Virus record (IMG/VR): IMGVR_UViG_3300022866_000322
Span: 1 to 64,000 of that record
DNA length: 64,000 nt
Reading direction: 5' to 3' (one strand)
Shown here: positions 1-64,000 of the stretch, one piece after another
Layout of the letters: each line of letters opens with the position of its first letter
Numbering within the stretch: the first letter of the stretch is position 1
Made by a program: the position numbers and the translations under genes
The notes under the pieces: model-generated
The model's input: the letters and a program-made list of their open reading frames with translations, nothing else
Told to the model about the DNA's origin: nothing
The model's database searches: none

Positions 1-181
1 TCCTATGTCACTGATGCTACAGCATCTGTTGATGTGCTACAAGTATGGGTTGAAGCAGTTGTACTATTTTAATACATACGACGGGCAAGGCGAAGTAAAC
101 ATCGACGCACTAGGTGAATCAAAACAGCAAGAACTTGATAGGTTGGAATATCAAGAAGAATGCGAGAGTTGCGTAATTTGA
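1..181 (+). CDS. nrdA: Ribonucleotide reductase class Ia alpha subunit, C-terminal fragment (truncated by window edge)
   Basis: Frame from nt 2 reads [25 protein letters not shown]...EECESCVI*: conserved YY pair and C-terminal CxxC; directly upstream of nrdB. Confidence 0.93.
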
Positions 182-191
182 GAGAAAAAAT

Positions 192-1319
192 ATGAGTGTA
201 TTTAATATTAACAGTAATAAAGATCACACCAAGTCTTTGGCATTTCTTGACAAAGCAGGCACACCAGCAATACAGCGATTTGACACACTAAAGTATCGTC
301 AATTTGACAAGTTAACAGATAAACAGTTGGGATTCTTTTGGAGACCTGAAGAAGTTGATGTGTTGCGTGATGCAAAAGACTTTAAGGAACTTACTGAGTA
401 CGAAAAGCATATCTTCACCAGTAACCTTAAAAGACAGATCCTACTGGATAGTGTCCAAGGACGCTCTCCTAATCTAGCATTTTTACCTATTGCTACTATT
501 CCAGAACTAGAAACTTGGATTGAAACTTGGGCGTTTAACGAAACGATTCATAGTCGCAGTTACACACACATTATTCGTAATGTGTACAGTGACCCAAGTG
601 TAGTGTTTGATGGACTACGTGATATCAAAGAAATTGCAGATTGCGCTAAAGACATTAGCCACTACTATGATGACTTGATTGAATCTGTACAATATTATAA
701 TTTACTTGGTGTAGGCAAGCACAAGGTCAACGGCAAGGAAGTTGTAGTTGATCGTTATGCCTTGAAGCGGAAACTATGGTTGTGCTTAAACAATGTCAAT
801 GCACTAGAAGGTATCAGATTCTATGTATCATTTGCTTGCAGTTGGGCATTTGCTGAGCTTAAGAAGATGGAAGGCAATGCTAAAATTATTAAACTGATTG
901 CACGTGATGAAAACTTGCACCTAGCAAGCACACAAACACTTATTAAGTTGTTGCCGTCAGACGACAAGGACTTTGCAAAGATCCGCGAAGAAACCAAAGG
1001 GGAATGTGAAACAATGTTCCTCAATGCCGCGTCACAAGAAAAAGATTGGGCCAAGTACTTGTTTAAAGATGGAAGCATGATTGGACTCAATACAGAACTA
1101 TTGTGTCAGTACATAGATTGGTTGACCTGCAAGCGTATGTCAGCCGTGGGACTTAGCTGTGGCATTAAAACAGGAAGTAACCCACTGCCGTGGACACAAA
1201 AGTGGATTGCCGGTGCAGAAGTGCAGGTGGCACCACAGCAAACTCAAATATCATCATATATAATTGGTGGAACCAAACAAGACGTGGACTCAAACACGTT
1301 CAGTGGCTTTACTCTTTAA
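192..1319 (+). CDS. nrdB: Ribonucleotide reductase class Ia beta subunit
   Basis: [41 protein letters not shown] diiron motifs; C-terminal VAPQ..ISSY. Confidence 0.97.
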
Positions 1320-2450
1320 ATGTGGAGTAACCCAGTTACAATTGACAATGAGATTATGTCTATGGCAAAAGCTCTCGATTGTAATTGGGTAGGAGCAGTT
1401 AAAGTTAACGCACAGTCTGCATACGAGTATAATAACTGCCATAACAATGTTAGAATACACTCTAGTATATACGGCGGCAAGAAAGTAATTGGCTATTATT
1501 TTATAAAGGGGTTCAATGTTGTGCAGGCCATAAGACACAGTGTATGGCAAGATAACACGTTAGTAGACGTAACACCATATAAAGATAACAGAGAACACAT
1601 TATTTTTGCGTTAAGTTCAGACCAATCCAACGATTACTCGATACCTAACTGTTACTCTCAGTCTCTTGCTAAATATTTAAAACAGGAGAGTGACCGAATG
1701 TATTATGTATATCAAATAGTGGATCCGAGAAATAACCAACCATTTTATATCGGCAAAGGTACAGGTGACAGAGCAACAACACATTTACGGACTGTGTCCG
1801 ACACTAGAAATGTTTACAAAGAAAATAAAATCGCGAGTATAAGAAAGTCCGGAGCAGAGCCAGTAATTGAATACATTGCTGAAAACATATTAGACGAGGA
1901 ATTAGCGTATGATATCGAGGCCACTGCAATTAAAAAGTATGGTAGAAAAGGATATGACAAGAATGGCATATTAACCAATATATGTCCTGATGCCCGCCCA
2001 CCTAATCAGAAAGGTAGAACATACGAAGAAATATACGGGGTTAACAAAGCAAAGCAACAACGAGAATTAAGATCACGCCTTCAGAAAGAGAGAGGTGGAT
2101 ATGGCCCTAAGCAACACAGCATCGAAACACGAAAACGATTTAGTGAATTAAATTCTGGTGCCGGAAACCCAATGTACGGTAAAACACAAAAAGAAAGTAC
2201 CAAGGCATTAATTAGCAAAAAAGCAAAGTTGCGAATCGGTAAAAAAAATAAAAATAGCCACACTTACAGACTAACATCTCCAACAGGGGATGAGCACATA
2301 TTATACGGCGGTGAATCTACTGATTTCTGTAAAACACATAATTTAAGTTGGAGTACTCTTAAAATGCAAATTGAAAAGAAATGGGGTATTCCAAAAAAAG
2401 GCAAAACTAAAGGTTGGAAGTTAGAAGACTTAACAGCTACTAGAACATAA
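1320..2450 (+). CDS. Free-standing GIY-YIG (LEM3-like) homing endonuclease with NUMOD3, fused in frame to an unknown N-terminal domain; internal start at 1698
   Basis: YVYQIVDPRNNQPFYIGKG and LTN motifs; NPMYGKTQKESTKALISKK NUMOD3-like; internal AGGAG RBS and ATG at 1698. Confidence 0.85.
   Translation: MWSNPVTIDNEIMSMAKALDCNWVGAVKVNAQSAYEYNNCHNNVRIHSSIYGGKKVIGYYFIKGFNVVQAIRHSVWQDNTLVDVTPYKDNREHIIFALSSDQSNDYSIPNCYSQSLAKYLKQESDRMYYVYQIVDPRNNQPFYIGKGTGDRATTHLRTVSDTRNVYKENKIASIRKSGAEPVIEYIAENILDEELAYDIEATAIKKYGRKGYDKNGILTNICPDARPPNQKGRTYEEIYGVNKAKQQRELRSRLQKERGGYGPKQHSIETRKRFSELNSGAGNPMYGKTQKESTKALISKKAKLRIGKKNKNSHTYRLTSPTGDEHILYGGESTDFCKTHNLSWSTLKMQIEKKWGIPKKGKTKGWKLEDLTATRT
1662..1689 (+). 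promoter_or_regulatory. Hairpin with late-promoter motif in loop and RBS in 3' arm
   Basis: tctcttg (1662-1668) pairs with caggaga (1683-1689); TAAATA at 1670-1675. Confidence 0.6.
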
Positions 2451-2525
2451 ATGAAAATAGACAGAGGAATATACGTAGGTGGCTACAGCTTGGTACCAGA
2501 TCAACTAATTAGGACTAATCGGGGT

Positions 2526-2553
2526 TTGACAAATAATTTTTAACAAGTATAAT
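2526..2553 (+). promoter_or_regulatory. Sigma70-type promoter
   Basis: TTGACA-16nt-TATAAT, ATG 7 nt downstream. Confidence 0.7.
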
Positions 2554-2560
2554 TAAGCGT

Positions 2561-2806
2561 ATGATTACAATATATTCAAAAAACAATTGTCCTTTTTGCA
2601 CAAAGGCCAAAGCACTACTAGAGATCAAAGGTATAAAGTACACCGAAGTAAACATTGAACAAGATGCAGATGCAAGGAAACGCATCGTTGACGCTGGCTT
2701 GCGTACAGTACCTCAGATTTATATCAATGAACAACTGCTACCTGGAGGATACAATGGGTTAGCAGATCAAACAACTGAATTTTTCGATAAGCTCAAGGAG
2801 AGTTAA
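2561..2806 (+). CDS. Glutaredoxin
   Basis: CPFC active site, RTVPQI, GGY; next to nrdAB. Confidence 0.93.
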   Translation: MITIYSKNNCPFCTKAKALLEIKGIKYTEVNIEQDADARKRIVDAGLRTVPQIYINEQLLPGGYNGLADQTTEFFDKLKES

Positions 2807-2807
2807 C

Positions 2808-3104
2808 ATGTTATTAGAAAATAGTAAATGGGAAGGACAGATCTGCGCACTAAAACTAATCACTGGGGAAGAGATAGTTGCAAAGATTACCAGCGAAACA
2901 GCAGATCACTACAACGTCGAGAAGGCATGCAATGTAGTACCTGGTCAGCAAGGTGTTGGATTAATTCAAGCACTGTTCACAGCAGATCCACATACCAGTG
3001 CGTCTATTCAAAAAAATCATGTTGTTATGATTGCTGAATGCATTGATCAAATCAAAACACACTATATCAAGACCACAACTGGGTTGGAAATTGTTAGGCC
3101 TTAA
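2808..3104 (+). CDS. Conserved phage protein, possible Sm-like/SH3 fold
   Basis: LKLITGEEIVAK motif; AGGAG RBS. Confidence 0.55.
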   Translation: MLLENSKWEGQICALKLITGEEIVAKITSETADHYNVEKACNVVPGQQGVGLIQALFTADPHTSASIQKNHVVMIAECIDQIKTHYIKTTTGLEIVRP

Positions 3105-3410
3105 CTAGCCGCCGGCAAACACAGTAGGTGATCCGCTTATCATAGCACCGGCGTCGGCACTATCACCTATTCTACCTACTCCAATACCATTGAGGAAAAC
3201 ACTACCTGAACCAGCATTTAAAAATGCCACGTGAGGTACGCATGAATCTCCACTGGGTATTAGGTGAGATACTGTCGGAGCACCAACTACTATAATGTCA
3301 ATACCGTTAGCATGAACAGTGCCGTCGTTGTTTGGCGAAGCAATGGTTGTTGTGGTATCACATCCATGTCCGGTTGTTAGTGTGTCACCTACTCTACATA
3401 TTGCTGGCAT
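3105..3410 (-). CDS. PAAR-motif spike tip protein (gp5.4-like)
   Basis: PAICRVGD...GH, GSGSVFLNGIGVGRIGD, SGSPTVFAG. Confidence 0.9.
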   Translation of the reverse strand: MPAICRVGDTLTTGHGCDTTTTIASPNNDGTVHANGIDIIVVGAPTVSHLIPSGDSCVPHVAFLNAGSGSVFLNGIGVGRIGDSADAGAMISGSPTVFAGG

Positions 3411-3526
3411 AATATGTATTTATACCAAAAAATTTGATTATACCCCACTATTATAGTATAATAGCAGTTGTTAACTTACATCCGACTCGCTTTTAAATAC
3501 TGGATGCGGTAAGATAGGAGAAAAAC

Positions 3527-4153
3527 ATGAAGCAAGATCTAACCAAATGGTCAAGATTAGTAACATTTTTTCTAGGAACGTGGCTGGTAGTATATGCAAT
3601 TATTGCAGTCACTAGTAATGTTAAAGCGCCAGCAAACCAAGCAGTGGGCGCAGAAACTATCGAAATTATTAACACAGCAGTAAAGCAATCGCCTGTTGAC
3701 ATGAGACAGGTTAGGCGAGAATTGGATTGCCTTGCTAGGAACATATACTGGGAAGCTCGTAGTGAGCCAGTTGAAGGTATGATTGCTGTGGCACAGGTCA
3801 CTCTTAACCGAGTGGCACACAACAGTTTCCCTGATGATATATGTGATGTGGTATATCAAGGCCCAACCAAAGCATCCTGGAAAGACAAGAGTGTATATTA
3901 TCCTGTAAAACATCGTTGCCAATTCAGTTGGTACTGTGATGGTAAATCAGATCGCATTTCGTCAGTTAATCAAACTATCTTTGACCGTTGCTATGAAGTA
4001 GCCAGACAGGTATTAATTGAAGGCAAAAGATTACCTGGCTTAAAACAAGCAGTATTCTATCATGCAGATTATGTTAGCCCTGTCTGGCGTTATCCTAAAT
4101 TGGCTAAAATAGGCACACACATATTTTACGGTGATAGAAACAGCCAAAACTAA
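3527..4153 (+). CDS. Cell wall hydrolase, SleB/Hydrolase_2 family, N-terminal membrane anchor
   Basis: CLARNIYWEARSE, VAQVTLNRV, CQFSWYCDGK, FYHADYVSP, IGTHIFY. Confidence 0.93.
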   Translation: MKQDLTKWSRLVTFFLGTWLVVYAIIAVTSNVKAPANQAVGAETIEIINTAVKQSPVDMRQVRRELDCLARNIYWEARSEPVEGMIAVAQVTLNRVAHNSFPDDICDVVYQGPTKASWKDKSVYYPVKHRCQFSWYCDGKSDRISSVNQTIFDRCYEVARQVLIEGKRLPGLKQAVFYHADYVSPVWRYPKLAKIGTHIFYGDRNSQN

Positions 4154-4196
4154 ACTGCTAACATAGTAGCCAAATAAATACTATTGGAGGTTTAGT

Positions 4197-4628
4197 ATGT
4201 CAAAGATTTTATTTTTTCTATTGTTTATTCCCACATTGTTATTCTCAGCTGATCTTCATCAGATGAACGAAAATGATCTGGCACTAGATATTACGAACTC
4301 AGACACAGTACAAAATGGTCGAGAGTGGTACGACAGACGTTGTTCCTTCTGTCATGGTGGCCAAGGCAAAGGTGGCAAAGGTCCTTGCTTAACATGTGGC
4401 AAGTTTACATACAGTTCAAATACCAACATGGGTATATTCACAACCATTAGTGTGGGCATTACCAATCAGAGTTTAGGCGGCACAATGGGTGCATTTGGTA
4501 CAACCATTGACGGTATGGATATAGTTGCTATTGTAACTTACTTACGGTCAGAAGAAAGACGCAGAATTGAGTCTGGTGAAATTAAAGATCCATACATTGT
4601 GCAAGAACAGATGGTCTTCCCGGAATAA
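4197..4628 (+). CDS. Periplasmic c-type cytochrome, cytochrome cL (MxaG/XoxG)-like
   Basis: Signal peptide, CSFCH heme motif, GKGP.L..KFTYSSNTNMGIFTTI, GTMGAFG distal Met. Confidence 0.75.
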   Translation: MSKILFFLLFIPTLLFSADLHQMNENDLALDITNSDTVQNGREWYDRRCSFCHGGQGKGGKGPCLTCGKFTYSSNTNMGIFTTISVGITNQSLGGTMGAFGTTIDGMDIVAIVTYLRSEERRRIESGEIKDPYIVQEQMVFPE

Positions 4629-4639
4629 AGGATAGTAGA

Positions 4640-4867
4640 ATGAGCAAGCCTATTGCAGATGATTTTGAAGTAATCGAAGCGCAACAAGAGCAAGACATAG
4701 ATGCAGAAGACTATGGCTTTGTATTTGATTCAGACGGCAACTTGAAGTATGCCTTTGTCCCAGAAGCAATTTTTGACAATAATCCGCCGAAAATTATCAA
4801 ACAAATTATGAAACTGTTGGATGTTACTGACCTTGAACAGTTTAATAACGACATTACCCTGCACTAA
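4640..4867 (+). CDS. Hypothetical acidic protein
   Basis: ORF with AAGGA RBS in operon context. Confidence 0.6.
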   Translation: MSKPIADDFEVIEAQQEQDIDAEDYGFVFDSDGNLKYAFVPEAIFDNNPPKIIKQIMKLLDVTDLEQFNNDITLH

Positions 4868-4964
4868 AACCACAACAAAGTGACACCAAACAGCCCAATC
4901 CTGGGCTGAAACCACTCTAAAAACACTCCAAAAAGTCTTTGTATACAATGACGTATAGTTTTGG

Positions 4965-5029
4965 TTGACGGCTTGTCCAAAAACATCTATAATACGTAGT
5001 ATATTAACTAGTAACAGCAAGGGGCTAAT
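4965..5029 (+). promoter_or_regulatory. Repeated early promoter/leader, copy 1
   Basis: TTGACG-17-TATAAT followed by acgtagtatattaactagtaa. Confidence 0.85.
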
Positions 5030-5173
5030 ATGTATAAAGTAGATTTTTACAGCTTTGGTTATTCAAAACAGTTTGACACCTTAGAGCAAGCGGTTGAGAA
5101 CGCTACAAAATCTGGCTTTTCGTGTACTGTTTGGTTAGGTGATGCATTACTCCGTTGTTTCAAAACAATCTAA
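5030..5173 (+). CDS. Small hypothetical early protein (47 aa, not in ORF track)
   Basis: MYKVDFYSFGYSKQF...CFKTI* directly behind promoter copy 1 and aagggg RBS. Confidence 0.6.
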   Translation: MYKVDFYSFGYSKQFDTLEQAVENATKSGFSCTVWLGDALLRCFKTI

Positions 5174-5183
5174 GTTGTTGATT
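5171..5183 (-). promoter_or_regulatory. IHF consensus site
   Basis: Reverse complement AATCAAcaacTTA matches WATCAAN4TTR; just upstream of promoter copy 2. Confidence 0.5.
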
Positions 5184-5201
5184 ACAAAGGATTTTTTTTG
5201 G

Positions 5202-5261
5202 TTGACGGTTTGTCCAAAAACATCTATAATACTACGTATATTAACTAATAAGGAGCTAAAG
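5202..5261 (+). promoter_or_regulatory. Repeated early promoter/leader, copy 2
   Basis: TTGACG-17-TATAAT, gtatattaactaataaggagct. Confidence 0.85.
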
Positions 5262-5492
5262 ATGCAGTTAACAGTTAAAGAGTTTGTAAATTACTGCAAC
5301 GACTTTTACGGTATGGGTGGCTTATACGACATGGCCTTTACTAAAAAAGAAATAGCCCATGCAGTAGACATTTACTTTAGTCGCATGTCAGACCAAGTAA
5401 ATTGGGGCGGTGGTGATACTGTAGACCGTGAACGTGTTTACGAGATTATGCGTGAAATTTATACTTTTGAATACAAAGTGGAGGTAGCGTAA
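5262..5492 (+). CDS. Hypothetical early protein, paralogue of 41176..41403
   Basis: ATG 5262 after AAGGAG; F.NYC..FYG.GG.YD and WG.GD.VDRERV shared with paralogue. Confidence 0.75.
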   Translation: MQLTVKEFVNYCNDFYGMGGLYDMAFTKKEIAHAVDIYFSRMSDQVNWGGGDTVDRERVYEIMREIYTFEYKVEVA

Positions 5493-5665
5493 TGACCAAT
5501 AAAGAAATGGTACACTTTATTAATTCAATTGAGTACGATCTTATTTGTGCTGGTACAGAACAAGATAAGATGGACTTGCGTAAGAAATTAACTTTTAAAC
5601 GTGAACAACTTGAACGTGAAATTCAATTAGAACAGCATCACTTCGATACACAACTGTCTTACTAA
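5492..5665 (+). CDS. Small hypothetical protein (57 aa)
   Basis: TAATG overlap with previous gene, GGAGG RBS. Confidence 0.6.
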   Translation: MTNKEMVHFINSIEYDLICAGTEQDKMDLRKKLTFKREQLEREIQLEQHHFDTQLSY

Positions 5666-5674
5666 GAGGGCAAG

Positions 5675-5989
5675 ATGTACAAGTTTATAATTTATCAGAT
5701 GGAACGTGATAGTGACTTGTATCACAACAAGAGTTTTTATGGAAGAGATAGCCTGTTCTTCAACAAGGATCATGCAAGGCAGGCAATGGCTAAACGACAA
5801 TATAAAAGGGTGGCATGTATACACGCTCATAATTTAAACGAAGTGCGGCACAAGGCCACCACTTCAGGCTACTTGCTCGATCATGTAGCCAAATTAGAAA
5901 TTGGCTACATGATAGAAAGTGAAACATATGGCAATCAGTACATTGTTGCTAATGCCGGGTTTGACAGTTTGAACGAAATTATTTTATAA
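5675..5989 (+). CDS. Hypothetical protein
   Basis: ORF with GAGG RBS. Confidence 0.6.
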   Translation: MYKFIIYQMERDSDLYHNKSFYGRDSLFFNKDHARQAMAKRQYKRVACIHAHNLNEVRHKATTSGYLLDHVAKLEIGYMIESETYGNQYIVANAGFDSLNEIIL

Positions 5990-6004
5990 ACAAGGAGAAC
6001 CAGT

Positions 6005-6223
6005 ATGTCCAAAATTGCAGGAAGGTCAGACAAAGCAATCGAAGTATGCGGCGGCGATCAGTATTTACTGATACTGATGGCATCACAAAGGACTCGCGAG
6101 ATTGCACAAGGTGCCGAGCCTAGAGTTACGGAAATCCAAGACGAAAAGGCAGCCAGTACTGCTATTAGAGAGATCGAACAAGGTTTGTATACAGTGGATG
6201 AATATAATCAAGATTCTAAATAA
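6005..6223 (+). CDS. rpoZ: RNA polymerase omega subunit homologue
   Basis: DQYLLILMASQRTREI...EP.V...EKAASTAIREIEQGL parallels omega NRFDLVLVAARRARQ...DKTTVIALREIEEGL. Confidence 0.8.
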   Translation: MSKIAGRSDKAIEVCGGDQYLLILMASQRTREIAQGAEPRVTEIQDEKAASTAIREIEQGLYTVDEYNQDSK

Positions 6224-6236
6224 CAGGAGAAACATT

Positions 6237-6416
6237 ATGGCTAATTATGCTATGGCACCAAGAAAACGTTGGTATGTTGCAGAAGATGGTAAGGTAATTA
6301 CACAACCATTTCCTAATAATCAGTATCAATGTGAACTTATAATAACGCAGTTAAACAATGGGTTAGAAGAAACTGCACTTCGCAATCTAACTGTCGAATC
6401 GGAGGTAATTGAATAA
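6237..6416 (+). CDS. Hypothetical protein
   Basis: ATG 6237 after AGGAG (ORF-track start is overextended). Confidence 0.6.
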   Translation: MANYAMAPRKRWYVAEDGKVITQPFPNNQYQCELIITQLNNGLEETALRNLTVESEVIE

Positions 6417-6613
6417 TGACTGACGTTTTAGAGTTTATATATGAGTTAAAGAAAATCAAACACTCTATTCACCCCAACATGACTTTGCAGGAACAGGCAA
6501 TGATCAAAGAAGATATTGATAGACTCATTGATACATACAACTCAGTAGCTGATGATTATAATGCCTGGGGCAATCAAGAAGCACTCAAAATGACTTACAG
6601 GGAAACAACATGA
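6416..6613 (+). CDS. Hypothetical protein
   Basis: TAATG coupling, GGAGG RBS. Confidence 0.6.
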   Translation: MTDVLEFIYELKKIKHSIHPNMTLQEQAMIKEDIDRLIDTYNSVADDYNAWGNQEALKMTYRETT

Positions 6614-6695
6614 GCTTTAAAGAAATACTAAAAGCCGCAGAGCAAAGTACTCAAGACAGCTTGTATCAAATATATCTTTAAAAGGAGAAAACAAC

Positions 6696-6812
6696 ATGAA
6701 CAAAGATATGAACTTTGAAAACATGAACATCGAAGAAACAAAGAAAGAAGCAGAGCAAGGTCATGCCACGGCTAAACAATCTTTAAAAGGAATGCCCGGT
6801 GAATTTATATGA
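6696..6812 (+). pseudogene. Possible Sel1-repeat gene remnant
   Basis: AGGAG RBS; ...KKEAEQGHATAKQSL resembles a Sel1 repeat start; AQYNL fragment at 7125-7139. Confidence 0.35.
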
Positions 6813-6836
6813 GATACACAAAACAATGAGGAAAAA

Positions 6837-7115
6837 ATGAATATGTTTAAATATCCAGTCACTTTAACGAAAGATGGCGACACCATCTTGGCGACATTTC
6901 GGGATGTTCCAGAAGCCATTACTTTTGGTGCTGATAAAGAAGAGGCGTTACTCAATGCCGTTGATGCTTTAGAGGCTGGGTTATCTTTTTACGTTGAGGC
7001 GAATAAAACTCTACCCGTACCGAGCAAGGTCAAGCGCAACGAGGTGACGGTGTGCCCATCCGCTTTAGCGTGTGCAAAATTGGGTGTATACCAAGCCATG
7101 ACTGCGGATAGATAG
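6837..7115 (+). CDS. hicB: HicB-family antitoxin, N-terminal domain only (orphan)
   Basis: YPVTL..DGDTILATFRDVPEAITFG....EAL..A.DAL......Y......LPVPS; ends before a DNA-binding domain; no hicA nearby. Confidence 0.85.
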   Translation: MNMFKYPVTLTKDGDTILATFRDVPEAITFGADKEEALLNAVDALEAGLSFYVEANKTLPVPSKVKRNEVTVCPSALACAKLGVYQAMTADR

Positions 7116-7216
7116 CGGTCTGGTGCTCAATACAATTTAAGACCAGGAGAAGCTAGGGCAATCGAGAAGCACTTAAATACCTAGACTAAAAATTATTAAC
7201 CTTACTAAGTATTATT

Positions 7217-7528
7217 ATGCAGATATTATACAAAAAAGAACTAGAGCAATTGCTGGATAAAATTGCTACAGGAAAAACTGACGTTAACCGGCTCCAAGAG
7301 GACGAACTAGAGGAGTTGATGGACTACATTCACGAGCGAGCTGAGGAGTTGGATGATCCTGACTATGACGAGATTAAGCAGCAGTTACTCCAGTTGTTTG
7401 ACCTGCTCGGACATGTTATTGATAACAGGATTGAAGCGGAAGATAATGAAAAGTTTATAGACTCTATACGAGGAAGTATACAAAGAGGCAATTTTTACTT
7501 TGAATTGGGCAGTTTTATAGTGCATTAA
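7217..7528 (+). CDS. Hypothetical acidic protein
   Basis: ORF. Confidence 0.55.
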   Translation: MQILYKKELEQLLDKIATGKTDVNRLQEDELEELMDYIHERAEELDDPDYDEIKQQLLQLFDLLGHVIDNRIEAEDNEKFIDSIRGSIQRGNFYFELGSFIVH

Positions 7529-7634
7529 CTAAATATACCAAAATCAGTTAAACTGTCACATAACTACTCTCTTATTCCTTTAAATATCCTGTAGCCGCAA
7601 TTTAATCGCGGCTCATTAAATGGAGATATAAAAA

Positions 7635-7868
7635 ATGGAAATATTAGCCACAATCAAAACGTGGGCAGGTGAATTAGCTGAAGTAGTTGTTTCAGTCCTA
7701 GCATTAAGTATTGTTTTAGAACTATTAATGGGCAACTCAGCAATTCCGTTCTTGCCAACCCCAAGTGTTATCGGTAACGTGACAGATGTTGTTAACACAT
7801 TGGGTGGTCAAGGTCTAGTAGGCTTGTTAGCTGTTTGGGTCTTGTATACCGTTTGGAAAGCTAAGTAA
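7635..7868 (+). CDS. Small membrane protein
   Basis: Two hydrophobic segments; GGAG RBS. Confidence 0.7.
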   Translation: MEILATIKTWAGELAEVVVSVLALSIVLELLMGNSAIPFLPTPSVIGNVTDVVNTLGGQGLVGLLAVWVLYTVWKAK

Positions 7869-7895
7869 TCGCTTTTTAAATTTTTCAAGTTAATC

Positions 7896-7924
7896 AATAA
7901 ACCCGCTGGAGCGGGTTTATTTTT
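7896..7924 (+). terminator. Intrinsic terminator
   Basis: aataaacccgc-tgga-gcgggtttattttt. Confidence 0.75.
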
Positions 7925-7938
7925 GACTAAATATTAGT

Positions 7939-8286
7939 ATGAGAATAACAGACATTATACGCACTGTGCTAGACATAGTTGACCAAGCAGAACAGCCAGC
8001 ACAGGAACCTATGATTGCTATCGCTGTCAGTGAGCCAGACCAAGAGACCATGGACATGCAAACACTAGCTGGCATATTAAAAGTAGGCGATGATGGCGCA
8101 TGTGATGTCTGCGGACGTGATCCATGTGGTTGCGACAATGCAGGATATGCCAACGAGCCTAAGGAAATTATCGCTCCTATGCAAGCCGCATTTCCTTCAG
8201 GTGACGATGTACACAAGGCTAAGAACCCTGCAGACATTAGAACTGATGCAACCAGCATGTATCCAGATTACCAAGCAAGGAAATAA
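7939..8286 (+). CDS. Hypothetical late protein with CxxC-x3-CxC motif
   Basis: TAAATA-N5-ATG; CDVCGRDPCGC. Confidence 0.65.
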   Translation: MRITDIIRTVLDIVDQAEQPAQEPMIAIAVSEPDQETMDMQTLAGILKVGDDGACDVCGRDPCGCDNAGYANEPKEIIAPMQAAFPSGDDVHKAKNPADIRTDATSMYPDYQARK

Positions 8287-8289
8287 CAC

Positions 8290-8727
8290 ATGGCCAACAT
8301 TACCATCACAGTCAAAGGTCTCACAGGTAGACAAATACCTATAACACTAGACGACGGGTTACAGCTTGACGACGTCCCAGCACTGATCAGAGCACAGGAA
8401 GAAGAAAGTGCAAGTTTAACTGACGCCATGTACGGTGATATCTTTCTAAACACCAACCCACTCATAAACATTACCAACAATGGTACTGATACATTAGCAA
8501 CTCTTGGGTTTGGTACTGGTACGTTCTTGATATGCAAGGCCAAAGCAGACGGTACACTGGAAGCTCGCCAAATACAGAAACTAGAAATTGCATCAGCCAA
8601 ACGAGAATTCTTAGGTGACCCTGCTACATACGACAGAACTGAGTTACCTACAAGATATGTTGGCAACAACGTGGTCGACAATGCCAACTCAGGTGGATTG
8701 TTGTTAGGCCGACCTTGGGCAGAGTAA
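8290..8727 (+). CDS. Protein with N-terminal ubiquitin-like (beta-grasp) domain and C-terminal ...GGL..GRPW domain
   Basis: ITITVKGLTGRQIPITL...V.A.I...E aligns without gaps to ubiquitin 1-34; TLATLGF..GTFL echoes TLSDYNI..ESTL. Confidence 0.55.
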   Translation: MANITITVKGLTGRQIPITLDDGLQLDDVPALIRAQEEESASLTDAMYGDIFLNTNPLINITNNGTDTLATLGFGTGTFLICKAKADGTLEARQIQKLEIASAKREFLGDPATYDRTELPTRYVGNNVVDNANSGGLLLGRPWAE

Positions 8728-8730
8728 CCA

Positions 8731-9456
8731 ATGGCCAATATGGCAAATAGAAAGTACTTTGACTTTAGCGCCGCAATAGCACTTGACGATACTGGTGGCA
8801 ACTCAGTACAGAATATTTTTGGCTACCAGACAGCCGCAACCACAGCCTTTAGAGCACTATGGGGCAAAACCGCAACATACGTTTTTCCTCCTGCCGCACA
8901 ACAGATGCAGATCAAAAGCACCGAAAGCGCCGACACTATGCAGGTTCTACTTATCGGTCTTGATGCTAACTATGATGCCATCCAAGACACAGTTACACTG
9001 GCAGGCACAGCAGTGCAAACAACCACAGCAAGTTTTTTTAGAATCAACACCGCAATTATTCTTACAGGATCAAATGCAGGAACCATAGACATAGGTAACG
9101 ACCTTGGGGGCTCTGCTACATTCTACAAAACCATACTGCCAGGAAATGGCAGATGCCAAGAGAGTTTTTATACAGTACCGAGAAATCATTGTTTCTTGTT
9201 GTATCGCATCGACGCATTCAGTGCTGATAGTACTGCTGGTAAACCTGCTATCTTTAGAAATTATGTTAGCAATGCGGCAGGTAGAGTATTGAACGTAGCA
9301 CGAACTACTTTTGCTGACAACATGCACATCCAACGTCAGATGCCTTTCAAGTACGACGAGAAGTCTGATATACAGTTCCAAGCGGCCACCGCAAGCGGCT
9401 CACACGAAATCGCAGTGTTTGGCGAAGGTGTGTTGCATAACCTAACGCAGGTTTAA
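8731..9456 (+). CDS. Hypothetical, probably virion-associated beta-rich protein
   Basis: A/T/G-rich; in late operon. Confidence 0.55.
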   Translation: MANMANRKYFDFSAAIALDDTGGNSVQNIFGYQTAATTAFRALWGKTATYVFPPAAQQMQIKSTESADTMQVLLIGLDANYDAIQDTVTLAGTAVQTTTASFFRINTAIILTGSNAGTIDIGNDLGGSATFYKTILPGNGRCQESFYTVPRNHCFLLYRIDAFSADSTAGKPAIFRNYVSNAAGRVLNVARTTFADNMHIQRQMPFKYDEKSDIQFQAATASGSHEIAVFGEGVLHNLTQV

Positions 9457-9528
9457 TTGGCAAAAAATTCAGTTGACTAACTGCCCTGTTCCTTATATAA
9501 TTAGTCAACTACCCAATAAATATACACT

Positions 9529-10890
9529 ATGCTATTAGCCATACTTACATTCGTTACAGCAATATCCATTTCGTTCATTGCGGCTTGGTACAGTATTGCT
9601 GGCTTGATTGCAGTGTTCAGTGCCGCAGTCATGCCTGTGATTATCATGGGTGGCGCACTAGAAACTGGTAAGATTGTTGCTACAGTTTGGTTACACCAAA
9701 ATTGGCATCGTGCACCAAGACTGTTTAAATGGTACTTGATCCCGGCAATTACTGTGTTGATGTTTATCACCTCAATGGGTATTTTTGGCTTCCTGAGTAA
9801 AGCACACATTGAACAGACTTCACTAAGTGAAGAACAGGTAGCACAGATCAAATCGCTTGAGAGTAAAATGACTCGTTCGGAAGCCAAGATAGTTCGTTGG
9901 ACCGACGAGCTTACCCGGTTATCTAAAGGTGAAGATGTACGTGTGGACAACCTGGTTGATCGTGACAACGATGCACTAAAAGAAATCCGTGTGCAAGTTA
10001 ACAAAGAAAAAACCAATGCTCGTGCTGATGCAGAAAAGCAAATACAGTTACAGAATGATAGATTAGTACAAGCCGCAGAGCGCAAGTCAGCAGACATAGC
10101 CGCCGCACAAGAACGTAAGACAGCAAACATCGCCACAGCACAAGCCCGTAAGACAGCAGACATTGGCGCCGCCCAGGCTCGATATGAAAACTCCTTTAGT
10201 AAAAAAGGCCTAGATGAAGCAGTAGCCAATGCCAAGAAGATTGAGTTAGAAGCAACAGAGCAAGCCAAGAAGATTGAGTTAGAAGCAACACAGCAGGCCA
10301 AAGCAAATGAGCTTTCAGTTGCCAGTGCGGCACAGCGTGAGATCAAAAGTATCAACGCCAAGTTAACAGAAACACTTAGCAGTATTGATGCCAAGTACGG
10401 ATCAGAATTACAATCAGTTAATAATAGAATACAAAAACTACGTGACCAGTCAAACACTAAAACTGTAGATATTGACGGTAGGGTAGAAGAACTTGAGAAT
10501 TTTGTTGACAAAGAACAAACGGAGATTGATCAAATACGTGAAGAAGTTTTTGTGTTCGAAAAAGAATACAGGAAACTAGAAGCAGAAGTAGGACCAATAA
10601 AATACATTGCCGCATTTATATACGACCAAAGTCCAGATCAAAACCTACTGGAAAAAGCAGTACGCTGGGTCATAGTGTTGTTGGTTGTTGTGTTTGATCC
10701 ACTAGCACTTACACTTATACTTGCTAGTACCAAACAGTTTGAATGGGCTCGCAATAAAAAAACACACGGTGCTGACACTGTAATAGTTAAAGAAGTATAT
10801 GTAGAACAGAATCTAAAAACAGGCGCACCTGACGATATAGCAGAACTAGAGCGTAACGTAGACGACAAACTAAGGAAAAAGAATGGCTAA
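9529..10890 (+). CDS. Membrane-anchored long coiled-coil protein
   Basis: N-terminal TM helices, long helical middle, C-terminal VFDPLA TM. Confidence 0.75.
   Translation: MLLAILTFVTAISISFIAAWYSIAGLIAVFSAAVMPVIIMGGALETGKIVATVWLHQNWHRAPRLFKWYLIPAITVLMFITSMGIFGFLSKAHIEQTSLSEEQVAQIKSLESKMTRSEAKIVRWTDELTRLSKGEDVRVDNLVDRDNDALKEIRVQVNKEKTNARADAEKQIQLQNDRLVQAAERKSADIAAAQERKTANIATAQARKTADIGAAQARYENSFSKKGLDEAVANAKKIELEATEQAKKIELEATQQAKANELSVASAAQREIKSINAKLTETLSSIDAKYGSELQSVNNRIQKLRDQSNTKTVDIDGRVEELENFVDKEQTEIDQIREEVFVFEKEYRKLEAEVGPIKYIAAFIYDQSPDQNLLEKAVRWVIVLLVVVFDPLALTLILASTKQFEWARNKKTHGADTVIVKEVYVEQNLKTGAPDDIAELERNVDDKLRKKNG
10231..10296 (+). repeat. 33-bp in-frame tandem repeat (AKKIELEATEQ x2)
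   Basis: gccaagaagattgagttagaagcaaca at 10231 and 10264. Confidence 0.9.
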
Positions 10891-11068
10891 ACCACAACAG
10901 GAAATTGATGAAATTTGGGCAAAGTACAAGAATGCCCTATCACAACTCAACGAGGCTTTGGACGAGAATGAAGCACTGCAAAGTGAACTTGATCTTGACT
11001 TTACAATGCCAGCAGATATTGCTGAGCTTGAGGCAAAAGTTGAAGCACGACTAGGAACTAATGCCTAA
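10883..11068 (+). CDS. Hypothetical protein
   Basis: Overlapping ORF; P.DIAELE..V motif also ends the upstream protein. Confidence 0.6.
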   Translation: MAKPQQEIDEIWAKYKNALSQLNEALDENEALQSELDLDFTMPADIAELEAKVEARLGTNA

Positions 11069-11669
11069 CGACTACCAGGAGTCAGTAAACCAACTCTGGG
11101 ACAAATATAGATTAGCACTACAAAGACTTGATTGGGCACTTGATCAATTAGACAAGCAAAAGCCCAATCAAATCGTTGCGGAGCCAAAGCCCAGTCCAGC
11201 AGAAGTGTCAATAGACGATTTTGTTATAGGTGAAGAAGAAGCAACAGATCCTAATATCGCTATAAAGCGTGGCTTGGATGATGTAGTCAAGTATCAAAAA
11301 AAGAACTACAACATAGAAGCATTCAAAGCATTGCATCCATTACTTCCTATTTACAGTGTTAAGGTAAGAGCTGATAACGATACTGTGGTGAACACAGCCG
11401 AGTGTGGATTTGGAAACCAGTTTCCGATTAGGCCAAACAAAGGTGATATGTATATTAGGACAGATTTCTTACCAAATAAATTGTATAAATGGAACAATAA
11501 GAAGTGGATAGAGCTTGACAAATCAACGACAGACAGTTATACTTACAATGAGGCGTACATACAGCATTTGATTGATAAATTGCAGTCGGGAGAATATACC
11601 GCAGATGATTTAAGTGACGCCGAACTAGAACAAATACAACAGATAGTGGGGAAAGATGGATTACAGTAA
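11061..11669 (+). CDS. Hypothetical protein
   Basis: Overlapping ORF; FP..P.KGDMYIRTD..PNKLYKWN motif. Confidence 0.65.
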   Translation: MPNDYQESVNQLWDKYRLALQRLDWALDQLDKQKPNQIVAEPKPSPAEVSIDDFVIGEEEATDPNIAIKRGLDDVVKYQKKNYNIEAFKALHPLLPIYSVKVRADNDTVVNTAECGFGNQFPIRPNKGDMYIRTDFLPNKLYKWNNKKWIELDKSTTDSYTYNEAYIQHLIDKLQSGEYTADDLSDAELEQIQQIVGKDGLQ

Positions 11670-12015
11670 TTTTATAACACCACCAGATTTTGTAGAAGAC
11701 GATTTTCACACAGTAACAGTAGTTGATGCGTCTCCTAAGGATGTTGAACTATTAGGCCAAATAGCCAAAGGTACAAACAATGCATACAATGTATATTTGT
11801 ACCATCAGGGCATGGATGATACTGATTGGTTGGCTAAAGCAATTGAAAAAAGTGACGCCGTGATTGTTAATACCGCGGAACCTTACGACAACGAGGATCT
11901 TTGCAAAAACAGCAACGTTTATTACTACGGACCAAAGACTTACATTACTGATGCAACTAAAGTCGACACACCATTTGACTATTTTGCACAGCTCGAAAAA
12001 CAACAAACTAAATAA
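11656..12015 (+). CDS. Hypothetical protein
   Basis: Overlapping ORF. Confidence 0.6.
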   Translation: MDYSNFITPPDFVEDDFHTVTVVDASPKDVELLGQIAKGTNNAYNVYLYHQGMDDTDWLAKAIEKSDAVIVNTAEPYDNEDLCKNSNVYYYGPKTYITDATKVDTPFDYFAQLEKQQTK

Positions 12016-12021
12016 AAAACT

Positions 12022-12270
12022 ATGGCAACCAACTTTGAAAAAAAACCAGGCAGACCTTTTGGCAATAAGGTAATAGTCCAGTACGACAATGTAGAAAAAG
12101 CTATGCGTAAACTAAAGAAAAAAGTTAGCGAAAGCGGAGTACTACAAACTTTACGCTCAAAAGAATCTTTTGAAAAACCCACTACAAGACGCAAGCGGAA
12201 ACATGCCGCCGCAGTTCGCAGATGGAAAAAGCAACTACTAGAAGAGCAGTTGCCTAAAAAGATGTACTAA
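12022..12270 (+). CDS. rpsU: Ribosomal protein bS21
   Basis: NVEKAMRKLKKKV...G.L..LR..E.FEKPT.RRKRK..AA.RR. Confidence 0.92.
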   Translation: MATNFEKKPGRPFGNKVIVQYDNVEKAMRKLKKKVSESGVLQTLRSKESFEKPTTRRKRKHAAAVRRWKKQLLEEQLPKKMY

Positions 12271-12513
12271 ATGCATATCCAGTGGGTCCTTCCACGTGCA
12301 AATGGAATACATGCAGTGGGATGGGCTCGCACTGAAATAGAATACGATGTTAGGACTTGGGCTGAAAAACACGATATAGATATCAAACACATTGGTATTA
12401 AGAACTGGTGTGTTCAATTGTGTTTGTCTACAGAACAAGACTATGTGGATTTTTTAGTATCATTTAATCCAGAACACTCCCGAAGTGAATCGTATGAACT
12501 AATAAGAGATTGA
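12271..12513 (+). CDS. Hypothetical protein
   Basis: Abuts rpsU stop. Confidence 0.5.
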   Translation: MHIQWVLPRANGIHAVGWARTEIEYDVRTWAEKHDIDIKHIGIKNWCVQLCLSTEQDYVDFLVSFNPEHSRSESYELIRD

Positions 12514-12543
12514 CATCTAGTCTTGTATCCTGTATAAATATAC

Positions 12544-12612
12544 TTGTAGTGCCGATTATCGGGCTACAACATCACAAGTCATAACTTGCTTAACATAAAG
12601 GAGAAAACTATG
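12544..12612 (+). promoter_or_regulatory. ROSE-like RNA thermometer leader of the sHSP gene
   Basis: 5' hairpin ttgtag..ccga-tta-tcgg.ctacaa; CTTGCTT (12585-12591) pairs with AAGGAG with bulged G. Confidence 0.55.
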
Positions 12613-13068
12613 ACATCATACAAACTTAGTACGACCAACCTTCCCGGATTTACTGCTTCACTTAATCGTCATGCCATCGGCTTTGACAACTTGTTTAATG
12701 AACTGACCCGAACACACTTGGGCAATTCAAAAGCAGATAATTATCCTCCATACAACATCATCAAAATTGACGAACACAACTGGGCGATCCAGGTTGCAGT
12801 TGCAGGGTTTGGTGAAGATGAGTTGAACATTGAATTCAAAAGCAATGTGTTGACTATCACCGGGGAGAAGCAGGAAGCAGAAGCAGAAGAACACGAATAC
12901 CTGCACAAAGGTATTAGTGCTCGCACATTCACTCGCACATTTACTCTCAACGAGAATGTTGAGATCAAAGGTGCAACAGTAGTAAATGGCATCCTGGCAG
13001 TCAGCTTAGAGCATGTTGTTCCGGACGAACAAAAGCCTAAAAAGATTGCAATTACCTTTACTAAGTAA
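12610..13068 (+). CDS. Small heat shock protein Hsp20/IbpA
   Basis: AIGFD, NYPPYNI, VAVAGF, YLHKGISARTF.RTF.L, NGILAVSL; start 12610 after AAGGAG. Confidence 0.95.
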   Translation: MTSYKLSTTNLPGFTASLNRHAIGFDNLFNELTRTHLGNSKADNYPPYNIIKIDEHNWAIQVAVAGFGEDELNIEFKSNVLTITGEKQEAEAEEHEYLHKGISARTFTRTFTLNENVEIKGATVVNGILAVSLEHVVPDEQKPKKIAITFTK

Positions 13069-13089
13069 TATAATATAGTTATAAACGCC

Positions 13090-13109
13090 GGGGGGAGGCA
13101 ACTCCCCCC
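13090..13109 (+). terminator. GC-rich hairpin
   Basis: ggggggag-gcaa-ctcccccc; weak U-tract. Confidence 0.5.
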
Positions 13110-13141
13110 ACTTACTAACTAGATGACCGAGAGTGTAAGCT

Positions 13142-13447
13142 ATGAGTGAAAAAACTGAAGTAAAACAATCTACAAAATCTAAAACAAGTATCAAACCACC
13201 TAATCTTTACAATGTAATCTACCTCAATGACAATAAGACCACAGTAGAGTTTGTTGTAGAGAGTCTGAAAGTAATTTTCCATCATAGTGAAGAAATAGCA
13301 AAAGAATTAACTGTTAAGATTCATAACGACGGTAGTAGCGTAGTAAAAACACTTACATATGAAGTTGCTGAGCAAAAAGGTGTAGAAGTAACAATGCTTG
13401 CTCGTAACAACGGATTCCCCCTCGAAGTTAAACTACAGCCAGCATAA
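13142..13447 (+). CDS. clpS: N-degron adaptor ClpS
   Basis: PNLYNVIYLNDNKTTVEFVVE.L...F, IH..G, E.AEQK, FPL. Confidence 0.93.
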   Translation: MSEKTEVKQSTKSKTSIKPPNLYNVIYLNDNKTTVEFVVESLKVIFHHSEEIAKELTVKIHNDGSSVVKTLTYEVAEQKGVEVTMLARNNGFPLEVKLQPA

Positions 13448-13455
13448 AAAATATT

Positions 13456-13989
13456 ATGGATATAATGTTAGATATTGAGACGTTAGGTACTCGTCCGCAG
13501 AGTGTCGTGTTGACTGTGGGTGCTGTTAAGTTTGACCCATACGCATCGGATGTGAATACAGACGACGGATTGTATGTTAGGATAGATGTAGACGAACAAA
13601 TAGCACTAGGCAGACATGTACACCAGGATGTAATTGATTGGTGGGGCAAGCAAGCAGAAGATGTTCGAGAAGAAGCCCTCGGTGATCACGAACGTGACAG
13701 TGTATCATCTTTTTTAGGAAAACTTAATAAGTTCCTAGTAGGGACTGATAACATATGGTGCCAAGGGCCTGCATTTGATGCAGTTATTCTTGAAGATTTG
13801 TATCGTGACATGGATACGCCCATGCCGTGGAACTTTTGGCAGATAAGAGATAGTCGTACATTGTTTAAAACTTTTGGAGATCCTAGAGATAAGGACGCTA
13901 AAGGTGCACACAATGCTTTAATAGATTGTTATTATCAAGCAACAGCAGTTCAACAAATTTATAAACAACAAGGATTGAAGAAACGATGA
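13456..13989 (+). CDS. DEDDh 3'-5' exonuclease (Rv2179c/DUF5051-like)
   Basis: MLDIETLG, FD.VILE, RDSRTL, HNAL.D. Confidence 0.88.
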   Translation: MDIMLDIETLGTRPQSVVLTVGAVKFDPYASDVNTDDGLYVRIDVDEQIALGRHVHQDVIDWWGKQAEDVREEALGDHERDSVSSFLGKLNKFLVGTDNIWCQGPAFDAVILEDLYRDMDTPMPWNFWQIRDSRTLFKTFGDPRDKDAKGAHNALIDCYYQATAVQQIYKQQGLKKR

Positions 13990-14318
13990 ATATTGTATGG
14001 GAACAACCCACAGACGAGATGTTTGAAAAGTATCTCATCTTAGAATTAGAGCCAAATGTGATTGATGGTAATCTATTAGACACATGGTGTGTAGTAGAAG
14101 CAACCAAGGTACCACTAGCAGAAGTTGTAATGTTGGATCATTGGAAGAAATTACATGGCGATTTCGTGCAAGCAAACAAAGACGGTGATGCTAAACTATG
14201 TAATGACCTAGCAGAACACTTGACTGGTAAGTTTGGTGGAGAGTTGGATACGTTCTATGAAGAAATTTGTAAACGTTACAATCAGTCCACTAAAATCGTA
14301 CTCCAAGACCAATCTTAA
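13986..14318 (+). CDS. Hypothetical protein
   Basis: ATGA overlap. Confidence 0.65.
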   Translation: MNIVWEQPTDEMFEKYLILELEPNVIDGNLLDTWCVVEATKVPLAEVVMLDHWKKLHGDFVQANKDGDAKLCNDLAEHLTGKFGGELDTFYEEICKRYNQSTKIVLQDQS

Positions 14319-14655
14319 CGTTATTAATAGAAGCCGCTCCATTAACTACTAGCCTAGTCATCAAGTACACAGGTCTGTGTTCCCCTTGAAAATAATCTGT
14401 CAGGTAGTAGTGTGTAACATAGTTTACTAGAAAAAACAAATCCACTGTATCCTTGTCTGGGTGCTCTCCCAGCACTGGATTGCGTTCCCGATATCCTTCA
14501 TCATATCTACTAGCCATATCTCTTGTGGTCAAGTGGTCAACTGCAATAGCTGTGGTTGACATCCAGAATAATTCTTTATCGTATTTGTCCCAGTCTGCGT
14601 ATTCTGCTTGTGCTATAAATGGCACTAACAGCAGTAATAGTAGTAGTTTTCTCAT
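14290..14655 (-). CDS. Exported/membrane hypothetical protein
   Basis: Start 14655 (TAAATA-N5-ATG); signal peptide MRKLLLLLLLVPFIAQA; D..TT...E.NP motif. Confidence 0.65.
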   Translation of the reverse strand: MRKLLLLLLLVPFIAQAEYADWDKYDKELFWMSTTAIAVDHLTTRDMASRYDEGYRERNPVLGEHPDKDTVDLFFLVNYVTHYYLTDYFQGEHRPVYLMTRLVVNGAASINNVKIGLGVRF

Positions 14656-14725
14656 GTAATTATTTATAGCCCATGAGTAAACTGTAAAAATTTGGGTAAA
14701 TACACTAAAGAAGGAGCTATTCAAA

Positions 14726-15007
14726 ATGACAGAAATACTTCAATTGATTGCCGAAGTTGGTTTTCCTATCGCCGCGGCACTGGCCGGCGGGTACTTTGTA
14801 TTCCTTACTATGCGCTTTATCCTTGACGGTGTAATGGGCAGTGTAAAAGGACTTACAGGAATAATTAACGCATTGGACAATCGTGTTAAGACCATGAACC
14901 ATGACGTGATTCGTATTGACACACTCATGAGCAATGCATTTGGGGTAACACCAGACTTGAACCGTATTGCTAGAGCAGACGGCAAGAACGATGCTCGTCG
15001 CGACTAG
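14726..15007 (+). CDS. Small single-TM protein with GFPI motif and coiled coil (YvrJ/holin-like)
   Basis: EVGFPIAAALAGGYFVF; paralogue of next gene. Confidence 0.7.
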   Translation: MTEILQLIAEVGFPIAAALAGGYFVFLTMRFILDGVMGSVKGLTGIINALDNRVKTMNHDVIRIDTLMSNAFGVTPDLNRIARADGKNDARRD

Positions 15008-15023
15008 AATGAGAGGCTACTAA

Positions 15024-15353
15024 ATGGACATTGATGTAGCCGGCGCAATAAACCAATATGGTTTTCCGATTATAGCCGCGTGTGGGTTAGGGTACTTTGT
15101 ATATTACATATGGACCTGGGCAACAAAAGAAATTGATCCTGTACTAAGCGAAGCACAAATGACGCTGATTGCGTTGATTGACAGAATTCGTATGCTTGAT
15201 AACGATTTAATTAGACTGAACCAAAAGTTAAACATGATTCTTGAACTAGATGCAAAAGCTAGAGCAAATTTACAAAAAGCACAAGAATTAGAACTAAAAC
15301 TAAAACAGGTCAAGGACCAAGGAGCTAAAACAAAAAATGAATCATCAAAGTAG
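15024..15353 (+). CDS. Small single-TM protein with GFPI motif and coiled coil
   Basis: QYGFPIIAACGLGYFVY; shared L.DR....D.D.IRL. Confidence 0.7.
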   Translation: MDIDVAGAINQYGFPIIAACGLGYFVYYIWTWATKEIDPVLSEAQMTLIALIDRIRMLDNDLIRLNQKLNMILELDAKARANLQKAQELELKLKQVKDQGAKTKNESSK

Positions 15354-15879
15354 TTATGAAAAGGCAGCCTGGCAGAAGTTTAAAAAGTCCAACCCAGTAA
15401 CCTATACTATATCAACAGTGTTGAGTTTTGGCTTTTGGAGTTTTATTATGGGATTCCTTGTGGGCATGTTTTTTATCAGTGCGGCAACAGCAGGCGACTT
15501 AACTTATAAGTTTAATAACCCTAGTTTTAACGGTATAGGCTACAGTAGTCATGTGTTGACCATTGAAAACCTAACACACACTAGAAGAGCAGAAATCAAA
15601 TCTAAGTTAGAGTCCGCGGCAAGAGAAATTGAGCGTGAAAAAGAAAACTCTAATGTTAATAAGTTCTTGGCTAATTTAGAAAGTAGAATCTATGCTGAAC
15701 TTAGTAAGCAAATTTCAGACAAACTGTTTGGGGAAAATCCACAAAGTAGTGGTACTATTGATCTACTAGGCAATACAGTGGCTTATGAAATGACCGACGA
15801 CCTAGTAACATTAAACGTAACGCAAACAGATGGATCAGTTACGAAGGTTGAAATTCCTGTTGCCAGTTTTGCCTTTTAA
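15337..15879 (+). CDS. csgF: Curli assembly protein CsgF-like
   Basis: LTYKFNNPSFNG N-terminal motif; F..NLESRIYA.LS; immediately before csgG. Confidence 0.8.
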   Translation: MNHQSSYEKAAWQKFKKSNPVTYTISTVLSFGFWSFIMGFLVGMFFISAATAGDLTYKFNNPSFNGIGYSSHVLTIENLTHTRRAEIKSKLESAAREIEREKENSNVNKFLANLESRIYAELSKQISDKLFGENPQSSGTIDLLGNTVAYEMTDDLVTLNVTQTDGSVTKVEIPVASFAF

Positions 15880-15888
15880 AGGAGATGC

Positions 15889-16707
15889 ATGCTAGGTAGA
15901 ATATGTGTGGCGTTATTGGTTTTTTTGTTAGTTGGTTGCGCCTCGACTAATCCAAAACTTGGCAGACCAGCTGAGCTTGCTGAAACCCCAGTCAAGAAAC
16001 ATTTAATTAATTTCCCTGCAATTAAAGGCGGACAGCCTGTGACAGTTGCAATATACAGTTTCCAAGATAAGACTGGACAACGTAAACCAGCAGATAACAT
16101 TGCCAACATCAGTACAGCAGTAACACAAGGTGCAGAAGTATACTTAATAGATGCACTAATGGCACTAGCAGATGGTGAGTTTTTTGATGTTGTAGAGCGC
16201 AATGGCCTGGACAACCTAATCAAAGAAAGACAGATTATACGTAATGCACGAAGTGAGTTTGATGAGAAACAGAAATTGGGTGCAATGAAGTTTGCTGGTA
16301 TTATAATCGAAGGCGGCATTATTGGTTATGATACAAACAAATTTACAGGTGGTATTGGCGCCAGGGTTATGGGCATTGGTGCACAACAAGAATGGCGTGT
16401 AGATGTAGTCACAATAGGGCTTAGAGCGGTAAGTGTACTGTCGGGAGAAGTATTGCTAAATGTGAGCACCGAAAAGACGATTTTAAGCACTAGTCTTGGC
16501 ATAAACGTGTTTAAATTCTACGATCAAGGCACACAAGTTCTAGAGGTAGAGTCAGGTACCAGTACCAATGAACCAGTTAATTATGCAGTAAAACAGGCAG
16601 TTGAACAAGCAGTAATTGAGTTAACCAAAGAAGGAAAACGTAAAAAACTATGGGATTACACTATGCTAGATGATAAATCAACAGGATGGAGTAATTACGT
16701 AGACTAG
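15889..16707 (+). CDS. csgG: Curli secretion channel CsgG/HfaB-family lipoprotein
   Basis: Lipobox LVGC; VAIYSFQDKTGQRKP, STAVTQGA, VVER.GL.NL.KERQIIR, EGGIIGYD. Confidence 0.93.
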   Translation: MLGRICVALLVFLLVGCASTNPKLGRPAELAETPVKKHLINFPAIKGGQPVTVAIYSFQDKTGQRKPADNIANISTAVTQGAEVYLIDALMALADGEFFDVVERNGLDNLIKERQIIRNARSEFDEKQKLGAMKFAGIIIEGGIIGYDTNKFTGGIGARVMGIGAQQEWRVDVVTIGLRAVSVLSGEVLLNVSTEKTILSTSLGINVFKFYDQGTQVLEVESGTSTNEPVNYAVKQAVEQAVIELTKEGKRKKLWDYTMLDDKSTGWSNYVD

Positions 16708-16816
16708 CGTATAACATACATATTTAATGATAGCAACTTATTATTTAAATACTAACGTGCGATAATACTAAGATATTGGCACGTATAATGGGGACCACCC
16801 AAAAGGAGCGACACAC

Positions 16817-17515
16817 ATGACAAGGATAGCATTAGCATTCATGTCTTTATTAATAAGCAGTCCGGCATGGGCTGACAACTTGATCTATATTGATCAGGTT
16901 GGATCATCAGCCACAATCACTATAGATCAAGACGGTTCTGGAAACAGCGTTGGCGCAAGCGGTGACGACAGCAAGAGCGATGGCGCCAGCACCATATTAG
17001 ACATTGACCAAGTTGGATCAAGCAATGCATTAGATTACGATGTTTACGGCGACAACGCCAGTGTAACAGCAACCACTAATGGCAATAGTTCAGACATTGA
17101 CATACAGGTAGGTACTACAGGAGGCACCAACGGTGGCAGTGATGATGTTACAATCAGCATCACCAATCCAGGCAACACAAACACTGTTGGTGTAAACGTT
17201 GGCGCTACACAAAGTCTTGTTGACGATGTTAACGTAGACATTGACCTAACCAGCGGCAGTGGCAGTAATACTATAACAGTAACTGAGGATTCCACAGCAA
17301 CTAGTATCCTAGACAAAACCACAGACATTGACATTGACGGCAGTACCAACACCGTTACAGTTACCCACAGTGGTGCTTCACAACACGACACTCTGCTTAA
17401 TCATACCGGCAGCAGTTCAACTCTAAGTATTACTCAATCAGGTGCAGAGGCGAGTACAGTAGATGTTAACACAAATGGTTCAACTTCTAGCGTTACTATT
17501 AACGTTTCAGATTAG
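16817..17515 (+). CDS. Secreted curlin-repeat-like beta-solenoid protein
   Basis: Signal peptide; repeated IDQxGxxN / xxGxxN units rich in S, T, G, N, D. Confidence 0.75.
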   Translation: MTRIALAFMSLLISSPAWADNLIYIDQVGSSATITIDQDGSGNSVGASGDDSKSDGASTILDIDQVGSSNALDYDVYGDNASVTATTNGNSSDIDIQVGTTGGTNGGSDDVTISITNPGNTNTVGVNVGATQSLVDDVNVDIDLTSGSGSNTITVTEDSTATSILDKTTDIDIDGSTNTVTVTHSGASQHDTLLNHTGSSSTLSITQSGAEASTVDVNTNGSTSSVTINVSD

Positions 17516-18530
17516 TACGTGTTATGCAGGGATCGGTACAGTTGAAAAACAAACCGGCCCTGCACAACTTACACGCGATAATGACAAAATCACAGTAGAA
17601 AAAGATCTGGGTGTAGAGATGCTGGACACAATAAGCACCGCCGACGGTATTATTGGTATTGGCTTCAATGATGATACCAAAATACAAATTGAAAAACACA
17701 GCAAATTAATCATTGATGATTTCATATATGATGCCGCTGACCCTACAAAAAGTAAGCTCAAGATGAAAGTGGGCTTGGGCACAGTTAAGTATGCATCAGG
17801 TAAGATTGCTAAAAACAACAGACAAAGCGTAGACATACAAACACCAACAGCACGTATTGGTGTGCGTGGTACTGCATTCAGCATGACCGTAGACGAAATA
17901 GGCAGGAGTCTTGTTATACTGTTGCCCAACGCAGATGGCACTGTGGGAGAGATATCTGTTGAAAGCGATATAGGGCAGGTAATACTTAACCAGGCATATC
18001 AAGCAACAATGGTCAACACACGAGAAAATGTACCAACACCACCTGTCCTATTGGACCTAGATGTAAATCAAATTAACAACCTGTTAATTGTACAAAAGCC
18101 AAAAGAAAAAGAGGACGAGACTCAGGCTGAACGTGAACAGTCCATATTAGATTTTAATGAACTTGACGTTAATCTTCTTGACAACAATGAATTAGATGAA
18201 GACGAGTTAGTGTTCACAAGACTAGACTTTAACCTACTTGATGTTGATATGTTGGGTAATATTTTAGATTTAATGAATGCAAAACTGCTTAAAGAGGTAG
18301 ACTCGTTCTCAACTAATCCTATTAGGCCAGGAGCATATGAACAAGGTAACACACAGATTGTGCTGGATGGTGAGTGGCTTATATATAGAAACGTTGACGG
18401 TAGGATTTTTAGCATTACACTTGACCAAAACAGCAGTACACAAATGAACTTGAATCAAGCAGGTAGCCCAATAACATTACACACAACGGAGAACGCAAGT
18501 GACACGGTTATTACTATTAATCAAAATTAG
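17463..18530 (+). CDS. FecR-domain periplasmic protein
   Basis: D.I.T.DG...I.F.D.T, L.IDDF.YD, TPTA.IGVRGTAF. Confidence 0.85.
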   Translation: MLTQMVQLLALLLTFQISTCYAGIGTVEKQTGPAQLTRDNDKITVEKDLGVEMLDTISTADGIIGIGFNDDTKIQIEKHSKLIIDDFIYDAADPTKSKLKMKVGLGTVKYASGKIAKNNRQSVDIQTPTARIGVRGTAFSMTVDEIGRSLVILLPNADGTVGEISVESDIGQVILNQAYQATMVNTRENVPTPPVLLDLDVNQINNLLIVQKPKEKEDETQAEREQSILDFNELDVNLLDNNELDEDELVFTRLDFNLLDVDMLGNILDLMNAKLLKEVDSFSTNPIRPGAYEQGNTQIVLDGEWLIYRNVDGRIFSITLDQNSSTQMNLNQAGSPITLHTTENASDTVITINQN

Positions 18531-18837
18531 TTTAGTTTTACTATTAGGTGCATGTGTACCGCATCATGTTTATGATCAACCACACTCATACTATGATGGT
18601 ACCATGAAAATTGTAATCATGGATCCAGAAACCATACAAACCACATGGGAACAGTATACTGGAAAAACCACAAAGGTTAAAGGATGGGCTCGCTGGAGTG
18701 TAACAGAAGAAGGCAAGAAATGGTGTGAGGTATTTGTACCTTATGTGCAGCCAGATCTTGACATGCGTGTGTGGTTGCACGAAATGCGTCACTGCACAGA
18801 AGGACACTTCCACAAAGGGCCAGCAGAGTATGAATAA
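18499..18837 (+). CDS. Small lipoprotein with HExxH motif
   Basis: Lipobox LGAC; WLHEMRHC. Confidence 0.6.
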   Translation: MTRLLLLIKISLVLLLGACVPHHVYDQPHSYYDGTMKIVIMDPETIQTTWEQYTGKTTKVKGWARWSVTEEGKKWCEVFVPYVQPDLDMRVWLHEMRHCTEGHFHKGPAEYE

Positions 18838-19603
18838 ACTGCTACTATTACTATCGTTAATTATTAGCACAGCAAGTGCTGATAACTTAATATCTATTGA
18901 CCAAGTAACCAGCGGAAACTCTAATAGCATAACGGTCACTGTGGATGGTAGTGATAACGAAATTGATTACAGTTTTGGTGGTGCCAGTAATACTGTGGCT
19001 ATAGATCAGAAGGGCGATGATGCTTATGTTGGGTATACAGCTACATGGGGCAGTGGTGCTGGATGGGGAGGCGACCTAGACGGTGACTCCAACGATATGG
19101 ACATTAAACAGTTATGCAACCAATTAGCATGCGAAGGCGACAGGTTTGAATTCCATGTTGCTGGTAACAACAACAGTATTAAAATAGGGCAGGGATATCA
19201 TGTGCAGGCCGACGGTACTTTTCAATCACCTGACAGTGTAGAATACGGTGGCCACAATATAAGATTGGATGTACACGGATCAAACAACAGTTTCATAGGA
19301 AGTCAACGAGCAGGCGGCGACAACCATAGTAATATTACTAACATTTATGGTAGCTATAATGACGTTTACGCAAGACAAGAATACAACTTTGACAAATCTA
19401 TAGACCTAACAATATCAAACAGCAACAATGATGTAGATATCATACAAGGTGGAAGTGCTAGTCATTCAGCAACAATTTCCCTGTCAGGCACATACGGAAC
19501 AGATTTAGATTTGACACAATACAGTAGCACAGCACAAACATATAGCCTATCGCAATCATGTGCGACAGTAGGCGGATGTTCTGTGTCAGTTACCCAAAAC
19601 TAA
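18830..19603 (+). CDS. Second secreted curlin-repeat-like protein
   Basis: Start 18830 gives signal peptide MNKLLLLLSLIISTASA; IDQ, GxxN repeats. Confidence 0.72.
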   Translation: MNKLLLLLSLIISTASADNLISIDQVTSGNSNSITVTVDGSDNEIDYSFGGASNTVAIDQKGDDAYVGYTATWGSGAGWGGDLDGDSNDMDIKQLCNQLACEGDRFEFHVAGNNNSIKIGQGYHVQADGTFQSPDSVEYGGHNIRLDVHGSNNSFIGSQRAGGDNHSNITNIYGSYNDVYARQEYNFDKSIDLTISNSNNDVDIIQGGSASHSATISLSGTYGTDLDLTQYSSTAQTYSLSQSCATVGGCSVSVTQN

Positions 19604-19624
19604 ATACCTAGTCAAGGAAAAAAC

Positions 19625-21715
19625 ATGAAAAAATGGTTAGTGGCGTTGATCGCCCTGGGTGCGGTATTGAGTATTAGGTGGACGGATCCGTGGATAGTAG
19701 AAGTTATCCGCCTCAAAGCACTGGACACACATCAACGTAGTGTCCCACAAGAAACAATTCAGTTAGACAGCGACATTCCTATTGCTGTGGTTAGAATAGA
19801 CAACGATGATATTGACCGCAACGGACAGTGGCCTTGGCCTCGTGACATACTAGCCAATGAAATTATACGACTATACGAGAATGGTGCGGGGCTTGTGGTA
19901 CTGCCCATGCTGTTTGCTGAGGAAGATCGCTTTGGTGGCGACCCTGCATTTATAGATTTGTTACAGAATGCACCTGTTATTGTTGGGCAAGTTCCTGCGC
20001 TGAGAGGCAAGGGTGTACCAGTACCACGTGGCATTGCTATTAAGGACAACAGCACAACAGGCAAAGCATGGGAAGATTGGCTATTCCGTTATGGACAAGC
20101 AATAGGTCCAACAAAAGAAATTGGTGAGAGTGCTTGGGGCGTTGGTATGATGTTGAGCAGTACAGAAGCTGATGGAGTTGTACGTAAACTTCCGCTTGTT
20201 GTTCGCATACCCAGCAAAGAGCCTACAGACAGCGCACAGATATTTCCCAGCATACCCACAGAGATTGTGCGTGTACTGGCAGGTGACATCAGTTACCAAA
20301 TGAAGCTGGGTGACGCAGGTGTGGAAGCAGTGCGTATCCCACAGTTTAGCACAATTAAGACAGACGCAAACGGTAGCATCTACGTAGACTACAAATACAA
20401 AGTACAGGAGTTTGCATTTGACAATTTGCCCAACTTCAATGGCGGTATTGTTATACTAAGTTTAACAGCGTCGGGGTTGGACAACACCATTGCAACTCCA
20501 GTTGGCAGAAGTTATGATCATGATTTAATTGCCGCAAGTGTTTACACAATAGTTAATGGTATCAACATAAGTCGCCCATGGTGGTCAGACCTTGGTGAAC
20601 TGGCAACAGCACTGGCAATAAGTTTGGTAGTAATGATACTGGTACTTAAACTAAACTGGTACTTTGGTGTTGGTGGCATTGTGGTATCATTAGGTGGCAT
20701 ATTCTACGGTAGTAGGACAGCATACTTGAACGATGGCTATTTGCTGGATTGGAGTTTCCCAATATTTGCAGTGTTCCTCACATGGAGTATAGCGGCATTC
20801 CTGCGCTTCATGGATGAGTTTAGACAAAAGCAAGAAATCAAAAAACAGTTTGCAGGCTATGCAAGTCCTACAGTGGTACGTATGCTTCAAGAGAATCCAG
20901 GTCTAATCAAGGATGGCATGAAGCGTGAAATCAGTATTTGTTTTAGTGACCTACGTGGCTTTACTCCACTAGGTGAAAGTTTTGGCGATGATGTAAAAGG
21001 ACTTACCAACTTGATGAACGGCTACATGGATGCTATTACGCAACCAGTACTGGATCGTGACGGAATGATCATAAAGTACATTGGTGATGCGTCAATGCAT
21101 GTACACAATGCACCCAACGATGATCCACGCCACCATCACTCAGCAGTTAAAACAGGATTGGACATGCTTACAGCAGTGGAAAAGTTCAATGATAAAATTG
21201 TAGCAGAAGGAAGACCACCGATTGGCATGGGTGCTGGCATTAATAGCGGACTAGGTTACTTGGGTGAAATGGGTAGTACGTCAAGACACAGTTATGATGT
21301 GTTAGGCGATGCTGTTAGTACTGCGGCACGTATTGAGAGCAAGTGTAAAGAATATGGATGTTTGTTACTTGTAGGCGAAACCACATACGATGCAACCAAG
21401 AATGATTTCTTTTACTTAAAGGTAGACGAACTTGCAGTAAAAGGTAAAACTGTGGGCATACGCATCTACACTGTACTAGGTGAAAAAGAACAAACAACTG
21501 CATGGCAAGCAAGCAAACAGTTACACATCGAAATGCATCAATATTATAGAGAGCAGAGTTTTAACAAAGCAATCACTTTATGCAACAAACTAAAAGGCTC
21601 ATTTGATGGACAAATAGATGGGTATTATGATATGTGGATTGAACGCTGTGAATATATGCTAACACAAGATCTACCTGCTGCCTGGGACGGAATATTTGTG
21701 GCTACAACCAAGTAG
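19625..21715 (+). CDS. CHASE2-domain class III adenylate/guanylate cyclase
   Basis: GQWPWPR and DGVVRK (CHASE2), TM bundle, FSDLRGFT, KYIGDA, GDAVSTAARIES, VKGK. Confidence 0.95.
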   Translation: MKKWLVALIALGAVLSIRWTDPWIVEVIRLKALDTHQRSVPQETIQLDSDIPIAVVRIDNDDIDRNGQWPWPRDILANEIIRLYENGAGLVVLPMLFAEEDRFGGDPAFIDLLQNAPVIVGQVPALRGKGVPVPRGIAIKDNSTTGKAWEDWLFRYGQAIGPTKEIGESAWGVGMMLSSTEADGVVRKLPLVVRIPSKEPTDSAQIFPSIPTEIVRVLAGDISYQMKLGDAGVEAVRIPQFSTIKTDANGSIYVDYKYKVQEFAFDNLPNFNGGIVILSLTASGLDNTIATPVGRSYDHDLIAASVYTIVNGINISRPWWSDLGELATALAISLVVMILVLKLNWYFGVGGIVVSLGGIFYGSRTAYLNDGYLLDWSFPIFAVFLTWSIAAFLRFMDEFRQKQEIKKQFAGYASPTVVRMLQENPGLIKDGMKREISICFSDLRGFTPLGESFGDDVKGLTNLMNGYMDAITQPVLDRDGMIIKYIGDASMHVHNAPNDDPRHHHSAVKTGLDMLTAVEKFNDKIVAEGRPPIGMGAGINSGLGYLGEMGSTSRHSYDVLGDAVSTAARIESKCKEYGCLLLVGETTYDATKNDFFYLKVDELAVKGKTVGIRIYTVLGEKEQTTAWQASKQLHIEMHQYYREQSFNKAITLCNKLKGSFDGQIDGYYDMWIERCEYMLTQDLPAAWDGIFVATTK

Positions 21716-21716
21716 A

Positions 21717-22943
21717 CTAACTGAGCATTAAGTTTCGTACTTGCTCATAGTTAATTACGTCACTTGGTAAGCGATGTCGTTCTATGCGATCATGGTTATA
21801 CCAATTGACCTGTTTCTTGAAGTTACCTAACAGTTCATCTACGATTATTTCTTTGAACTTTCCGTAAAAGTGTTGATGATTATATTCCAACACTTCTTGC
21901 ATTTGTTCCTGCTGTTGTGCAATGTCTTTGTTTTTAAGTTTAGACAATTGCTCTACAATCATGTTGATACGCAATGTTGGATCTTGTTCTTGGTCGTAAC
22001 TTTCATCTATCCATTGATCGAATGTACGAAAGCCATAACGTTTCAAGTATGCCAAGTTACCAGGTGCGCCCACAAGTATGAAAGGACGCTTGCTTACAAT
22101 TGGTTTGAATATTTTTTCAGTAAGGTGTAAACTATCACCATAGTATACAGTTTCTGTTACCACGTGCCACAGTGCATCATATCCGTAAGATGTTAAATCA
22201 GCACTAGCATTGTTGTAGTCAACAGTATCAAGCACACTAGGAGTTGCTTGTTTAGCCAGGTGTTTAAATATGTGCTTCTTGGCGTCAACTGGTAATCTAC
22301 TGTTGGTGTTGAACAGTTCATTCTTAACTAAATCACTTGTTAACAGAGGGGCTGAAATGTGTCCAAGATCTGTTAAGCCTCTTTGACTTATCTGCGAAAG
22401 CAAGTATAATCTGTAGTTACGATTATTAGTCAACAAGTGATTTAAACAAATAAATAGTTTTGTAGGTTTTACGTATGAATAGTCAAGATACTTATAGTTC
22501 CTAAACCAATCAAGAGCCGCAAATCCATGAAAAAAGAAATACCAATCTGCTACACCCCATTCCCTAAGGTACTTTCGTTTTTGTTGACTGACTTCAGAGT
22601 TAGCTAATACATGAAAGTTAACATCAGATATCATCATATTAACTGAAGGGTGTGACGGACTTGACGGCCATATATAGTTTTCAGTTGGGTGACCGGGATC
22701 AATGGTATGCGTATGGTACGCATCAAAGTAACGAACTTGATCTAAGTCATTGTAACTTAGTGGTTCTTCATGCCACCAAATACAACGTCCAACAGTTGAA
22801 CCGTAAAAGTCTTCGCAATGCTGGGAGTACATAAAATGTTCGATGTTAGTACTGAAACTTGGAAAGAACCCAGCGTCGTACAACGACAGTGGTTTTAATA
22901 ACTGTTCATATAAAAATAAACTAAACTTATCAACGGAGATCAT
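21717..22943 (-). CDS. Glycosyltransferase-like protein, paralogue of 35966..37066
   Basis: VVTET...LTEKIFKPI..KRPF...G..G.L..L..YGF.TF...IDESYD. Confidence 0.65.
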   Translation of the reverse strand: MISVDKFSLFLYEQLLKPLSLYDAGFFPSFSTNIEHFMYSQHCEDFYGSTVGRCIWWHEEPLSYNDLDQVRYFDAYHTHTIDPGHPTENYIWPSSPSHPSVNMMISDVNFHVLANSEVSQQKRKYLREWGVADWYFFFHGFAALDWFRNYKYLDYSYVKPTKLFICLNHLLTNNRNYRLYLLSQISQRGLTDLGHISAPLLTSDLVKNELFNTNSRLPVDAKKHIFKHLAKQATPSVLDTVDYNNASADLTSYGYDALWHVVTETVYYGDSLHLTEKIFKPIVSKRPFILVGAPGNLAYLKRYGFRTFDQWIDESYDQEQDPTLRINMIVEQLSKLKNKDIAQQQEQMQEVLEYNHQHFYGKFKEIIVDELLGNFKKQVNWYNHDRIERHRLPSDVINYEQVRNLMLS

Positions 22944-22945
22944 TA

Positions 22946-24181
22946 ATGCAAATAGGTTTTATAGGGTTAGGTAAATTAGGGCTTCCATGTGCTGAAGCAA
23001 TGGCCACACAGTATTCTGTGACTGGCTACGATATTTACAACAAAACAAGTGACACCATAAAAATATCACCCTCACTGGAAGGTGCAGTTAAAGGCAAAGA
23101 CATTGTATTCGTAGCAGTGCAAACTCCACACGATCCTGTGTACGACGGAAGTCGACCTATTACACATTTAGCAAACAAAGACTTTGACTATACTATAGTT
23201 AAACAAGTTTTAACAGACATAAACCAACATGTTGGACAGGAAACACTAGTAGTGCTAATCAGCACAGTATTACCCGGCACTACAAGGACACAGTTGCGTG
23301 ATTGTGTGTCAGAAGCACGTTTTGTTTACAACCCCTACCTTATTGCTATGGGTAGCGTTGCATGGGATATGGTTAATCCTGAAATGGTTATTATTGGTAC
23401 AGAAGATGGATCAGAAACAGGTGACGCAAAAGAACTTATTAACTTTTATAAGCCGTTAATGGAAAATGATCCCAAGTATAATGTTGGCACATGGGATGAA
23501 GCAGAAAGCATAAAGATATTTTACAACACATTCATCAGCACAAAAATTGGCCTGGTAAACATGATACAGGATGTTGCAGTGAAGAACGGTAACATTGATG
23601 TTGATGTGGTTACAGAAGCATTAGCAGGTAGCACACTGCGTATTGTAAGTCCCAAGTACATGAAAGCAGGCATGGGAGATGCAGGACCTTGCCACCCAAG
23701 AGACAACATTGCACTGCGTTGGTTAGCAGAAAGATTAGATCTCGGATACGATATATTTGACACTGTGATGCATGCTAGGGAAAAACAAGCAGAAAATGTT
23801 GCCAGTTACCTAACAGCACTGCAAAAGAAAAACAACATGCCGGTACGCATCATGGGCAAAGCATACAAGCCCGACGTTGATATACTGGATGGCAGTTATA
23901 GTTTGTTGATTGGGTATTACCTGGAAAAACAAGGTACAGACTTTGCTTATGTTGATCCGCTTACTAACGATATAGCAACCGATACCGACCAACCTGTTAT
24001 AGCATTCCTGGCGCACAACAGACAAGTCACATATGGATATACTGGAAATAAAAAGCGACAAGAATTCTATTGTGATGTTGCTACAGGAAGCATCATAGTT
24101 GATCCATGGAGAACATATCCGAAAATAGACAACAACTATAAAGTAATACATTATGGAAACACTAGATTTAAAACAGTTTAA
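22946..24181 (+). CDS. UDP-glucose/GDP-mannose dehydrogenase family
   Basis: GFIGLGKLG, AVQTP, STVLPGT, AESIKIFYN, GPCHPRD, AYKP. Confidence 0.92.
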   Translation: MQIGFIGLGKLGLPCAEAMATQYSVTGYDIYNKTSDTIKISPSLEGAVKGKDIVFVAVQTPHDPVYDGSRPITHLANKDFDYTIVKQVLTDINQHVGQETLVVLISTVLPGTTRTQLRDCVSEARFVYNPYLIAMGSVAWDMVNPEMVIIGTEDGSETGDAKELINFYKPLMENDPKYNVGTWDEAESIKIFYNTFISTKIGLVNMIQDVAVKNGNIDVDVVTEALAGSTLRIVSPKYMKAGMGDAGPCHPRDNIALRWLAERLDLGYDIFDTVMHAREKQAENVASYLTALQKKNNMPVRIMGKAYKPDVDILDGSYSLLIGYYLEKQGTDFAYVDPLTNDIATDTDQPVIAFLAHNRQVTYGYTGNKKRQEFYCDVATGSIIVDPWRTYPKIDNNYKVIHYGNTRFKTV

Positions 24182-24677
24182 TATTGATAGCAATATCATT
24201 GATGATGAGTACAAAAACTTAGATTACGTCATTGAAAAGTTCAATGATAGTGCAACACTAGAACATTGGCGCAATATGGGGTACAATGGGACTATCGGTG
24301 GGCAATTATGTGATATGCGTTCCCCACAACCAACCTGGAACAACCAAATAGTTAACACATTTGAGAAACTGTTTAACTGGAAAGATGTTTGTACCAGTTA
24401 CTATAAAATGTGGCCAGGCTCAAGTTTGCCTAAGCACCAAGACACGTACAAAAAGTATATAGAAATCTTTAATCTAAAAGGACAAGAGCAGTCAATTTGG
24501 AGATCCATAGTGTTTTTGGAAGACTGGCAAAGTGGACATTATCTTGAAATAGATAACGTCCCGCACACAGGCTGGAGTAAAGGATCTGTGATAACTTGGC
24601 AGTACAACACACCACATATTGCGGCTAACTTGGGCATGACGCCGCGTTATACACTACAGGTAACAGGACATACATGA
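24153..24677 (+). CDS. Cupin/2OG-Fe(II) oxygenase-like protein
   Basis: PG..LPKHQD, PH.AAN.G..PRYTLQVT. Confidence 0.7.
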   Translation: METLDLKQFNIDSNIIDDEYKNLDYVIEKFNDSATLEHWRNMGYNGTIGGQLCDMRSPQPTWNNQIVNTFEKLFNWKDVCTSYYKMWPGSSLPKHQDTYKKYIEIFNLKGQEQSIWRSIVFLEDWQSGHYLEIDNVPHTGWSKGSVITWQYNTPHIAANLGMTPRYTLQVTGHT

Positions 24678-25600
24678 TACACACCTATAACGAATGGGAC
24701 AAACTACAGGAAATAGTAGTTGGTCGTGCAGATTGTGCTAACTGGCCCACAGATGATCCTGTGTTTGCTAAAGAAAGCGAAAAGACACTGTGGAAAGAAA
24801 CCCCAGTGCCCACAGGCCCAGTACCACAGTGGGTTATTGATGAGGCCAATGCGGATCTGGATAACCTCGCTGGATTTCTAACACAGTGGGGAGTTACTGT
24901 ACATAGACCCACTGACATGAACTTCCAAAAACTTGGTGGTATGTACAACTACTGTCCCAGGGACAGACTGTTGGTGTACGGTGATAAGATTATTGATTGT
25001 GCTATGATGTATCCCTGTAGGGATATGGAAATAGAAGCACTGGGCATGGTCACTGAAGGACACGAAGTTATTCGCATGCCACGCGATCAAGGCATGGTAC
25101 TTGACGCTGCCAATGTTTGTCGCCTTGGTGATACACTGTTGGTGTTGGAAAGTGAAAGCGGAAATAAAAGAGCAATTTCCTGGTTGGCAAAACAGTTGCC
25201 TGATGCTATTATACAAACATGCAATTTTTACAGCGGAGTGCATATAGACAGCACCATTACCCCACTGCAAGAAGGCATAGTCATAGTCAACGGCAACAGA
25301 GTTAACAAGGATAACCTACCAAGTGTATTTAAAGACTGGGAAGTTATCTTTGTTAACGAAGTTGTTCCTCAAAGTTTTTATCAATACCCATACGCAAGTA
25401 AATGGATCGCAATGAACATGTTAGTAGTACAACCTGGTACGGTCATTGTGGATCGGGCGCAAACTGAACTAATAGAGTTACTTGAAAACAAATATAAAAT
25501 GATTGTAATTCCCATGCAGTTGAGACATTCAAGAACGCTAGGGGGCGGATTCCACTGTGTTACACTGGATATAAATCGCACATTGCTAATAAATAGTTAA
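24674..25600 (+). CDS. Amidinotransferase (glycine / inosamine-phosphate amidinotransferase family)
   Basis: NEWD.L.EI.VG, CPRD, DAAN, HIDST, GGGFHC.TLD catalytic Cys. Confidence 0.92.
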   Translation: MIHTYNEWDKLQEIVVGRADCANWPTDDPVFAKESEKTLWKETPVPTGPVPQWVIDEANADLDNLAGFLTQWGVTVHRPTDMNFQKLGGMYNYCPRDRLLVYGDKIIDCAMMYPCRDMEIEALGMVTEGHEVIRMPRDQGMVLDAANVCRLGDTLLVLESESGNKRAISWLAKQLPDAIIQTCNFYSGVHIDSTITPLQEGIVIVNGNRVNKDNLPSVFKDWEVIFVNEVVPQSFYQYPYASKWIAMNMLVVQPGTVIVDRAQTELIELLENKYKMIVIPMQLRHSRTLGGGFHCVTLDINRTLLINS

Positions 25601-25650
25601 TATACATAATAACTAAAAAAGAAGTAGACCAAAGCGAACCAGGTGGCAGA

Positions 25651-26394
25651 ATGAAATTTGAATCATATACTGGGTGTTTATTGAATGCATATGAGCACCA
25701 TGTTAGGCAAGCAGATGTAGTAAAGCGTAAACAGGAAATACTGTCGGGCGTAGGAGAGTTCTACAACATAGTACCTGACACTATTTTATACATTGGATTT
25801 AGTCCTGCTATTTTAGTTCAGCAAGCGGGACAGATTTACGTTACACACGTAAACGAACAGGTTTTAAATTTTTTAACAGAACGAAAAGTTCCGTTTATAC
25901 ATATACCAGAAGACCAGTTAGTCGACTACAAAAACAATTTCCAAGTTGTAGTAGCACTAGATGAGTACTTTACGTTTGCTGAGTCAGACGAGGGACAGAA
26001 ACTATCAGTGGCTGAGATTTGTAACCTAGCCACGGAATACTTGATAACTACATGTAAGGATTACAAGAATCAAAGTTTCAAGGATCGTGAGTTTAGTGTT
26101 CCTGCACTGATTAGAAACAGTGGCAAGAACCAAATATTCTTAGAGTTACACGATTATGATTTACAAGATAGAAACAGTTGGAAAACCACAGTACATGAGA
26201 TACTTGGTAGTGATATAAATGTTGCAGGACCATTTGCACGACGTGCAATGTTTTTTAAGCAATTGGCAAAGTTTGCTTATGATGCAGGAGCAACTAATTT
26301 CACAGTACATAAGAATTTAATGTACAAGAGTTTAATCAAGAAAAATTACGAACATGTAATTTCAATTCAATTTGACGGTGAGCATGGATCTTAA
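25651..26394 (+). CDS. Hypothetical protein
   Basis: Long ORF with AGGTGG RBS. Confidence 0.7.
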   Translation: MKFESYTGCLLNAYEHHVRQADVVKRKQEILSGVGEFYNIVPDTILYIGFSPAILVQQAGQIYVTHVNEQVLNFLTERKVPFIHIPEDQLVDYKNNFQVVVALDEYFTFAESDEGQKLSVAEICNLATEYLITTCKDYKNQSFKDREFSVPALIRNSGKNQIFLELHDYDLQDRNSWKTTVHEILGSDINVAGPFARRAMFFKQLAKFAYDAGATNFTVHKNLMYKSLIKKNYEHVISIQFDGEHGS

Positions 26395-27628
26395 TACACA
26401 AATAACTGATATAGTAGACGGAATAGTAAAACAAGTAGAAGCAGGTGTAGCAAAAAAAGTTGATCAGTTAATAGCTGATTCAATTAAAGCTCGCTTATCT
26501 ACCTTTAACTTTACTGATGCAATCCAAAAAGCGGCCACAGAAGCACTGGATAGAAAAGCCTCCGAGTATAATGTTGATAGCAAAAAACTTGAAACACGTA
26601 TTTTTGACCGGATCAACGAGACTATTACGGAAGTACAAAAACAAACAGATCAAACTGTTAAAGAAACAGTGGCTCAACGTATCCAAGAAATAGACTTTGG
26701 TAAAGCAGTAGTTAACGCAACTAGTATAGTAGTCAAAGATCAATTGAATGAAGTTATATTTCCTGATTCAAGTATTAAACCTGAATCGTTAGATTTGTCT
26801 ACATTTAAGTTTAGTGGAGACAACATACACGGTGGTATAATCACAGAATTCAGCAGTACTGGTATCGACGATCGTGCTACCAACATTGCAGTTACTATAT
26901 TAGATGATGTAACAGTTGTTGAAAACAATTTGCTTACAAAAGATTTAACTGTACAAGGTAACGTAACCATAAATGGAACACTGGACAAGGATTGTAGTTT
27001 TTATCAAGAACTGATTGATACTACATCAACCAACACTGTTAGTAAACTTAACAAAACCTTATTTGATGGATTTAGTAAAACTGTGTTTAATACAATTAAA
27101 GACAAAGGACTTGACCTAAACAAAATAACCATAAACGGCAAAGATGTTGTTATTGGTAATGCACTAGGATCCAACATAACCAATAGTAATTTACAAGAAC
27201 TGGGTATGCTCAAAGAATTGCAAGTGTCCGGCGAAGCATTTTTGAGTGGATCATTGTATACTGTTAAGGGTCGCGTAGGCGTTAACACGTTTGAACCAAG
27301 TGCGGCGTTAGCAGTATGGGACCAAGAAATTGAAATTACTACAGGTAAGAAGGAAACAGACATAGGACGCATAGGAACTCCTAGGAAACAGTCGTTGGTG
27401 CTTAGTGCAAACAACAAAAACAATATTGTGTTAAACACAGACGGAAGTACAAAAGTTGACGATTTACGCATAGGGCAAGCCATGCGATTTACAGAAGGCA
27501 ATCGAGCGCCAAACTATGCCAGTACAAAAGGACATGTAGTCTGGAACAACAACCCTAGTCTTGGCGGACCAATGGGATGGATCTGTTTAGGGTTAGCCAA
27601 CTGGGCAAACTTTGGCATAATTGACTAG
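26372..27628 (+). CDS. Hypothetical, possible fibre-like virion protein (start probably 26384)
   Basis: N-terminal helical region; beta-rich C-terminus ending GWIC...W..FG. Confidence 0.6.
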   Translation: MTVSMDLNTQITDIVDGIVKQVEAGVAKKVDQLIADSIKARLSTFNFTDAIQKAATEALDRKASEYNVDSKKLETRIFDRINETITEVQKQTDQTVKETVAQRIQEIDFGKAVVNATSIVVKDQLNEVIFPDSSIKPESLDLSTFKFSGDNIHGGIITEFSSTGIDDRATNIAVTILDDVTVVENNLLTKDLTVQGNVTINGTLDKDCSFYQELIDTTSTNTVSKLNKTLFDGFSKTVFNTIKDKGLDLNKITINGKDVVIGNALGSNITNSNLQELGMLKELQVSGEAFLSGSLYTVKGRVGVNTFEPSAALAVWDQEIEITTGKKETDIGRIGTPRKQSLVLSANNKNNIVLNTDGSTKVDDLRIGQAMRFTEGNRAPNYASTKGHVVWNNNPSLGGPMGWICLGLANWANFGIID

Positions 27629-28932
27629 TGGCCAATCAAAAAGTATTTTGCAGTGTACCTTGGAGCAATCATCACTTCTACTGGGATGGTTCCTACGGTG
27701 TATGTAGTAGCGAAAGTAAGCGGCCCAACAAAGGCGAAAGTTTAAACAACACAAGTTTAGTACAATGGTATGACAGCGATACTATGCAAGACTTTAGACG
27801 CAGAGTATTGTCGGATCAACCGTTAGAAGAATGCAGTGTATGTTATAAAGAAGAAGCACAAGGTTACCAAAGTCGTAGGATCAAAGAGAACTACAAACTG
27901 GGCATATTTACAGAACATACCAGTAATGCATTCCAACAAAGTTTTGAACAAAGTACATGGCGCGAAAAGTTTCATGCGGACGGAACTACTGATGTGTTAC
28001 CTATAGACTGGCATATAGACTTGGGAAACGAATGCAACTTTGCATGTAAGATGTGCATTCCAGAGGCTAGTAGTAAAATAGCAAGTGCATATAGATCCTG
28101 GGATATCGAGTACAATAAGAAACCGAACTGGGTTATAGATAAACAAAGTTGGGAACAGTTGCTAACTAACTTAGACACTGTTAAAGATCGCCTTAACAGA
28201 GTGCATGTCATTGGTGGCGAGCCTTTGATAAACAAAAGATTCCATCAACTTATAGACTGGTTACTGGAAAATAATTATCACCATATTAGTATAAGCACAG
28301 TGACCAACGGCACTAATGTAAATTTAGAGCTAGTAGAAAAACTTAAACAGTTTAGATTAGCACATTTAGAAATAAGCGCAGAAAGTATTAACCAAACAAA
28401 TGATTACATTCGTCAAGGTTGCGATTACGTTGGACTGTGGAAAACTATACACGAACTTGTTGAGTTGCAATCAGACAAGTTTCAGGTAGTACTTAGATCA
28501 GCGCCACAGTTGCTTAGTGTGAATGATTATTATCAGTATTTAGATAAAGCATATAGTCTAGGGCTTGCTGTTGATAGTGTGCCACTAACTTACCCTTCAT
28601 ACATGGCAGTGAATGTGCTACCTTGGGATATCAGACAACAACTAAAACCTAAGTATCAACAGCTACTAGATAAATTGCAAACAAATGTAGATCAAACAAG
28701 TTTCGAAACTTTAGCAGTAGGAAGGGATACATCTAGGCTTTCACAAAAGTTAGCCAGAGAATGCCGCGGAGTGATCACAATGTTAGATAGTGAAGCACCC
28801 CATAACGTAGAAGAACTAAGAGTAGAGCTGATTCAATGGCTACAGCGTTGGGACAAAAAATACAACTATAACGCTATTGCACTTTACCCACAGTACAAAG
28901 ATTTTTTGAAAAGTTATGGATACTCTGTATAA
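27628..28932 (+). CDS. Radical SAM enzyme with N-terminal twitch/SPASM-like cysteines
   Basis: FCSVPW, CSVC, CNFACKMC, GGEPL, TNGT. Confidence 0.9.
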   Translation: MANQKVFCSVPWSNHHFYWDGSYGVCSSESKRPNKGESLNNTSLVQWYDSDTMQDFRRRVLSDQPLEECSVCYKEEAQGYQSRRIKENYKLGIFTEHTSNAFQQSFEQSTWREKFHADGTTDVLPIDWHIDLGNECNFACKMCIPEASSKIASAYRSWDIEYNKKPNWVIDKQSWEQLLTNLDTVKDRLNRVHVIGGEPLINKRFHQLIDWLLENNYHHISISTVTNGTNVNLELVEKLKQFRLAHLEISAESINQTNDYIRQGCDYVGLWKTIHELVELQSDKFQVVLRSAPQLLSVNDYYQYLDKAYSLGLAVDSVPLTYPSYMAVNVLPWDIRQQLKPKYQQLLDKLQTNVDQTSFETLAVGRDTSRLSQKLARECRGVITMLDSEAPHNVEELRVELIQWLQRWDKKYNYNAIALYPQYKDFLKSYGYSV

Positions 28933-29371
28933 CGTAAACATTGAGGTTTGTGTTAACCCCATAATACACAAGACTGTGCCACGCATCAGTTACGGGTTCG
29001 ACAACACAACAATCAACACCATAGATCTAAGAACCCCTTGCATGCTGTCTCTTAACCATGACTTTGACAAAGGACCACACAGTTTTTGGGTACAGTTCCT
29101 GAACAAAGACTACAGCGAAAGCAAACCAGACCAAGGTATTGACATGGCCGTGGAAATTGACAGCGTAGCTATCCATGACATCAAATTGGACAGGCTCAAA
29201 TGGGCAGGCAAGTTTTATCCAATGTATCCGAAAGATTGTGAACACAATGACCCAGTATTACAGCCACATACCTACTTGGGCTGGAACGGAAAATGGGTAA
29301 TAGAGTTTTATACACCAGTGTTTACCTGGATTCACCGCTTGGAAAACCTAGGTTGGCTATATTCTACTTGA
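28916..29371 (+). CDS. Hypothetical protein
   Basis: Overlaps radical SAM gene. Confidence 0.65.
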   Translation: MDTLYNVNIEVCVNPIIHKTVPRISYGFDNTTINTIDLRTPCMLSLNHDFDKGPHSFWVQFLNKDYSESKPDQGIDMAVEIDSVAIHDIKLDRLKWAGKFYPMYPKDCEHNDPVLQPHTYLGWNGKWVIEFYTPVFTWIHRLENLGWLYST

Positions 29372-29427
29372 CTTTTTAGTTAAATACTAGTATACTGTTT
29401 TATTCTAAACAACTTCTATAAGCAACT

Positions 29428-29718
29428 ATGTCTGATCAATTGACGATCCATAAAGACGGTAAAACCAAAAAAGTAGAATTCAGTTGGGACCGTAGTAACA
29501 GATTCAGCCTCGAAGAACCATTCGACGATGACATGCCAGACTACTATATCATAATACATGATTTTCAATGGTGGCTAGACAACGAACTTGAAGTCTGTGG
29601 GTGGATGGATAACAACTTGCCCAAAGGCAGCAGACATAGGGAAGGCGCATTGATAGTGGTACCAACAGTAGCAGACGCAAGCAAGTTCTTGCTCAGATGG
29701 CAAGGCAAAAAAGGATAA
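29428..29718 (+). CDS. Hypothetical protein
   Basis: ORF. Confidence 0.55.
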   Translation: MSDQLTIHKDGKTKKVEFSWDRSNRFSLEEPFDDDMPDYYIIIHDFQWWLDNELEVCGWMDNNLPKGSRHREGALIVVPTVADASKFLLRWQGKKG

Positions 29719-30092
29719 CAATGTTAGCATTGTTATCAACAAAAAGGGTAACAATAATGTTAAAACAATTATTATTAGTAGTTGCTGTACTTGCGATACC
29801 ACATGCTCATGCACAGCAGAGAGAAAGAACGCACCTGGAACAGTTTGCGCAACCTGAATTGTGTGTATACAAAGCCAAACTTGCCGCGGCAGGTGCTTGG
29901 TTAAGAATTGAGAAGCATGCCACAACCTGTGACAATATCAAATACTTCTGGCATGGTGATGAAACTGAATACGAAATAACCCTAGTTAAAGAAGCAACCT
30001 GCAAAGGATTTGAAATAGTCTTGGAGCTAAAGTCAGATCCGATGAAGGCGGGTGATGCTGCTTACTTAGATTGCATGGCAAAGGCCCCATAA
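29697..30092 (+). CDS. Exported hypothetical protein (start likely 29757)
   Basis: Signal peptide MLKQLLLVVAVLAIPHAHA. Confidence 0.55.
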   Translation: MARQKRITMLALLSTKRVTIMLKQLLLVVAVLAIPHAHAQQRERTHLEQFAQPELCVYKAKLAAAGAWLRIEKHATTCDNIKYFWHGDETEYEITLVKEATCKGFEIVLELKSDPMKAGDAAYLDCMAKAP

Positions 30093-30117
30093 AAAACAAC
30101 TGTACGGAGAATAGATA

Positions 30118-30834
30118 ATGCGTGTGAAAATTGGAAATTATATAAATGATTTTGGCCCATACCAACTAGCAGAACTACTTTGCTTTTGGACAAAAGACGT
30201 AGAAGACGAATGCGGAATGAAAGGTAAACCTGTCTGGGTTCGCAATTTTGGTGAATGGCTTGCTCACGGTAGTGTAGAACCTGCTGCAGAGGTTGGTGAT
30301 ATTACCAGTTGGGATCGAGGTCGACACAACACTTTGCTATCTAAGTTCTTAGCTTGGATTCACAGCAAAAAAGAGCAAACAGTCCAAGTACACATTGATC
30401 GGTGGGATACCTGGAGTATGGATCACACACTGGCGCATATTGTGCTACCTATGCTCAAGCAACTTAAAGAAACCAAACACGGCGGCCCTTGTGTTGACCT
30501 AAAGGATGTGCCAAAAGAACTGCACGGTAAGAAACTAACCAAGAAGCAACGTGCAAGTGGTGAAGTTGACGACAAGTATTTTGAACGGTGGGACTGGGTA
30601 TTAAATGAAATGATCTTTGCGTTTGATAGCAAGATCAATGACGACTGGGGAGAACAGTTTCAATCTGGGGTAAGTGACATACAGTGGAAGAAACTAGAAG
30701 GCGGCGCCAGTGAATTGATGAACGGACCCAATCATACTATGGTTTATGACCACGACGGAATGAAATTACACGAAGCTCGTATACAAAATGGATTCCGCCT
30801 GTTTGGAGTCTACCTCCAGAACTTGTGGGATTAG
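30118..30834 (+). CDS. Conserved phage hypothetical protein
   Basis: DTWSMDHTLA..., W..VL.EMIFAF, GFRLFG...LWD. Confidence 0.75.
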   Translation: MRVKIGNYINDFGPYQLAELLCFWTKDVEDECGMKGKPVWVRNFGEWLAHGSVEPAAEVGDITSWDRGRHNTLLSKFLAWIHSKKEQTVQVHIDRWDTWSMDHTLAHIVLPMLKQLKETKHGGPCVDLKDVPKELHGKKLTKKQRASGEVDDKYFERWDWVLNEMIFAFDSKINDDWGEQFQSGVSDIQWKKLEGGASELMNGPNHTMVYDHDGMKLHEARIQNGFRLFGVYLQNLWD

Positions 30835-31337
30835 AGATGAAGAAAATACTGGTCACAGTTCTTGTTGTCATTGGCTTTGTAATTGGAGTTGGCCTGACAG
30901 ATGAAAATTTGGAAAAGAATCTCCTTGAACAAGCATCACAAGATTTGGGAATAGAAATACCCAGTTTTACGTCAGACAAATATCCTCATGTCATGATAGT
31001 CCCACGTGATCAAGTTGAATCGGTGGTGTGCAATAATAAATGTGATGCACTTGCCGCCCAGTGGGGCAACATAGTCTACATCGCAGACGAAGTGGATTTA
31101 AACACAGTAGAAGGACAAAGCATAATGTACCATGAAATGATACATGCACTACAATATGCAAAGTACGGTAAAGCACCTAGTTGCCAGGAATGGTCCAGAA
31201 GAGAAATAGAAGCTTATGTACTGCAGGATCAATGGGTACAAAAACAAGGCGAAGATATTCCTTGGTTAAGAGAGATACTACCGTCGCTGGAAGTACGATG
31301 TCGACTTATTTCCAACCAACTAAGAAACGCAGAATAA
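30825..31337 (+). CDS. Membrane-anchored HExxH metallopeptidase-like protein
   Basis: N-terminal TM; YHEMIHALQ...E.EAY. Confidence 0.65.
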   Translation: MGLEMKKILVTVLVVIGFVIGVGLTDENLEKNLLEQASQDLGIEIPSFTSDKYPHVMIVPRDQVESVVCNNKCDALAAQWGNIVYIADEVDLNTVEGQSIMYHEMIHALQYAKYGKAPSCQEWSRREIEAYVLQDQWVQKQGEDIPWLREILPSLEVRCRLISNQLRNAE

Positions 31338-31769
31338 GTTATTCTGCTTGACCCAACGTATTCTTCTATCATACTTGAATGTATCTTGTGTAACTATTTG
31401 TGTTGACCCCATTTCTGTGTCAACAATACTAGGGCAACTGTAAACAGTTTTTCCTGCGTTTGCGAGAGTTGTAAAACTTGGATTTGATGGGTCATGTAAA
31501 CACATGTCCCATGCGGCACCGCCTACTAGGAATGTTTCCCCTACTAATTCTGTTACCGTTTTAACTACAGTTATGTTATTTTGAAAGTGTTCATAGAAGC
31601 ACTCATGTGTTCTATAATCTTGGTTTGCGAAAAAGTATACATTATCAAAAGAATATTCAGATATGAACTTGATAATGTTTTGGTAAAACTGACGAGCTTT
31701 GTAATTCTTGCTCACATGGATCCATTTATCTTCCCAACAGTCCACGAGCAACAGCCCGTCGAATTTCAT
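31320..31769 (-). CDS. Hypothetical protein (weak cysteine-hydrolase-like start)
   Basis: LLLVDCW; overlaps upstream minus-strand gene. Confidence 0.5.
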   Translation of the reverse strand: MKFDGLLLVDCWEDKWIHVSKNYKARQFYQNIIKFISEYSFDNVYFFANQDYRTHECFYEHFQNNITVVKTVTELVGETFLVGGAAWDMCLHDPSNPSFTTLANAGKTVYSCPSIVDTEMGSTQIVTQDTFKYDRRIRWVKQNNLFCVS

Positions 31770-32197
31770 CTACAAATTTTGCTAATGTGTTCTTGCTGTA
31801 TAAAACTTACTTCGGACCAATCCATCCACTCTTCAGTGCCAGGTGGGATCAAGTAAATCTTAATCATGTTGCCTCTGTCGTCACCTAGTGCAATAGTACT
31901 TAGAGCAACATGTACAGGCTTGCTGTCAGGAAAGTTTTCTGGTGAACAATCCACAAAGAACAACATTCTACGCATATGAACTTCGGGATTGTTGATGTAT
32001 GGCCCATTTATTTCCCAGTAACCTTCAAATACACCAGGCTTACCTAAAACTTCATCAATTTCCTCATGCCTGAATGTTAATTCGTCCATTGGTTCGTGAA
32101 TATGTAGAGCAGGATCATCAATGTATTCACGTTGTGCTAAACTGCATAAAGGTAATAACAATGCTAGGGCAATTACTAACTGCTTGATTTGATTCAT
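31766..32197 (-). CDS. Exported hypothetical protein
   Basis: Start 32197 after GAGGA; signal peptide. Confidence 0.55.
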   Translation of the reverse strand: MNQIKQLVIALALLLPLCSLAQREYIDDPALHIHEPMDELTFRHEEIDEVLGKPGVFEGYWEINGPYINNPEVHMRRMLFFVDCSPENFPDSKPVHVALSTIALGDDRGNMIKIYLIPPGTEEWMDWSEVSFIQQEHISKICR

Positions 32198-32266
32198 AAA
32201 ATATCCTCTCGATGTATTACTTATTTGCGCATTGACAACAGATAAAAAAACCAGTATAATACACGC

Positions 32267-33313
32267 ATGTTTACACAAAATCTAAAACGTATTGGCTTTG
32301 CATGTAAGTACTTGGATCCTGATCAAACGCAGAAGAAAAAAGTACTTGAAGAGATTCAGCGTCCATTCAATACCAAGTCAACTACTGTGTCCTGGCTAGA
32401 TAGGCAAACACGTGATGTCGCAGAACAACGACTGTGGGATATTATGGTACACAACATACAGTCGTATTACAACCTAATAGAATATGTAGGAGGATTACCT
32501 GATGAGCTACGGATGGTCAGACTTGGCAGTGATTGTCTTCCAGTATACACTCATGATAAATGGTCTTATTACTGGAGGAATCCTGATGTACGTGAGTACT
32601 GCTCAACTGCGTTTGCGAAAGTCGGTGACTTGGCTCGCCTTTTGGATGTGCGGATTAGTTTTCATCCTGGCCAGTTTACTGTTCTTGCAAGCGATAACCC
32701 GGATATTGTACGTCGCAGTATAGAAGAGTTTGAGTACCACACTGACATGGCCAGATGGATGGGCTTTGGTAAACAGTTCCAGGACTTTAAATGTAATGTG
32801 CATATATCAGGTAGGCAAGGTCCAGATGGTGTAAGACAAGCATACAAAAAACTTAGCCCAGAAGCACGTAACATAATTACCATTGAGAACGAAGAAAACT
32901 CGCATGGACTTGATACTTGTCTTGAACTAGCAGACCTTTTACCTATTGTGTTGGACATACATCATCATTGGTGTAGAGAAGGTGAGTACATTGATCCAAG
33001 TGACGAAAGAGTTAAACGTGTAGTGGACAGTTGGCGTGGTGTCCGCCCAACCATGCACTACAGTTACAGTCGTGATGAACACTTACCTGATAACTTCGAA
33101 CATGATGTGTTACCCGACATGAAATTATTATTAGACACAGGGTACAAAAAACAAAAACTGCGAGCTCATAGCGATTTCTATCCTAATCAGACTGTGAATG
33201 CATGGGCACTGAGTTTCCACGATAGGTTTGATATCATGGGTGAGTCAAAGATGAAAAACTTGGCAAGTTTTGCCTTACATAATCAACATAAATATACACA
33301 TGAAAACTTATAG
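32267..33313 (+). CDS. uvsE: UV-damage endonuclease
   Basis: RIGFAC, RLGSD, SFHPGQF.VL.S, IENEE, VLDIHHH, HYS, RAHSD. Confidence 0.93.
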   Translation: MFTQNLKRIGFACKYLDPDQTQKKKVLEEIQRPFNTKSTTVSWLDRQTRDVAEQRLWDIMVHNIQSYYNLIEYVGGLPDELRMVRLGSDCLPVYTHDKWSYYWRNPDVREYCSTAFAKVGDLARLLDVRISFHPGQFTVLASDNPDIVRRSIEEFEYHTDMARWMGFGKQFQDFKCNVHISGRQGPDGVRQAYKKLSPEARNIITIENEENSHGLDTCLELADLLPIVLDIHHHWCREGEYIDPSDERVKRVVDSWRGVRPTMHYSYSRDEHLPDNFEHDVLPDMKLLLDTGYKKQKLRAHSDFYPNQTVNAWALSFHDRFDIMGESKMKNLASFALHNQHKYTHENL

Positions 33314-33938
33314 TAACTTATTGTCGTTAAAAGAGTGCGATGATTTCAAAATGTTCTGGGAACAAAATAAGAGCAATTCTTATGTAAACTGGGAGATAGA
33401 AAACGAAGTACTAGATAGAAGGTTAGACGTTACTCCTGACCATACAGAACAATGGAGTATTATAAAACGCATAACAGACCAAGTTTTCAATGAAACATAC
33501 GATATTTGGTCCGCCTACCAAGAACAATCTTTTTGTCACGATATTCATATAGACGATTGCATGAAAGATCGGTTAGAATATCAGAGATATACTATTATTT
33601 TAAGTTTAGATAGTGTACCTCAATTTAAAACTATAGTTTGGCAAGACGAGTGTGTTGATAACGAAGAACTATTGAAAAAAATAAGGCTGTGGGAATTAAA
33701 AAAGAACAAAAAAATAAGTAGCATTAGCGAGCATCAAGACTTAGAACATACAATCGAGCATAATGAAAATTACTTTTGCGACTATCTAAATCTAGATGGT
33801 ATCTATACTTACGAGCAGGGCGGTGGCGCGGCATTCAAAGCAACACAAATCCATTGCACTAGTAATTGGAAAAAATACAAACAATTTACTAGTAGACAAC
33901 TGTTACAGATACACGTACTAGCAGATCACATACAATAA
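33300..33938 (+). CDS. Cupin/2OG oxygenase-like hypothetical protein
   Basis: TAAATA-N5-ATG at 33300; HxD motif (IHID) and distal IHC. Confidence 0.5.
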
Positions 33939-33982
33939 AAATTTGCCCTATTATCGGGTTTACTGGCGCAATAAATACGTGC

Positions 33983-35545
33983 ATGAATACTATACTTGGC
34001 CGCATGGCTTCCCTTAAGAATGATACACTATCCGGTTTAACAGTTGCACTAGCATTAGTTCCAGAAGCAGTTGCTTTTGCATTTGTTGCAGGAGTTGGAC
34101 CACTGGTAGGACTTTACGCCGCTTTTATTGTAGGATTAATCACAGCAGTTATGGGCGGTAGACCCGGAATGATCAGTGGAGCAACAGGAGCACTAGCAGT
34201 GGTTATGGTGGCACTGGTTGCGAATCACGGTGTTGAATATTTGTTTGCCACTGTGGTTCTCATGGGCATGATTCAGATACTTGCAGGCGCACTCAAAGCA
34301 GGTAAACTGATACGCATAGTACCTTACCCTGTTATGCTGGGTTTTGTTAATGGACTTGCTATTGTTATCTTCCTAGCACAGTTAAAACAGTTTGGTGTAG
34401 ATGGTGAACCTGGATGGTTAGCCAACACATTCCTAGCAGGATCAATTGTTGACGTAGCATGGTTACAAGGATCAACCATGTACTTGCTGTTGGCTCTGAT
34501 TGGTGTAACCATGTTGATAATTCAGTACTTGCCACGACTAACAGGAGCAATACCTTCGTCACTGGGAGCAATACTGGTTGTGTCTATTTTGGTTTGGGCA
34601 TTTGCGCTGGACACAAGAGTAGTAGGAGACATTGCAAGTATCAGTGGCGGATTACCTAGTTTCCATATACCAGCAGTTCCTTTTAACTTCGAAACACTTA
34701 TGATTATTTGGCCTTACTCAGTTGTGTTGGCCGCTATAGGATTGATTGAATCTTTGCTCACACTTCGCCTAATAGATGAAATGACACAAACACGTGGGCG
34801 TGGCAACAAAGAGTGTGTAGCGCAAGGTGTTGCTAACACTGTTACAGGGTTCTTTGGTGGTATGGGTGGTTGTGCAATGATTGGACAGAGCATGATCAAC
34901 ATCACATCAGGCGGACGTGGACGTTGGTCTGGTATAAGTGCTAGTCTGTTCCTGCTGTTGTTTATACTAGCGGCGGCACCACTTATCGAACAGATACCAA
35001 TTGCGGCACTGTTGGGTGTTATGTTTATTGTGGTAATTAAAACATTTGAATGGTCCAGTTTTCGTATAATCAAACGTGTACCACGTAGCGATGCATTTGT
35101 GTTGATAACTGTGAGTGCTGTTACAGTGTTTACTGACCTGGCATTTGCTGTTATGGTTGGTGTTATTATAAGTGCATTGGTATTCAGTTGGCAACATGCC
35201 AAACACATTAGTGTTACAGCACGTGAGAATCACTACGGTAGTACAGTATACGCAGTGCATGGTCCTTTGTACTTTGGATCAGTAACATCATTCTTAGAAG
35301 GCTTTAATCCTAGCAAGGATAACAATCATGTTGTGATTGATTTTGCTGACAGCAGAGTTATTGACCACTCAGGACTAGAAGCAATTGATACACTAAGCGA
35401 ACGTTACATAAGCGCAAACAAAAAACTATCCCTAGTGCATCTCAGCCCAGACTGCAAGCAGTTGTTAGAACGTGCAGGCAATCTAGTTGAAATAAATGTT
35501 ATCGAAGATCCTAACTACTTTGTAGCAGAAGACAAACTGGACTAA
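33983..35545 (+). CDS. SulP/SLC26 anion permease with STAS domain
   Basis: [46 protein letters not shown]. Confidence 0.95.
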
Positions 35546-35676
35546 TTTCTTTTGACAAGAGCATATCTCATATGCTATAACTACGTATAATATTTGTTGC
35601 GTCACAGCATAAATACCATTGTACATCGATCATGTACAAGTTCTTTTAACAACACAGGAGGTTACAAACAAGAAGA

Positions 35677-35796
35677 ATGATAGAAAGTCTACTAGAAAAA
35701 CTCAAAAAGTTTTACAATAAATTATTACAAGCACAGAAGTACAGAGCAAGAGCAAAATTATCAAGGTCTAAACATTTAGGTGGCTACGTATGGTAA
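35677..35796 (+). CDS. Small basic protein (39 aa)
   Basis: AGGAGG upstream; overlaps next ORF. Confidence 0.45.
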   Translation: MIESLLEKLKKFYNKLLQAQKYRARAKLSRSKHLGGYVW

Positions 35797-35933
35797 AGAT
35801 ACTTAAAGCAATCAAAAGTTGGTTTGACGATTCGGACCGTGCCGCACTAGAAAGATACCTAGGCCAAGCACAAAACTACGCAGATCTAGAAGATAGAATG
35901 CGCAAGTGGCAAAGCAGAAGCACATTCGTATAA
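35790..35933 (+). CDS. DUF3563-like small protein (47 aa)
   Basis: ERYLGQAQNYADLEDRMR motif. Confidence 0.55.
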   Translation: MVKILKAIKSWFDDSDRAALERYLGQAQNYADLEDRMRKWQSRSTFV

Positions 35934-35939
35934 AACACT

Positions 35940-35967
35940 AAAAGGCGATTAAAAGATCGCCTTTTTT
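35940..35967. terminator. Bidirectional intrinsic terminator
   Basis: aaaaggcgat-taaaag-atcgcctttttt between convergent genes. Confidence 0.75.
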
Positions 35968-37066
35968 AATCTACATAAGGAAGCAATTCGCTTTCTAGTA
36001 GCCTGCTTACCTCATTATACCAGTCATGCGTAAAAATAAGATTCTTATTATGATCAACAATAGGTTTAACCTGTTCAAGTATAACCTCAGGATCCTGCTG
36101 GCACAACCACTCGCATTGTTGCATAGCCATGGACCAACGCTTCTCTGGGTTTGGCTCTGTATCGTAGCTCTCATCAATGATACTATCAAACGTTTTAAAA
36201 CCAAACGTTCTCAGATTCTTTAAGTAGTATTGTCCTGCAAGTGCAACAAATAATCTACCTGCCATAAGTGGTTTGGTAACTTTCTCTGTGTAGAAACTAA
36301 AATCATTCTCTGCATTAGTTTCTGCAATTAAGCTGTAGTTGGTTTGATTGTATATCTTGGTTGGTATTATTTGACTTATGCCCAACTCATGCCCATGATA
36401 CTTTACCCTATCCACACTGTGGTTAAGTGTGCCGTTTTCGATAGTTTCAATACCATCTTCGTTCATATCAAATCCAGACTGGGATAGTGGTTGATCAATC
36501 CTGTGATAGTATGTTGTATAGTAAAGATCCACATTAAGACTTGCACGTATAAAGAAATATGCAAAGTCTCTATGATCTCGTTGGGCTCCTAACAGCACAT
36601 CAAACATTTTGTCTTTGGATCCTGATGCTAGTTTTTGTTCCAGGAGTCCAGGTTTTATGTCTTTGTAGAAATGCAATGGCTGACTAAACCAATCCATCCA
36701 CGGATACACTTTTGCGTGAACAAACTTATGCTGAAATATACCATTCACATATATGCTAATTTTTGGTTTGTCTAAGCGTGTAAGTTGTTCTGCTGTAGCA
36801 CGATGTAATTCACTACAGAACACAAACAAATGATCAACCTGTTCATAACATTGCTTTAGTCTAACCATCCATTCGCTTTGATCCGGGAACGGAACATGGA
36901 AACTAGCAAGTTTTACTTCGTGTCTGCTGGCCAGGAAACGGCCAAAAGAAACGGCACCTTGGTAATAGTGCCGTTCTTCATTAAACCTAACATTAGGTAA
37001 CTGGTTAAAATGATATTGACTTACTCCACCACCGTCGTGGAACACTCCAACATCCTCAGTGATCAT
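35966..37066 (-). CDS. Glycosyltransferase-like protein, paralogue of 21717..22943
   Basis: SLIAET...FYTEKVTKPL..GRLF...G..YL..LR.FGFKTF..IIDESYD. Confidence 0.65.
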   Translation of the reverse strand: MITEDVGVFHDGGGVSQYHFNQLPNVRFNEERHYYQGAVSFGRFLASRHEVKLASFHVPFPDQSEWMVRLKQCYEQVDHLFVFCSELHRATAEQLTRLDKPKISIYVNGIFQHKFVHAKVYPWMDWFSQPLHFYKDIKPGLLEQKLASGSKDKMFDVLLGAQRDHRDFAYFFIRASLNVDLYYTTYYHRIDQPLSQSGFDMNEDGIETIENGTLNHSVDRVKYHGHELGISQIIPTKIYNQTNYSLIAETNAENDFSFYTEKVTKPLMAGRLFVALAGQYYLKNLRTFGFKTFDSIIDESYDTEPNPEKRWSMAMQQCEWLCQQDPEVILEQVKPIVDHNKNLIFTHDWYNEVSRLLESELLPYVD

Positions 37067-37380
37067 TTGCTAGGTTTTTTAGTAGTAGTCTTTTTGGTTT
37101 TTGTTGTCGTGGCTTTGGCTTTGGCTTTAGCTGGAGCCTTCTTTTTTGTGGCTGTTGTAGCTTTTTTTGCTTTTGGTTTTCTTGTAACCTTGGGTGCTTC
37201 TTTGGTTTTTTCAAAATCGTCTGCTACAGGAAAGGGCCAGGCTGCAAGCTCACCTGACTTGGATTTCTTTTGTTTGAGCATGACGTGACCTGTGTCTTTA
37301 TCCATCTCCCATTCGTTCTTATTACTAAATAACCAATTAAATAACTTTGAAAGCATTTGTTTCTCCTTGAATATATTCAT
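37063..37380 (-). CDS. Protein with K/A/T-rich histone-H1-like tail
   Basis: KAKKATTATKKKAPAKAKAKATTTKTKKTTTKK. Confidence 0.6.
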   Translation of the reverse strand: MNIFKEKQMLSKLFNWLFSNKNEWEMDKDTGHVMLKQKKSKSGELAAWPFPVADDFEKTKEAPKVTRKPKAKKATTATKKKAPAKAKAKATTTKTKKTTTKKPSK

Positions 37381-37723
37381 AAGTATTTATTTTTTACTCA
37401 ATTGGTTGAATAAAAATATTAACAAAAACAACCAGCCTCAACAGATAAGAAATAACATCTCCAAAACTCCATGATTATCGTTTAGTTGTCCAAAAAGGAT
37501 ATGTTTTAATTGACATAGCCTTTTTTCTATGCTACTATAACTCTGTTATTAACAAACCTTAAACAATGACTAACATGACTAAACTAAACAGAGCCGCAGA
37601 CGAAGCAGTATATATTTTGCAACTTAGTTCACAGCAGGCTAAACGGTACATACAGCGCAATGCACGATGTACTGAAAAAGAAGCCAGCCTTGCGTTTTCT
37701 CAAACAGTTACATTTCACAAGTC

Positions 37724-38017
37724 GTGATTGATTGGATTGGTGCAATTGTACTAGTCGCAGTGGTTACTATTTCATTAACTGCATCAGGTTGCGCAACAGA
37801 AAAGTCAAGCAAACTGTCCAATATGGACAAGTGGCAAGCTAATTGCGCCAATGCTGGCGTCGAACGCCAGCTGTTCCTAAAAAACATTATATTACTTGAG
37901 CGATCGGATCTAGAGGCAGATGCGTTGTCGAGAGAAAAGGTTGCACGTTTAAATGAACTGTTATTAGAATCGGATAGACTATGCGGCGTAAATGGATTTT
38001 ATTCACAGCAATCCTAG
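37724..38017 (+). CDS. Putative lipoprotein
   Basis: Hydrophobic N-terminus ending ASGC. Confidence 0.55.
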   Translation: MIDWIGAIVLVAVVTISLTASGCATEKSSKLSNMDKWQANCANAGVERQLFLKNIILLERSDLEADALSREKVARLNELLLESDRLCGVNGFYSQQS

Positions 38018-38316
38018 TTTCTATTACAGGGTGCCAATCAGTAAGCAACATAACAAAAACTGAAGCACGTTTAACAACAGACCAACTTGAATACTATGAA
38101 ATTGATTGTGATAGTAAAAATCAACTAGCTATGTTAGAAACTCAAAGAGTTTCGAGAACAGACTACATGAAAAATCAATTATTGATCAGAAGTCCTATTG
38201 GTTGGACCATGAGTTTGTTAGACGGAACACTTGATGAGAGATACAAGATAGATAAAGGGCAAAGAACAGCAGTGCAACGTCTAGCGGAATATCAGCATAG
38301 GTCTTGGTGTCAATGA
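37981..38316 (+). CDS. Putative lipoprotein
   Basis: Lipobox ITGC. Confidence 0.65.
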   Translation: MRRKWILFTAILVSITGCQSVSNITKTEARLTTDQLEYYEIDCDSKNQLAMLETQRVSRTDYMKNQLLIRSPIGWTMSLLDGTLDERYKIDKGQRTAVQRLAEYQHRSWCQ

Positions 38317-38912
38317 AAAAACTTTTATTTTTAGTTTGTATTTTTACATTTCAAAGTGTTTATGCTGATTGCTACTTTAGACGAGAAGTACTAAGTGTTG
38401 GGGGCTTGCCTGTTGCAGACGAACGTGAATCAGCAGTACTACAAGGTAATGATGTATACGAATGCACCTATGCCTTTAAAGTTTTAGTAAATGGTGTGTG
38501 GACACAGGCAGAGCGTACTGGGATCCACGTTAACAAAACACATGCATGTTTAATAGCACGGGATCAGGCTAGAACGTTCGTACTTACAGCAGTACCAGAT
38601 GAGTACGAAGTTGATGTATTACAAAACACAGAAATGGTGTGTGACTCTCGCAAACAAGAACGCCAACTGTACGTGGACATTGGACAAGTGGTTAACTTGA
38701 GTGATTTAATAATTGACCCAAGATTTATTAAAAATGGGCAAATACAATTGATAACACCATATGATGCACCTCACATGAGTTGTGCTATATTTTTAGAAAA
38801 CGTAATACGCAAAGATGGTGTAGCAATACAAAACAAAGGTTATGCCTGTGCAACAGGTAATGCATGGACAGTTTGGAAGAAATGGGAAGCCGCAAGGATT
38901 GACAATTCATAA
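38313..38912 (+). CDS. Exported Cys-rich protein
   Basis: Signal peptide MKKLLFLVCIFTFQSVYA. Confidence 0.65.
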   Translation: MKKLLFLVCIFTFQSVYADCYFRREVLSVGGLPVADERESAVLQGNDVYECTYAFKVLVNGVWTQAERTGIHVNKTHACLIARDQARTFVLTAVPDEYEVDVLQNTEMVCDSRKQERQLYVDIGQVVNLSDLIIDPRFIKNGQIQLITPYDAPHMSCAIFLENVIRKDGVAIQNKGYACATGNAWTVWKKWEAARIDNS

Positions 38913-39062
38913 AGTTTAATGTATAGTAGGTATATCATGACAGGACAAACAAAATTTTTAATCGCCTTGGGACTACTTTTTATACTTGGTTACTACACAG
39001 TATCCAGTGAAGAAGTAAGACAAGAAGTTTTAACTGAAACTATCTCAATTGAGGAGTAGAAT

Positions 39063-39614
39063 ATGACTAGAGTAATTGCTTTAGGGCTATCTTTGTTGTT
39101 AGGTGCATGTGCTTCAACAAAAGACCCTATGATGGTAGAAATTGAAGAAGCAAAAGATCGGCGAGCTGATACCGTTGAAGCGGTACTAGACACACAGCCA
39201 GACTGGTACAAGAAAGGTTGTACGCAGATTAGCGAAATTGCATGTGCAATGGCTATAGGTGAAAGCACAAGCCTGCAAGCCAGCGAAGATATTGCAATGG
39301 AAATTGCCAAAGGCAAGATTTGTGATACAGCAGGTGGTACCGTGGATAAAGTGTCCAAAACCTATAGAACAATTGATGGTGGAGATGCTACAATAAACAG
39401 TAGAACCAGTATCAGGAGTGTGTGCGACAGTGTAGATGTGTCAGGAATACTTGTTGGTAACAAAGAAGTGTTTGCTCTAAACGACAAATACATGACCTAC
39501 ATTGAGCTTAAGATTCTACTAGAAGGTAACAGTTTTAGGGATCGTAAGCAACGAGCGCAGGTAGGAGCAAGTGCTGAAGCTAACGCTGATGCAATGTTAG
39601 AAGAACTAGAGTAA
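39063..39614 (+). CDS. LPP20-like lipoprotein
   Basis: Lipobox LGAC; PDWY; A.G.S...Q...D.A...AK. Confidence 0.7.
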   Translation: MTRVIALGLSLLLGACASTKDPMMVEIEEAKDRRADTVEAVLDTQPDWYKKGCTQISEIACAMAIGESTSLQASEDIAMEIAKGKICDTAGGTVDKVSKTYRTIDGGDATINSRTSIRSVCDSVDVSGILVGNKEVFALNDKYMTYIELKILLEGNSFRDRKQRAQVGASAEANADAMLEELE

Positions 39615-39632
39615 CTCAAGTTAATAATTTGG

Positions 39633-39666
39633 ACGCTCCTACGATGTTAAATACTTGTAGGAGCGT
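39633..39666 (+). promoter_or_regulatory. RBS-sequestering hairpin with TAAATA in loop
   Basis: Perfect 10-bp stem acgctcctac/gtaggagcgt; TAAATA 39648-39653. Confidence 0.75.
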
Positions 39667-39671
39667 TTTCA

Positions 39672-40157
39672 ATGAATATACTCAGATCAATAATGGAGCG
39701 TCCGCTTCCAAAGATTACTTTCCAAAAAAGGAAAATGTACCGACCTAGTATGGATGAAACAATATATACGTATAGATTGATCAACTACTATATATTTGAT
39801 AACGCACTAACAATGCCTGACATCACACTAGGACAACCACAAAAAACCTGGGCCTACTGTCTTTGGTATCACGAGTTACAGTCCAAAGGCACGTTTTGCA
39901 CAATACATCTCAATAAGAACTGGATTTGCAGGCAGTGGTTTGTGAACGTACTTGCACACGAAATGGTGCATCAGTGGCAATGGGACGTTTACCGTCCAAC
40001 AAAAAATCCAAACTATAACAAGTACACCCACGAAAGTTTAGCACATGGTCCTAGTTTCTTTTCGTGGAGAGATACGTTTGCAGAACACAGCATGTGTCTA
40101 AAGCGAACATTTGGTCAAAAACGTTGGTACAAACATCAGAATTTTAATAAGTGCTAA
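39672..40157 (+). CDS. SprT-like metalloprotease
   Basis: VLAHEMVHQWQ, HGPSF. Confidence 0.85.
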   Translation: MNILRSIMERPLPKITFQKRKMYRPSMDETIYTYRLINYYIFDNALTMPDITLGQPQKTWAYCLWYHELQSKGTFCTIHLNKNWICRQWFVNVLAHEMVHQWQWDVYRPTKNPNYNKYTHESLAHGPSFFSWRDTFAEHSMCLKRTFGQKRWYKHQNFNKC

Positions 40158-40173
40158 AGCGATAAATATCATA

Positions 40174-40560
40174 ATGCACATTAAAGATATCATAAACGAA
40201 AGTACACTATCCGATCACGAAGATGAACTACGAGACTTTGTAAAATGGACTTGTGATAAACTAAAGATCAAAAAAATGCCACGTCTAGAGTTTCAAGATT
40301 CAAAAGAATCAGGTGATCAAAAGAAAACAGCACACTTTGATATGCAGGACGGTATGATTTGGATATACACAGGTAATCGTAACCTTGCTGATATTATGCG
40401 CAGTGTTGCGCACGAACTAACACACTACAAGCAGGACGAAAAAGGACAGGTGTCTCCAGATCAGAGTTATCCAGGATCACCTATAGAACAGCAAGCAGAC
40501 GCAGTTGCTGGATACTTGATGAAACTATACTTAGACAAAGAGCCAGGAGCGTTAGAATGA
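40174..40560 (+). CDS. HExxH metallopeptidase-like protein
   Basis: TAAATA-N5-ATG; VAHELTHYKQ, E..ADA.AG. Confidence 0.75.
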   Translation: MHIKDIINESTLSDHEDELRDFVKWTCDKLKIKKMPRLEFQDSKESGDQKKTAHFDMQDGMIWIYTGNRNLADIMRSVAHELTHYKQDEKGQVSPDQSYPGSPIEQQADAVAGYLMKLYLDKEPGALE

Positions 40561-40874
40561 GAGCAAGCGAGCTGTACGAATCACAAAAACTAAGTTTAGA
40601 AGAACTTAAAGCCGCTATAGACAGTGGACAAGCACCCAAGGTACAGCCAGCTGGTTGGTCTGCTCGAATGAACAGCTTTGGTGAACTAGCTGAATTAGGC
40701 TACATGACTTCAGACGAAACACCAATGCGTGGTGGCAGGGACCGCAACGCCAATGACTGGGTGGTTACACAACAGTATGTAGGTCCTGGCCCAGTAACAC
40801 TGGTACGCAGTGACGGCACAGAGGAAGTTATAAACTCTGGATGGACAAATCAGGTAGAAGTAGATAGATCATGA
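40557..40874 (+). CDS. Hypothetical protein
   Basis: ATGA coupling. Confidence 0.6.
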   Translation: MRASELYESQKLSLEELKAAIDSGQAPKVQPAGWSARMNSFGELAELGYMTSDETPMRGGRDRNANDWVVTQQYVGPGPVTLVRSDGTEEVINSGWTNQVEVDRS

Positions 40875-41068
40875 GAGCCCGTGAATTTGTAATAGAAAAC
40901 TTTGCTGACGGTAAAGTAAAAGGCAAAAGCAGACCAGGCAGAGTTAAAAAGTCTGGTGCTAGTTGCAAAGGCTCAGTCACTAGTTTACGAGCAAAAGCCA
41001 AGAAGTATTCAGGCGAACGTGCCAAAATGTATCATTGGTGCGCCAATATGAAGTCCGGCCGCAAATAA
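40871..41068 (+). CDS. Small basic phage protein
   Basis: ENFADGK..., HWCANMK.GRK; ATGA coupling. Confidence 0.65.
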   Translation: MRAREFVIENFADGKVKGKSRPGRVKKSGASCKGSVTSLRAKAKKYSGERAKMYHWCANMKSGRK

Positions 41069-41079
41069 AACTCTTTATA

Positions 41080-41092
41080 AATCAATAACTTA
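41080..41092 (+). promoter_or_regulatory. IHF consensus site
   Basis: AATCAAtaacTTA upstream of promoter copy 3. Confidence 0.5.
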
Positions 41093-41111
41093 CACTCCAA
41101 TTAAAAAACGG

Positions 41112-41175
41112 TTGACCTGTTGTCCAAAATAGTCTATAATACGTAAGTATATTAACTAGTAACAAGGGCTAACAA
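41112..41175 (+). promoter_or_regulatory. Repeated early promoter/leader, copy 3
   Basis: TTGACC-17-TATAAT, acgtaagtatattaactagtaa. Confidence 0.85.
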
Positions 41176-41403
41176 ATGACACAGACACAACAAAAAACAT
41201 TTATAAATTACTGCTACGAGTTTTACGGTATCGGTGGTATTTACGATTTGGGTGTTACCATAGAGGACGTCGCAGATGCGGTTGCATTATATAAAGTTAA
41301 GTGTAATCGTTACCCAGAAATGTGGGGCGATGGTGATAGTGTAGACCGTGAAAGAGTTCGTGATATCCTGGTTGTGTTATTTCATAATAAGGAGTTTGCA
41401 TAA
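41176..41403 (+). CDS. Hypothetical early protein, paralogue of 5262..5492
   Basis: FINYCYEFYGIGGIYD, WGDGDSVDRERV. Confidence 0.75.
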   Translation: MTQTQQKTFINYCYEFYGIGGIYDLGVTIEDVADAVALYKVKCNRYPEMWGDGDSVDRERVRDILVVLFHNKEFA

Positions 41404-41404
41404 T

Positions 41405-41689
41405 ATGACACCATTTGCTAAAGAAGATTTTAACTGGGACGGTGACTATCTAACTTATTCCGGTGCCTATAACGGTTGCAAAATGATGATGCAAGTAAAT
41501 CCAAACGCACATCCTAGTTGGGAAGGTAAGAGATACCCAAAATTTGTTGCTAGGTTCAAAAACAACAAAGGTCAAAGGCGCCGCTTTCAAAAGTTCTTAA
41601 TTGAAAACTTTAGGTGTGAAGAATACTTCAAAGCCGCAGAAGCTACTTCACCTCTTCAAGCGTTAATGGCCAAAGGGTTTACTAGTTAG
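41405..41689 (+). CDS. Hypothetical protein
   Basis: ATG 41405 after AAGGAG. Confidence 0.65.
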   Translation: MTPFAKEDFNWDGDYLTYSGAYNGCKMMMQVNPNAHPSWEGKRYPKFVARFKNNKGQRRRFQKFLIENFRCEEYFKAAEATSPLQALMAKGFTS

Positions 41690-41722
41690 TTTCTGTAGTT
41701 TAATTTTAATAGGAGAGTAAAC

Positions 41723-41884
41723 ATGGGTTATTTTAGTGAACTTGAAACAGATGTACTTGACATGTATTGTGCTGAAGTTCCAGTTGAGCAAATTGCTGAA
41801 GAATTTGGTATCAGTACCGAGTTGGTAGAAAAGATCGGCCGCAAATGGGAAAAGGACAACGATAACGCTCTAGACTATGCATAA
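41723..41884 (+). CDS. Small HTH-like protein (53 aa)
   Basis: AGGAG RBS; VEQIAEEFGISTELVEKI. Confidence 0.6.
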   Translation: MGYFSELETDVLDMYCAEVPVEQIAEEFGISTELVEKIGRKWEKDNDNALDYA

Positions 41885-41892
41885 TATTTTGG

Positions 41893-41956
41893 TTGACCTT
41901 TACGTCAAAAGAGTCTATAATACGAAGTATATTAACTAGCAAGAGAGGCATACAAT
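41893..41956 (+). promoter_or_regulatory. Repeated early promoter/leader, copy 4
   Basis: TTGACC-17-TATAAT, acgaagtatattaactag. Confidence 0.8.
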
Positions 41957-42121
41957 ATGGAATACGACATAAACTTGGTAGAAGTACTTATGAGACCAAC
42001 CCAAGATTTAGAAGAAGCAGTTTGTAAAGTAATGAAGTATTTCAAGTGCGATGAGGATCAAGCAGTTAGTATGGTGAATGGAGTAATGGCACATTACGAT
42101 ATGGAGGCACAGAATGATTAA
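41957..42121 (+). CDS. Small hypothetical protein (54 aa)
   Basis: Behind promoter copy 4 with GAGG RBS. Confidence 0.55.
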   Translation: MEYDINLVEVLMRPTQDLEEAVCKVMKYFKCDEDQAVSMVNGVMAHYDMEAQND

Positions 42122-42242
42122 TTTTGTTGCAGGTATTGTAGTAGGTATCATTATTAGTAGTGTTGGGTTTACAGTTATTGCCGAAAAAGTTGACCAAGGC
42201 ATTGGTGTGGTCCAAGAGAGTGTTAAAAAAGCAGTAGAGTAA
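42114..42242 (+). CDS. Small membrane protein (42 aa)
   Basis: MINFVAGIVVGIIISSVGF; GGAGG RBS. Confidence 0.55.
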   Translation: MINFVAGIVVGIIISSVGFTVIAEKVDQGIGVVQESVKKAVE

Positions 42243-42328
42243 AAACGGTTGACATAAGAAGTAAATGGTAGTATAATCGAAGATGTATTATTTGTTTTTT
42301 AATTTTAATTTTTTAGGAGTTATTGACT

Positions 42329-42670
42329 ATGACTAATAAAACTTTCGCAGTAGCAGGTGTTTCTACGCTTAAAGGTGTTACTAAGGTACGTTTCGCAAAT
42401 GATATGACACGTGTTAAAATCCTTGTTAAGGATAGGCATGAGAATATCGATCTTGTTTCACTTACAGATGCGATGAGCAAAGGTGAAGCAGTAAAAGCTC
42501 TAATGGGTATGGACACAATGATGAGTGATCCGCTCAATGCAGAAGCAATCCGTGCCGCAGATGCCAAGTACAATGGCAGTGTTAAGGTTACTAAACAAGA
42601 AGTAAGTTTGGATAGCATTAAGGCACGTGTACTAGAAGGCAGTGTAGCAGTTGAATCTGAAATGGCTTAA
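42329..42670 (+). CDS. Conserved phage hypothetical protein
   Basis: F.VAGVS...G..KVRFAND; AGGAG RBS. Confidence 0.7.
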   Translation: MTNKTFAVAGVSTLKGVTKVRFANDMTRVKILVKDRHENIDLVSLTDAMSKGEAVKALMGMDTMMSDPLNAEAIRAADAKYNGSVKVTKQEVSLDSIKARVLEGSVAVESEMA

Positions 42671-42687
42671 TACACTACACACCTAGT

Positions 42688-42709
42688 AAAAGGGCCTCTG
42701 GGCCCTTTT
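42688..42709 (+). terminator. Intrinsic terminator
   Basis: aaaagggcc-tctg-ggccctttt. Confidence 0.75.
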
Positions 42710-42725
42710 CTAGTAAATACAAGTT

Positions 42726-42990
<265 letters not shown>

Positions 42991-43015
42991 GCAGGGCTTT
43001 CGGGCCCTGCTTTTT
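42991..43015 (+). terminator. Intrinsic terminator of tmRNA
   Basis: gcagggc-tttcgg-gccctgc-ttttt. Confidence 0.85.
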
Positions 43016-43035
43016 CTTTAGTTCTAGGATTTAAA

Positions 43036-43512
43036 ATGGCTATAGCGATGCAATCATTACCATATGTTTATAAACTACCCGATGGTACATATATTCACGT
43101 TACTATGCGACAGTATGGCGGTATTGCGTTAAGTGGAGAAGCACTTGAGGACTTTAACAGTGACATGGCTAGATTAAACGTAGTAGAAAAGGCCCATTTA
43201 GGCAAATACCAAGTACAAAGAGAAACAATAGAAGGAACCGTTAACATAAACGGACAGTCTTACCCTAAAGTACCACTATTAAAATCTACGTATCCTAATG
43301 AATCAGAGTTGCCAGACTTCAGTGATGATTACTTTAGTATTATGTGGAAATGGGGTACTATAATGACACAAGACCCCAATATTAGGTACCATGCTCCAGG
43401 AGCATCAGGTAATAGTTACGTCAATGAAAAAGATCCCTGCATCAAAGAAGTTGGCACATATGGCGACAAGCATAAAATGTGTACATGGTCAACTATTACT
43501 AATGTACAGTAA
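43036..43512 (+). CDS. Hypothetical protein
   Basis: ORF. Confidence 0.55.
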   Translation: MAIAMQSLPYVYKLPDGTYIHVTMRQYGGIALSGEALEDFNSDMARLNVVEKAHLGKYQVQRETIEGTVNINGQSYPKVPLLKSTYPNESELPDFSDDYFSIMWKWGTIMTQDPNIRYHAPGASGNSYVNEKDPCIKEVGTYGDKHKMCTWSTITNVQ

Positions 43513-43555
43513 AAATAATAAATACGTTATATATATGCTTTAGGAGAGAAAACAA

Positions 43556-43930
43556 ATGGCTTACATATTCATAGCTAATGATTTAATATACACACATGAT
43601 GATGCTACTACTACACAGTTTGAATGTAGAGACTACGGTACGGTTAAAGGATTAACTGGCTCAGACTTATCTACAATGAACGCTAGATTCGGCGCTTATG
43701 ATACTGCAATGCAACCACTAATTGATGCAGGAACCTTAGTTGTTGAGGGTAGTCCAGCTGATTCAGCGGTGTTGTACAAAAAGTACACATTTACTACAGA
43801 CCCAGTACCAAGCGAAGATTGGTTTGCTGACATAGTAGCAAATGACGCAGATGCTCAGTCCGTTAATGACGAAATGCAGGCTGATGCTAACGTCACCTGG
43901 ACAACAAGATCTTGGACAGATAGAACTTAG
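43556..43930 (+). CDS. Hypothetical late protein
   Basis: TAAATA upstream, AGGAG RBS. Confidence 0.65.
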   Translation: MAYIFIANDLIYTHDDATTTQFECRDYGTVKGLTGSDLSTMNARFGAYDTAMQPLIDAGTLVVEGSPADSAVLYKKYTFTTDPVPSEDWFADIVANDADAQSVNDEMQADANVTWTTRSWTDRT

Positions 43931-44000
43931 TATCTTCAATCAATACTTATTGAGAACTGGGCTATAGAGATATAGCCTAGACTCTATACTCAACCATATT

Positions 44001-45206
44001 ATGAATAAAACTTTCTGTATCCTTCCTTGGACGCATTTCTTTCACGACGCTACCGGTAAAGTCTCGCCCTGTTGTAATGCTAATTGTAGCAGAACGGACG
44101 GCGATCAAACCTCTGATTACGGGAACATGCGAGATTATGATACTCACATGGACATAATGAATCAGGACAACTTTAATACGTTACGACTTAATATGTTGGA
44201 AGGTAAAGAGACTACTGAATGCCAGCCCTGTTACGACATAGAAAAGCATGGTGGAAAAAGTTTTAGACAAAGCAAGAACACAATGTTGGATCAAATGATC
44301 ACCATGGACGAGATTGAAGAAATGACCAATCCAGATGGTAGTCTCAAAGACTTTAACATGCGATATTGGGACATTAGGTTTAGCAACGTATGTAATCTAA
44401 GTTGTCGTATGTGTGGTCCAGAATACAGCCATACCTGGGCAAAAGAAGTTGATAAACGATTCAATGGTAAACACATAGTCAAAGCACACGAGTCAGAAGA
44501 ATGGTCCGACATGATCAGTAAGTATGGCCCATTGGATGAGTTATATGACATATACTTTGCTGGTGGTGAAGTTATGTTCCAGAAAGAACACTGGCAGATG
44601 CTGGATCACCTAATAGACATTGGTAAAACAGATGTTATGGTGATGTATGTTACCAATTTAACCAAGTTGGATTACGATGGATACAAGTTACTAGACTACG
44701 TACCCAAGTTCCGCGACGTGACATTTACTGTTAGTATGGACGGCACAGGCGACCTATTGGAGTATATTAGGTGGGGTAGCAAATGGGACCAGATAGTTAA
44801 GAATCTAGATACTGTTAACAATTTGCCTAACGTACACTTGCGAGTAAATCATGTTACCATGTGGTACAATGTTCTTGCATTACCTAAAACGTTAGACTTT
44901 TTGTATGGTAACGGTTATCTCAAAGAACCGTACCAATTGGATCTATGCATTGCACAAGAACCTGAGAATCATGTGGGTGCTCTACCTGAGGATCTCAAAT
45001 TAGTAGCAATAGACAAAATAAAGCATAGCACGTACTATGTCAATGGATTGTTAAAAGACAAACTAGATGCAATATGCAATGCAATGATGACTGTGGAATA
45101 TCCTTTACCAATCGAACATACCGAGACCTTAGACACACGTCGCGGTTGTAATATCGTAGACGTTCTGCCAGAGATTGAACCTTATTACTTAATTGGTGAA
45201 AATTAA
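44001..45206 (+). CDS. Radical SAM enzyme with N-terminal twitch/SPASM-like cysteines
   Basis: FCILPW, PCC, CQPC, CNLSCRMC, AGGE, TNLT. Confidence 0.92.
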   Translation: MNKTFCILPWTHFFHDATGKVSPCCNANCSRTDGDQTSDYGNMRDYDTHMDIMNQDNFNTLRLNMLEGKETTECQPCYDIEKHGGKSFRQSKNTMLDQMITMDEIEEMTNPDGSLKDFNMRYWDIRFSNVCNLSCRMCGPEYSHTWAKEVDKRFNGKHIVKAHESEEWSDMISKYGPLDELYDIYFAGGEVMFQKEHWQMLDHLIDIGKTDVMVMYVTNLTKLDYDGYKLLDYVPKFRDVTFTVSMDGTGDLLEYIRWGSKWDQIVKNLDTVNNLPNVHLRVNHVTMWYNVLALPKTLDFLYGNGYLKEPYQLDLCIAQEPENHVGALPEDLKLVAIDKIKHSTYYVNGLLKDKLDAICNAMMTVEYPLPIEHTETLDTRRGCNIVDVLPEIEPYYLIGEN

Positions 45207-45256
45207 ATTGACACAAGGGTAGTAATACCATATAGTATATACTCAAAGGAGGTGTT

Positions 45257-45505
45257 ATGTTATATGAACTTATTCTAGTAACCAACCTAGGTATCAACCC
45301 TGTGGCCGTTTACGACAACGAATACGAGTGCATGATGGGAGCAGAAGATTGGAAAGAACAAAACATAGCGGCAGGATGCGTACCTAAAATATCCCCAGAA
45401 GATGCATTTGAAAGACTGTTAAATATTATGAACGAGTTCGATCAAATAATCAATGATGGCTCTGCGCAGGGTATAATAAACGAATTACCGGAACAAGTCG
45501 AATAA
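45257..45505 (+). CDS. Hypothetical protein
   Basis: AGGAGG RBS. Confidence 0.6.
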   Translation: MLYELILVTNLGINPVAVYDNEYECMMGAEDWKEQNIAAGCVPKISPEDAFERLLNIMNEFDQIINDGSAQGIINELPEQVE

Positions 45506-45516
45506 AGGACATTCAA

Positions 45517-45735
45517 ATGGGCATGGGTATTACTATACAAACACTAGACAGAATTAAACAGTCAGATCCAGATAAGCATGATCTATTACATAAATTATGG
45601 CAAAACAGTTTTGGTGAAGGAGCCACAATTGGATTTGTAGAAGCACAATGTGACGCCGCTGGTCTCAACAACACAGGCAACGAAGATATTGACTTTGTTA
45701 TATCTGCTATTAAGCTCAACATCAGTAACCAGTAA
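45517..45735 (+). CDS. Hypothetical protein
   Basis: ORF with AAGGA RBS. Confidence 0.5.
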   Translation: MGMGITIQTLDRIKQSDPDKHDLLHKLWQNSFGEGATIGFVEAQCDAAGLNNTGNEDIDFVISAIKLNISNQ

Positions 45736-45738
45736 AAT

Positions 45739-46488
45739 GTGAAAAACAATATTGAACTGGTAATAAGCCATTACGAAGGTTCTGGCGGAAACTTTTTAGG
45801 CAGACTGTATGCCGGCAAAAATCTAGACTCACAACCAGACTTTCGTGTTGACACGAATCGTGACCCTTACTCTCTGCCTATTAACGGTAGGGACAATTGG
45901 TATGAAGAACTAGAACAGGATCTAGTAGATCACACAGTGCTGATAACGCACAACTACGATCGTGAACTTATAACGAACACCTTTCCCACTGCTAAACTAA
46001 TACAACTATACCCTTGTAGACAAGTTGGCAACTGTCTGTATAATATATCCTATAAAAAACTATCTTTAAGCATGTCTAACGCAGTAGATAACCATTATAT
46101 ACAGATCCAAGATTGGTATGAACACTACACCAAGCATACGCCAGAATACCCTTGTGTTGACCCTGTAGACCTGTCTAATAAGCCGTTTGTTGAGCAGTTA
46201 TTAGGCGTTCAGTTTACTGTAGAACAAGATAGATACTTTAACAAATACTGGAGTAATCAACTCAAGTATCGGTTGTCTATCCCCACTAAACCCTTGTCAA
46301 TGCTAGATTTGGTTAATCTTTGGGCTATTCAGAACTGGTGTACAGAATGGTCAGTAGCATTCCTACTGTATGTGTACGAGCTAACACATGATCTGTTTGA
46401 TCGTAGGAAATGGAGCATAGATCAACAGGACCTTACTAGTTGGGATAGCGTGTATCTCCTTGAAAAACAATACAATTTTATTGGTTGA
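45739..46488 (+). CDS. Hypothetical, weak sulfotransferase/P-loop-like N-terminus
   Basis: ISHYEGSGGNFL. Confidence 0.5.
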   Translation: MKNNIELVISHYEGSGGNFLGRLYAGKNLDSQPDFRVDTNRDPYSLPINGRDNWYEELEQDLVDHTVLITHNYDRELITNTFPTAKLIQLYPCRQVGNCLYNISYKKLSLSMSNAVDNHYIQIQDWYEHYTKHTPEYPCVDPVDLSNKPFVEQLLGVQFTVEQDRYFNKYWSNQLKYRLSIPTKPLSMLDLVNLWAIQNWCTEWSVAFLLYVYELTHDLFDRRKWSIDQQDLTSWDSVYLLEKQYNFIG

Positions 46489-46548
46489 CCATCTGCCCAA
46501 AAGGCTCTATAATACGTAAGTATATTAACTAGTAAGGAGCTAAACAAG
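46485..46548 (+). promoter_or_regulatory. Repeated early promoter/leader, copy 5
   Basis: TTGACC-17-TATAAT, acgtaagtatattaactagtaaggagctaaacaag. Confidence 0.88.
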
Positions 46549-46899
46549 ATGACTGCAACGATCGAAACATACAATGTAGAGCTGGTGCACCAAGAAGCCC
46601 TGCAAGCGGCTAACACGGCGGCTCAGGAGTTTGCTAACAGTCACTTTAACGGTGACGACGGTGGGGCTTGTGGCTTCAGCTGGGTTGATGTCTACGGCGT
46701 ACGTAGCAACAGCAAGCTGGGCAAGGCCCTGCAGACAGTGGGCTTCCGTAAGAGCTACTCAGGCTCCTTGCAACTGTGGAACAAGTGGTACATGGGCCAG
46801 AGCGTTGATGCTAGCGGAGCAGGTGCAGACGCATACGCTACCTTATTAAAAGACAAGCTGGGCTTGGACAAGTGCTACGCAGGAAGCAGGTTAGATTAA
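46549..46899 (+). CDS. Conserved phage early protein
   Basis: ACGFSWV, QS......A.AYA..L, SRLD. Confidence 0.75.
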   Translation: MTATIETYNVELVHQEALQAANTAAQEFANSHFNGDDGGACGFSWVDVYGVRSNSKLGKALQTVGFRKSYSGSLQLWNKWYMGQSVDASGAGADAYATLLKDKLGLDKCYAGSRLD

Positions 46900-46904
46900 A
46901 TTGA

Positions 46905-46963
46905 TTGACAGTTTGTCCGAAAACCTCTATAATACGTAGTATATTAACTAGTAAGGAGCTGGT
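46905..46963 (+). promoter_or_regulatory. Repeated early promoter/leader, copy 6
   Basis: TTGACA-17-TATAAT, acgtagtatattaactagtaaggagct. Confidence 0.88.
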
Positions 46964-48097
46964 ATGGCACAATTTGTTTTAGAATACAAAGATATAACTC
47001 GAAAGCCTAACCCTATGCGGATTCTAAATCCGTTAGCAAAGGCTAGCAACGAAGTGGTAGATCTACTTGATAGGGTTGAAACACTAGAGCGCAGTAATGC
47101 TTGGAAAAAATTAATTAAACAGTGGCAAGAACAAGATAAGATGCTGGATCCAAATCTGCTTCCTAAGGTGGCTAGAATGGGGTTAGGCAAACTGGACATT
47201 GCTAACGATATTCAACGACAACTAGACGCTAAACATTGTGCTAAGACTATTGCTGATCCTGCAAGATTTATGGAGCAGTTGGTGCAGGCACTAAATTGTG
47301 TTGTTACTAGCGACGGTAAATGGTTGAGTATAGATGGACAGCACACTGCTACAGTACTTGCATCTTTAATCAGAGCAGGACTTGTAAAAGGAGTTGATGC
47401 AGATAACTGGCGTGACTTTGAAGTTAATGTACTCTACGTAGAAACAGATGATTTGGCTTTTGCAAGAAAGGCGTTTGGTATTCTTAACGGTAAAGGTAAG
47501 AAGCGACAAAGTGCGTACAGTGATTTGCGCACAAGCGTTTATGTAGTTCGTATTGACAAGAACACAGACGACGAAGAGGATGTTGCTATAGAACGTAAGG
47601 TAGCTATTGCAGAAAAGTATGATTGCTATCCTGTTGAAGAAAAGAGTGCCTTAAACAAACATCCAGGCACGTTTACTAACGTGGGTATCTTTAAAGCAAG
47701 AAGCGATAAAGTCATCGAAGAAGCGTGTAAATGGCATAACACATACTTTCATCAAGACAATATACACGTATCATTGTTCTTTATGCTTGATGAACTTGCA
47801 AAAAATAAAGCAAAACTTACGGATAAGTTTTTGCGTGAGATTGCGGGTTTAATACAAAATATATTTGTTGACTTGGACGGTTATGCAGGAGCAGTTCATA
47901 AAGCATTCAAACTGTTCACTGAAAAGCAGTACGGTGAAGCTATGCCGTGGCGAGACGATGCGTATATCATTGGACTGTTACAGTTATACAAAGAACTAGG
48001 TGGCACTGAACGGGTTCCGCAGTTGTTGTTAGACACATATAGCGATTTACATCTTTACTTTGGTGATGAGATCGTTGAATACGCAAAGGCGGCGTAA
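46964..48097 (+). CDS. ParB/Srx-superfamily (DGQH-type) protein
   Basis: IQRQL and IDGQHT motifs; F..LN. Confidence 0.65.
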   Translation: MAQFVLEYKDITRKPNPMRILNPLAKASNEVVDLLDRVETLERSNAWKKLIKQWQEQDKMLDPNLLPKVARMGLGKLDIANDIQRQLDAKHCAKTIADPARFMEQLVQALNCVVTSDGKWLSIDGQHTATVLASLIRAGLVKGVDADNWRDFEVNVLYVETDDLAFARKAFGILNGKGKKRQSAYSDLRTSVYVVRIDKNTDDEEDVAIERKVAIAEKYDCYPVEEKSALNKHPGTFTNVGIFKARSDKVIEEACKWHNTYFHQDNIHVSLFFMLDELAKNKAKLTDKFLREIAGLIQNIFVDLDGYAGAVHKAFKLFTEKQYGEAMPWRDDAYIIGLLQLYKELGGTERVPQLLLDTYSDLHLYFGDEIVEYAKAA

Positions 48098-48450
48098 TGA
48101 CTAACTACTACTTCTACATTGTACAGAACTTACGTGGTAGGCTTGGCTTTGGTATTGCTAAGGACTATGTTGAACGCAATAAACAGTATAGTGCGCATAG
48201 TGGTGATTTAATAGCGTTCCCTTTGCTGTATGCTGGTCCCGAGATGAAGTGTAAAGCACTAGAACGTCAGTTTAAGAAATATACTATAGACGATATTTGG
48301 CTTGTGGATGAGTGGCGTACAGAATGGTGGAACGATTACGTCACATTGGACGATGTTAAGAACATGGTTGCTGATGCTATAGAACGTAAGCGATTACTAG
48401 AAGTAAAGTTGTTCACAACAGATTATAACTTTGAACAAGGATATTTGTAA
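48097..48450 (+). CDS. Possible GIY-YIG/T5orf172-like nuclease
   Basis: YFYIV......GFGI.....R..QY...LE; TAATG coupling. Confidence 0.5.
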   Translation: MTNYYFYIVQNLRGRLGFGIAKDYVERNKQYSAHSGDLIAFPLLYAGPEMKCKALERQFKKYTIDDIWLVDEWRTEWWNDYVTLDDVKNMVADAIERKRLLEVKLFTTDYNFEQGYL

Positions 48451-48460
48451 GTCGTTGATT
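48448..48460 (-). promoter_or_regulatory. IHF consensus site
   Basis: Reverse complement AATCAAcgacTTA upstream of promoter copy 7. Confidence 0.5.
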
Positions 48461-48512
48461 ATAAAGAGAAAAATTTGTTAGTAAGTCTTTGTCTTTACAG
48501 GATTTTCTTTGG

Positions 48513-48576
48513 TTGACTTGTTGTCCAAAAGGCTCTATAATACGTAAGTATATTAACTAGTAAGGAGCTAAACAAG
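48513..48576 (+). promoter_or_regulatory. Repeated early promoter/leader, copy 7
   Basis: TTGACT-17-TATAAT; downstream leader identical to copy 5. Confidence 0.88.
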
Positions 48577-48972
48577 ATGGCATACATTTCAAAAGAAGAC
48601 GTTAAAGCAATCAGAGACGAACTTAAAGCAACCTTTCCTAAGTTCAAGTTTGGTGTTCGTAAAGCAACTGGTAGCATGAGTGTTACAGTTACTGTCAAGC
48701 AAGGGCCTACCGACTTTTCAGCTTTACTACGTGAATATAGAAATGACTATGTGCAGATTAATCCTTACCACACTAACAGATACGGTGAGCACTCTAAGTT
48801 CTTTGAGAAGATTGTTGAGATCATCAAGACTGCTCCTATTAAAGGTGAAGGTTACCATAAAGGAACTGGTCACTATGATAGATCCGACGCCCAGGTTGAC
48901 TATTTTGATACTGCCTACTACATGTCTATTAATGTAGGTGACTGGGACAAACCATATGCATGTTCTAAATAA
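48577..48972 (+). CDS. LPD29-like early protein
   Basis: K.IR.ELK..FP..KF.VR; D.SD.Q.DYF. Confidence 0.6.
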   Translation: MAYISKEDVKAIRDELKATFPKFKFGVRKATGSMSVTVTVKQGPTDFSALLREYRNDYVQINPYHTNRYGEHSKFFEKIVEIIKTAPIKGEGYHKGTGHYDRSDAQVDYFDTAYYMSINVGDWDKPYACSK

Positions 48973-48982
48973 GGAGAATCAT

Positions 48983-49162
48983 ATGTTACTGAATACAGTT
49001 GATTTGATGCACATTAGGTTTGATGACGATACCAGTTACTATTTTAAGCCAGGCACTTTCTGTTTACTTGAAGCAGGTTGGGACACAGTTAGAGACTACG
49101 AAAGAGTTACTGTTCCCAACAATGAGTACGAAGCAAAGAAAGCAGGGGTCGCAGTTGTGTAG
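48983..49162 (+). CDS. Hypothetical protein
   Basis: ATG after AAGGAG. Confidence 0.5.
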   Translation: MLLNTVDLMHIRFDDDTSYYFKPGTFCLLEAGWDTVRDYERVTVPNNEYEAKKAGVAVV

Positions 49163-49221
49163 TTTGTTATTAGGTGTTTTGATTTTGATTCTTTTTGTTA
49201 TTATTGTTAGGATGGGGTAAG

Positions 49222-49464
49222 ATGAAGGCACTCAGAGAAAAAACAGTGTACAAGGACTTTACTACACCTGATCATGTATACTATGTTGAAGGCAACAAAC
49301 TGTATGCCTACAAGGTTAAGGATAAGCCCGTGCATGTTTACTCAACTCCACTACAGTTTAACCAAAATGGACGCAAGTTTGACGAGCTTGTGAATGACTT
49401 TATGCTAGAAGACCCAGGTGCAGTGGTATGCAGTATGTCGGTGAATGGAGAGGTGACCAAATGA
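49222..49464 (+). CDS. Hypothetical protein
   Basis: ORF (MKALREKT...). Confidence 0.5.
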   Translation: MKALREKTVYKDFTTPDHVYYVEGNKLYAYKVKDKPVHVYSTPLQFNQNGRKFDELVNDFMLEDPGAVVCSMSVNGEVTK

Positions 49465-49527
49465 TTTCAAAGGGAGAAAGATAATGAGCAATGAACTCGG
49501 TGAATGGAAAGATTGTGAGAAAATAAA

Positions 49528-50034
49528 ATGAGTAATTATAAATTACACGCAGAGCGAGAGTTTCGAGCCGCCGGTTGGCTAGACGCTGACGGTAAATATT
49601 GCGACGAGATGCAAGAAGCGATTTGCAATAACGTGTTGAAACTATTAGAGGTGTTTTCTGACGAAGGACATTCGGGGTCATCGGCACCTTACGCCATAGG
49701 ATTGTTCTCGGAACTTGCAAAATTTAAGCCACTCAAGCCACTCACAGGTGAAGATTGGGAGTGGCTTGCGGTTGGTGAGGGTATGTATCAGAACATACGT
49801 TGCGGAACTGTGTTCAAACAACCAGATCGGTTCAGCGGACAACCTTATGATATAAACGGAAAAGTTTTCTGGGAATGGTATGCGGATGATGGCGGCGAAG
49901 TGTCTAAGGATTCCTACACGAACGGGGAATCAGCTGTTCCGATTGAATTCCCTTACAAACAAAAAACGGAATATGTGTTTGTGCCCACTCCAGAATATCC
50001 AAACGAATCGTTTACCTTGGAGAAAATAAAATGA
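49528..50034 (+). CDS. Conserved phage hypothetical protein
   Basis: EGHSG.SA, PL.PLTGEDWEW, QN.RC..VFK. Confidence 0.7.
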   Translation: MSNYKLHAEREFRAAGWLDADGKYCDEMQEAICNNVLKLLEVFSDEGHSGSSAPYAIGLFSELAKFKPLKPLTGEDWEWLAVGEGMYQNIRCGTVFKQPDRFSGQPYDINGKVFWEWYADDGGEVSKDSYTNGESAVPIEFPYKQKTEYVFVPTPEYPNESFTLEKIK

Positions 50035-50291
50035 ATAAAGAATTAATTATGGAAATTGCTAACAAGTCCGGCATGCTTGAAATACTCAAAGACCACGCCG
50101 CAGAATATGGAAACGGTACGCTTGAGAATACCCCATATTTAGAATTAGAAAAGTTCGCCGAGTTGATTGTTCGGGAATGTGTCATGTTTATTGATGTAGG
50201 TGCGTCAAAATTCAGTGACGGCGAATGGCTGAGATCCAGTATTAGAGATATCGGTGACATGATTAAAGAACATCTTGGGGTTGAAGAATGA
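50031..50291 (+). CDS. Hypothetical protein
   Basis: LEKFAELIVREC motif; ATGA coupling. Confidence 0.65.
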   Translation: MNKELIMEIANKSGMLEILKDHAAEYGNGTLENTPYLELEKFAELIVRECVMFIDVGASKFSDGEWLRSSIRDIGDMIKEHLGVEE

Positions 50292-50476
50292 GAACACCTA
50301 GATTCTATGTCGCTGATGAAATCAACAACTGGAGTGTCCGCAGTCCTGATAGTCTTGGTTTTTGGAAATGTGTGAGACCTATGAGTTGGCCCGGGATCAA
50401 TATCAGAAAACGATTAAAAATGGCCTGGTGGGTATTTACAGGTAAGGGTGATGTTCTTATGTGGGAGATTGAATAA
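50288..50476 (+). CDS. Hypothetical protein
   Basis: ATGA coupling. Confidence 0.55.
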   Translation: MRTPRFYVADEINNWSVRSPDSLGFWKCVRPMSWPGINIRKRLKMAWWVFTGKGDVLMWEIE

Positions 50477-51849
50477 TGAGCGGTGACCATAATCAATATC
50501 AAAAAGCAACTGGATGTGAAATGATGAGAACACAACCACAGGACATTATTGCCAGGCTAGAAGCAGACAATAGCAGACTTGCCAAAGAGGCTGTGCTGGC
50601 AGACGCAATGAACCAAGGCTTGGACGAGTTCTTTGCGGGTCTTAAAATGTGTTTGGACAAGTTATACACATTTGGTGTTAAACAGGTTCCTGAAAAAAGC
50701 CAGAATGAAGGACAAGGGTTAACTTGGGACGTTTTCTTAGACCTAGCACATGAGCTCAATGCCAGAGTTCTTACGGGCCATGCGGCACGTGATGCTATTC
50801 AGTTGTGCATGGATGTTGCTACACAAGAACAATGGAACAAGTTCTATAGACGTATCCTTATTAAGGATCTTCGTTGTGGTGTGTCAGAAAAGACAGTAAA
50901 CACCGTGGCTAAAAAACAAAAGCGTCCTGAGTATGCTGTACCGGTATTCACTTGCCAACTAGCACACGACAGTGCCAACCACGAAAAGAAGATGGCTGGT
51001 GAAAAACAAATTGAAGTTAAACTAGATGGTGTTAGGGTTATTACTTTTGTAAAGCCCAATGGCGTTGTTGAAATGTTTAGTCGTAATGGTAAACAGTTTC
51101 ATAACTTCGGACATATCTGCGAACAGATCAGTGCAGTAGTCAGACAAGTGTCATTTGATATTCCTATGGTGTTAGATGGAGAAGTAATGAGTGCTAACTT
51201 CCAAGACTTAATGAAACAGGTACACCGCAAAGATAACGTTGCGGCAAATGATGCTGTACTACACTTATTTGATATGATCCCTGCAGGGTTCTTTAGTAAA
51301 GGTTTGTGGGACAAGCCACAGCACGAGCGAAGTGCTATGGTTAAAGCATGGGTCAAGTCAAACAGTCAACAGTTACCTAATGTAGAAGTTTTAGATTGGG
51401 AAACTTTAGATTTAAATACACAACAAGGACAAAGCCGTTTTGTGGAACTTAATAAAGCGGCTGTGGATGGTGGCTACGAAGGCGTAATGATTAAGGACAT
51501 AGATGCACCTTATGAATGTAAACGCAGTCATGCTTGGTTGAAAGCCAAACCGTTTATTGAAGTTACCTTAGAAGTAACTGAGATAGAGCAAGGCACGGGG
51601 AGAAACGAAGGCAGACTAGGTGCATTTGTCTGTCAGGGGGAAGATGATGGGAAGGAAATCCAAGTTAATGTGGGAAGTGGATTCACAGATGCTGACCGCG
51701 ATGAATTTTGGCAAGGACGAGATTCTATTATTAATCATTTGGTGGAAGTACGTGCTGACGCAGTAACACAAAATCAGGATGGTACTTTCAGTTTACGATT
51801 CCCACGGTTCTTAAGATTCCGTGGATTTAACATTAAGGAAAAAGTATGA
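50476..51849 (+). CDS. ATP-dependent DNA ligase
   Basis: KLDGVR, SRNGK, LDGE, FD, EGVMIK, KR...WLK.K, VGSG, SLRFP.F. Confidence 0.96.
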   Translation: MSGDHNQYQKATGCEMMRTQPQDIIARLEADNSRLAKEAVLADAMNQGLDEFFAGLKMCLDKLYTFGVKQVPEKSQNEGQGLTWDVFLDLAHELNARVLTGHAARDAIQLCMDVATQEQWNKFYRRILIKDLRCGVSEKTVNTVAKKQKRPEYAVPVFTCQLAHDSANHEKKMAGEKQIEVKLDGVRVITFVKPNGVVEMFSRNGKQFHNFGHICEQISAVVRQVSFDIPMVLDGEVMSANFQDLMKQVHRKDNVAANDAVLHLFDMIPAGFFSKGLWDKPQHERSAMVKAWVKSNSQQLPNVEVLDWETLDLNTQQGQSRFVELNKAAVDGGYEGVMIKDIDAPYECKRSHAWLKAKPFIEVTLEVTEIEQGTGRNEGRLGAFVCQGEDDGKEIQVNVGSGFTDADRDEFWQGRDSIINHLVEVRADAVTQNQDGTFSLRFPRFLRFRGFNIKEKV

Positions 51850-52094
51850 GTAAGTATATTGAGTTTATTAAATGGTGTATCGGTGGTATCAGTCTCAGAG
51901 ATGAAGTAACCAGGATGTCGTTGTTTATTGGTATTGCATTCTTTGGATCATTGGCATTTGGAAATCCTGCGTATTGGTTCTTTGGATTTGCAGTTGCTAT
52001 CATAGTGGACCTTAGTATTGGCATGGTGCAATGGAAGTACCGAGACTTCTTACGTGAAACGCAAGACGGAGATCCAATGGATTTAGATGGCTAA
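51846..52094 (+). CDS. Small membrane protein
   Basis: Two hydrophobic segments; ATGA coupling. Confidence 0.6.
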   Translation: MSKYIEFIKWCIGGISLRDEVTRMSLFIGIAFFGSLAFGNPAYWFFGFAVAIIVDLSIGMVQWKYRDFLRETQDGDPMDLDG

Positions 52095-52141
52095 GTAAGC
52101 AATGGGCCTTGTCAGAAACGGCAAGTGCCCGACCTATCACA

Positions 52142-52654
52142 ATGATACCCGAAAGACATAATAACCCAGATCTGGATACTTGGCGAGATCGCCAAGTACT
52201 GAGTCTCAATGAATACAAACAAGATACTGTACTAGAGCAGGAAAAAATAATGTTAGACTTTGTTAGCCAATTCCCTGGTGTACATTGGACTTGGCGAGCA
52301 GAAAAAGGACTTTTCTATAATATTTGTAGGAAACACGTAAACATTGATAAACAAGTTAATTACAACGGCATAATTGTTTTTGGAAATGGCATTGCTGTAA
52401 CGACTACTAGGACGTTGGTACACAGGATTAGAAACTTAGTGCAAAATGCCAGTACGGCTTATGTTGGTATTAATAGGTTTACTATTAGAGAGCATAATAT
52501 AGACTTCGAGTTACCTGACAGCATAGAACAATCGTTGGACCTAATTATGAAACATTGTGATCCTAGGTTTAAAAGACTACACACCTTTAATAGGGTCGAC
52601 GGTAACCATATGGTATTTGCACATCCAATGGATTGTTACGGCCTATGCAAATAA
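52142..52654 (+). CDS. Hypothetical protein
   Basis: ORF. Confidence 0.55.
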   Translation: MIPERHNNPDLDTWRDRQVLSLNEYKQDTVLEQEKIMLDFVSQFPGVHWTWRAEKGLFYNICRKHVNIDKQVNYNGIIVFGNGIAVTTTRTLVHRIRNLVQNASTAYVGINRFTIREHNIDFELPDSIEQSLDLIMKHCDPRFKRLHTFNRVDGNHMVFAHPMDCYGLCK

Positions 52655-53199
52655 TAAAATCCTACTCTACTGCTGGTGGTCTTTCCCGAACACAACAGTT
52701 CAGACTGTTTCACATTGCAAGACCTAGCGTGTTGCTATGGAGAAAGACCAGATTTGGTTCCGCTTTTCCGTTGGATAATATTGACATCTGGATTACAAAT
52801 AATATTCTAGACAAAAATATCACTGTGGTTGACTTTGCGGGATGGTATTTACAAGACTTTGGCTTCAACACAACTTGTATAGAGTCTGATACTATTGCTA
52901 AACAGTATTACCATGATTGCCTAATAGAAAATAATATAGCAAAGCATAGACCTGCTTATATTAGTGATTCTGATCCGATAATTCTTAGACATCCAGTAAG
53001 TTTGAAATACAAAAGCGTAAATGATTTTGTGCATTTCCTGAACACGTGGACTAAAAGTTTATTAGTACTGAACTTCGATCCGAAATTAATATTGCATAAT
53101 CATTTAAAATTTAAACTAATTGACTTGGTTAAACAAAAAACCAATTTACATATGCAAGAAATTCTACCGAATTTATGGAAGGTATCAATTAATGGATAA
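52645..53199 (+). CDS. Hypothetical protein
   Basis: ORF overlapping neighbours. Confidence 0.55.
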   Translation: MQIIKSYSTAGGLSRTQQFRLFHIARPSVLLWRKTRFGSAFPLDNIDIWITNNILDKNITVVDFAGWYLQDFGFNTTCIESDTIAKQYYHDCLIENNIAKHRPAYISDSDPIILRHPVSLKYKSVNDFVHFLNTWTKSLLVLNFDPKLILHNHLKFKLIDLVKQKTNLHMQEILPNLWKVSING

Positions 53200-53437
53200 A
53201 CCTTTGCTTAGATTAACTGTGTACGCGGCCTTACTAGACTTAGTAAGTGACCCCGATTACTATTACCACAGCTCAGTTGGTAAAGAATATAGTCACTTTT
53301 CGGACAAAGGCAAGCAAGCAATTGTGGACTTTGTTGAAATCTTTGCTCATACTATGTTAGAAGTTAAGCATGAAGAAGACATAGAACGAAGCAAGGGTAT
53401 TTTGTTAAGCGAACTAAAAGGTAAACATGACTATTAA
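53192..53437 (+). CDS. Hypothetical protein
   Basis: ATG 53192 overlapping upstream stop. Confidence 0.6.
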   Translation: MDKPLLRLTVYAALLDLVSDPDYYYHSSVGKEYSHFSDKGKQAIVDFVEIFAHTMLEVKHEEDIERSKGILLSELKGKHDY

Positions 53438-54588
53438 ACTTGATATCTTTTAGCTATATTATAGAATTCAGGCATATAGTCCTTTAGACTTATATTTTTC
53501 AATCGATCTTGTTCCTGCAGTTCCTTAATAGCCAAACGGAAGTTAGCCAAGTCTTTTCCCCCTTGGACCTTGGGTATAGAAGAAAGATCTATACTATTTT
53601 TTACCTCTATAGGTAGTGCATATGGAGAGAAGTAAGGAGGATCGAAAACCATATTATGATTGAAAGGTAACTTCTGACTGTTGAACCATTCAACAGTTTC
53701 TTTATAGTACATAACGTTTACATTACTAACTAGGTAACTTACACTCAACATATAGTTTAGTTCTCTAAAGAATTTAATATTATCAAGCAGTACTGACCAC
53801 TTCAACGGATGCCGCATATATTCAAAGCGTTTTTCTATACCGTCTATGCTGAGGCATATATTAACATTTCTAAACTGTGACAATATATTTTTTTGATCAT
53901 CAGTCAGCACAACACTACCGTTACTAACCAAACTTATAAAACAGTTGGTATTATTGTGCTTTAATAGTTGTTCCAATGCCTGAAAGTTTTTCTTCTCTAA
54001 TAGAGGTTCGCCTCCAACAAATGACAACATTACTAGATCTTTGTAATTGATATCATCAAACACATTTTTTGGTACAAAGTTAATGTAGGTTTCTTTTTGT
54101 TGTGCTTTACCTTTTAACCATTCTAAATGTTCCGACCAAACTTTAGCACCTGCATTATCATCTGGGTCCAGACTACGCAATCTTTCCTGGGTTTCGTTTA
54201 ACAAATATGATCCATCGTCACTTCTGAGGTTGGCCCAAAGACTACTGGCAAGACCATTACAAGTTACACAAGTGCTATTACAAAGATTGGATGTGTGCAG
54301 TTTAACGATTCTGGTGCTGTAATTGTCGTCTCTGCATTCAGCTTCAACGGCATTGATATCTTTGTCTGCATAGAAGTCAAAGATCTCATTTTTAATTTGT
54401 CTATCACTCTTAGCACCTCGATCTTCTAAGTGCCAACATTTACTACAGGCGGAGCTACGCTGGCCACCCAGCATGTCACGTTTTACTTGTTCGACATTGG
54501 TTCCTGTAGGTAATAGACAACAAGGAGTAGTCTCGGGCTTCTTGAATTCTTTGGCATAAAATGGTAAAACACAAAAGTAGTTATTCAT
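53434..54588 (-). CDS. Radical SAM enzyme with N-terminal twitch/SPASM-like cysteines
   Basis: FCVLPF, PCC, CSKC, CNSTCVTC, GGEPL, SNGS. Confidence 0.9.
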   Translation of the reverse strand: MNNYFCVLPFYAKEFKKPETTPCCLLPTGTNVEQVKRDMLGGQRSSACSKCWHLEDRGAKSDRQIKNEIFDFYADKDINAVEAECRDDNYSTRIVKLHTSNLCNSTCVTCNGLASSLWANLRSDDGSYLLNETQERLRSLDPDDNAGAKVWSEHLEWLKGKAQQKETYINFVPKNVFDDINYKDLVMLSFVGGEPLLEKKNFQALEQLLKHNNTNCFISLVSNGSVVLTDDQKNILSQFRNVNICLSIDGIEKRFEYMRHPLKWSVLLDNIKFFRELNYMLSVSYLVSNVNVMYYKETVEWFNSQKLPFNHNMVFDPPYFSPYALPIEVKNSIDLSSIPKVQGGKDLANFRLAIKELQEQDRLKNISLKDYMPEFYNIAKRYQV

Positions 54589-54640
54589 TGCATTTCTATT
54601 TATATTGTGCTATACTTGTCGAAACTATTAAGAGGCATAT

Positions 54641-54934
54641 ATGAACACAGTTAAGTTTAATGAAGAAACAGTAGATCAAAGAAGAGACATTATCAAATCC
54701 ATGTTGAGTGAAGGTGTATACCGTGTTACCTTTACTAAGATTAATGGTGAAACAAGAGAGATGCCTTGTACACTTAACACAGACATGCTACCACCACAAA
54801 AGGTAGTAGAAGACGAAGAAAAAACAGAACGTAAAACAAACACAGAGAATTTGTCAGTGTGGTGTACTGATAAAAATGGCTGGCGTAGTTTTAAACTAGC
54901 CAATGTAGTAGAAGTAGCACCAATTCAACCTTAA
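54641..54934 (+). CDS. SH3-beta-barrel (WYL-like) phage protein
   Basis: VTFTK.NGE.R.M.CTL, WRSFK. Confidence 0.8.
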   Translation: MNTVKFNEETVDQRRDIIKSMLSEGVYRVTFTKINGETREMPCTLNTDMLPPQKVVEDEEKTERKTNTENLSVWCTDKNGWRSFKLANVVEVAPIQP

Positions 54935-54944
54935 GGAGAAAACT

Positions 54945-55106
54945 ATGTTAGATTGGATCCAAGATCGTTTTGCAGAACGCACTAGTTTAGACGGCGTAGC
55001 ACTTATTGCCGTTGGTGTAGTTGTTTTGATCTTTAGCCCACTTGCCACAATTGTGTCTTATGCCGCAATCCTGTATGGTATTTGGACTTTGGTTAAATCA
55101 GAGTAG
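54945..55106 (+). CDS. Small two-TM protein (53 aa)
   Basis: AAGGAG RBS; W...R..ERTSLDG followed by hydrophobic helices. Confidence 0.7.
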   Translation: MLDWIQDRFAERTSLDGVALIAVGVVVLIFSPLATIVSYAAILYGIWTLVKSE

Positions 55107-55114
55107 GAATACTC

Positions 55115-55166
55115 TTGACAATGTGTTAAGAGTTGCCTATACTATAGGCATGCTACAGTGTAGCAT
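55115..55166 (+). promoter_or_regulatory. Sigma70 promoter with palindrome at +1
   Basis: TTGACA-17-TATACT; atgctaca-g-tgtagcat at 55150-55166. Confidence 0.65.
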
Positions 55167-55188
55167 TTAAATTAACAGGAGAAATATA

Positions 55189-55458
55189 TTGTTTAATCTA
55201 AAAACAAAGCAAGGCAAATTATTCAAAGCTCTCGTCCTTGACGGTGAGTCACTTTCCGCTAGTCAGATTACAAAGCGGTTCGCAATTAAGAACCCGACGG
55301 CTACCGTGAGTGATATTCGTTACGCAGGATTTCCAATCTATGCGAACACACGAAAAGCTGGAAATGGCGTTCGGGTCACCGAATATGCACATGGTCGAGC
55401 AAGCCGCAAGTTGGTGGCTGCTGGATACCGTGCCATGCAAATGGGTCTCGTTGATTAA
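55189..55458 (+). CDS. Winged-HTH DNA-binding protein
   Basis: LSASQITKRFAIKNPTATVSDIR..G.PIY; AGGAG RBS, TTG start. Confidence 0.7.
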   Translation: MFNLKTKQGKLFKALVLDGESLSASQITKRFAIKNPTATVSDIRYAGFPIYANTRKAGNGVRVTEYAHGRASRKLVAAGYRAMQMGLVD

Positions 55459-55482
55459 TTCTAATCCAACTTGAGGCAAGTA

Positions 55483-55516
55483 AAGGGCGGCGCAATGTCG
55501 CCCTTTTTTATTGACT
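55483..55516 (+). repeat. 34-bp direct repeat, copy 1 (terminator plus -35 box)
   Basis: aagggcggcgcaatgtcgcccttttttattgact. Confidence 0.92.
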
Positions 55517-55642
55517 TTTTTACCAAAAAGATTGACTTCTCTTCGCAAAAACTTTAATATACTAAGGTAGGTATAAGACCTACCAAATGTAAAATGACTG
55601 AGGTCATTGTTACATGTTTGAAGATAACTTAAGGAGATAATT

Positions 55643-56713
55643 ATGTCAAACACAAACCTATCAGTGGTCTCTAATGACCTATTTGAATTCCAAGAAGAAC
55701 CAACATTTGAACTAACAGACTTCCCAATGCCGTCAGAAAGCACAACGATAGATCTAATAGAGTTCTTAAAAGTTCCAACATTTCCAATTAACCGTGATGT
55801 AGAGCATCGTGCTAAGAAAGCAGTAACACGCTTGACTAAAGCAATGCACAAACACGCAGAAGTTGACCTGTTACATTATACAGGACCAACTACTTCGAAA
55901 CCTGCATTTTTTAAGAATGGTTCGACATATGTTTTAGACGGAAACACTCGTCAGCACATTTGGAAGAAGCATTACTCAGACGAACAAGTAGTCAACACAA
56001 ATGTAAAGTTAATTCCAGTGCCAAAAGAAGTTGCAGTACGTACATACGAAATTAGTGATCCATATGAAGCGTGTTCGTTGTACTATATTATTGACAGCGT
56101 AGATGCTGTTGAAACAAAAGCAGACAAAATTACTGGCGCATTCCGTGCTAAGAATTTGCTGGATCGTTTTAAGAATTCAAAACTAAAAAGAGGTTCAATT
56201 GGTACAGCCCTTAATATAGGTTGTCCATATGGAGGCAAGAGCATGTTCCAGACTCCAGGTGTAAAAGATCTACACGATCAAGTAGACAAACTTGCTGATG
56301 CATTAGTGCTTATGGATAAACTAGATGCTCCAGGTAATGGACACTTTCACGTACAACCTGCAACAGGTGTTGCTATTCTAGCAGGACTTGCAATGGATTG
56401 TAGTGATGAATGGATAGAAACTGTTGATGAACTTGCTAGTACAGATATTAAACTGTATGGATACGAAGACAGTAACTTTAGTTCTAGTGCAGTCGATGCA
56501 TTAGTAAAAGGCAATGTACAAAATCCAGTAGGCGCACACAATGCTCTACCATATGACATTGGTTATGGACAAAACCGTGCGGTAGTACTTAACTATCTAG
56601 CATATTGCTGGAACTGCATTATCAAAGGCGAAGAAGTTGTCGAAGATATTACAGAAGAAATTATTGCAAATGAGTATTCTGAGCTTTTGAGAAGCGTCTA
56701 TATGGCAGACTAA
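55643..56713 (+). CDS. ParB/Srx-like (DGNTR) protein
   Basis: NRD and VLDGNTR motifs; AAGGAG RBS. Confidence 0.6.
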   Translation: MSNTNLSVVSNDLFEFQEEPTFELTDFPMPSESTTIDLIEFLKVPTFPINRDVEHRAKKAVTRLTKAMHKHAEVDLLHYTGPTTSKPAFFKNGSTYVLDGNTRQHIWKKHYSDEQVVNTNVKLIPVPKEVAVRTYEISDPYEACSLYYIIDSVDAVETKADKITGAFRAKNLLDRFKNSKLKRGSIGTALNIGCPYGGKSMFQTPGVKDLHDQVDKLADALVLMDKLDAPGNGHFHVQPATGVAILAGLAMDCSDEWIETVDELASTDIKLYGYEDSNFSSSAVDALVKGNVQNPVGAHNALPYDIGYGQNRAVVLNYLAYCWNCIIKGEEVVEDITEEIIANEYSELLRSVYMAD

Positions 56714-56720
56714 TACAATT

Positions 56721-56754
56721 AAGGGCGGCGCAATGTCGCCCTTTTTTATTGACT
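56721..56754 (+). repeat. 34-bp direct repeat, copy 2
   Basis: Identical to 55483-55516. Confidence 0.92.
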
Positions 56755-56783
56755 AACCATTTTAATACAAGTATAATCATATT

Positions 56784-57476
56784 ATGAATTATGTATTTGA
56801 TGTGGACGGCACACTTACCCCTAGCCGTAGTACAATGTATGGCCCATTTAAGGGTTGGTTCCTGGATTGGATCAAACACAAGAACGTGTACTTGATCACC
56901 GGAAGTGATTACGCTAAAACAGTAGAGCAGATTGGTGAAGATGTGGCCCACAGTGTGAACGCAGTTTACAATTGTGCTGGTAATAGCATATATGTACGTG
57001 GACAACTGGTTCACAAAAGTGACTGGCGCATAGGCGGAGATCTTGAACTATTTTTAAACGAATGGCTCGAATATAGCGCATATCCGACCCGTACAGGCAC
57101 ACATATTGAACACAGGATAGGTCTGTGTAACTTTAGTGTAGTAGGGCGCGGAGCAGACAAAACACAACGTACAGACTATGTAAAATGGGATACAGACAAC
57201 GGCGAGCGGTATGAAATAGCAGAAGCCATAACCAAGATGTTCCCGGACATAGATGCCACAGTAGCAGGTGAAACAGGCATAGACATTTACCAAAAAGGCA
57301 AAGACAAAGCTCAGGTTGCTGATGTGCTGTCGCCGTTTGTGTTCTTTGGTGACAAGACCGACCCAGGTGGCAATGACCATACCATTAGTTTACGTGCAGA
57401 AAAAGTTCACAGTGTGACCAGCTTTAGTGACACGTGGGAGATATTGCGTCTCAACTACTCTACAGAAAATACGTAG
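56784..57476 (+). CDS. HAD-IIB phosphomannomutase (eukaryotic PMM-like)
   Basis: FDVDGTLT, TGSD..K, IE.R....NFS..GR, FFGDK...GGND. Confidence 0.88.
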   Translation: MNYVFDVDGTLTPSRSTMYGPFKGWFLDWIKHKNVYLITGSDYAKTVEQIGEDVAHSVNAVYNCAGNSIYVRGQLVHKSDWRIGGDLELFLNEWLEYSAYPTRTGTHIEHRIGLCNFSVVGRGADKTQRTDYVKWDTDNGERYEIAEAITKMFPDIDATVAGETGIDIYQKGKDKAQVADVLSPFVFFGDKTDPGGNDHTISLRAEKVHSVTSFSDTWEILRLNYSTENT

Positions 57477-57594
57477 TAGTAAAACACGATTTTCAGTATG
57501 TACTTTTACCATTTTTACCAGTACAATATGCATAAGTAAAAAGTGTTAGAGACGTTCTAACACGATTATGAAACAACCTCAGAGGAGAATTACT

Positions 57595-57666
57595 ATGTGG
57601 ACAAAACCAGAATATACAGAAATGCGTTATGGCTTCGAAGTGACAATGTATTTTGCTAACCGCTAA
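57595..57666 (+). CDS. pqqA: Pyrroloquinoline quinone precursor peptide PqqA (23 aa; below ORF-track cutoff)
   Basis: [23 protein letters not shown], ExxxY core; GAGGAG RBS; own terminator. Confidence 0.95.
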
Positions 57667-57690
57667 TATACATTAATTTTTGAAGAAACA

Positions 57691-57718
57691 AAAAGTGCTC
57701 ACTTCGGTGGGCATTTTT
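57691..57718 (+). terminator. Intrinsic terminator after pqqA
   Basis: aaaagtgctcac-ttcg-gtgggcattttt. Confidence 0.8.
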
Positions 57719-57761
57719 ATTGACATTGGGTTTTGAAATAACGATTGGGATAAATAAATGT

Positions 57762-58232
57762 ATGAAACATATACATCACATTATTCCAAAATATCTAGGC
57801 GGCACTGACGATCCCGGAAACCTAGTAGAACTCACTGTAAACGACCACGCAGAAGCACACCGTAAGTTATATGAAGAACACAATAATTGGCAAGACTATT
57901 GCGCATGGCAAGCATTATCGGGTCGAATAGGCAAAGAGGAAATACTACGTATGAAACAAGGAATGGCAAACAAAGGACGCAAACGGACACCTGAACAACT
58001 GAAACGTATGTCAGAAGCACAATTGAAACGTGTCGCAAGAAACCGTGCCGACGGAACACTAGAACGTACTAGAAAGAAGCAAAGTGAAGCCCACAAAGGT
58101 AAAAAGAAATCCCCAGAGCATATGAAGAATTGGTCCGAGTCACGTAAGGGACACAAAGTCAGTGAAGACACCCGTGAAAAAATTAGGAAAACTTTGGCAG
58201 AAACTAGAGCCAAATTGGCTTTACAAAAATAG
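57762..58232 (+). CDS. HNH homing endonuclease with NUMOD3 repeats
   Basis: HHIIPK..GGTD...NLV.LT...H...H; KGRKRTPE, KGKKKSPE, KGHKVSEDTREKI. Confidence 0.88.
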   Translation: MKHIHHIIPKYLGGTDDPGNLVELTVNDHAEAHRKLYEEHNNWQDYCAWQALSGRIGKEEILRMKQGMANKGRKRTPEQLKRMSEAQLKRVARNRADGTLERTRKKQSEAHKGKKKSPEHMKNWSESRKGHKVSEDTREKIRKTLAETRAKLALQK

Positions 58233-58299
58233 TTTTTTATTGACTTGCTAATAACTCTTGTAGCATATCCAGAATTTAGAATGTCAAACAAGCTATAAG

Positions 58300-58323
58300 A
58301 AAAGCGGCTTCGGCCGCTTTTTT
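58300..58323. terminator. Intrinsic terminator
   Basis: aaaagcggc-ttcg-gccgctttttt. Confidence 0.8.
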
Positions 58324-58370
58324 ATTAAATAGTATTGTATTTCAATTATCTCTAGCGTATAATATCCTAT

Positions 58371-59072
58371 ATGAAACCAATTGTATTTGTTGGACACAGA
58401 CAAAATCTACATGATGTTCAGATGGTTGCAAAAGCCTGCAACAGACAAGTTGTGGGCCTATTAGACAAATACTTTTATGGCAACACAGACTCTGTATGTG
58501 GTGTTCCTGTGATAGGTGCAGACAGCATGCTAGAGGATACAGCATTCGTTGAAGATCATGATTTTTTCTTAACGTCTTGGTGGACCGGAAACGAAAACCT
58601 AAACAACCCAGAGCATTCAGGTGATAATTTACGCAAGACCAGAATAGATCTATTAGATCAACATGGGATTAAGTGTACTAATTTAATACATCCTAGCTGT
58701 ATAAGGATTGAGAGCAGTAAACTTGGTAATGGTATTATAGCAATGCCGCATACCGCAATAACAGATAATTGTGTTATTGGTGACTATACTGTAGTTGATT
58801 GGTATGCTCTAGTAGGGCATGATTGCAGTATTGGGCGTAATGTTATCATAGGTGCAAGAGCAACACTAGCAGGTGGTATTACTGTAGAAGATAACGTTAG
58901 GATAGGATTAAGTGCTACTGTGGTAGAAGGGCATGAACGAGACATAACACTGCACAAAAACAGTAAAATCTGGGCAGGAGCAGTTGTGTTTGACAGTGTT
59001 CCCGAGGACGCTAATTATACACACAATCATCGCATACTAAAAAGAATCAACAAGGAAAATCAAGATGTTTAA
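58371..59072 (+). CDS. Sugar O-acyltransferase, NeuD/PglD family
   Basis: G.PVIG, NLIHPS, VGHDC.IG, hexapeptide repeats, AGAVV. Confidence 0.85.
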   Translation: MKPIVFVGHRQNLHDVQMVAKACNRQVVGLLDKYFYGNTDSVCGVPVIGADSMLEDTAFVEDHDFFLTSWWTGNENLNNPEHSGDNLRKTRIDLLDQHGIKCTNLIHPSCIRIESSKLGNGIIAMPHTAITDNCVIGDYTVVDWYALVGHDCSIGRNVIIGARATLAGGITVEDNVRIGLSATVVEGHERDITLHKNSKIWAGAVVFDSVPEDANYTHNHRILKRINKENQDV

Positions 59073-59796
59073 AGAACGTGTAACTTGGACCCATCACTGG
59101 GGCGACAAAACATTTAGTTTTCGCACAACCAGGAATCAATCATTTAGGTTCAATGCTGGCGAGTTTGCCATGATTGGATTGGAAGCAGATGGAAAGAAAA
59201 TACTACGTGCGTACAGTATTGCCAGCGCACCATGGGAAGAAGAACTAGAATGGCTGAGTGTTAAGGTCCAAGACGGTGAACTGACTGGCAAACTGCAACA
59301 TCTTAAAGAAGGTGACGAGGTTATCATCATGCCCAAGTGTGTGGGCACACTACGTAACGAAGCACTCACACCAGGTGGTACACTGTGGATGTTAGCCACG
59401 GGTACTGGACTCGCTCCTTTTATGAGCCTAATACGTGATGTGGATACACTGGAACAATGGGACCAGATTAATATTGTACACAGTGTTAGACACAGATCAG
59501 AACTTGCGTACTATAAACAGTTAAACACCAACTTCATTGACACAGACATACACGAAATGGTAGCACCAGTATTGAAGTATCGTCCAATTGTTACAGGCGA
59601 GGGCGATGAAAGAATCACAGTGAAACTGTGGAGAGAAACACTACCTGTGCGCAATGATGATAAGGTTATGATCTGTGGCAACATGCGTTTCAACGAAGAC
59701 ATGATTAAATGGTGTAAGCACATGGGCATGTCAGAAGGCACACTTAAGAACCCAGGCGGGTATGTGCTAGAACGAGCCTTTATTGACCCGTCGTAA
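59065..59796 (+). CDS. fpr: Ferredoxin-NADP+ reductase (bacterial type)
   Basis: RAYSIAS, G.LT..L, ATGTGLAPF, MICG, ERAF. Confidence 0.93.
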   Translation: MFKERVTWTHHWGDKTFSFRTTRNQSFRFNAGEFAMIGLEADGKKILRAYSIASAPWEEELEWLSVKVQDGELTGKLQHLKEGDEVIIMPKCVGTLRNEALTPGGTLWMLATGTGLAPFMSLIRDVDTLEQWDQINIVHSVRHRSELAYYKQLNTNFIDTDIHEMVAPVLKYRPIVTGEGDERITVKLWRETLPVRNDDKVMICGNMRFNEDMIKWCKHMGMSEGTLKNPGGYVLERAFIDPS

Positions 59797-60676
59797 CATT
59801 CACAAATGTGAACTTGCTTATCAAACTAAAGTTGTTTGGTTGAACCATTATATCACCTAAGGGGTAACTACCTTGATAATCGGTTGGGCTTTTACCCAAC
59901 CATGACTTAAATTTATCATGTTGGAAAAATCTACTCCTGGAATCATCTATGTCTATTTCTAATCCACCAGAGATTATAGGTGGAGGTCTCACATCTGATT
60001 GTGCAGGGTCATCGTGATCTGCAAATGCAGTAATAAAATCCTTACCTAGTATATCCTTTTTAATCCAAACATTGTGCCCGTGCAATCTTAGGTCTTTCAT
60101 CATACTGTCGGGTATCTCTTGGTCTACATCATCTTGATAAACTGTGCAGTCGTCGTATTGTGATGCCACTGGTGTAACTTCTACGCTACCTAAGAAAATG
60201 TTGAAATCACTTCTATTAGGAGTTACAACATATTCTTCGAGCTTGTGAATAGTTTGATTTAGTAAATTAAACAGATAATTGATTTCTTGATTTTCCCATG
60301 GGATGTAATCGAATTGGGCATCACCTGTACTCTCCCATCTATCCCGAGACTCAGTTGCTGTTACTAGGTATCTATGCAGTCTATTGAGAAACTTCTGTGT
60401 TTCGATATCAAGTTTCTGTAAAAGTTGTTTGTCAACAGATTCAGGCAACGGTATAATAGAATTAACTTTGTCGAAGACTGCTGTCAATTGATTTATTGTA
60501 GTTTCTGTGGAATCATCTTTTGGTATTACATACGGCCAGTATCTTTTATTTGGGGTAAACTGATACTTTTTACTAACCTTTAAGAAATGTTCTAACCAAA
60601 AATTTGCGAAGTCGGTGTCTAATAGTTTAAATACAAATGGCCCTAAGTCAGTAGAAAAATTTATATACTTCGACAT
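59780..60676 (-). CDS. Hypothetical protein
   Basis: TAAATA-N5-ATG at 60676. Confidence 0.65.
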   Translation of the reverse strand: MSKYINFSTDLGPFVFKLLDTDFANFWLEHFLKVSKKYQFTPNKRYWPYVIPKDDSTETTINQLTAVFDKVNSIIPLPESVDKQLLQKLDIETQKFLNRLHRYLVTATESRDRWESTGDAQFDYIPWENQEINYLFNLLNQTIHKLEEYVVTPNRSDFNIFLGSVEVTPVASQYDDCTVYQDDVDQEIPDSMMKDLRLHGHNVWIKKDILGKDFITAFADHDDPAQSDVRPPPIISGGLEIDIDDSRSRFFQHDKFKSWLGKSPTDYQGSYPLGDIMVQPNNFSLISKFTFVNVTTGQ

Positions 60677-60724
60677 CCTAATATTTATTGACAACTAGTT
60701 TGCCAGGCACTAAAATAAAATTAT

Positions 60725-61909
60725 ATGAAAAAAACAAATTTGCATTGCGCCCTGTCTCATATGAACATGGCCATCCAAAATGAGACCGACTACTGTAGTT
60801 GTAACGTCAACACAGAGAGTTGGAAAGACAATCAACATGATGTTATGAGAGTACCCACGTCTCCACCAAAAACAGCGTGGAACAGTTACACAAGGAAAAT
60901 GATTAAAATTGCATTAGACAAGGGAGTTAAGCACCCTGGATGCAGTCCCTGTTGGCAAGCTGAAGATGCTGGTCGTGTATCGGTCCGACAACAGTTTAAT
61001 TTGGCACTAGACGGAATACAACCTTTAGAGAATCAACCCAGATCCATTATATTAAAACCAGGAAACGTGTGTAACATGGCTTGCCGTATGTGCAACCCTG
61101 CTACTAGCACCAGGTGGTATCAAGATGCATACAAGTTAGAAGAACCTGATGTTGACTACAACGAGTACACAAAGAAATTTGAAATAATTAGAAACAGTTT
61201 CGGAAAACAAAACACTGAATTTTGGGATACTCTTAAAGAATGGATACCTGAGTTACGTGTGATTTACATTTATGGCGGGGAACCATTCATGAATCCGCAA
61301 ACCTGGGATTGGTTAGAGCATGGTATTAAAGTAGGCGCCGCTAAAGATATATACATTGGTTTAACGACCAACCTAATGATATGGAATGAAAAATACTTAG
61401 ATATTTTAAAACAATATAAAGCAGTTGATTTAAACGTAAGCCTAGACTCATCGGATGCAACAGAAATGGAATATGTTAGGCACTTAGCAGATGCAGATAC
61501 CTTGTTCAGAAATGGCAAAAAGGTAAATGATTATTTTGCAAGTTACGATAATGTGTCTCCATGTATAACGTATACACTAACATCATTGAACATGCACAAT
61601 ATAGATTATCATGCGCAACGACTAAAAGAATTGACTGGAATAGACAAGTTGATATTCAATAATGTGTATACTCCCGAGATCTACGACTTTAGACACTTAC
61701 CAAACCCAATCAAAGAAGAACTAAAAAGTGAAATTAAAGACCCAGAAGTAAACAGCATAATAAATCAAATTATCCCAGGGTGTGATAAACTGTGGCCTGA
61801 ATTTTGTGCGCATACAGACAAGTTAGATGCAATACGAGGGCAAAGTTTTCGGGAGGCTTTTCCGGAGTGGTGGGCTAAGTTAGAACCATATTGGTATAAC
61901 TATGAGTAA
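60725..61909 (+). CDS. Radical SAM enzyme with N-terminal twitch/SPASM-like cysteines
   Basis: HCAL, CSC, CSPC, CNMACRMC, GGEPF, TTN. Confidence 0.9.
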   Translation: MKKTNLHCALSHMNMAIQNETDYCSCNVNTESWKDNQHDVMRVPTSPPKTAWNSYTRKMIKIALDKGVKHPGCSPCWQAEDAGRVSVRQQFNLALDGIQPLENQPRSIILKPGNVCNMACRMCNPATSTRWYQDAYKLEEPDVDYNEYTKKFEIIRNSFGKQNTEFWDTLKEWIPELRVIYIYGGEPFMNPQTWDWLEHGIKVGAAKDIYIGLTTNLMIWNEKYLDILKQYKAVDLNVSLDSSDATEMEYVRHLADADTLFRNGKKVNDYFASYDNVSPCITYTLTSLNMHNIDYHAQRLKELTGIDKLIFNNVYTPEIYDFRHLPNPIKEELKSEIKDPEVNSIINQIIPGCDKLWPEFCAHTDKLDAIRGQSFREAFPEWWAKLEPYWYNYE

Positions 61910-62456
61910 AACACTACTATACTGCACAGGATACAGTACGTCAGATCTTGATTGGGAAAAACGTTGGCGTAGATGGTACAACTATCACAAACAACAAGGC
62001 CTACAGTTTGATCAACTTTTAATAGTGGACAATGGTAGTCCAGAGCTTCCAGGCTGGGGCGATAACAGAATAATTTACAATCTTGATCGACCTTGGTTTG
62101 CAAACAAGGATATCATAATATATCGTTACGAAGATACGATAGATACTGATGACCACCTAATCAGATCTGCACAAGTTGCTAAAGAATATACCACACTGTA
62201 TGGTTTTGACAAATTGCTACACATGGAATCTGATGTGTACATTTTAAGCAAACGATTGGCTAAATTTATTAATGAACAAGACTTGGTAACTTTCCCTGGT
62301 GAACTATGTGCAGATTACATAGGAGACAACTACGGCCAGACTCATGACGTACTACCAAACAATATAGATTATGCTACTGGAATTGGTGAAGATTGGGACG
62401 ATGTACACCAAAAACATCTTGACAAGAAGCGTAATTACACATATAATAGAACTTAA
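61902..62456 (+). CDS. GT-A fold glycosyltransferase-like protein
   Basis: LLIVDNGS, LLHMESD. Confidence 0.55.
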   Translation: MSKTLLYCTGYSTSDLDWEKRWRRWYNYHKQQGLQFDQLLIVDNGSPELPGWGDNRIIYNLDRPWFANKDIIIYRYEDTIDTDDHLIRSAQVAKEYTTLYGFDKLLHMESDVYILSKRLAKFINEQDLVTFPGELCADYIGDNYGQTHDVLPNNIDYATGIGEDWDDVHQKHLDKKRNYTYNRT

Positions 62457-62482
62457 GAAATTAGGAAAGTTGTAGTAGTAAC

Positions 62483-62572
62483 GGAAGTGTGGCCGAGTGG
62501 CTTAAGGCGGGAGATTACTAATCTCTTGTACGTGCAAACGTACCGTGGGTTCGAATCCTACCACTTCCGCCA
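62483..62572 (+). tRNA. tRNA-Ser (anticodon ACT)
   Basis: GGAAGTG/CACTTCC acceptor, G73, CCA, long variable arm, loop TT-ACT-AA. Confidence 0.9.
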
Positions 62573-62602
62573 AATGTTTTAACAAGATACAATGGAGATA
62601 GT

Positions 62603-62758
62603 ATGACAGTTAATAAGAAGAACAGCCCATTAACATATGAATCAGGCAAGCTAAGACTCGGTCCATTAAGCACAGGAAAACTAGAAGAAATGTTGAAAAC
62701 TTGTAGACCAAGACACAAGAACAAAATTATTAACGAGATAGCAAAGAGAAGTAAATAA
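62603..62758 (+). CDS. Small basic protein (51 aa) between tRNAs
   Basis: GGAG RBS. Confidence 0.55.
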   Translation: MTVNKKNSPLTYESGKLRLGPLSTGKLEEMLKTCRPRHKNKIINEIAKRSK

Positions 62759-62764
62759 ACGCAT

Positions 62765-62841
62765 GCTGGTGTAGCTCAGTTGGTAGTAGCGCCTGCTTTG
62801 TAAGCAGGATGTCGGGAGTTCGAGTCTCTCCTCCAGCACCA
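62765..62841 (+). tRNA. tRNA-Thr (TGT)
   Basis: Cloverleaf, loop TT-TGT-AA, CCA; one T-T mismatch in acceptor stem. Confidence 0.92.
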
Positions 62842-62846
62842 ACCTT

Positions 62847-62921
62847 GTCCGGTTCGTCTATCGGTTAGGACTCGGGATTTTCATTCCCGCAAGAGGGGTT
62901 CGACTCCCCTACCGGATGCCA
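62847..62921 (+). tRNA. tRNA-Glu (TTC)
   Basis: Cloverleaf, loop TT-TTC-AT, CCA. Confidence 0.93.
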
Positions 62922-62938
62922 AGTATAAGGAAACACTA

Positions 62939-63163
62939 ATGAAAAATGGATTGCGTTGGTTCGGCTTCATACTAGCAATGGTTAGTGCTTTCCTTTTAAG
63001 CGGAGGTAATCCTGATGTGCAATGGATGGGCTGGGCAGTTGGTACAGTTAGTTCTGCAATGTGGGTTTACTTTGGTTTTAAGGATAGTGATACTCCTAGA
63101 GCATTAATGGAAGTAATGTATTTGTTACTTGCGATGAGAGGAATATATAATTGGGTAATCTAA
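62939..63163 (+). CDS. Small multi-TM protein (PnuC-like)
   Basis: Three hydrophobic segments, GIYNW end. Confidence 0.6.
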   Translation: MKNGLRWFGFILAMVSAFLLSGGNPDVQWMGWAVGTVSSAMWVYFGFKDSDTPRALMEVMYLLLAMRGIYNWVI

Positions 63164-63179
63164 ATAATAAAGGAACAGT

Positions 63180-63770
63180 ATGTCACTAGTACCAATGGTA
63201 ATTGAAACAACGTCAAAAGGCGAACGTGCTTATGATATCTACAGTAGATTACTCAAAGAGCGTATTATTATGCTGAATGGTCCTGTGGAAGATAACATGA
63301 GTAATTTAATTGTTAGCCAACTGCTGTTCCTAGAATCAGAAGACCCAGACAAGGATATTAATTTATTTGTTAACAGTCCAGGTGGTGTTATTACAGCAGG
63401 CATGGCTATATACGATACCATGCAGTTTATCAAATGTGATGTAGCAACCTATGTGATTGGACAAGCATGTTCAATGGGGTCATTCCTAGCACAAGCAGGA
63501 GCGCCAGGCAAGCGTCACATGTTGCCCTATGCTAGACACATGATTCATCAGCCCAGTGGCGGCACACGCGGTATGCAGAGTGATATAGAAATACAGTACA
63601 AAGAAATTACCAAGATGAAAGAAATACTCACAGAGTTGTATGTTAAACACAACACAGCAGGCAAGACATATGACGACTTTGAGATTGACATGGACCGTGA
63701 TACATTCATGAGTTCAGAAGAATCATTGGAATACGGATTAATAGACAAAATTATTGACAAAAGGCCATAA
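63180..63770 (+). CDS. clpP: ATP-dependent Clp protease proteolytic subunit
   Basis: [35 protein letters not shown]. Confidence 0.97.
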
Positions 63771-63791
63771 TAAACCCGGATTATTAGCTGA

Positions 63792-64000
63792 ATGGCAACT
63801 CAAGAGCAAAAAGAAAAACTGGTAGAAATACTCAAATTCACTTCATGTACATATACGATCAGTATCTCAGGATACGGCAGGGAGCACGTGGTTGGATGTA
63901 TTCCCAATCAGTCTAGTATCAAGTACCTAAAGGACAACAACATTCAGTGGGAGCATGCACTGTTTATGGATCTTGATGAGTGGGTAGACGATGGGCATAA
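63792..64000 (+). CDS. Hypothetical protein, truncated by window edge
   Basis: Open frame MATQEQKEKLVEILKFT... runs to the end. Confidence 0.6.
   Translation, partial: MATQEQKEKLVEILKFTSCTYTISISGYGREHVVGCIPNQSSIKYLKDNNIQWEHALFMDLDEWVDDGH

What the first reader, a model, noticed from the sequence alone, without database searches (positions are those of the whole stretch)
4197..4628. Phage-encoded cytochrome cL/XoxG-like protein
Seen: signal peptide, CSFCH, then GKGPCLTCGKFTYSSNTNMGIFTTI...GTMG. This recalls cytochrome cL (GKLGPGL...WTYPSNTTDVGLFATI...GMMG), the dedicated electron acceptor of PQQ methanol dehydrogenase. It also has a second CxxC (CLTC) without His. Inference: sustains periplasmic electron flow from a PQQ dehydrogenase during infection.
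Basis: partly seen in the sequence, partly recalled or inferred. Interest (0 to 1): 0.7.

Follow-up and report, generated by a model that had tools for sequence, protein, structure and literature searches.

The report
Phage cytochrome c for PQQ dehydrogenase
A large T4-like marine phage carries a working-looking copy of the small haem protein that its likely hosts (small-genome marine Burkholderiales) use to take electrons from a lanthanide-type PQQ alcohol dehydrogenase, so the phage probably keeps this periplasmic energy route running during infection.

Summary
ORF 4197-4628 (+) encodes a 143-aa secreted monohaem c-type cytochrome (CSFCH, axial Met97) with a second Cys pair (CLTC).

The closest single-domain solved relatives are cytochromes cL, though weakly (32-39 bits). 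The gene-context evidence is stronger: in all 9 informative cellular loci, orthologues (56-74% identical) are the last gene of a PQQ-dehydrogenase / MoxJ-like binding protein / cytochrome operon, the same order as xoxF-J-G. The dehydrogenase has the lanthanide-type D-Y-D motif and the vicinal Cys-Cys ring.

- **Origin:** the phage clade is sister (SH-aLRT 99) to orthologues from 1.2-2.1 Mb uncultured Burkholderiales.
- **Selection:** dN/dS is about 0.05, and the gene's GC matches the phage.
- **Spread:** a second T4-like phage group carries a 60% identical copy.
- **Binding model:** a complex model with a host-clade dehydrogenase scores 0.70 against 0.00 for controls, through the cytochrome's C-terminal MVFPE tail.

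Three limits apply. The protein is not a member of the curated cL family (41 bits against a 147.8 cut-off). The partner enzyme is no closer to XoxF than to PedH. No RuMP marker was found in the host clade, so methanol is unproven as substrate. The CxxC is an invariant family hallmark of unknown role. The same phage also encodes a c551-type cytochrome.

The parts
4186..4190 (+). Ribosome-binding site GGAGG, 6 nt upstream of the ATG
   Evidence: Read directly from the sequence
4197..4628 (+). Gene for a 143-aa periplasmic monohaem c-type cytochrome of the 4-Cys, PQQ-dehydrogenase-linked family
   Evidence: ORF; Pfam above cut-off; 352 homologues; dN/dS about 0.05 among phage copies
4197..4250 (+). 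Signal peptide, residues 1-18, ending F-S-A before Asp19
   Evidence: Hydropathy above 2 over residues 1-17. The cellular homologues also begin with hydrophobic leaders. No dedicated predictor was available, so the cleavage site is inferred
4341..4355 (+). Haem-attachment motif C49-S-F-C52-H53
   Evidence: Invariant in alignment A1. His53 aligns with chain residue 69 of cL 2c8s, recalled as axial His69
4386..4397 (+). Second Cys pair C64-L-T-C67, inside the invariant GGKGPCLxCG loop that follows the haem motif
   Evidence: Invariant in A1 and present in 119 of 120 homologues. It lies in the loop that contacts the haem and binds metal ions in Methylophaga cL (PMC9728263). Its role was not tested
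4485..4487 (+). Met97, the predicted sixth haem ligand, in GGTMGAFG
   Evidence: Invariant. It aligns with chain residue 109 of 2c8s (recalled as axial Met109) and with the GMMG methionine of 2d0w
4602..4625 (+). C-terminal tail, residues 136-143 (QEQMVFPE), the predicted docking peptide for the PQQ dehydrogenase
   Evidence: All confident contacts in the complex model involve residues 136-142. The tail occurs in 21 of 109 family members, including both phage clades. The dehydrogenase surface at the docking site differs between partners of tailed and tail-less cytochromes
3527..4153 (+). Upstream gene for a cell-wall hydrolase (Hydrolase_2/SleB-like), 43 nt before the cytochrome gene and probably co-transcribed with it
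   Evidence: Pfam PF07486, 83 bits. No terminator-like site lies between the genes on the + strand. Co-transcription is inferred

Best explanation
The gene is a phage auxiliary metabolic gene. It was captured from a small-genome marine Burkholderiales host and encodes the periplasmic monohaem cytochrome c that, in those bacteria, is the dedicated electron acceptor of a lanthanide-type PQQ alcohol dehydrogenase.

The proposed mechanism has four steps. First, the protein is exported by Sec, and the host Ccm system attaches haem to C49/C52, with His53 and Met97 as axial ligands. Second, it docks on the host dehydrogenase, at least partly through its C-terminal MVFPE tail. Third, it accepts electrons from reduced PQQ. 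Fourth, it passes them towards a terminal oxidase, possibly through the c551-type cytochrome that the same phage encodes. Extra copies made during infection would keep or raise energy gain from periplasmic alcohol oxidation while host gene expression declines.

Shown: it is a c-type cytochrome, it is orthologous to the operon cytochromes, it resides in phage genomes, and it is under purifying selection. Inferred: haem loading, the electron-transfer partner, the substrate alcohol, and the benefit to the phage.
For: - **Cytochrome identity:** Pfam hits lie above cut-off and the haem ligands are invariant.
- **Solved relatives:** the best single-domain solved relatives are cL 2d0w and 2c8s, c551i 2gc4 and Methylophaga cL 7c90. 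They are also the top Foldseek hits, although those are not significant.
- **Operon context:** all 9 informative cellular loci of the orthologue group have the order PQQ-DH (579-590 aa), SBP_bac_3 (280-291 aa), cytochrome. OM43 has the same order as xoxF-J-G (PMC5120137).
- **The dehydrogenase:** it passes TIGR03075 with 549-590 bits against a cut-off of 480. It has D-Y-D as in XoxF and PedH, where MxaF has D-Y-A. All seven checked have the vicinal Cys-Cys.
- **One cytochrome per enzyme:** host-clade genomes have no canonical cL, and their other PQQ-DH has its own, different cytochrome.
- **Origin:** the phage clade is sister to the 179-183 aa Burkholderiales clade at SH-aLRT 99.
- **Selection and composition:** dN/dS is 0.04-0.06 at dS up to 0.9. 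The cytochrome is 92% conserved where NrdB is 73%. GC matches the phage.
- **Complex model:** ipSAE is 0.70, 0.70 and 0.66 against a best control of 0.00. That mark was reached by 51 of 78 solved complexes and 2 of 108 mismatched pairs. The runs agree in at least 78% of contacts and the partner pLDDT is 84.
- **Docking site:** the dehydrogenase surface at the predicted site co-varies with presence of the tail.
- **Second carrier:** the same phage genome has a c551-type cytochrome.
Against: - Similarity to cL is weak and equal to that for CcoP-like domains.
- The fold search gave no significant match, and the model is only moderate at pLDDT 72.
- The 221-kb phage record holds no PQQ dehydrogenase or MoxJ-like gene, so the partner must come from the host, which is inferred only from phylogeny.
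- A roughly 48% identical paralogue in the same bacteria is not next to a PQQ-DH.
- The complex model is confident only for the tail, and says nothing about haem-PQQ geometry.
- RNA evidence consists of short metatranscriptome contigs that could derive from DNA.
Confidence: 0.6

Rival explanations
1. It is a general respiratory carrier. The cytochrome simply raises the periplasmic pool of c-type carriers that feed cbb3- or aa3-type oxidases from the bc1 complex, with no special link to a quinoprotein.
For: The Pfam best hit is Cytochrome_CBB3, and PRK14486 and CcoP score as high as MoxG. The phage also carries a c551-type cytochrome, a classic general carrier. A paralogue is not PQQ-linked.
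Against: The orthologue group is PQQ-DH-linked in 9 of 9 informative cellular loci. CcoP scores are sums over two or three haem domains, with best domains of 18-23 bits against about 39 bits for cL as one stretch. The complex model passes with the dehydrogenase.
Confidence: 0.2
2. It hijacks or decoys the partner. The phage protein binds the host PQQ dehydrogenase through the conserved tail in order to divert electrons to a phage-specified route, or to block the enzyme, and not simply to supplement the host cytochrome.
For: The phage copy lacks the roughly 35-residue N-terminal insertion of its nearest cellular relatives. The tail and the predicted docking are retained. The phage has its own c551-type acceptor.
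Against: All haem ligands and family-invariant residues are kept under strong purifying selection, as expected for a working carrier. The N-terminal insertion is also absent from most cellular family members.
Confidence: 0.1
3. It has a thiol-redox or metal-handling role centred on the invariant second CxxC, with the haem secondary.
For: C64 and C67 are as conserved as the haem cysteines. The paralogue lies next to a DCC1-like thiol-disulfide oxidoreductase gene.
Against: There is no precedent that I know of. One paralogue has lost one of the two cysteines. The operon context points to electron transfer.
Confidence: 0.05
4. It is an electron donor for the fatty-acid-desaturase-family enzymes encoded next to it in related phages.
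For: In the 92% identical phage group the cytochrome gene directly follows a FA_desaturase gene, with two more nearby.
Against: This phage record has no FA_desaturase gene, yet it keeps the cytochrome. By established knowledge, desaturases of this family take electrons on the cytoplasmic side, while this protein has an export signal. Cellular orthologues are never next to desaturases in the operon.
Confidence: 0.03

Closest known systems
Cytochrome cL (MxaG) of methylotrophs (PDB 2c8s, 2d0w, 7c90) and Paracoccus c551i (2gc4)
   Same: Both are secreted monohaem class I cytochromes of similar size. They are the best single-domain sequence matches and the top fold matches. The His and Met ligands align. 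Both are encoded with a PQQ dehydrogenase and a MoxJ-type binding protein. For Methylophaga cL, a flexible C-terminal end has been proposed to contact partners (PMC9728263).
   Different: It scores only 41 bits on TIGR03872, whose cut-off is 147.8, with about 25% identity. It has an invariant extra CxxC in the post-haem loop, where cL has Gly and Asn/Asp. The known cL disulfide ties the C-terminus to helix alpha2 instead. The partner is not an MxaFI enzyme.
XoxG, the cytochrome of lanthanide-dependent XoxF methanol dehydrogenase (xoxF-J-G operon of OM43, PMC5120137)
   Same: The cellular orthologues have the same operon order of dehydrogenase, SBP, cytochrome. The partner dehydrogenase has the lanthanide-type D-x-D motif.
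   Different: The partner is as close to PedH/ExaA (337 and 303 bits) as to XoxF (301 and 289 bits). No hexulose-phosphate synthase above cut-off was found in 41 genomes of the host neighbourhood. Methanol is therefore not established as substrate.
Cytochrome c550 PedF/ExaB of Pseudomonas PQQ ethanol dehydrogenases
   Same: The functional logic is the same: a dedicated soluble cytochrome for a PQQ alcohol dehydrogenase.
   Different: It is a different sequence family. TIGR04494 scores 13.6 bits against a cut-off of 122.
Phage auxiliary metabolic genes for electron carriers, such as cyanophage plastocyanin and ferredoxin (from my own knowledge of the literature)
   Same: Both are host-derived small redox carriers kept in T4-like marine phages under purifying selection.
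   Different: This one is a c-type cytochrome that needs the host haem-attachment machinery, and it is tied to PQQ/lanthanide alcohol oxidation in a heterotroph. My searches found no report of this. There were no homologues among 50,697 deposited phage genomes and no PHROG match.

Membership tests
Class I c-type cytochrome (Pfam PF13442 / PF00034) | Profile score above the curated cut-off | tested here: met
   36 bits against 27, and 24.3 bits against 21.3
Class I c-type cytochrome (Pfam PF13442 / PF00034) | A CxxCH haem-attachment motif and a distal Met ligand | tested here: met
   C49, C52, H53 and M97 are invariant and align with the corresponding cL residues
Class I c-type cytochrome (Pfam PF13442 / PF00034) | Export to the periplasm and covalent haem | not testable with these tools
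   A hydrophobic leader is seen. Haem loading needs a haem stain or mass spectrometry
Cytochrome cL / MxaG (NCBIfam TIGR03872) | Equivalog HMM score of at least 147.8 bits | tested here: not met
   41.4 bits for the phage protein. All 31 aligned members match, but only weakly (best E-value 3.5e-13)
Cytochrome cL / MxaG (NCBIfam TIGR03872) | Gene linked to a PQQ methanol/ethanol-family dehydrogenase and a MoxJ-type protein | tested here: met
   Met for the cellular orthologues in 9 of 9 informative loci. The phage itself carries only the cytochrome
Cytochrome cL / MxaG (NCBIfam TIGR03872) | Accepts electrons from the dehydrogenase | not testable with these tools
   There is only a complex model: 0.70 against a best control of 0.00, with confident contacts limited to the tail
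XoxG (partner of XoxF) | The partner dehydrogenase belongs to a XoxF clade | tested here: inconclusive
   The lanthanide-type D-Y-D motif is present, but PedH is the nearest solved relative and XoxF is not closer
PedF/ExaB cytochrome c550 (TIGR04494) | HMM score of at least 122 bits | tested here: not met
   13.6 bits
CcoP, cbb3 oxidase subunit III (TIGR00782) | A dihaem, membrane-anchored subunit with an HMM score of at least 179.95 bits | tested here: not met
   36.7 bits. The protein has one CxxCH and is 143 aa. PDB CcoP scores are sums over several domains
4-Cys methanol-related cytochrome (TIGR03874) | HMM score of at least 161.75 bits | tested here: not met
   14.3 bits
Phage auxiliary metabolic gene | Sits inside a bona fide phage genome, has a host-derived homologue and is under purifying selection | tested here: met
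   The genome has Gp23 capsid, RNR, ligase and tRNA genes. The gene is found on 13 IMG/VR contigs and on the phage contigs L006-L009 carrying the 92% identical P0001 (recorded on 50 contigs). It is sister to a cellular clade. dN/dS is about 0.05
Phage auxiliary metabolic gene | Expressed during infection | tested here: inconclusive
   Short contigs from three metatranscriptome libraries cover 4448-4609 at 93-99% identity. DNA carry-over is not excluded

The most novel reading that the evidence does not exclude
Marine T4-like phages carry a two-cytochrome periplasmic relay: this cL-like 4-Cys cytochrome plus a c551-type cytochrome. The relay would plug the host's lanthanide-dependent PQQ alcohol dehydrogenase directly into respiration. 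That would make these the first viral genes of lanthanide/PQQ-dependent metabolism. The 4-Cys family would be a new class of quinoprotein cytochrome that recognises its enzyme through a C-terminal docking peptide and uses a loop disulfide in place of the metal site of cL.
Probability: 0.3. Interest if true: 0.75.

Novelty: new variant of a known kind. Interest (0 to 1): 0.55.

Why it matters
Volatile alcohols are a large carbon and energy flux in the surface ocean. Lanthanide-dependent PQQ dehydrogenases are the main known route for their oxidation (PMC11996626). If phages of abundant small-genome Burkholderiales carry the dedicated cytochrome of such an enzyme, viral infection would actively sustain this periplasmic energy route. 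It would also add c-type cytochromes to the marine phage auxiliary gene repertoire, and it would give a compact, strongly conserved handle for three things:

- identifying the hosts of these large uncultured phages;
- studying how a quinoprotein recognises its cytochrome;
- learning the function of an uncharacterised, widespread 4-Cys cytochrome family.

Tried and rejected
- **Deposited phages:** DNA and protein searches of 50,697 deposited phage genomes gave no match, and PHROGs gave no family. There is no isolate to compare with.
- **Fold search:** Foldseek against the PDB ranked cL first, but at E about 0.05 and TM 0.37-0.44, so I do not count it as independent evidence.
- **Host name:** the tools give no family or genus for genomes reached through loci. 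A literature search on BAL58 gave nothing usable. The host is described only as uncultured Burkholderiales of 1.2-2.1 Mb.
- **Host as a methylotroph:** no hexulose-phosphate synthase above cut-off was found in 41 genomes, so a Methylophilaceae-type host was rejected.
- **Partner genes in the phage:** no PQQ-DH gene, no FA_desaturase and no aminotransferase-fold ALA synthase were found in the 221-kb record, which is only 63% complete.
- **Desaturase link:** rejected on protein topology and because it is absent from this phage.
- **Single origin of both phage clades:** marginally rejected, with AU p = 0.046 and a log-likelihood difference of 49. It is supported by the contrast of 23% NrdB identity with 60% cytochrome identity, but it is not secure, because both phage groups are T4-like.
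- **Second clade in IMG/VR:** an exact peptide pattern search found nothing.

Full report
**What is there.** The window carries an ORF at 4197-4628 on the + strand, 143 aa long. A GGAGG site sits 6 nt before the ATG, and the ORF starts 43 nt downstream of a cell-wall hydrolase gene. The product begins with a hydrophobic leader ending F-S-A. It contains CSFCH at residues 49-53, a second Cys pair CLTC at 64-67, and GGTMG with Met97. Pfam places it in the class I cytochrome c families above their cut-offs. The short overlapping ORFs in other frames have no support.

**Is it a phage gene?** The window is the first 64 kb of a 221,342-bp IMG/VR virus record that CheckV estimates at 63% complete. The record has a Gp23-family major capsid gene scoring 327 bits. 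The window holds RNR subunits, a GIY-YIG/NUMOD homing endonuclease, a PAAR protein, a DNA ligase, several radical-SAM genes, three tRNAs and a tmRNA. It is a large T4-like myovirus. Copies of the cytochrome at 89-100% identity lie on 13 other IMG/VR contigs. A 92% identical protein, P0001, is recorded on 50 contigs, and the phage contigs read (L006-L009) show the same RNR, glutaredoxin and PAAR neighbourhood. The gene's GC (40.0%, GC3 36%) matches the phage at 39.7%. Pairwise dN/dS among phage copies is 0.04-0.06 with dS up to 0.9. Between the two phage subgroups the cytochrome is 92% identical while NrdB is 73%. The gene is resident, functional-looking and strongly constrained.

**What kind of cytochrome?** By sequence alone the answer is weak.
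- With the single sequence, the best solved relatives are cytochromes cL 2d0w and 2c8s, Paracoccus c551i, and Methylophaga cL 7c90, at E 6e-7 to 2.5e-5. CcoP comes after them.
- With a 31-member family profile, CcoP chains top the whole-sequence list at 40-44 bits. Those scores sum two or three haem domains, whose best domains reach 18-23 bits. The cL chains score 36-39 bits as one stretch.
- NCBIfam gives 41.4 bits to the cL equivalog TIGR03872 (cut-off 147.8), 42.1 to PRK14486 and 36.7 to CcoP. PedF and the 4-Cys methanol-related family are far lower.
- An AlphaFold model reached pLDDT 72 and is low in the haem loops. It finds cL first in the PDB, but not significantly.

So the protein is cL-like. 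It is not a member of any curated quinoprotein-cytochrome family.

**The evidence from gene context.** The protein has hundreds of cellular homologues at 55-74% identity, mostly from Burkholderiales metagenome-assembled genomes. Every informative cellular locus I opened shows the same three-gene unit. These were P0008, P0102, P0039, P0063, P0085 and four species-representative genomes, G001-G004. The unit is a 579-590 aa PQQ dehydrogenase, then a 280-291 aa SBP_bac_3 protein, then the cytochrome. It is usually followed by dut and dfp on the other strand.
- The dehydrogenase passes the methanol/ethanol-family model TIGR03075 with 549-590 bits against a cut-off of 480.
- The binding protein's best named hits are the MoxJ-type families, below their cut-offs.
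- The order matches the xoxF-xoxJ-xoxG operon described for marine OM43 (PMC5120137).
- The dehydrogenase carries the D-Y-D motif that in XoxF (D-Y-D) and PedH (D-F-D) supplies the extra lanthanide ligand, where Ca-dependent MxaF has D-Y-A or D-F-A.
- All seven partners checked also have the vicinal Cys-Cys pair of cytochrome-linked quinoproteins.
- The same genomes have no canonical cL. Their best matches to the cL model are this family.
- Their second PQQ dehydrogenase (604 aa) is followed by its own, unrelated cytochrome c.

The pattern is one dehydrogenase, one dedicated cytochrome. The phage copy corresponds to one specific pair.

**Limits of the methanol reading.** The partner enzyme is as similar to PedH and ExaA (337 and 303 bits) as to XoxF (301 and 289 bits). 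None of 41 genomes around the nearest cellular relatives has a hexulose-phosphate synthase above cut-off. A roughly 48% identical paralogue in these bacteria is not PQQ-linked. It lies by a DCC1-like thiol-disulfide oxidoreductase gene and a DUF423 gene. The substrate alcohol is therefore open, and the link to a PQQ enzyme applies to the orthologue group only.

**Origin and host.** In a maximum-likelihood tree rooted on the paralogues, the phage clade groups at SH-aLRT 99 with a clade of 179-183 aa proteins. That clade includes P0008. Orthologues of like identity (68-74%) come from uncultured Burkholderiales of 1.2-2.1 Mb, G001-G011. These bacteria have about 44% GC at the locus, against 40% in the phage. 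I infer that they, or close kin, are the hosts and the source of the gene. The phage protein lacks a roughly 35-residue N-terminal insertion found in that cellular clade.

**A second phage lineage.** P0075 and P0094 (60% identical to the window protein) lie on other T4-like contigs, next to a T4-type spanin gene and a different RNR. Their NrdB is only 23% identical to the window's. Forcing all phage copies into one clade costs 49 log-likelihood units, with AU p = 0.046. Two captures, or transfer between phages, are favoured but not secure.

**Mechanism.** I modelled the host-clade dehydrogenase with the mature phage cytochrome and haem.
- The score (ipSAE) was 0.70, 0.70 and 0.66, against a best control of 0.00.
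- In the tool's calibration that mark was reached by 51 of 78 solved complexes and 2 of 108 mismatched pairs.
- The runs share at least 78% of contacts, and the partner pLDDT is 84.
- All confident contacts involve residues 136-142 of the cytochrome (the tail QEQMVFP) and dehydrogenase residues 187-192 and 226-238.

This tail is present in 21 of 109 family members, including both phage clades and their nearest cellular clades. In a small, non-independent sample, dehydrogenases paired with tailed cytochromes keep AAIDADTGAPAWK at the docking site. This holds even at 77% overall identity. Those paired with tail-less cytochromes, at 75% overall identity, differ at 5-6 of the 13 positions. This fits a docking-peptide mechanism, but the model says nothing reliable about the haem-PQQ path.

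**The second CxxC.** C64 and C67 are invariant in the orthologue group and lie in the loop just after the haem motif. In Methylophaga cL the equivalent loop contacts the haem and is stabilised by bound metal ions. The known cL disulfide sits elsewhere, between the C-terminus and helix alpha2 (PMC9728263). My inference is a structural disulfide that stiffens this loop. A redox or metal role is not excluded.

**Other support.** The same phage genome encodes, at about 66.5-66.9 kb and outside the window, a 146-aa c551/c552-type cytochrome with a hydrophobic N-terminus. It scores 85 bits (E 4e-23) against P. stutzeri c551, and host-clade genomes hold homologues at 43-53% identity. By analogy with the methylotroph chain of dehydrogenase, cL, cH and oxidase (established knowledge), the two phage cytochromes could form a relay. 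This is speculative. Short contigs from three metatranscriptome libraries cover 4448-4609 at 93-99% identity. That hints at expression but does not show it.

**Novelty.** Searches of the paper library found no report of a phage xoxG or cL-type gene, or of viral genes of PQQ/lanthanide alcohol oxidation. The marine lanthanide survey does not mention viruses or cytochromes. The kind of thing, a host-derived electron carrier in a marine T4-like phage, is known. The carrier, its pathway and the uncurated 4-Cys family are new. I rate it a new variant of a known kind, of moderate to good interest.

Noticed in passing
G000 contig about 66477-66917 (+), outside the window; L070:1294-1734: A second phage c-type cytochrome of 146 aa, with a hydrophobic N-terminus and a CVACH motif. 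It is clearly c551/c552-type (85 bits to PDB 1dvv). Host-clade genomes have homologues at 43-53% identity.
   Followed up: partly
L048-L050 and L067 (metagenome contigs): A second T4-like phage group carries a 60% identical member of the same cytochrome family, next to a T4-type spanin gene and a Grx-NrdB fusion. Its NrdB is only 23% identical to the window's.
   Followed up: partly
L006-L009, locus coordinates 2783-4409 and 7262-7999: The 92% identical phage relatives carry three FA_desaturase-family genes, one immediately upstream of the cytochrome gene. None is found in this 221-kb record.
   Followed up: partly
window 42697-43042 (+): A phage-encoded tmRNA with the tag peptide ANENSYFEEFALAA. 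tRNA-Ser, tRNA-Thr and tRNA-Glu genes lie at 62483-62921.
   Followed up: no
window 1320-2450 (+): A GIY-YIG / NUMOD3 homing-endonuclease-like gene lies between nrdB (192-1319) and the glutaredoxin gene (2561-2806). It is absent at this position in the L006-L009 relatives.
   Followed up: partly
window 27628-28932, 44001-45206 and 60725-61909 (+): Three separate radical-SAM-domain ORFs (PHROG 14086), plus a UDP-glucose dehydrogenase-like gene at 22946-24181. This is an unusual load of modification or metabolic genes.
   Followed up: no
L053:7240-7764, L054:7313-7780 and L055:7089-7601: A roughly 48% identical paralogue of the cytochrome in the same Burkholderiales genomes is not PQQ-linked. 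It lies beside a DCC1-like thiol-disulfide oxidoreductase gene, and in two of the three loci a DUF423 gene. Most copies keep the second CxxC.
   Followed up: partly
L033:1426-3808: The host-clade genomes have a second PQQ dehydrogenase (604 aa) without the D-x-D pattern picked up by my motif search. It is followed by its own unrelated 146-aa cytochrome c.
   Followed up: partly
window 3105-3410 (-): The PAAR-motif gene (24 bits, just under the Pfam cut-off) is on the minus strand here, but on the plus strand in the L006-L009 relatives. This indicates a local rearrangement around the cytochrome module.
   Followed up: no

What the first reader, a model, noticed from the sequence alone, without database searches (positions are those of the whole stretch)
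6005..6223. Phage RNA polymerase omega homologue lacking the ppGpp-binding MAR N-terminus
Seen: the omega core is recognisable but the N-terminus is MSKIAGRSD rather than MARVT. Known: in proteobacteria the omega N-terminal residues form ppGpp site 1 with beta-prime. It lies in an early-promoter gene run. Inference: it may replace host omega and blunt the stringent response or shift sigma preference.
Basis: partly seen in the sequence, partly recalled or inferred. Interest (0 to 1): 0.7.

Follow-up and report, generated by a model that had tools for sequence, protein, structure and literature searches.

The report
Phage copy of RNA polymerase omega
A giant T4-like phage from a salt lake carries its own copy of omega, the smallest subunit of bacterial RNA polymerase, in a form that has lost the N-terminal Met-Ala-Arg with which proteobacterial omega helps bind the starvation signal ppGpp. 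Similar phage omegas are common in uncultured aquatic phages, and I found no paper describing them.

Summary
Window 6005-6223 (+) is a 72-aa gene with a Shine-Dalgarno site. It scores above the curated cut-offs of Pfam RNA_pol_Rpb6 and TIGR00690 rpoZ, and its predicted fold matches solved omega chains (TM 0.75-0.78). Its start is fixed as MSKIAGRSD, not MAR.

The window is the first 64 kb of a 221-kb fragment of a T4-like jumbo myophage. The phage has gp23, portal and a gp55-like late sigma but no beta or beta-prime, so it must use host RNA polymerase. The gene is fourth in an operon behind a repeated near-consensus sigma-70 promoter cassette. It is under purifying selection (dN/dS 0.11-0.38).

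It belongs to a large, metagenome-only radiation of short omega-like proteins. Some sit on phage contigs of 270-387 kb. Two sister phages (capsid protein 70-78% identical) keep MAR, and this clade lost it once.

Most likely it docks on host beta-prime as a substitute omega that cannot complete ppGpp site 1. Binding is not shown, because the complex prediction failed its control. Since sister phages keep MAR, blinding the polymerase to ppGpp cannot be the general purpose of phage omegas.

I found no cultured phage, PHROG family or paper with such a gene.

The parts
6005..6223 (+). Phage omega (RpoZ-like) gene, 72 aa, with start MSKIAGRSD and no MAR
   Evidence: ORF. Pfam and TIGRFAM scores above their cut-offs. 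Predicted fold matches solved omega chains. dN/dS is 0.11-0.38 against four homologues 59-72% identical in protein.
5992..5997 (+). Shine-Dalgarno AAGGAG, 7 nt before the ATG
   Evidence: Read directly from the sequence.
5202..5230 (+). Near-consensus sigma-70 promoter (TTGACG-17-TATAAT) inside a repeated promoter and leader cassette. It is the likely start of the operon that contains omega.
   Evidence: No terminator-like site was found on the + strand between it and omega. Function is inferred, not shown.
4965..4993 (+). Second copy of the same promoter cassette, one short gene further upstream
   Evidence: In salt-lake contigs the same cassette is joined to other downstream genes.
5961..5990 (+). 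Candidate promoter directly before omega (TTGACA-18-TATAAA). Its TATAAA also resembles a T4-type late -10 element. Doubtful, because a transcript starting here would lack most of the Shine-Dalgarno site.
   Evidence: Consensus match only.
5262..5989 (+). Three small upstream genes of the same operon: 76 aa (phrog_7799, function unknown), 57 aa and 104 aa
   Evidence: The 104-aa gene lies upstream of omega, with at most one short gene between, in the related contigs L011-L014 and L016-L017.
6237..6613 (+). Two small downstream genes (59 aa and 65 aa) that travel with omega in most relatives. Neither has a family match.
   Evidence: In L015, omega and the 59-aa gene sit together in a different genomic context.

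Best explanation
The gene encodes a phage-made omega subunit that is expressed early and docks on the host's beta-prime through the conserved omega core (the GGDQY...ASQRTRE helix and the TAIREIEQG helix). It would join newly assembled or omega-free host RNA polymerase, the only polymerase this T4-like phage has.

The generic benefit is probably the one known for cellular omega, namely help with beta-prime folding and core stability and a bias towards the primary sigma factor. That would favour the phage's many sigma-70-type early promoters.

In this clade the N-terminal Met-Ala-Arg has been replaced by a tip of variable length. MAR supplies omega's half of ppGpp site 1 in proteobacteria. Polymerase carrying this omega should therefore lack a working site 1 and be partly uncoupled from the host's stringent signal.

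Shown: identity as an omega, absence of MAR, dependence on host polymerase, the early operon, and purifying selection. Inferred: binding to beta-prime, replacement of host omega, and loss of site 1.
For: Family membership and fold.

Dependence on host polymerase:
- No beta or beta-prime Pfam match in this genome, in the complete 364.6-kb sister genome G001, or in G008.
- T4 core genes are present, including a gp55-like late sigma.
- Strong sigma-70 promoters are about five times more frequent than in shuffles and concentrate in this region.

Selection and conservation:
- dN/dS is 0.11-0.38.
- The columns that are invariant across viral omegas are the family's core: G17, R29, G36, A53 and E56.

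The N-terminus:
- All six clade members lack MAR. Their tips differ in length (MSKIAG, MIS, MLI, MISKMIS, MIRYFLT) before a conserved R-S-[DEQ]-x-A-I.
- The clade is nested with support 99/83 among MAR-bearing viral omegas, which points to a single loss on a long stem branch.

The role of MAR in ppGpp binding is established knowledge (Ross 2013; Zuo 2013; Hauryliuk 2015) and is restated in PMC6416229.

A proteobacterial host, probably of Burkholderiales type, is suggested by the beta-type two-piece tmRNA, by the best cellular matches of the phage's S21, and by kinship with phages of OM43 and SAR11.
Against: - Binding is unproven. Complex prediction scored 0.72, but an unrelated control protein scored 0.79, so the tool gave no verdict.
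- The sister phages G001 and G008 and 29 of the 150 best cluster representatives keep a conserved MARITS-like start. The general role of phage omega is therefore not ppGpp blinding, and the loss here could be neutral.
- A conserved Arg and a Lys in the new tip might still reach the ppGpp phosphates.
- ppGpp site 2, formed with DksA, would remain.
- The host is not identified.
- There is no expression evidence for the gene. The two metatranscriptome runs that share words with the region do not cover it.
- It is not known whether omega exchanges on polymerase that is already assembled.
Confidence: 0.45

Rival explanations
1. It is a generic omega supply. The phage tops up omega to keep host polymerase assembled and stable, and biased towards sigma-70, while host gene expression is shut down. 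The N-terminus does not matter for this role, and the loss of MAR is neutral drift with no selected effect on ppGpp signalling.
For: Many viral omegas, including those of the two sister jumbo phages, keep MAR. MAR has been lost repeatedly across the radiation: at least 5 changes are forced by well-supported branches, and parsimony gives 22. The tip varies in length within the clade. The same phage carries other small spare parts of host machines, namely S21, ClpS, HSP20 and a tmRNA.
Against: Where MAR is kept, it is kept very strictly across proteins that are only 30-40% identical overall. The tip is therefore not generally free to drift. The clade sits on a long stem branch (1.04 changes per site), which suggests a functional shift.
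Confidence: 0.3
2. It is an omega mimic used as an adaptor or a decoy. It takes the omega site, or binds a protein that normally binds omega, in order to bring a phage factor to the polymerase or to keep a host factor away. The small conserved neighbour genes are candidate partners.
For: Omega is a known docking point for a regulator: GafA of the RcGTA gene transfer agent binds it (abstract of PMC9638019, listed). Omega travels with unannotated genes of 58-61 aa in most relatives, and with the 59-aa gene into a different context in L015. The clade has its own sequence signatures and a long stem branch.
Against: No neighbour is always present. The 58-aa gene is missing in this window and the 59-aa gene is missing in L011-L014. 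None has a family match. Nothing was tested directly.
Confidence: 0.12
3. It is a decaying or hitch-hiking host gene with no function in infection.
For: It lies in a hypervariable islet of small early genes where gene content changes between near-identical phages.
Against: dN/dS is well below 1 across homologues 59-72% identical in protein. The reading frame is intact in every relative. No bacterial genome among 185,579 species representatives carries the viral signature [SV]TAIREIE[QA] in an omega, so this is not a recent capture. Hundreds of distinct viral-type clusters exist.
Confidence: 0.04

Closest known systems
Bacterial RNA polymerase omega subunit (RpoZ) of Proteobacteria, such as E. 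coli and Vibrio cholerae omega
   Same: Same family by HMM and the same predicted helical fold. It is 31-33% identical over 63-65 residues, and both conserved core segments are retained.
   Different: It is encoded by a phage, not next to gmk and spoT. It is 72 aa and lacks the acidic C-terminal tail of E. coli omega. MAR is replaced: extending the alignment to the N-terminus puts I4-A5 at the positions of E. coli A2-R3, with three extra residues in front. No cellular genome has its TAIREIEQ signature.
MAR-bearing omegas of sister T4-like jumbo phages (G001, 364.6 kb, complete; G008, 270 kb) and other IMG/VR contigs
   Same: They are also phage-encoded, of similar length, and share the TAIREIEQG-type helix. 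The capsid proteins of these phages are 70-78% identical to this phage's.
   Different: They start MARITS. They are only 37-40% identical to this omega and fall in other omega subclades.
Phage-encoded ribosomal protein S21 of pelagiphages and related marine phages
   Same: This is an analogy, not homology: a virus carrying a small peripheral subunit of a host machine that it otherwise borrows. This phage carries an S21 as well.
   Different: It belongs to a different machine and a different protein family.
T4-type host-polymerase modifiers (gp55/gp33 late sigma system, AsiA/MotA, RpbA, Alt/Mod)
   Same: They share the strategy of re-tooling host RNA polymerase. A gp55-like gene is present in this genome.
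   Different: None of them is a homologue of a core subunit. Replacing a core subunit has not, to my knowledge, been described for a phage.
RPB6/RpoK homologues of giant eukaryotic viruses
   Same: They belong to the same Pfam family and are virus-encoded.
   Different: Those viruses encode a complete polymerase of their own. This phage lineage has no beta or beta-prime.

Membership tests
RNA polymerase omega / RPB6 family (Pfam PF01192; TIGR00690 rpoZ) | Sequence match above the curated family threshold | tested here: met
   PF01192 scores 36.9 bits against a cut-off of 26. TIGR00690 scores 31.2 bits against 23.6. Two narrower NCBIfam equivalogs (NF001579 and NF001589) scored below their cut-offs.
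RNA polymerase omega / RPB6 family (Pfam PF01192; TIGR00690 rpoZ) | Omega fold: helices carrying the two conserved segments | tested here: met
   The AlphaFold2 model has pLDDT 85.9 with helices at 3-14, 19-34, 49-58 and 64-70. All 50 best Foldseek PDB matches are omega chains, with TM up to 0.78 and rmsd 1.6-1.9 A. This rests on a predicted structure only.
RNA polymerase omega / RPB6 family (Pfam PF01192; TIGR00690 rpoZ) | Binds beta-prime in the polymerase core | tested here: inconclusive
   Complex prediction with E. coli beta-prime residues 340-942 and 1131-1407 scored 0.72, but one unrelated control scored 0.79. The tool's verdict was 'no answer'. Biochemistry is needed.
Proteobacterial omega that forms ppGpp site 1 | N-terminal Met-Ala-Arg directly before helix 1 | tested here: not met
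   The start is MSKIAGRSD. The relatives start MISRSD, MLIRSE, MISKMISRSQ, MISRSQ and MIRYFLTRSQ.
Proteobacterial omega that forms ppGpp site 1 | Binds ppGpp together with beta-prime | not testable with these tools
   This needs binding or transcription assays with reconstituted polymerase.
Cellular rpoZ locus | Chromosomal context (typically gmk-rpoZ-spoT in Proteobacteria) | tested here: not met
   The neighbours are small phage ORFs without family matches, lying between ribonucleotide reductase, a cell-wall hydrolase and a cytochrome c on one side and S21, HSP20 and ClpS on the other.
Virus-type omega radiation (uncharacterised, metagenome-only) | Groups with omegas found on viral contigs rather than with cellular omegas | tested here: met
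   The clade (support 97/99) is nested (99/83) with P0010, P0022, P0042 and V_L018. The 19 viral-type clusters sampled contain no named bacterial genome, and their longest contigs reach 360-387 kb.

The most novel reading that the evidence does not exclude
Aquatic jumbo T4-like phages carry a large, so far undescribed family of virus-encoded omega subunits that replace the host's omega in its RNA polymerase. Lineages such as this one have shed the MAR tip so that the hijacked polymerase no longer senses ppGpp at site 1. Phage early transcription could then continue in starved hosts under stringent control. This would be the first case of a phage swapping a core subunit of the host polymerase.
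Probability: 0.25. Interest if true: 0.8.

Novelty: new variant of a known kind. Interest (0 to 1): 0.62.

Why it matters
Phages are known to re-tool host RNA polymerase with sigma factors, anti-sigma factors, ADP-ribosylation and inhibitors. To my knowledge, and in the literature I could search, none is known to supply a replacement for a core subunit.

If the phage omega enters host polymerase, it offers a natural experiment on what omega does, a question that is still debated. It also bears on how much ppGpp site 1 matters in vivo, because nature supplies matched MAR and MAR-less versions in sister phages.

It would also extend a wider theme. Large marine and lake phages carry small plug-in parts of host machines: S21 for the ribosome, tmRNA, ClpS, and now omega.

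Tried and rejected
**Searches that found nothing useful**
- Megablast and tblastn of the region and of the protein against 50,697 GenBank phage records gave no match.
- tblastn with two MAR-type viral omegas hit only records that look like host contamination: Salmonella contigs, 1.5-kb 'phage' fragments, enterobacterial rpoZ inside Campylobacter phage assemblies, and 'Acinetobacter phage MD-2021a' contigs of 240 kb annotated rpoZ.
- PHROGs has no family for the protein.
- A scan of 185,579 bacterial and archaeal genomes for the viral signature found no omega.
- Alignment A2 was too diverse for a viral-contig scan.

**Tests that were not informative**
- Complex prediction with E. coli beta-prime fragments and ppGpp gave no verdict. 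I do not use it either way.
- The two RNA-seq runs that share words with the region cover neighbouring pieces only, not omega.
- Several contigs that carry relatives were too short to say anything about context.

**Other stringent-response or polymerase genes in the 221 kb held**
- No DksA/TraR zinc finger, no Sigma70_r2 and no HD_4.
- One MazG. I treat it as circumstantial at most, because published work on cyanophage MazG does not support ppGpp as its substrate (my recollection).

**Literature**
- Seven full-text searches found no report of a phage-encoded omega. The search was aimed at the MAR motif.
- In the Melnitz, marine jumbo phage and 'moraphage' papers I looked for 'omega' as a term and found no omega-subunit mention.

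**Idea rejected**
- That omega pairs with a phage multisubunit polymerase: no beta or beta-prime was found in this genome or in the complete sister genome.

Full report
**1. The observation**

Window 6005-6223 (+) is an ORF of 72 codons. AAGGAG lies 7 nt before its ATG. The five codons open upstream contain no possible start codon, so the product begins MSKIAGRSD.

The protein passes the curated thresholds of Pfam RNA_pol_Rpb6 (36.9 bits against 26) and TIGR00690 rpoZ (31.2 against 23.6). A sequence search of the PDB returns omega chains only. The best is Vibrio cholerae omega at E 3e-5, and E. coli omega aligns from query residue 11 to chain residue 9.

An AlphaFold2 model built on 11 homologues has mean pLDDT 85.9. 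Its 50 best Foldseek matches in the PDB are all omega subunits inside polymerase complexes, with TM 0.75-0.78 and rmsd 1.6-1.9 A over 63-65 residues for E. coli. Contigs from two independent salt-lake runs, from 2017 and 2018, carry the gene without a single difference.

**2. The genome it sits in**

The window is the first 64 kb of an IMG/VR virus record of 221,342 bp, 40% G+C, which CheckV estimates to be 63% complete.

- The record encodes a T4 gp23-type capsid protein, a portal, gp46/gp47 and a gp55-like late sigma.
- It shares a CHASE2-cyclase with Methylophilales phage Melnitz (53% identity) and Pelagibacter phage HTVC008M.
- No beta or beta-prime domain is detectable in it. None is found in a complete sister genome with terminal repeats (G001, 364,576 bp) or in a 269,730-bp sister contig (G008).
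- The capsid proteins of those two phages are 70% and 78% identical to this phage's, against 35% for Melnitz.

Like other T4-type phages, as stated for Melnitz in PMC9004378, this lineage must therefore transcribe with the host polymerase.

**3. Promoters and the operon**

Near-consensus sigma-70 promoters (at least 11 of 12 positions) number 44 in the genome, against about 9 in shuffles. Twenty-five of them lie on the + strand in the first 67 kb.

Eight of them belong to a repeated cassette of about 55-60 nt that combines promoter, leader and ribosome-binding site. Two copies lie at 4965 and 5202, just upstream of omega. No terminator-like site on the + strand separates 5202 from the gene. 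Omega is thus the fourth gene of an apparent early operon.

A further match ends 15 nt before the ATG (5961-5990). It is doubtful because a transcript from it would lose the Shine-Dalgarno site.

**4. Host**

Three indirect lines point to a proteobacterium, probably of Burkholderiales type:
- a two-piece tmRNA that scores best with Rfam beta_tmRNA (140.9 bits);
- the 80 best cellular matches of the phage's S21, which are almost all Burkholderiales;
- kinship with phages of OM43 and SAR11.

The Melnitz paper warns that phage tmRNAs need not match the host's, so this remains an inference. Omegas of Comamonadaceae in the same search begin MARITVEDCL.

**5. Relatives of the gene**

Six metagenomic proteins (63-96% identical over the aligned part) and four IMG/VR contigs form its clade. 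None has MAR. Their tips are MIS, MLI, MISKMIS, MIRYFLT or MSKIAG, followed by a conserved R-S-[DEQ]-x-A-I.

In this window the inner Met of the longer form has become Ile, so the three extra residues are certainly translated here.

Pairwise dN/dS is 0.11-0.38, which indicates purifying selection.

The gene order 104 aa, 58 aa, omega, 59 aa, 61 aa, 102 aa recurs with single-gene losses. In one contig, omega and the 59-aa gene sit in another context. In phages whose flanking genes are 96-100% identical to this window, omega is only 63% identical. This marks a recombining islet of small early genes.

**6. The wider family**

A profile search of 1.84 billion cluster representatives found 3,148 proteins at E <= 0.001 and 149 at E <= 1e-10. 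The 150 best divide as follows:
- 48 begin like cellular proteobacterial omegas (MAR-x-T-[VI]-[EQ]);
- 29 begin with MAR followed by another continuation, mostly MARITS;
- 73 have no MAR.

The last two groups are short, with a median of 78-79 aa. Every one of the 19 such clusters I sampled comes only from metagenomes. Their contigs reach 359,982 and 386,764 bp and are full of co-oriented ORFs without family matches. By contrast, the one cellular-type cluster I sampled is full of named Comamonadaceae genomes.

No bacterial or archaeal species genome has an omega with the viral [SV]TAIREIE[QA] signature. No cultured phage record carries a genuine copy, and PHROGs has no such family.

In a maximum-likelihood tree (81 columns, so resolution is weak overall) the window clade is well supported (97/99). 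It lies on a long stem of 1.04 changes per site. It is nested, with support 99/83, among MAR-bearing viral omegas, so MAR was most simply lost once on that stem. Across the tree the MAR state needs at least 5 changes on supported branches. Some 'no MAR' calls in metagenomic proteins may be start-codon errors. For the window clade I checked the DNA.

**7. How it most likely works**

Established knowledge: omega binds beta-prime and aids its folding and core assembly. Loss of omega shifts sigma usage. In Proteobacteria the omega N-terminus (Ala2 to Thr5) and beta-prime form ppGpp site 1, and deleting residues 2-5 abolishes the site-1 effect in vitro (Ross 2013; Zuo 2013). The MAR motif is used as a marker of this function (Hauryliuk 2015, as cited in PMC6416229).

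This protein keeps the omega core but not the tip. Extending the alignment to the N-terminus puts I4 and A5 in the places of A2 and R3, with three more residues in front. The model predicts that helix 1 starts earlier, although confidence there is low.

My best reading (confidence 0.45) is a substitute omega for host polymerase that cannot complete site 1. Binding itself I rate at about 0.7.

The complex prediction does not help. It scored 0.72 in three runs, but an unrelated 77-residue control scored 0.79, so the tool gave no verdict.

Whether the loss of MAR is adaptive is open. MAR is kept strictly in many viral omegas, including those of both sister phages, so omega's general value to these phages lies elsewhere. 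Site 2, formed with DksA, would stay intact. R7 and K3 might still approach the phosphates. The rival explanations are generic supply with neutral loss (0.30), adaptor or decoy (0.12) and relic (0.04).

**8. Comparison and novelty**

It is a member of the omega/RPB6 family by sequence and by predicted fold. It fails the one feature that defines the ppGpp-binding proteobacterial subclass. It is not in a cellular rpoZ context.

Functionally it resembles phage S21: a viral copy of a peripheral subunit of a borrowed machine. Among T4-type polymerase modifiers it would be a new class. I found no description of phage-encoded omega in seven full-text searches or in three relevant papers. IMG's automatic annotation does already name such proteins 'omega subunit'.

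I therefore rate it a new variant of a known kind, with interest 0.62.

Noticed in passing
window 4965-5020, 5202-5260, 41112, 41893, 46485, 46905, 48513 (also 66919 in the genome, outside the window): A repeated cassette of about 55-60 nt combines a near-consensus sigma-70 promoter, a conserved leader and a ribosome-binding site (TTGACn...TATAATAcgta...GTATATTAACTAGTAAGGAGCT). In salt-lake contigs the same cassette is joined to different downstream genes. It resembles the mobile promoter-early stem-loop cassettes described for T4-type phages, and it may drive the gene shuffling seen around omega.
   Followed up: partly
window 42675-43013 (+): A two-piece (permuted) tmRNA gene with the tag ANENSYFEEFALAA. 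It scores 140.9 bits with Rfam beta_tmRNA, and a 12-of-12 sigma-70 promoter lies at 42249-42277. Similar genes are known in Melnitz-like phages.
   Followed up: partly
window 5675-8286 compared with L011-L014: This is a mosaic islet. The flanking genes are 96-100% identical between phages, but omega is 63% identical, the 65-aa gene 47% and the 103-aa gene 69%. A HicB-like gene (6837-7115) and the 57-aa and 59-aa genes are present or absent depending on the phage.
   Followed up: partly
window 4197-4628 (+): A phage-encoded c-type cytochrome (Pfam Cytochrome_CBB3 and Cytochrom_C) with a hydrophobic N-terminus. It is 100% conserved in the related contigs L011-L014.
   Followed up: no
window 1320-2450 (+): A GIY-YIG/NUMOD3 homing-endonuclease-like gene lies between the ribonucleotide reductase small subunit and glutaredoxin. 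It is absent from the same place in L003, L004 and L011-L013.
   Followed up: partly
window 12022-13989 (+): A run of host-machine accessory genes: ribosomal protein S21, HSP20, ClpS and an Rv2179c-like 3'-5' exoribonuclease. The best cellular matches of the S21 are almost all Burkholderiales.
   Followed up: partly
window 15889-21715 (+): A curli secretion component CsgG, a FecR-like protein and a 696-aa CHASE2 plus adenylate/guanylate cyclase protein. The cyclase is 53% identical to the one in phage Melnitz.
   Followed up: no
window 27628-28932, 44001-45206, 60725-61909 (+): Three radical-SAM domain proteins lie in the early region, together with a UDP-glucose dehydrogenase at 22946-24181 and an ATP-dependent DNA ligase at 50476-51849.
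   Followed up: no
window 62483-62921 (+): A tRNA cluster: Ser with the unusual anticodon ACT, Thr (TGT) and Glu (TTC). A 12-of-12 promoter precedes it at 62419-62447.
   Followed up: no
genome G000 81012-81221 and about 198354-198557 (outside the window): A MazG-family pyrophosphohydrolase and a gp55-like late sigma factor. No DksA/TraR, Sigma70_r2 or HD_4 domain was found in the 221 kb held.
   Followed up: partly
L107 16095-16565 (contig of 359,982 bp): Another jumbo-sized contig with a MAR-less omega also carries a weak HD_4 match (the RelA/SpoT-type ppGpp hydrolase domain) about 6 kb downstream. RF-1 and PTH2 domain genes lie upstream. This may hint that such phages interfere with alarmone signalling.
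   Followed up: no
GenBank phage records hit: Several records labelled as phages contain enterobacterial or Acinetobacter rpoZ and look like host contamination or bacterial contigs. Examples are Campylobacter phages A11a and A18a, 'Acinetobacter phage MD-2021a', and Escherichia and Salmonella 'phage' fragments of 1.5-1.7 kb.
   Followed up: no

What the first reader, a model, noticed from the sequence alone, without database searches (positions are those of the whole stretch)
8290..8727. Ubiquitin-like domain in a phage late protein
Seen: residues 4-37 align without gaps to ubiquitin 1-34 with 11 identities by my count (I, VK, LTG, I, V, A, I, E), and TLATLGFGTGTFL echoes TLSDYNIQKESTL. There is no terminal di-Gly; the domain is fused to a C-terminal LPTRY.GN.VVDN.NSGGL..GRPW module. 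Known: some bacterial anti-phage systems conjugate Ubl proteins to virion parts. Inference: a decoy or inhibitor of such systems, or a virion decoration domain.
Basis: partly seen in the sequence, partly recalled or inferred. Interest (0 to 1): 0.72.

Follow-up and report, generated by a model that had tools for sequence, protein, structure and literature searches.

The report
Ubiquitin-fold adaptor of a phage adhesin
A 145-residue protein of an uncultured T4-like jumbo phage starts with a true ubiquitin-fold domain and ends with a previously undescribed, highly conserved 60-residue module that in hundreds of related phages is joined to sugar-binding adhesin domains; it is most likely a built-in virion adaptor, not a conjugatable ubiquitin or a proven anti-defence decoy.

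Summary
ORF 8290-8727 (+) encodes 145 aa. Residues 6-39 match ubiquitin 3-36 at 11 of 34 positions without gaps, which 0 of 20,000 shuffles reach by score. A 71-sequence family profile hits single ubiquitin chains at E about 1e-5, and 21 of 71 members hit Pfam ubiquitin (best 3.5e-11). The AlphaFold model (pLDDT 90) superposes on ubiquitin, ISG15, SUMO and NEDD8 (Z 10-11). There is no C-terminal Gly-Gly.

The constant element is the C-terminal module (residues 88-145), not the Ubl. It occurs in at least 211 protein clusters and 349 viral-contig loci, with or without the Ubl, and also as a stand-alone 66-76 aa protein. It is usually single-copy in 350-400 kb phage genomes. Its fusion partners are mostly lectins or adhesins (Laminin_G_3, GLEYA/PA14, ILEI). 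The gene usually precedes a variable virion-protein cassette (phrog_1645 or phrog_8198) or TerL, and one phage fuses the module to the window's downstream gene family.

Best reading: the proximal adaptor of a modular virion adhesin, with the Ubl as an optional, non-conjugated accessory domain. Virion location is inferred, not shown. The decoy idea has no specific support. No E1 or JAB gene was found in the 221 kb fragment.

The parts
8290..8727 (+). Gene for the 145-aa Ubl + module protein (stop TAA at 8725-8727)
   Evidence: ORF list and sequence. 22 close to moderate homologues in metagenomes. 211 cluster representatives at E<=1e-3.
8290..8553 (+). Ubiquitin-family beta-grasp domain, residues 1-88
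   Evidence: Permutation test. PF00240 hits in 21 of 71 family members. Profile against PDB ubiquitin at E about 1e-5. AF2 model pLDDT 89.9. Foldseek and VIA-align matches to ubiquitin, ISG15, SUMO and NEDD8.
8554..8724 (+). Conserved 'RQ..KL..A...R helix + YD..LPT.Y.GN.VVDN.N.GGL..GRPW' module, residues 89-145: the constant element of the family and the putative docking or adaptor domain
   Evidence: Mean column identity 66% over 42 otherwise unrelated proteins. Found at the N-terminus, after the Ubl, at the C-terminus, split by an insert, or alone. No Pfam, PHROG or PDB sequence match. Modelled as helix 90-107 plus hairpin 121-130.
8731..9456 (+). Downstream gene, 241 aa, phrog_8198 family. 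It starts 3 nt after the stop, in the same frame, and occupies the variable cassette slot.
   Evidence: phrog_8198 at E 1e-18. Cyanomyovirus homologues are annotated hypothetical protein, virion structural protein, virion protein or tail fiber protein. It is fused to the module plus GLEYA/PA14 in L031. It is replaced by a phrog_1645 gene in the closest relatives L005-L007.
7939..8286 (+). Upstream 115-aa acidic protein, the most widely conserved neighbour of the module gene
   Evidence: Homologues lie next to the module gene in 34 loci. No family match.
9529..10890 (+). 453-aa protein with N- and C-terminal hydrophobic segments and a long central repeat or coiled-coil region; conserved neighbour
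   Evidence: The N-terminal ~170 aa are conserved in 20 loci. In several loci it is fused to the homologue of 11061-11669.
11061..11669 (+). 202-aa protein whose C-terminal part matches a 'virion structural protein' PHROG; conserved neighbour
   Evidence: phrog_11591 at E 6e-8. Present in 22 loci.

Best explanation
The gene encodes the proximal 'adaptor' part of a modular virion-surface adhesin system that is typical of a large group of uncultured T4-like jumbo phages.

The 60-residue C-terminal module is the functional core. It is a small autonomous docking domain that couples whatever is attached to it to a fixed partner, most likely a virion component.

In most relatives the attached part is a carbohydrate-binding domain on the same chain. 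In this phage nothing is fused. The variable partner (a phrog_8198 virion or tail-fibre-family protein) is encoded by the very next gene, 3 nt after the stop.

The N-terminal ubiquitin-family domain is an optional accessory to the module. It is a non-conjugated, integral Ubl that extends or stabilises the docking unit or adds a second protein-binding surface, as integral UBL and UBX domains do elsewhere.

Shown: the fold, the homology to ubiquitin, the architecture census, the copy number, the synteny and the one fusion.

Inferred: that the module docks to the virion, that the product is in the particle, and what the Ubl binds.
For: Ubl identity.

Module as the constant element, among 171 retrieved proteins:
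- 57 have the module at the N-terminus followed by other domains.
- 49 are Ubl + module + further domains.
- 38 are Ubl + module only.
- 17 have it internal or C-terminal.
- Three have the module split by an inserted domain.
- Stand-alone 66-76 aa module genes exist and form large, purely viral clusters.

Extra domains, among 97 longer members: Laminin_G_3 in 34, GLEYA in 22, PA14 in 20, ILEI in 9, plus Laminin_G_2, Calx-beta, DUF285 and the sialidase N-terminal lectin. The jumbo-phage review PMC7824862 associates Laminin G3 lectins with tail fibres and other virion components.

Copy number: one copy in four of five complete or nearly complete (96-100%) 355-400 kb genomes, two adjacent copies in the fifth, and one in the window's 221 kb record.

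Context:
- 36 of 81 loci have a phrog_1645 'virion structural protein' gene within 3.5 kb downstream, 18 have TerL, and 5 have phrog_8198, one of them fused.
- In G002 the order is module gene, phrog_1645, TerL, virion structural protein. In G004 TerL directly follows the module gene.
- phrog_8198 and phrog_1645 occupy one and the same slot between terS and terL in cyanomyoviruses S-M1 and WH25-B.

Rosetta-stone link: L031 has module + GLEYA/PA14 + phrog_8198 in one 457-aa protein.

Other points: the genome has a T4-type major capsid protein. The family is essentially confined to viral contigs, with 349 loci in IMG/VR against 2 MAG contigs in 185,579 species genomes.
Against: - No member comes from a cultured phage, so there are no virion proteomics. 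tblastn against 50,697 phage records finds nothing.
- In the window the gene lies among non-structural genes (RNR, RNAP omega, S21, Hsp20, ClpS) about 200 kb from the capsid gene in the record.
- 30 of 81 loci show none of the three marker genes downstream.
- A stand-alone module with nothing attached cannot itself be an adhesin, so the module may be an assembly factor rather than a permanent anchor.
- The predicted complex with the downstream protein gave no verdict.
- No structural relative of the module was found that would show how it docks.
Confidence: 0.5

Rival explanations
1. Assembly chaperone of the lambda TAPI (gpI) type. A Ubl plus a small C-terminal domain, encoded next to fibre or host-specificity genes, helps fold or mount the neighbouring virion protein and may not stay in the particle.
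For: - The architecture and gene position are parallel. TAPI is an N-terminal Ubl joined to a small globular C-terminal domain, flanked by the host-specificity gene J and sometimes fused to it (PMC1779556).
- Here the Ubl + module sits directly before variable virion-protein genes and is sometimes fused to them.
- Stand-alone 68-aa module genes fit a factor better than an anchor.
Against: - No sequence relationship to lambda gpI (hhalign probability 0.4%) and no Pfam tail-assembly hit.
- No JAB peptidase was found in the 221 kb fragment. The NlpC/P60 domain of the TAPK partner was not searched.
- No conserved Gly at the end of the Ubl, which is a TAPI hallmark.
- The Ubl, the defining part of TAPI, is absent from about half of this family.
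- Permanent fusion to lectin domains in about 100 clusters argues that the module stays with the adhesin.
Confidence: 0.2
2. Counter-defence. The phage Ubl acts as a decoy, competitive inhibitor or shield against host ubiquitin-like conjugation systems (Bil-type E1/E2/DUB), which attach a Ubl to the phage central tail fibre.
For: - Such systems exist and target a tail fibre (bioRxiv 10.1101/2023.09.04.556158).
- The domain is a true ubiquitin-family fold and superposes on a bacterial E1-E2-bound Ubl (8tyz_B, Z 10.1).
- It sits in a protein family linked to fibre-type genes.
Against: - There is no free C-terminus and no conserved Gly, so it cannot be adenylated as a substrate.
- The Ubl is dispensable in half of the family and was gained or lost at least 5 times.
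- Its similarity to the bacterial Ubl is no higher than to dozens of unrelated Ubls. At sequence level the PDB hits listed are ubiquitin and its variants or fusions, and no bacterial defence Ubl is among them.
- The genomic context is structural rather than a typical anti-defence islet.
Confidence: 0.06
3. Not a virion part: an intracellular adaptor used during infection. For example, a Ubl handle could deliver lectin-like or other domains to a host or phage machine (AAA+ or Clp-type), or it could be a cell-envelope-directed factor.
For: - In the window the neighbours are host-takeover-type genes (ClpS, Hsp20, S21, RNAP omega, CsgF/CsgG).
- Integral Ubl domains commonly act as handles for AAA+ machines (general knowledge of UBX and UBL proteins).
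Against: - No N-terminal signal-peptide-like segment was seen by eye in the sequences printed; no predictor was run.
- The lectin and adhesin domains make little sense inside the cell.
- Synteny with virion-protein cassettes and TerL in other genomes.
Confidence: 0.1

Closest known systems
Ubiquitin family (Pfam PF00240): integral, non-conjugated UBL domains
   Same: Beta-grasp fold with the ubiquitin strand order. There is significant profile similarity to ubiquitin itself over nearly the whole domain. As in integral UBL and UBX domains, the fold is built into a larger chain and not released.
   Different: It is encoded by a bacteriophage. There is no Gly-Gly, and no E1 or JAB gene was found in the genome fragment. 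It is followed by an undescribed 60-aa module. The window protein alone is below Pfam's threshold.
Lambda/T1 tail assembly protein I (TAPI, gpI)
   Same: A phage protein with an N-terminal Ubl and a small C-terminal domain, encoded beside the host-specificity or fibre gene and occasionally fused to it (PMC1779556).
   Different: - TAPI's Ubl is ThiS/MoaD-like with a conserved terminal Gly and a JAB/NlpC peptidase partner.
- Here the Ubl is ubiquitin-like and has no conserved Gly.
- No JAB was found.
- There is no detectable homology to gpI.
- Here the Ubl is optional.
Modular phage decoration and fibre proteins with a conserved anchor and a variable binding part (T4 Hoc, T5 pb10, tail-fibre N-terminal attachment domains); named from general knowledge, not tested here
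   Same: One conserved small attachment element with interchangeable distal lectin- or Ig-like binding domains. The gene lies in or beside a hypervariable cassette slot.
   Different: - No sequence or fold relationship was found.
- The module can sit at either end of the chain, can be split by an insert, and exists as a separate 68-aa protein.
- The attachment site is unknown.
Bacterial Bil-type Ubl conjugation defence
   Same: A ubiquitin-like fold connected with phage tail-fibre biology. Structural superposition on a bacterial E1-E2-Ubl complex member.
   Different: Here the Ubl is phage-encoded, internal to a chain and lacks the C-terminal Gly. No E1 or JAB-type DUB gene was found; E2 families were not searched.

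Membership tests
Ubiquitin-like beta-grasp superfamily / Pfam PF00240 | Beta-grasp fold (beta-beta-alpha-beta-beta-3/10-beta) superposable on ubiquitin | tested here: met
   AF2 model pLDDT 89.9. Foldseek against PDB gives target-normalised TM about 0.8 and rmsd 2.2-2.7 A. VIA-align Z 10-11.3 over residues 1-88.
Ubiquitin-like beta-grasp superfamily / Pfam PF00240 | Significant sequence or profile match to ubiquitin | tested here: met
   Met at family level: 21 of 71 members hit PF00240 (best 3.5e-11), and the A2 profile hits single ubiquitin chains at E about 1e-5. The window protein alone has no PF00240 hit at E<=1, but its ungapped match beats 20,000 of 20,000 shuffles by score.
Conjugatable ubiquitin-like modifiers (Ub, SUMO, NEDD8, ISG15, bacterial Bil/Bub Ubls) | Exposed or processable C-terminal Gly(-Gly) at the end of the beta-grasp | tested here: not met
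   The chain continues into the module. Gly at position 88 is in 26 of 71 members, and another clade has ISRLA-T there.
Conjugatable ubiquitin-like modifiers (Ub, SUMO, NEDD8, ISG15, bacterial Bil/Bub Ubls) | Cognate E1 (ThiF-type) and JAB-type peptidase encoded with it | tested here: inconclusive
   No PF00899 or PF14464 match in the 221 kb record. But the record is only 63% complete, and E2 families were not searched.
Lambda tail assembly protein I (TAPI) | Sequence homology to gpI | tested here: not met
   hhalign of A2 against lambda gpI: probability 0.4%, 13 columns.
Lambda tail assembly protein I (TAPI) | Neighbouring JAB/NlpC peptidase (TAPK) and a conserved Gly at the Ubl end | tested here: not met
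   No Prok-JAB in the fragment (the NlpC/P60 domain was not searched). No conserved Gly. The neighbours are unrelated small proteins.
Lambda tail assembly protein I (TAPI) | Ubl + small C-terminal domain next to, or fused to, a host-specificity or fibre gene | tested here: met
   Architecture. The downstream families are annotated virion structural or tail fiber protein in cyanophages. Fusion in L031. This is a resemblance in layout only.
Modular virion adhesin (decoration or fibre) with a conserved anchor | Conserved attachment element with interchangeable binding domains | tested here: met
   Census. Lectin and adhesin domains in the longer members. Module 66% mean column identity.
Modular virion adhesin (decoration or fibre) with a conserved anchor | Physical presence in the virion and a defined docking partner | not testable with these tools
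   No cultured relative. The complex prediction with the downstream protein gave no verdict.

The most novel reading that the evidence does not exclude
The ubiquitin-family domain at the base of a fibre- or adhesin-type protein is a built-in counter-measure against host ubiquitin-like conjugation defences that target tail fibres. A cis-Ubl would occupy, mimic or mislead the host E1/E2/DUB machinery. The 60-residue module would be a new, dockerin-like universal plug that lets these phages exchange adhesins on a fixed virion socket.
Probability: 0.08. Interest if true: 0.85.

Novelty: new variant of a known kind. Interest (0 to 1): 0.5.

Why it matters
- It puts a true ubiquitin-family domain, closer in sequence to ubiquitin than to ThiS/MoaD, into proteins of bacteriophages. 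This comes at a time when bacterial ubiquitin-like conjugation is emerging as an anti-phage defence that targets tail fibres.
- It defines a large, unannotated, phage-specific family: at least 211 clusters at 50% identity and 349 loci on viral contigs. The core is a highly conserved 60-residue module with no Pfam, PHROG or PDB counterpart.
- That module marks the adhesin locus of a widespread group of aquatic T4-like jumbo phages. It could be used to find their receptor-binding proteins and to follow cassette exchange.
- If the module proves to be a plug-and-socket attachment element, it would also be a handy part for displaying domains on phage particles.

Tried and rejected
- The window protein alone has no useful Pfam or PHROG hit; the only hit is NAPRTase at E 0.02, below threshold.
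- Megablast and tblastn against 50,697 phage records found nothing for the locus, the protein or a module-only protein.
- The first AF2 run with 18 sequences was too poor to use (pLDDT 51). The 71-sequence run replaced it.
- The module profile against PDB sequences gave only insignificant portal-protein hits (E 1.2 and 3.4).
- ESM Atlas searches on the module gave only unnamed clusters (viral where a taxon is recorded). The Atlas model of a module-only protein is unusable (pLDDT 0.39).
- VIA-align over 48,161 chains listed only matches to the Ubl part.
- There is no paralogue of the module in the 221 kb record.
- The 108-aa protein that precedes the cassette in cyanophages looks unrelated to the module by eye; no alignment was run.
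- Complex prediction of the Ubl-module protein with the downstream 241-aa protein gave no verdict (score 0.00), so it counts neither for nor against binding. I resent it with unaltered window and search-result sequences only.
- Stop-codon read-through joining the two in-frame genes is rejected. Relatives have double stops at the same junction (TAA TAA, TAG TAG), and TAA, TGA and TAG are all used as stops.
- An assembly artefact for the split gene is rejected. The 145-146 aa form recurs in many contigs, and the 7600-11700 stretch is held in at least 16 runs.
- No T4-type late-promoter motif lies directly upstream of the gene. The nearest are at 7173, 12008 and 12533, so 'late' remains unshown.

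Full report
WHAT IS THERE

ORF 8290..8727 on the + strand encodes 145 residues. The window is the first 64 kb of a 221 kb IMG/VR viral record rated 63% complete. The record carries a T4-type major capsid protein (Pfam Gp23, E 1e-98). The phage is therefore an uncultured T4-like jumbo phage of probably about 350 kb. The same stretch is held almost completely by at least 16 salt-lake metagenome runs and partly by marine metatranscriptomes.

THE UBIQUITIN-LIKE DOMAIN IS REAL

Only 11 of 20,000 shuffles reach that number of identities at any offset, and none reach the score.
- The single protein is below Pfam's reach, but the family is not. Of 71 aligned members, 21 hit PF00240 individually (best E 3.5e-11), and others hit Rad60-SLD and OTU1_UBXL.
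- The 71-sequence profile finds single ubiquitin chains in the PDB at E 1e-5 to 3e-5 over profile positions 5-77, that is ubiquitin 2-69.
- AlphaFold with 18 sequences was poor (pLDDT 51). With 71 sequences the model is confident (pLDDT 89.9, pTM 0.78) and shows the beta-grasp order of elements in residues 3-84.
- Foldseek and VIA-align match residues 1-88 to ubiquitin, ISG15, SUMO, NEDD8, YukD, kindlin F0 and a bacterial E1-E2-bound Ubl. Z is 10-11 and rmsd about 2 A.
- The stated refutation (fold is not beta-grasp) therefore fails.

IT IS NOT A CONJUGATABLE UBIQUITIN

- The chain runs straight on into a helix.
- The linker has Gly at position 88 in only 26 of 71 members, and another clade reads ISRLA-T there.
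- No ThiF-type E1 and no Prok-JAB gene were found in the 221 kb fragment. The record is incomplete and E2 families were not searched.

THE CONSTANT PART OF THE FAMILY IS THE C-TERMINAL MODULE

An exhaustive HMMER search found 211 cluster representatives. Many match only residues 88-144.

Census of the 171 retrieved proteins:
- 57 have the module at their N-terminus followed by other domains.
- 49 are Ubl + module + other domains.
- 38 are Ubl + module only, as in the window.
- 17 carry it internally or at the C-terminus.
- In three proteins the helix and the hairpin half are separated by an inserted domain.

Other properties of the module:
- Stand-alone module genes of 66-76 aa are common on viral contigs and form large viral clusters in the ESM Atlas.
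- It is very conserved, with 66% mean column identity over 42 otherwise unrelated proteins. The consensus is a helix RQ..KL..A...R followed by YD..LPT.Y.GN.VVDN.N.GGL..GRPW.
- It has no Pfam, PHROG or PDB-sequence counterpart.
- On a tree of the module, Ubl presence is clustered (21 changes against about 52 for shuffled labels). Well-supported branches still force at least five gains or losses. The alignment is short and the tree poorly resolved.

WHAT THE MODULE IS ATTACHED TO

Among 97 longer members, the Pfam hits are Laminin_G_3 (34), GLEYA (22), PA14 (20) and ILEI (9). There are single cases of Laminin_G_2, Calx-beta, DUF285, the sialidase N-terminal lectin and others. PHROG hits are to 'virion structural protein' and 'tail protein' families. 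These are carbohydrate-binding or adhesin folds. A comparative review of jumbo phages associates Laminin G3 lectins with tail fibres and other virion components (PMC7824862). That review does not mention any ubiquitin-family domain in phage proteins.

COPY NUMBER AND CONTEXT

- Four of five complete or nearly complete (96-100%) 355-400 kb genomes have one module gene. The fifth has two, side by side. The window's record has one.
- IMG/VR holds 349 loci. Among 185,579 species genomes only two MAG contigs carry it.
- Around the window gene, the 115-aa upstream protein recurs in 34 loci. The 453-aa membrane/coiled-coil protein recurs in 20 loci, the 202-aa protein in 22 and the 119-aa protein in 16.
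- The gene immediately downstream is variable. It is phrog_8198 in the window and in L002-L004. In L005-L007 it is a 472-aa phrog_1645 'virion structural protein', although those flanks are almost identical to the window's.
- Of 81 distinct loci, 36 have a phrog_1645 gene within 3.5 kb downstream, 18 have TerL, and 5 have phrog_8198.
- In G002 the order is module gene, phrog_1645, TerL, virion structural protein. In G004 TerL directly follows the module gene.
- Both cassette families have homologues in T4-like cyanomyoviruses, annotated virion structural protein or tail fiber protein.
- In S-M1 and WH25-B the two families occupy exactly the same slot: after the neck genes, gp15, terS, a YadA-like structural protein, a ~590-aa protein and a 108-aa protein.
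- In L031 one 457-aa protein reads module, GLEYA/PA14, phrog_8198 domain. This is a Rosetta-stone link between the two adjacent window genes.

THE JUNCTION

- In the window the stop TAA is followed by one codon and then the ATG of the next gene, in the same frame.
- The same 'stop + NNN + ATG' spacing recurs in a dozen distinct loci with different downstream genes.
- Read-through is unlikely, because some relatives have two stops in a row.
- I read this as tight translational coupling, and as a sign that fused and split forms interconvert easily.
- Metatranscriptome contigs cover 8610-8754 (no mismatch, across the junction) and 8725-9517. This is compatible with transcription but does not prove it.

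INTERPRETATION

The best-supported model has three parts:
- The module is a small autonomous docking element of a modular virion adhesin (fibre or decoration).
- The lectin domains are the distal binding parts.
- The Ubl is an optional integral accessory domain at the proximal end.

In this phage the adaptor is made as a separate 145-aa protein, and the variable partner is encoded next to it. Head or tail attachment cannot be decided.

Rival models:
- A TAPI-like assembly factor. It has the same layout as lambda gpI (PMC1779556). But there is no homology, no JAB and no terminal Gly.
- A decoy against Bil-type Ubl conjugation. Nothing specific speaks for it.
- A non-virion intracellular adaptor.

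The predicted complex of the two window proteins gave no verdict and is not used as evidence.

NOVELTY

I found no description of a ubiquitin-family domain in phage structural-locus proteins other than TAPI. I found no annotation of the module in any library. Integral Ubl domains and anchor-plus-lectin phage adhesins are both known kinds. Their combination and the module itself are new. I rate it a new variant of a known kind, of moderate interest.

Noticed in passing
window 15337-15879 and 15889-16707 (+): Adjacent CsgF (E 2e-18) and CsgG (E 7e-51) homologues, the outer-membrane curli secretion channel pair, encoded by a phage. Close relatives have the same pair (L007).
   Followed up: partly
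window 6005-6223, 12022-12270, 12586-13068, 13142-13447 (+): RNA polymerase omega (Rpb6 family), ribosomal protein S21, an Hsp20 small heat-shock protein and the Clp adaptor ClpS lie within 8 kb of each other. This is a host-takeover gene set around the Ubl locus.
   Followed up: partly
window 4197-4628 (+); 27628-28932, 44001-45206, 60725-61909 (+): A c-type cytochrome gene and at least three radical-SAM enzyme genes, together with a UDP-glucose dehydrogenase (22946-24181). This is an unusual metabolic load for a phage.
   Followed up: no
window 8731-9456 versus L005:8445-9860; L094:5977-6720 versus L095:5890-7170: phrog_8198 and phrog_1645 proteins replace each other at one and the same slot. 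This happens both in this jumbo-phage group and in the T4-like cyanophages S-M1 and WH25-B. It is a cassette exchange shared across distant phage groups.
   Followed up: partly
L005:8445-9860, L008:6178-7797, L014, L058, L064, L074, L075 and others: The phrog_1645 proteins that follow the module gene carry a conserved N-terminal extension (consensus NSTNY.HP.E.NL..LH.AM.Y). The cyanophage homologue printed (WH25-B) lacks it, and the cyanophage matches listed start at query residue 59. 20 of 81 module loci have it within 3.5 kb. It is a candidate partner of the module.
   Followed up: partly
window 8725-8733 and the same junction in L005, L008, L014, L024, L047, L052, L058, L064, L075, L079, L080: The spacing 'stop, one codon, ATG' puts the next gene in the same frame as the module gene, whatever that next gene is. 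By hand count, 17 of 30 distinct short junctions are in frame. Some have double stops, so read-through is unlikely.
   Followed up: partly
P0141, P0158, P0170: The module is split. Its helix is at the N-terminus, and the YD..LPT..GRPW half follows a roughly 90-230-aa insert, at or near the C-terminus. That implies the two halves meet in space around the inserted domain.
   Followed up: no
window 7173, 12008, 12533: Motifs like the T4 late promoter lie upstream of gene starts: TATAAATA at 12533 before hsp20, CTAAATAA at 12008 before S21, and TTAAATAC at 7173 before the ORF at 7217. Similar '.TAAATA.' words lie just upstream of TerL and other genes in related loci.
   Followed up: no
L098 (MAG Crocinitomicaceae) and L099 (MAG Fischerella): These are the only two module hits among 185,579 species genomes, and both are MAG contigs. 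They may be mis-binned phage contigs, or weak hints at Bacteroidota or cyanobacterial hosts.
   Followed up: no
window 7600-11700: The stretch is held at 94-98% of sampled words by at least 16 salt-lake metagenome runs, and partly by marine metatranscriptomes at 90-100% identity.
   Followed up: partly
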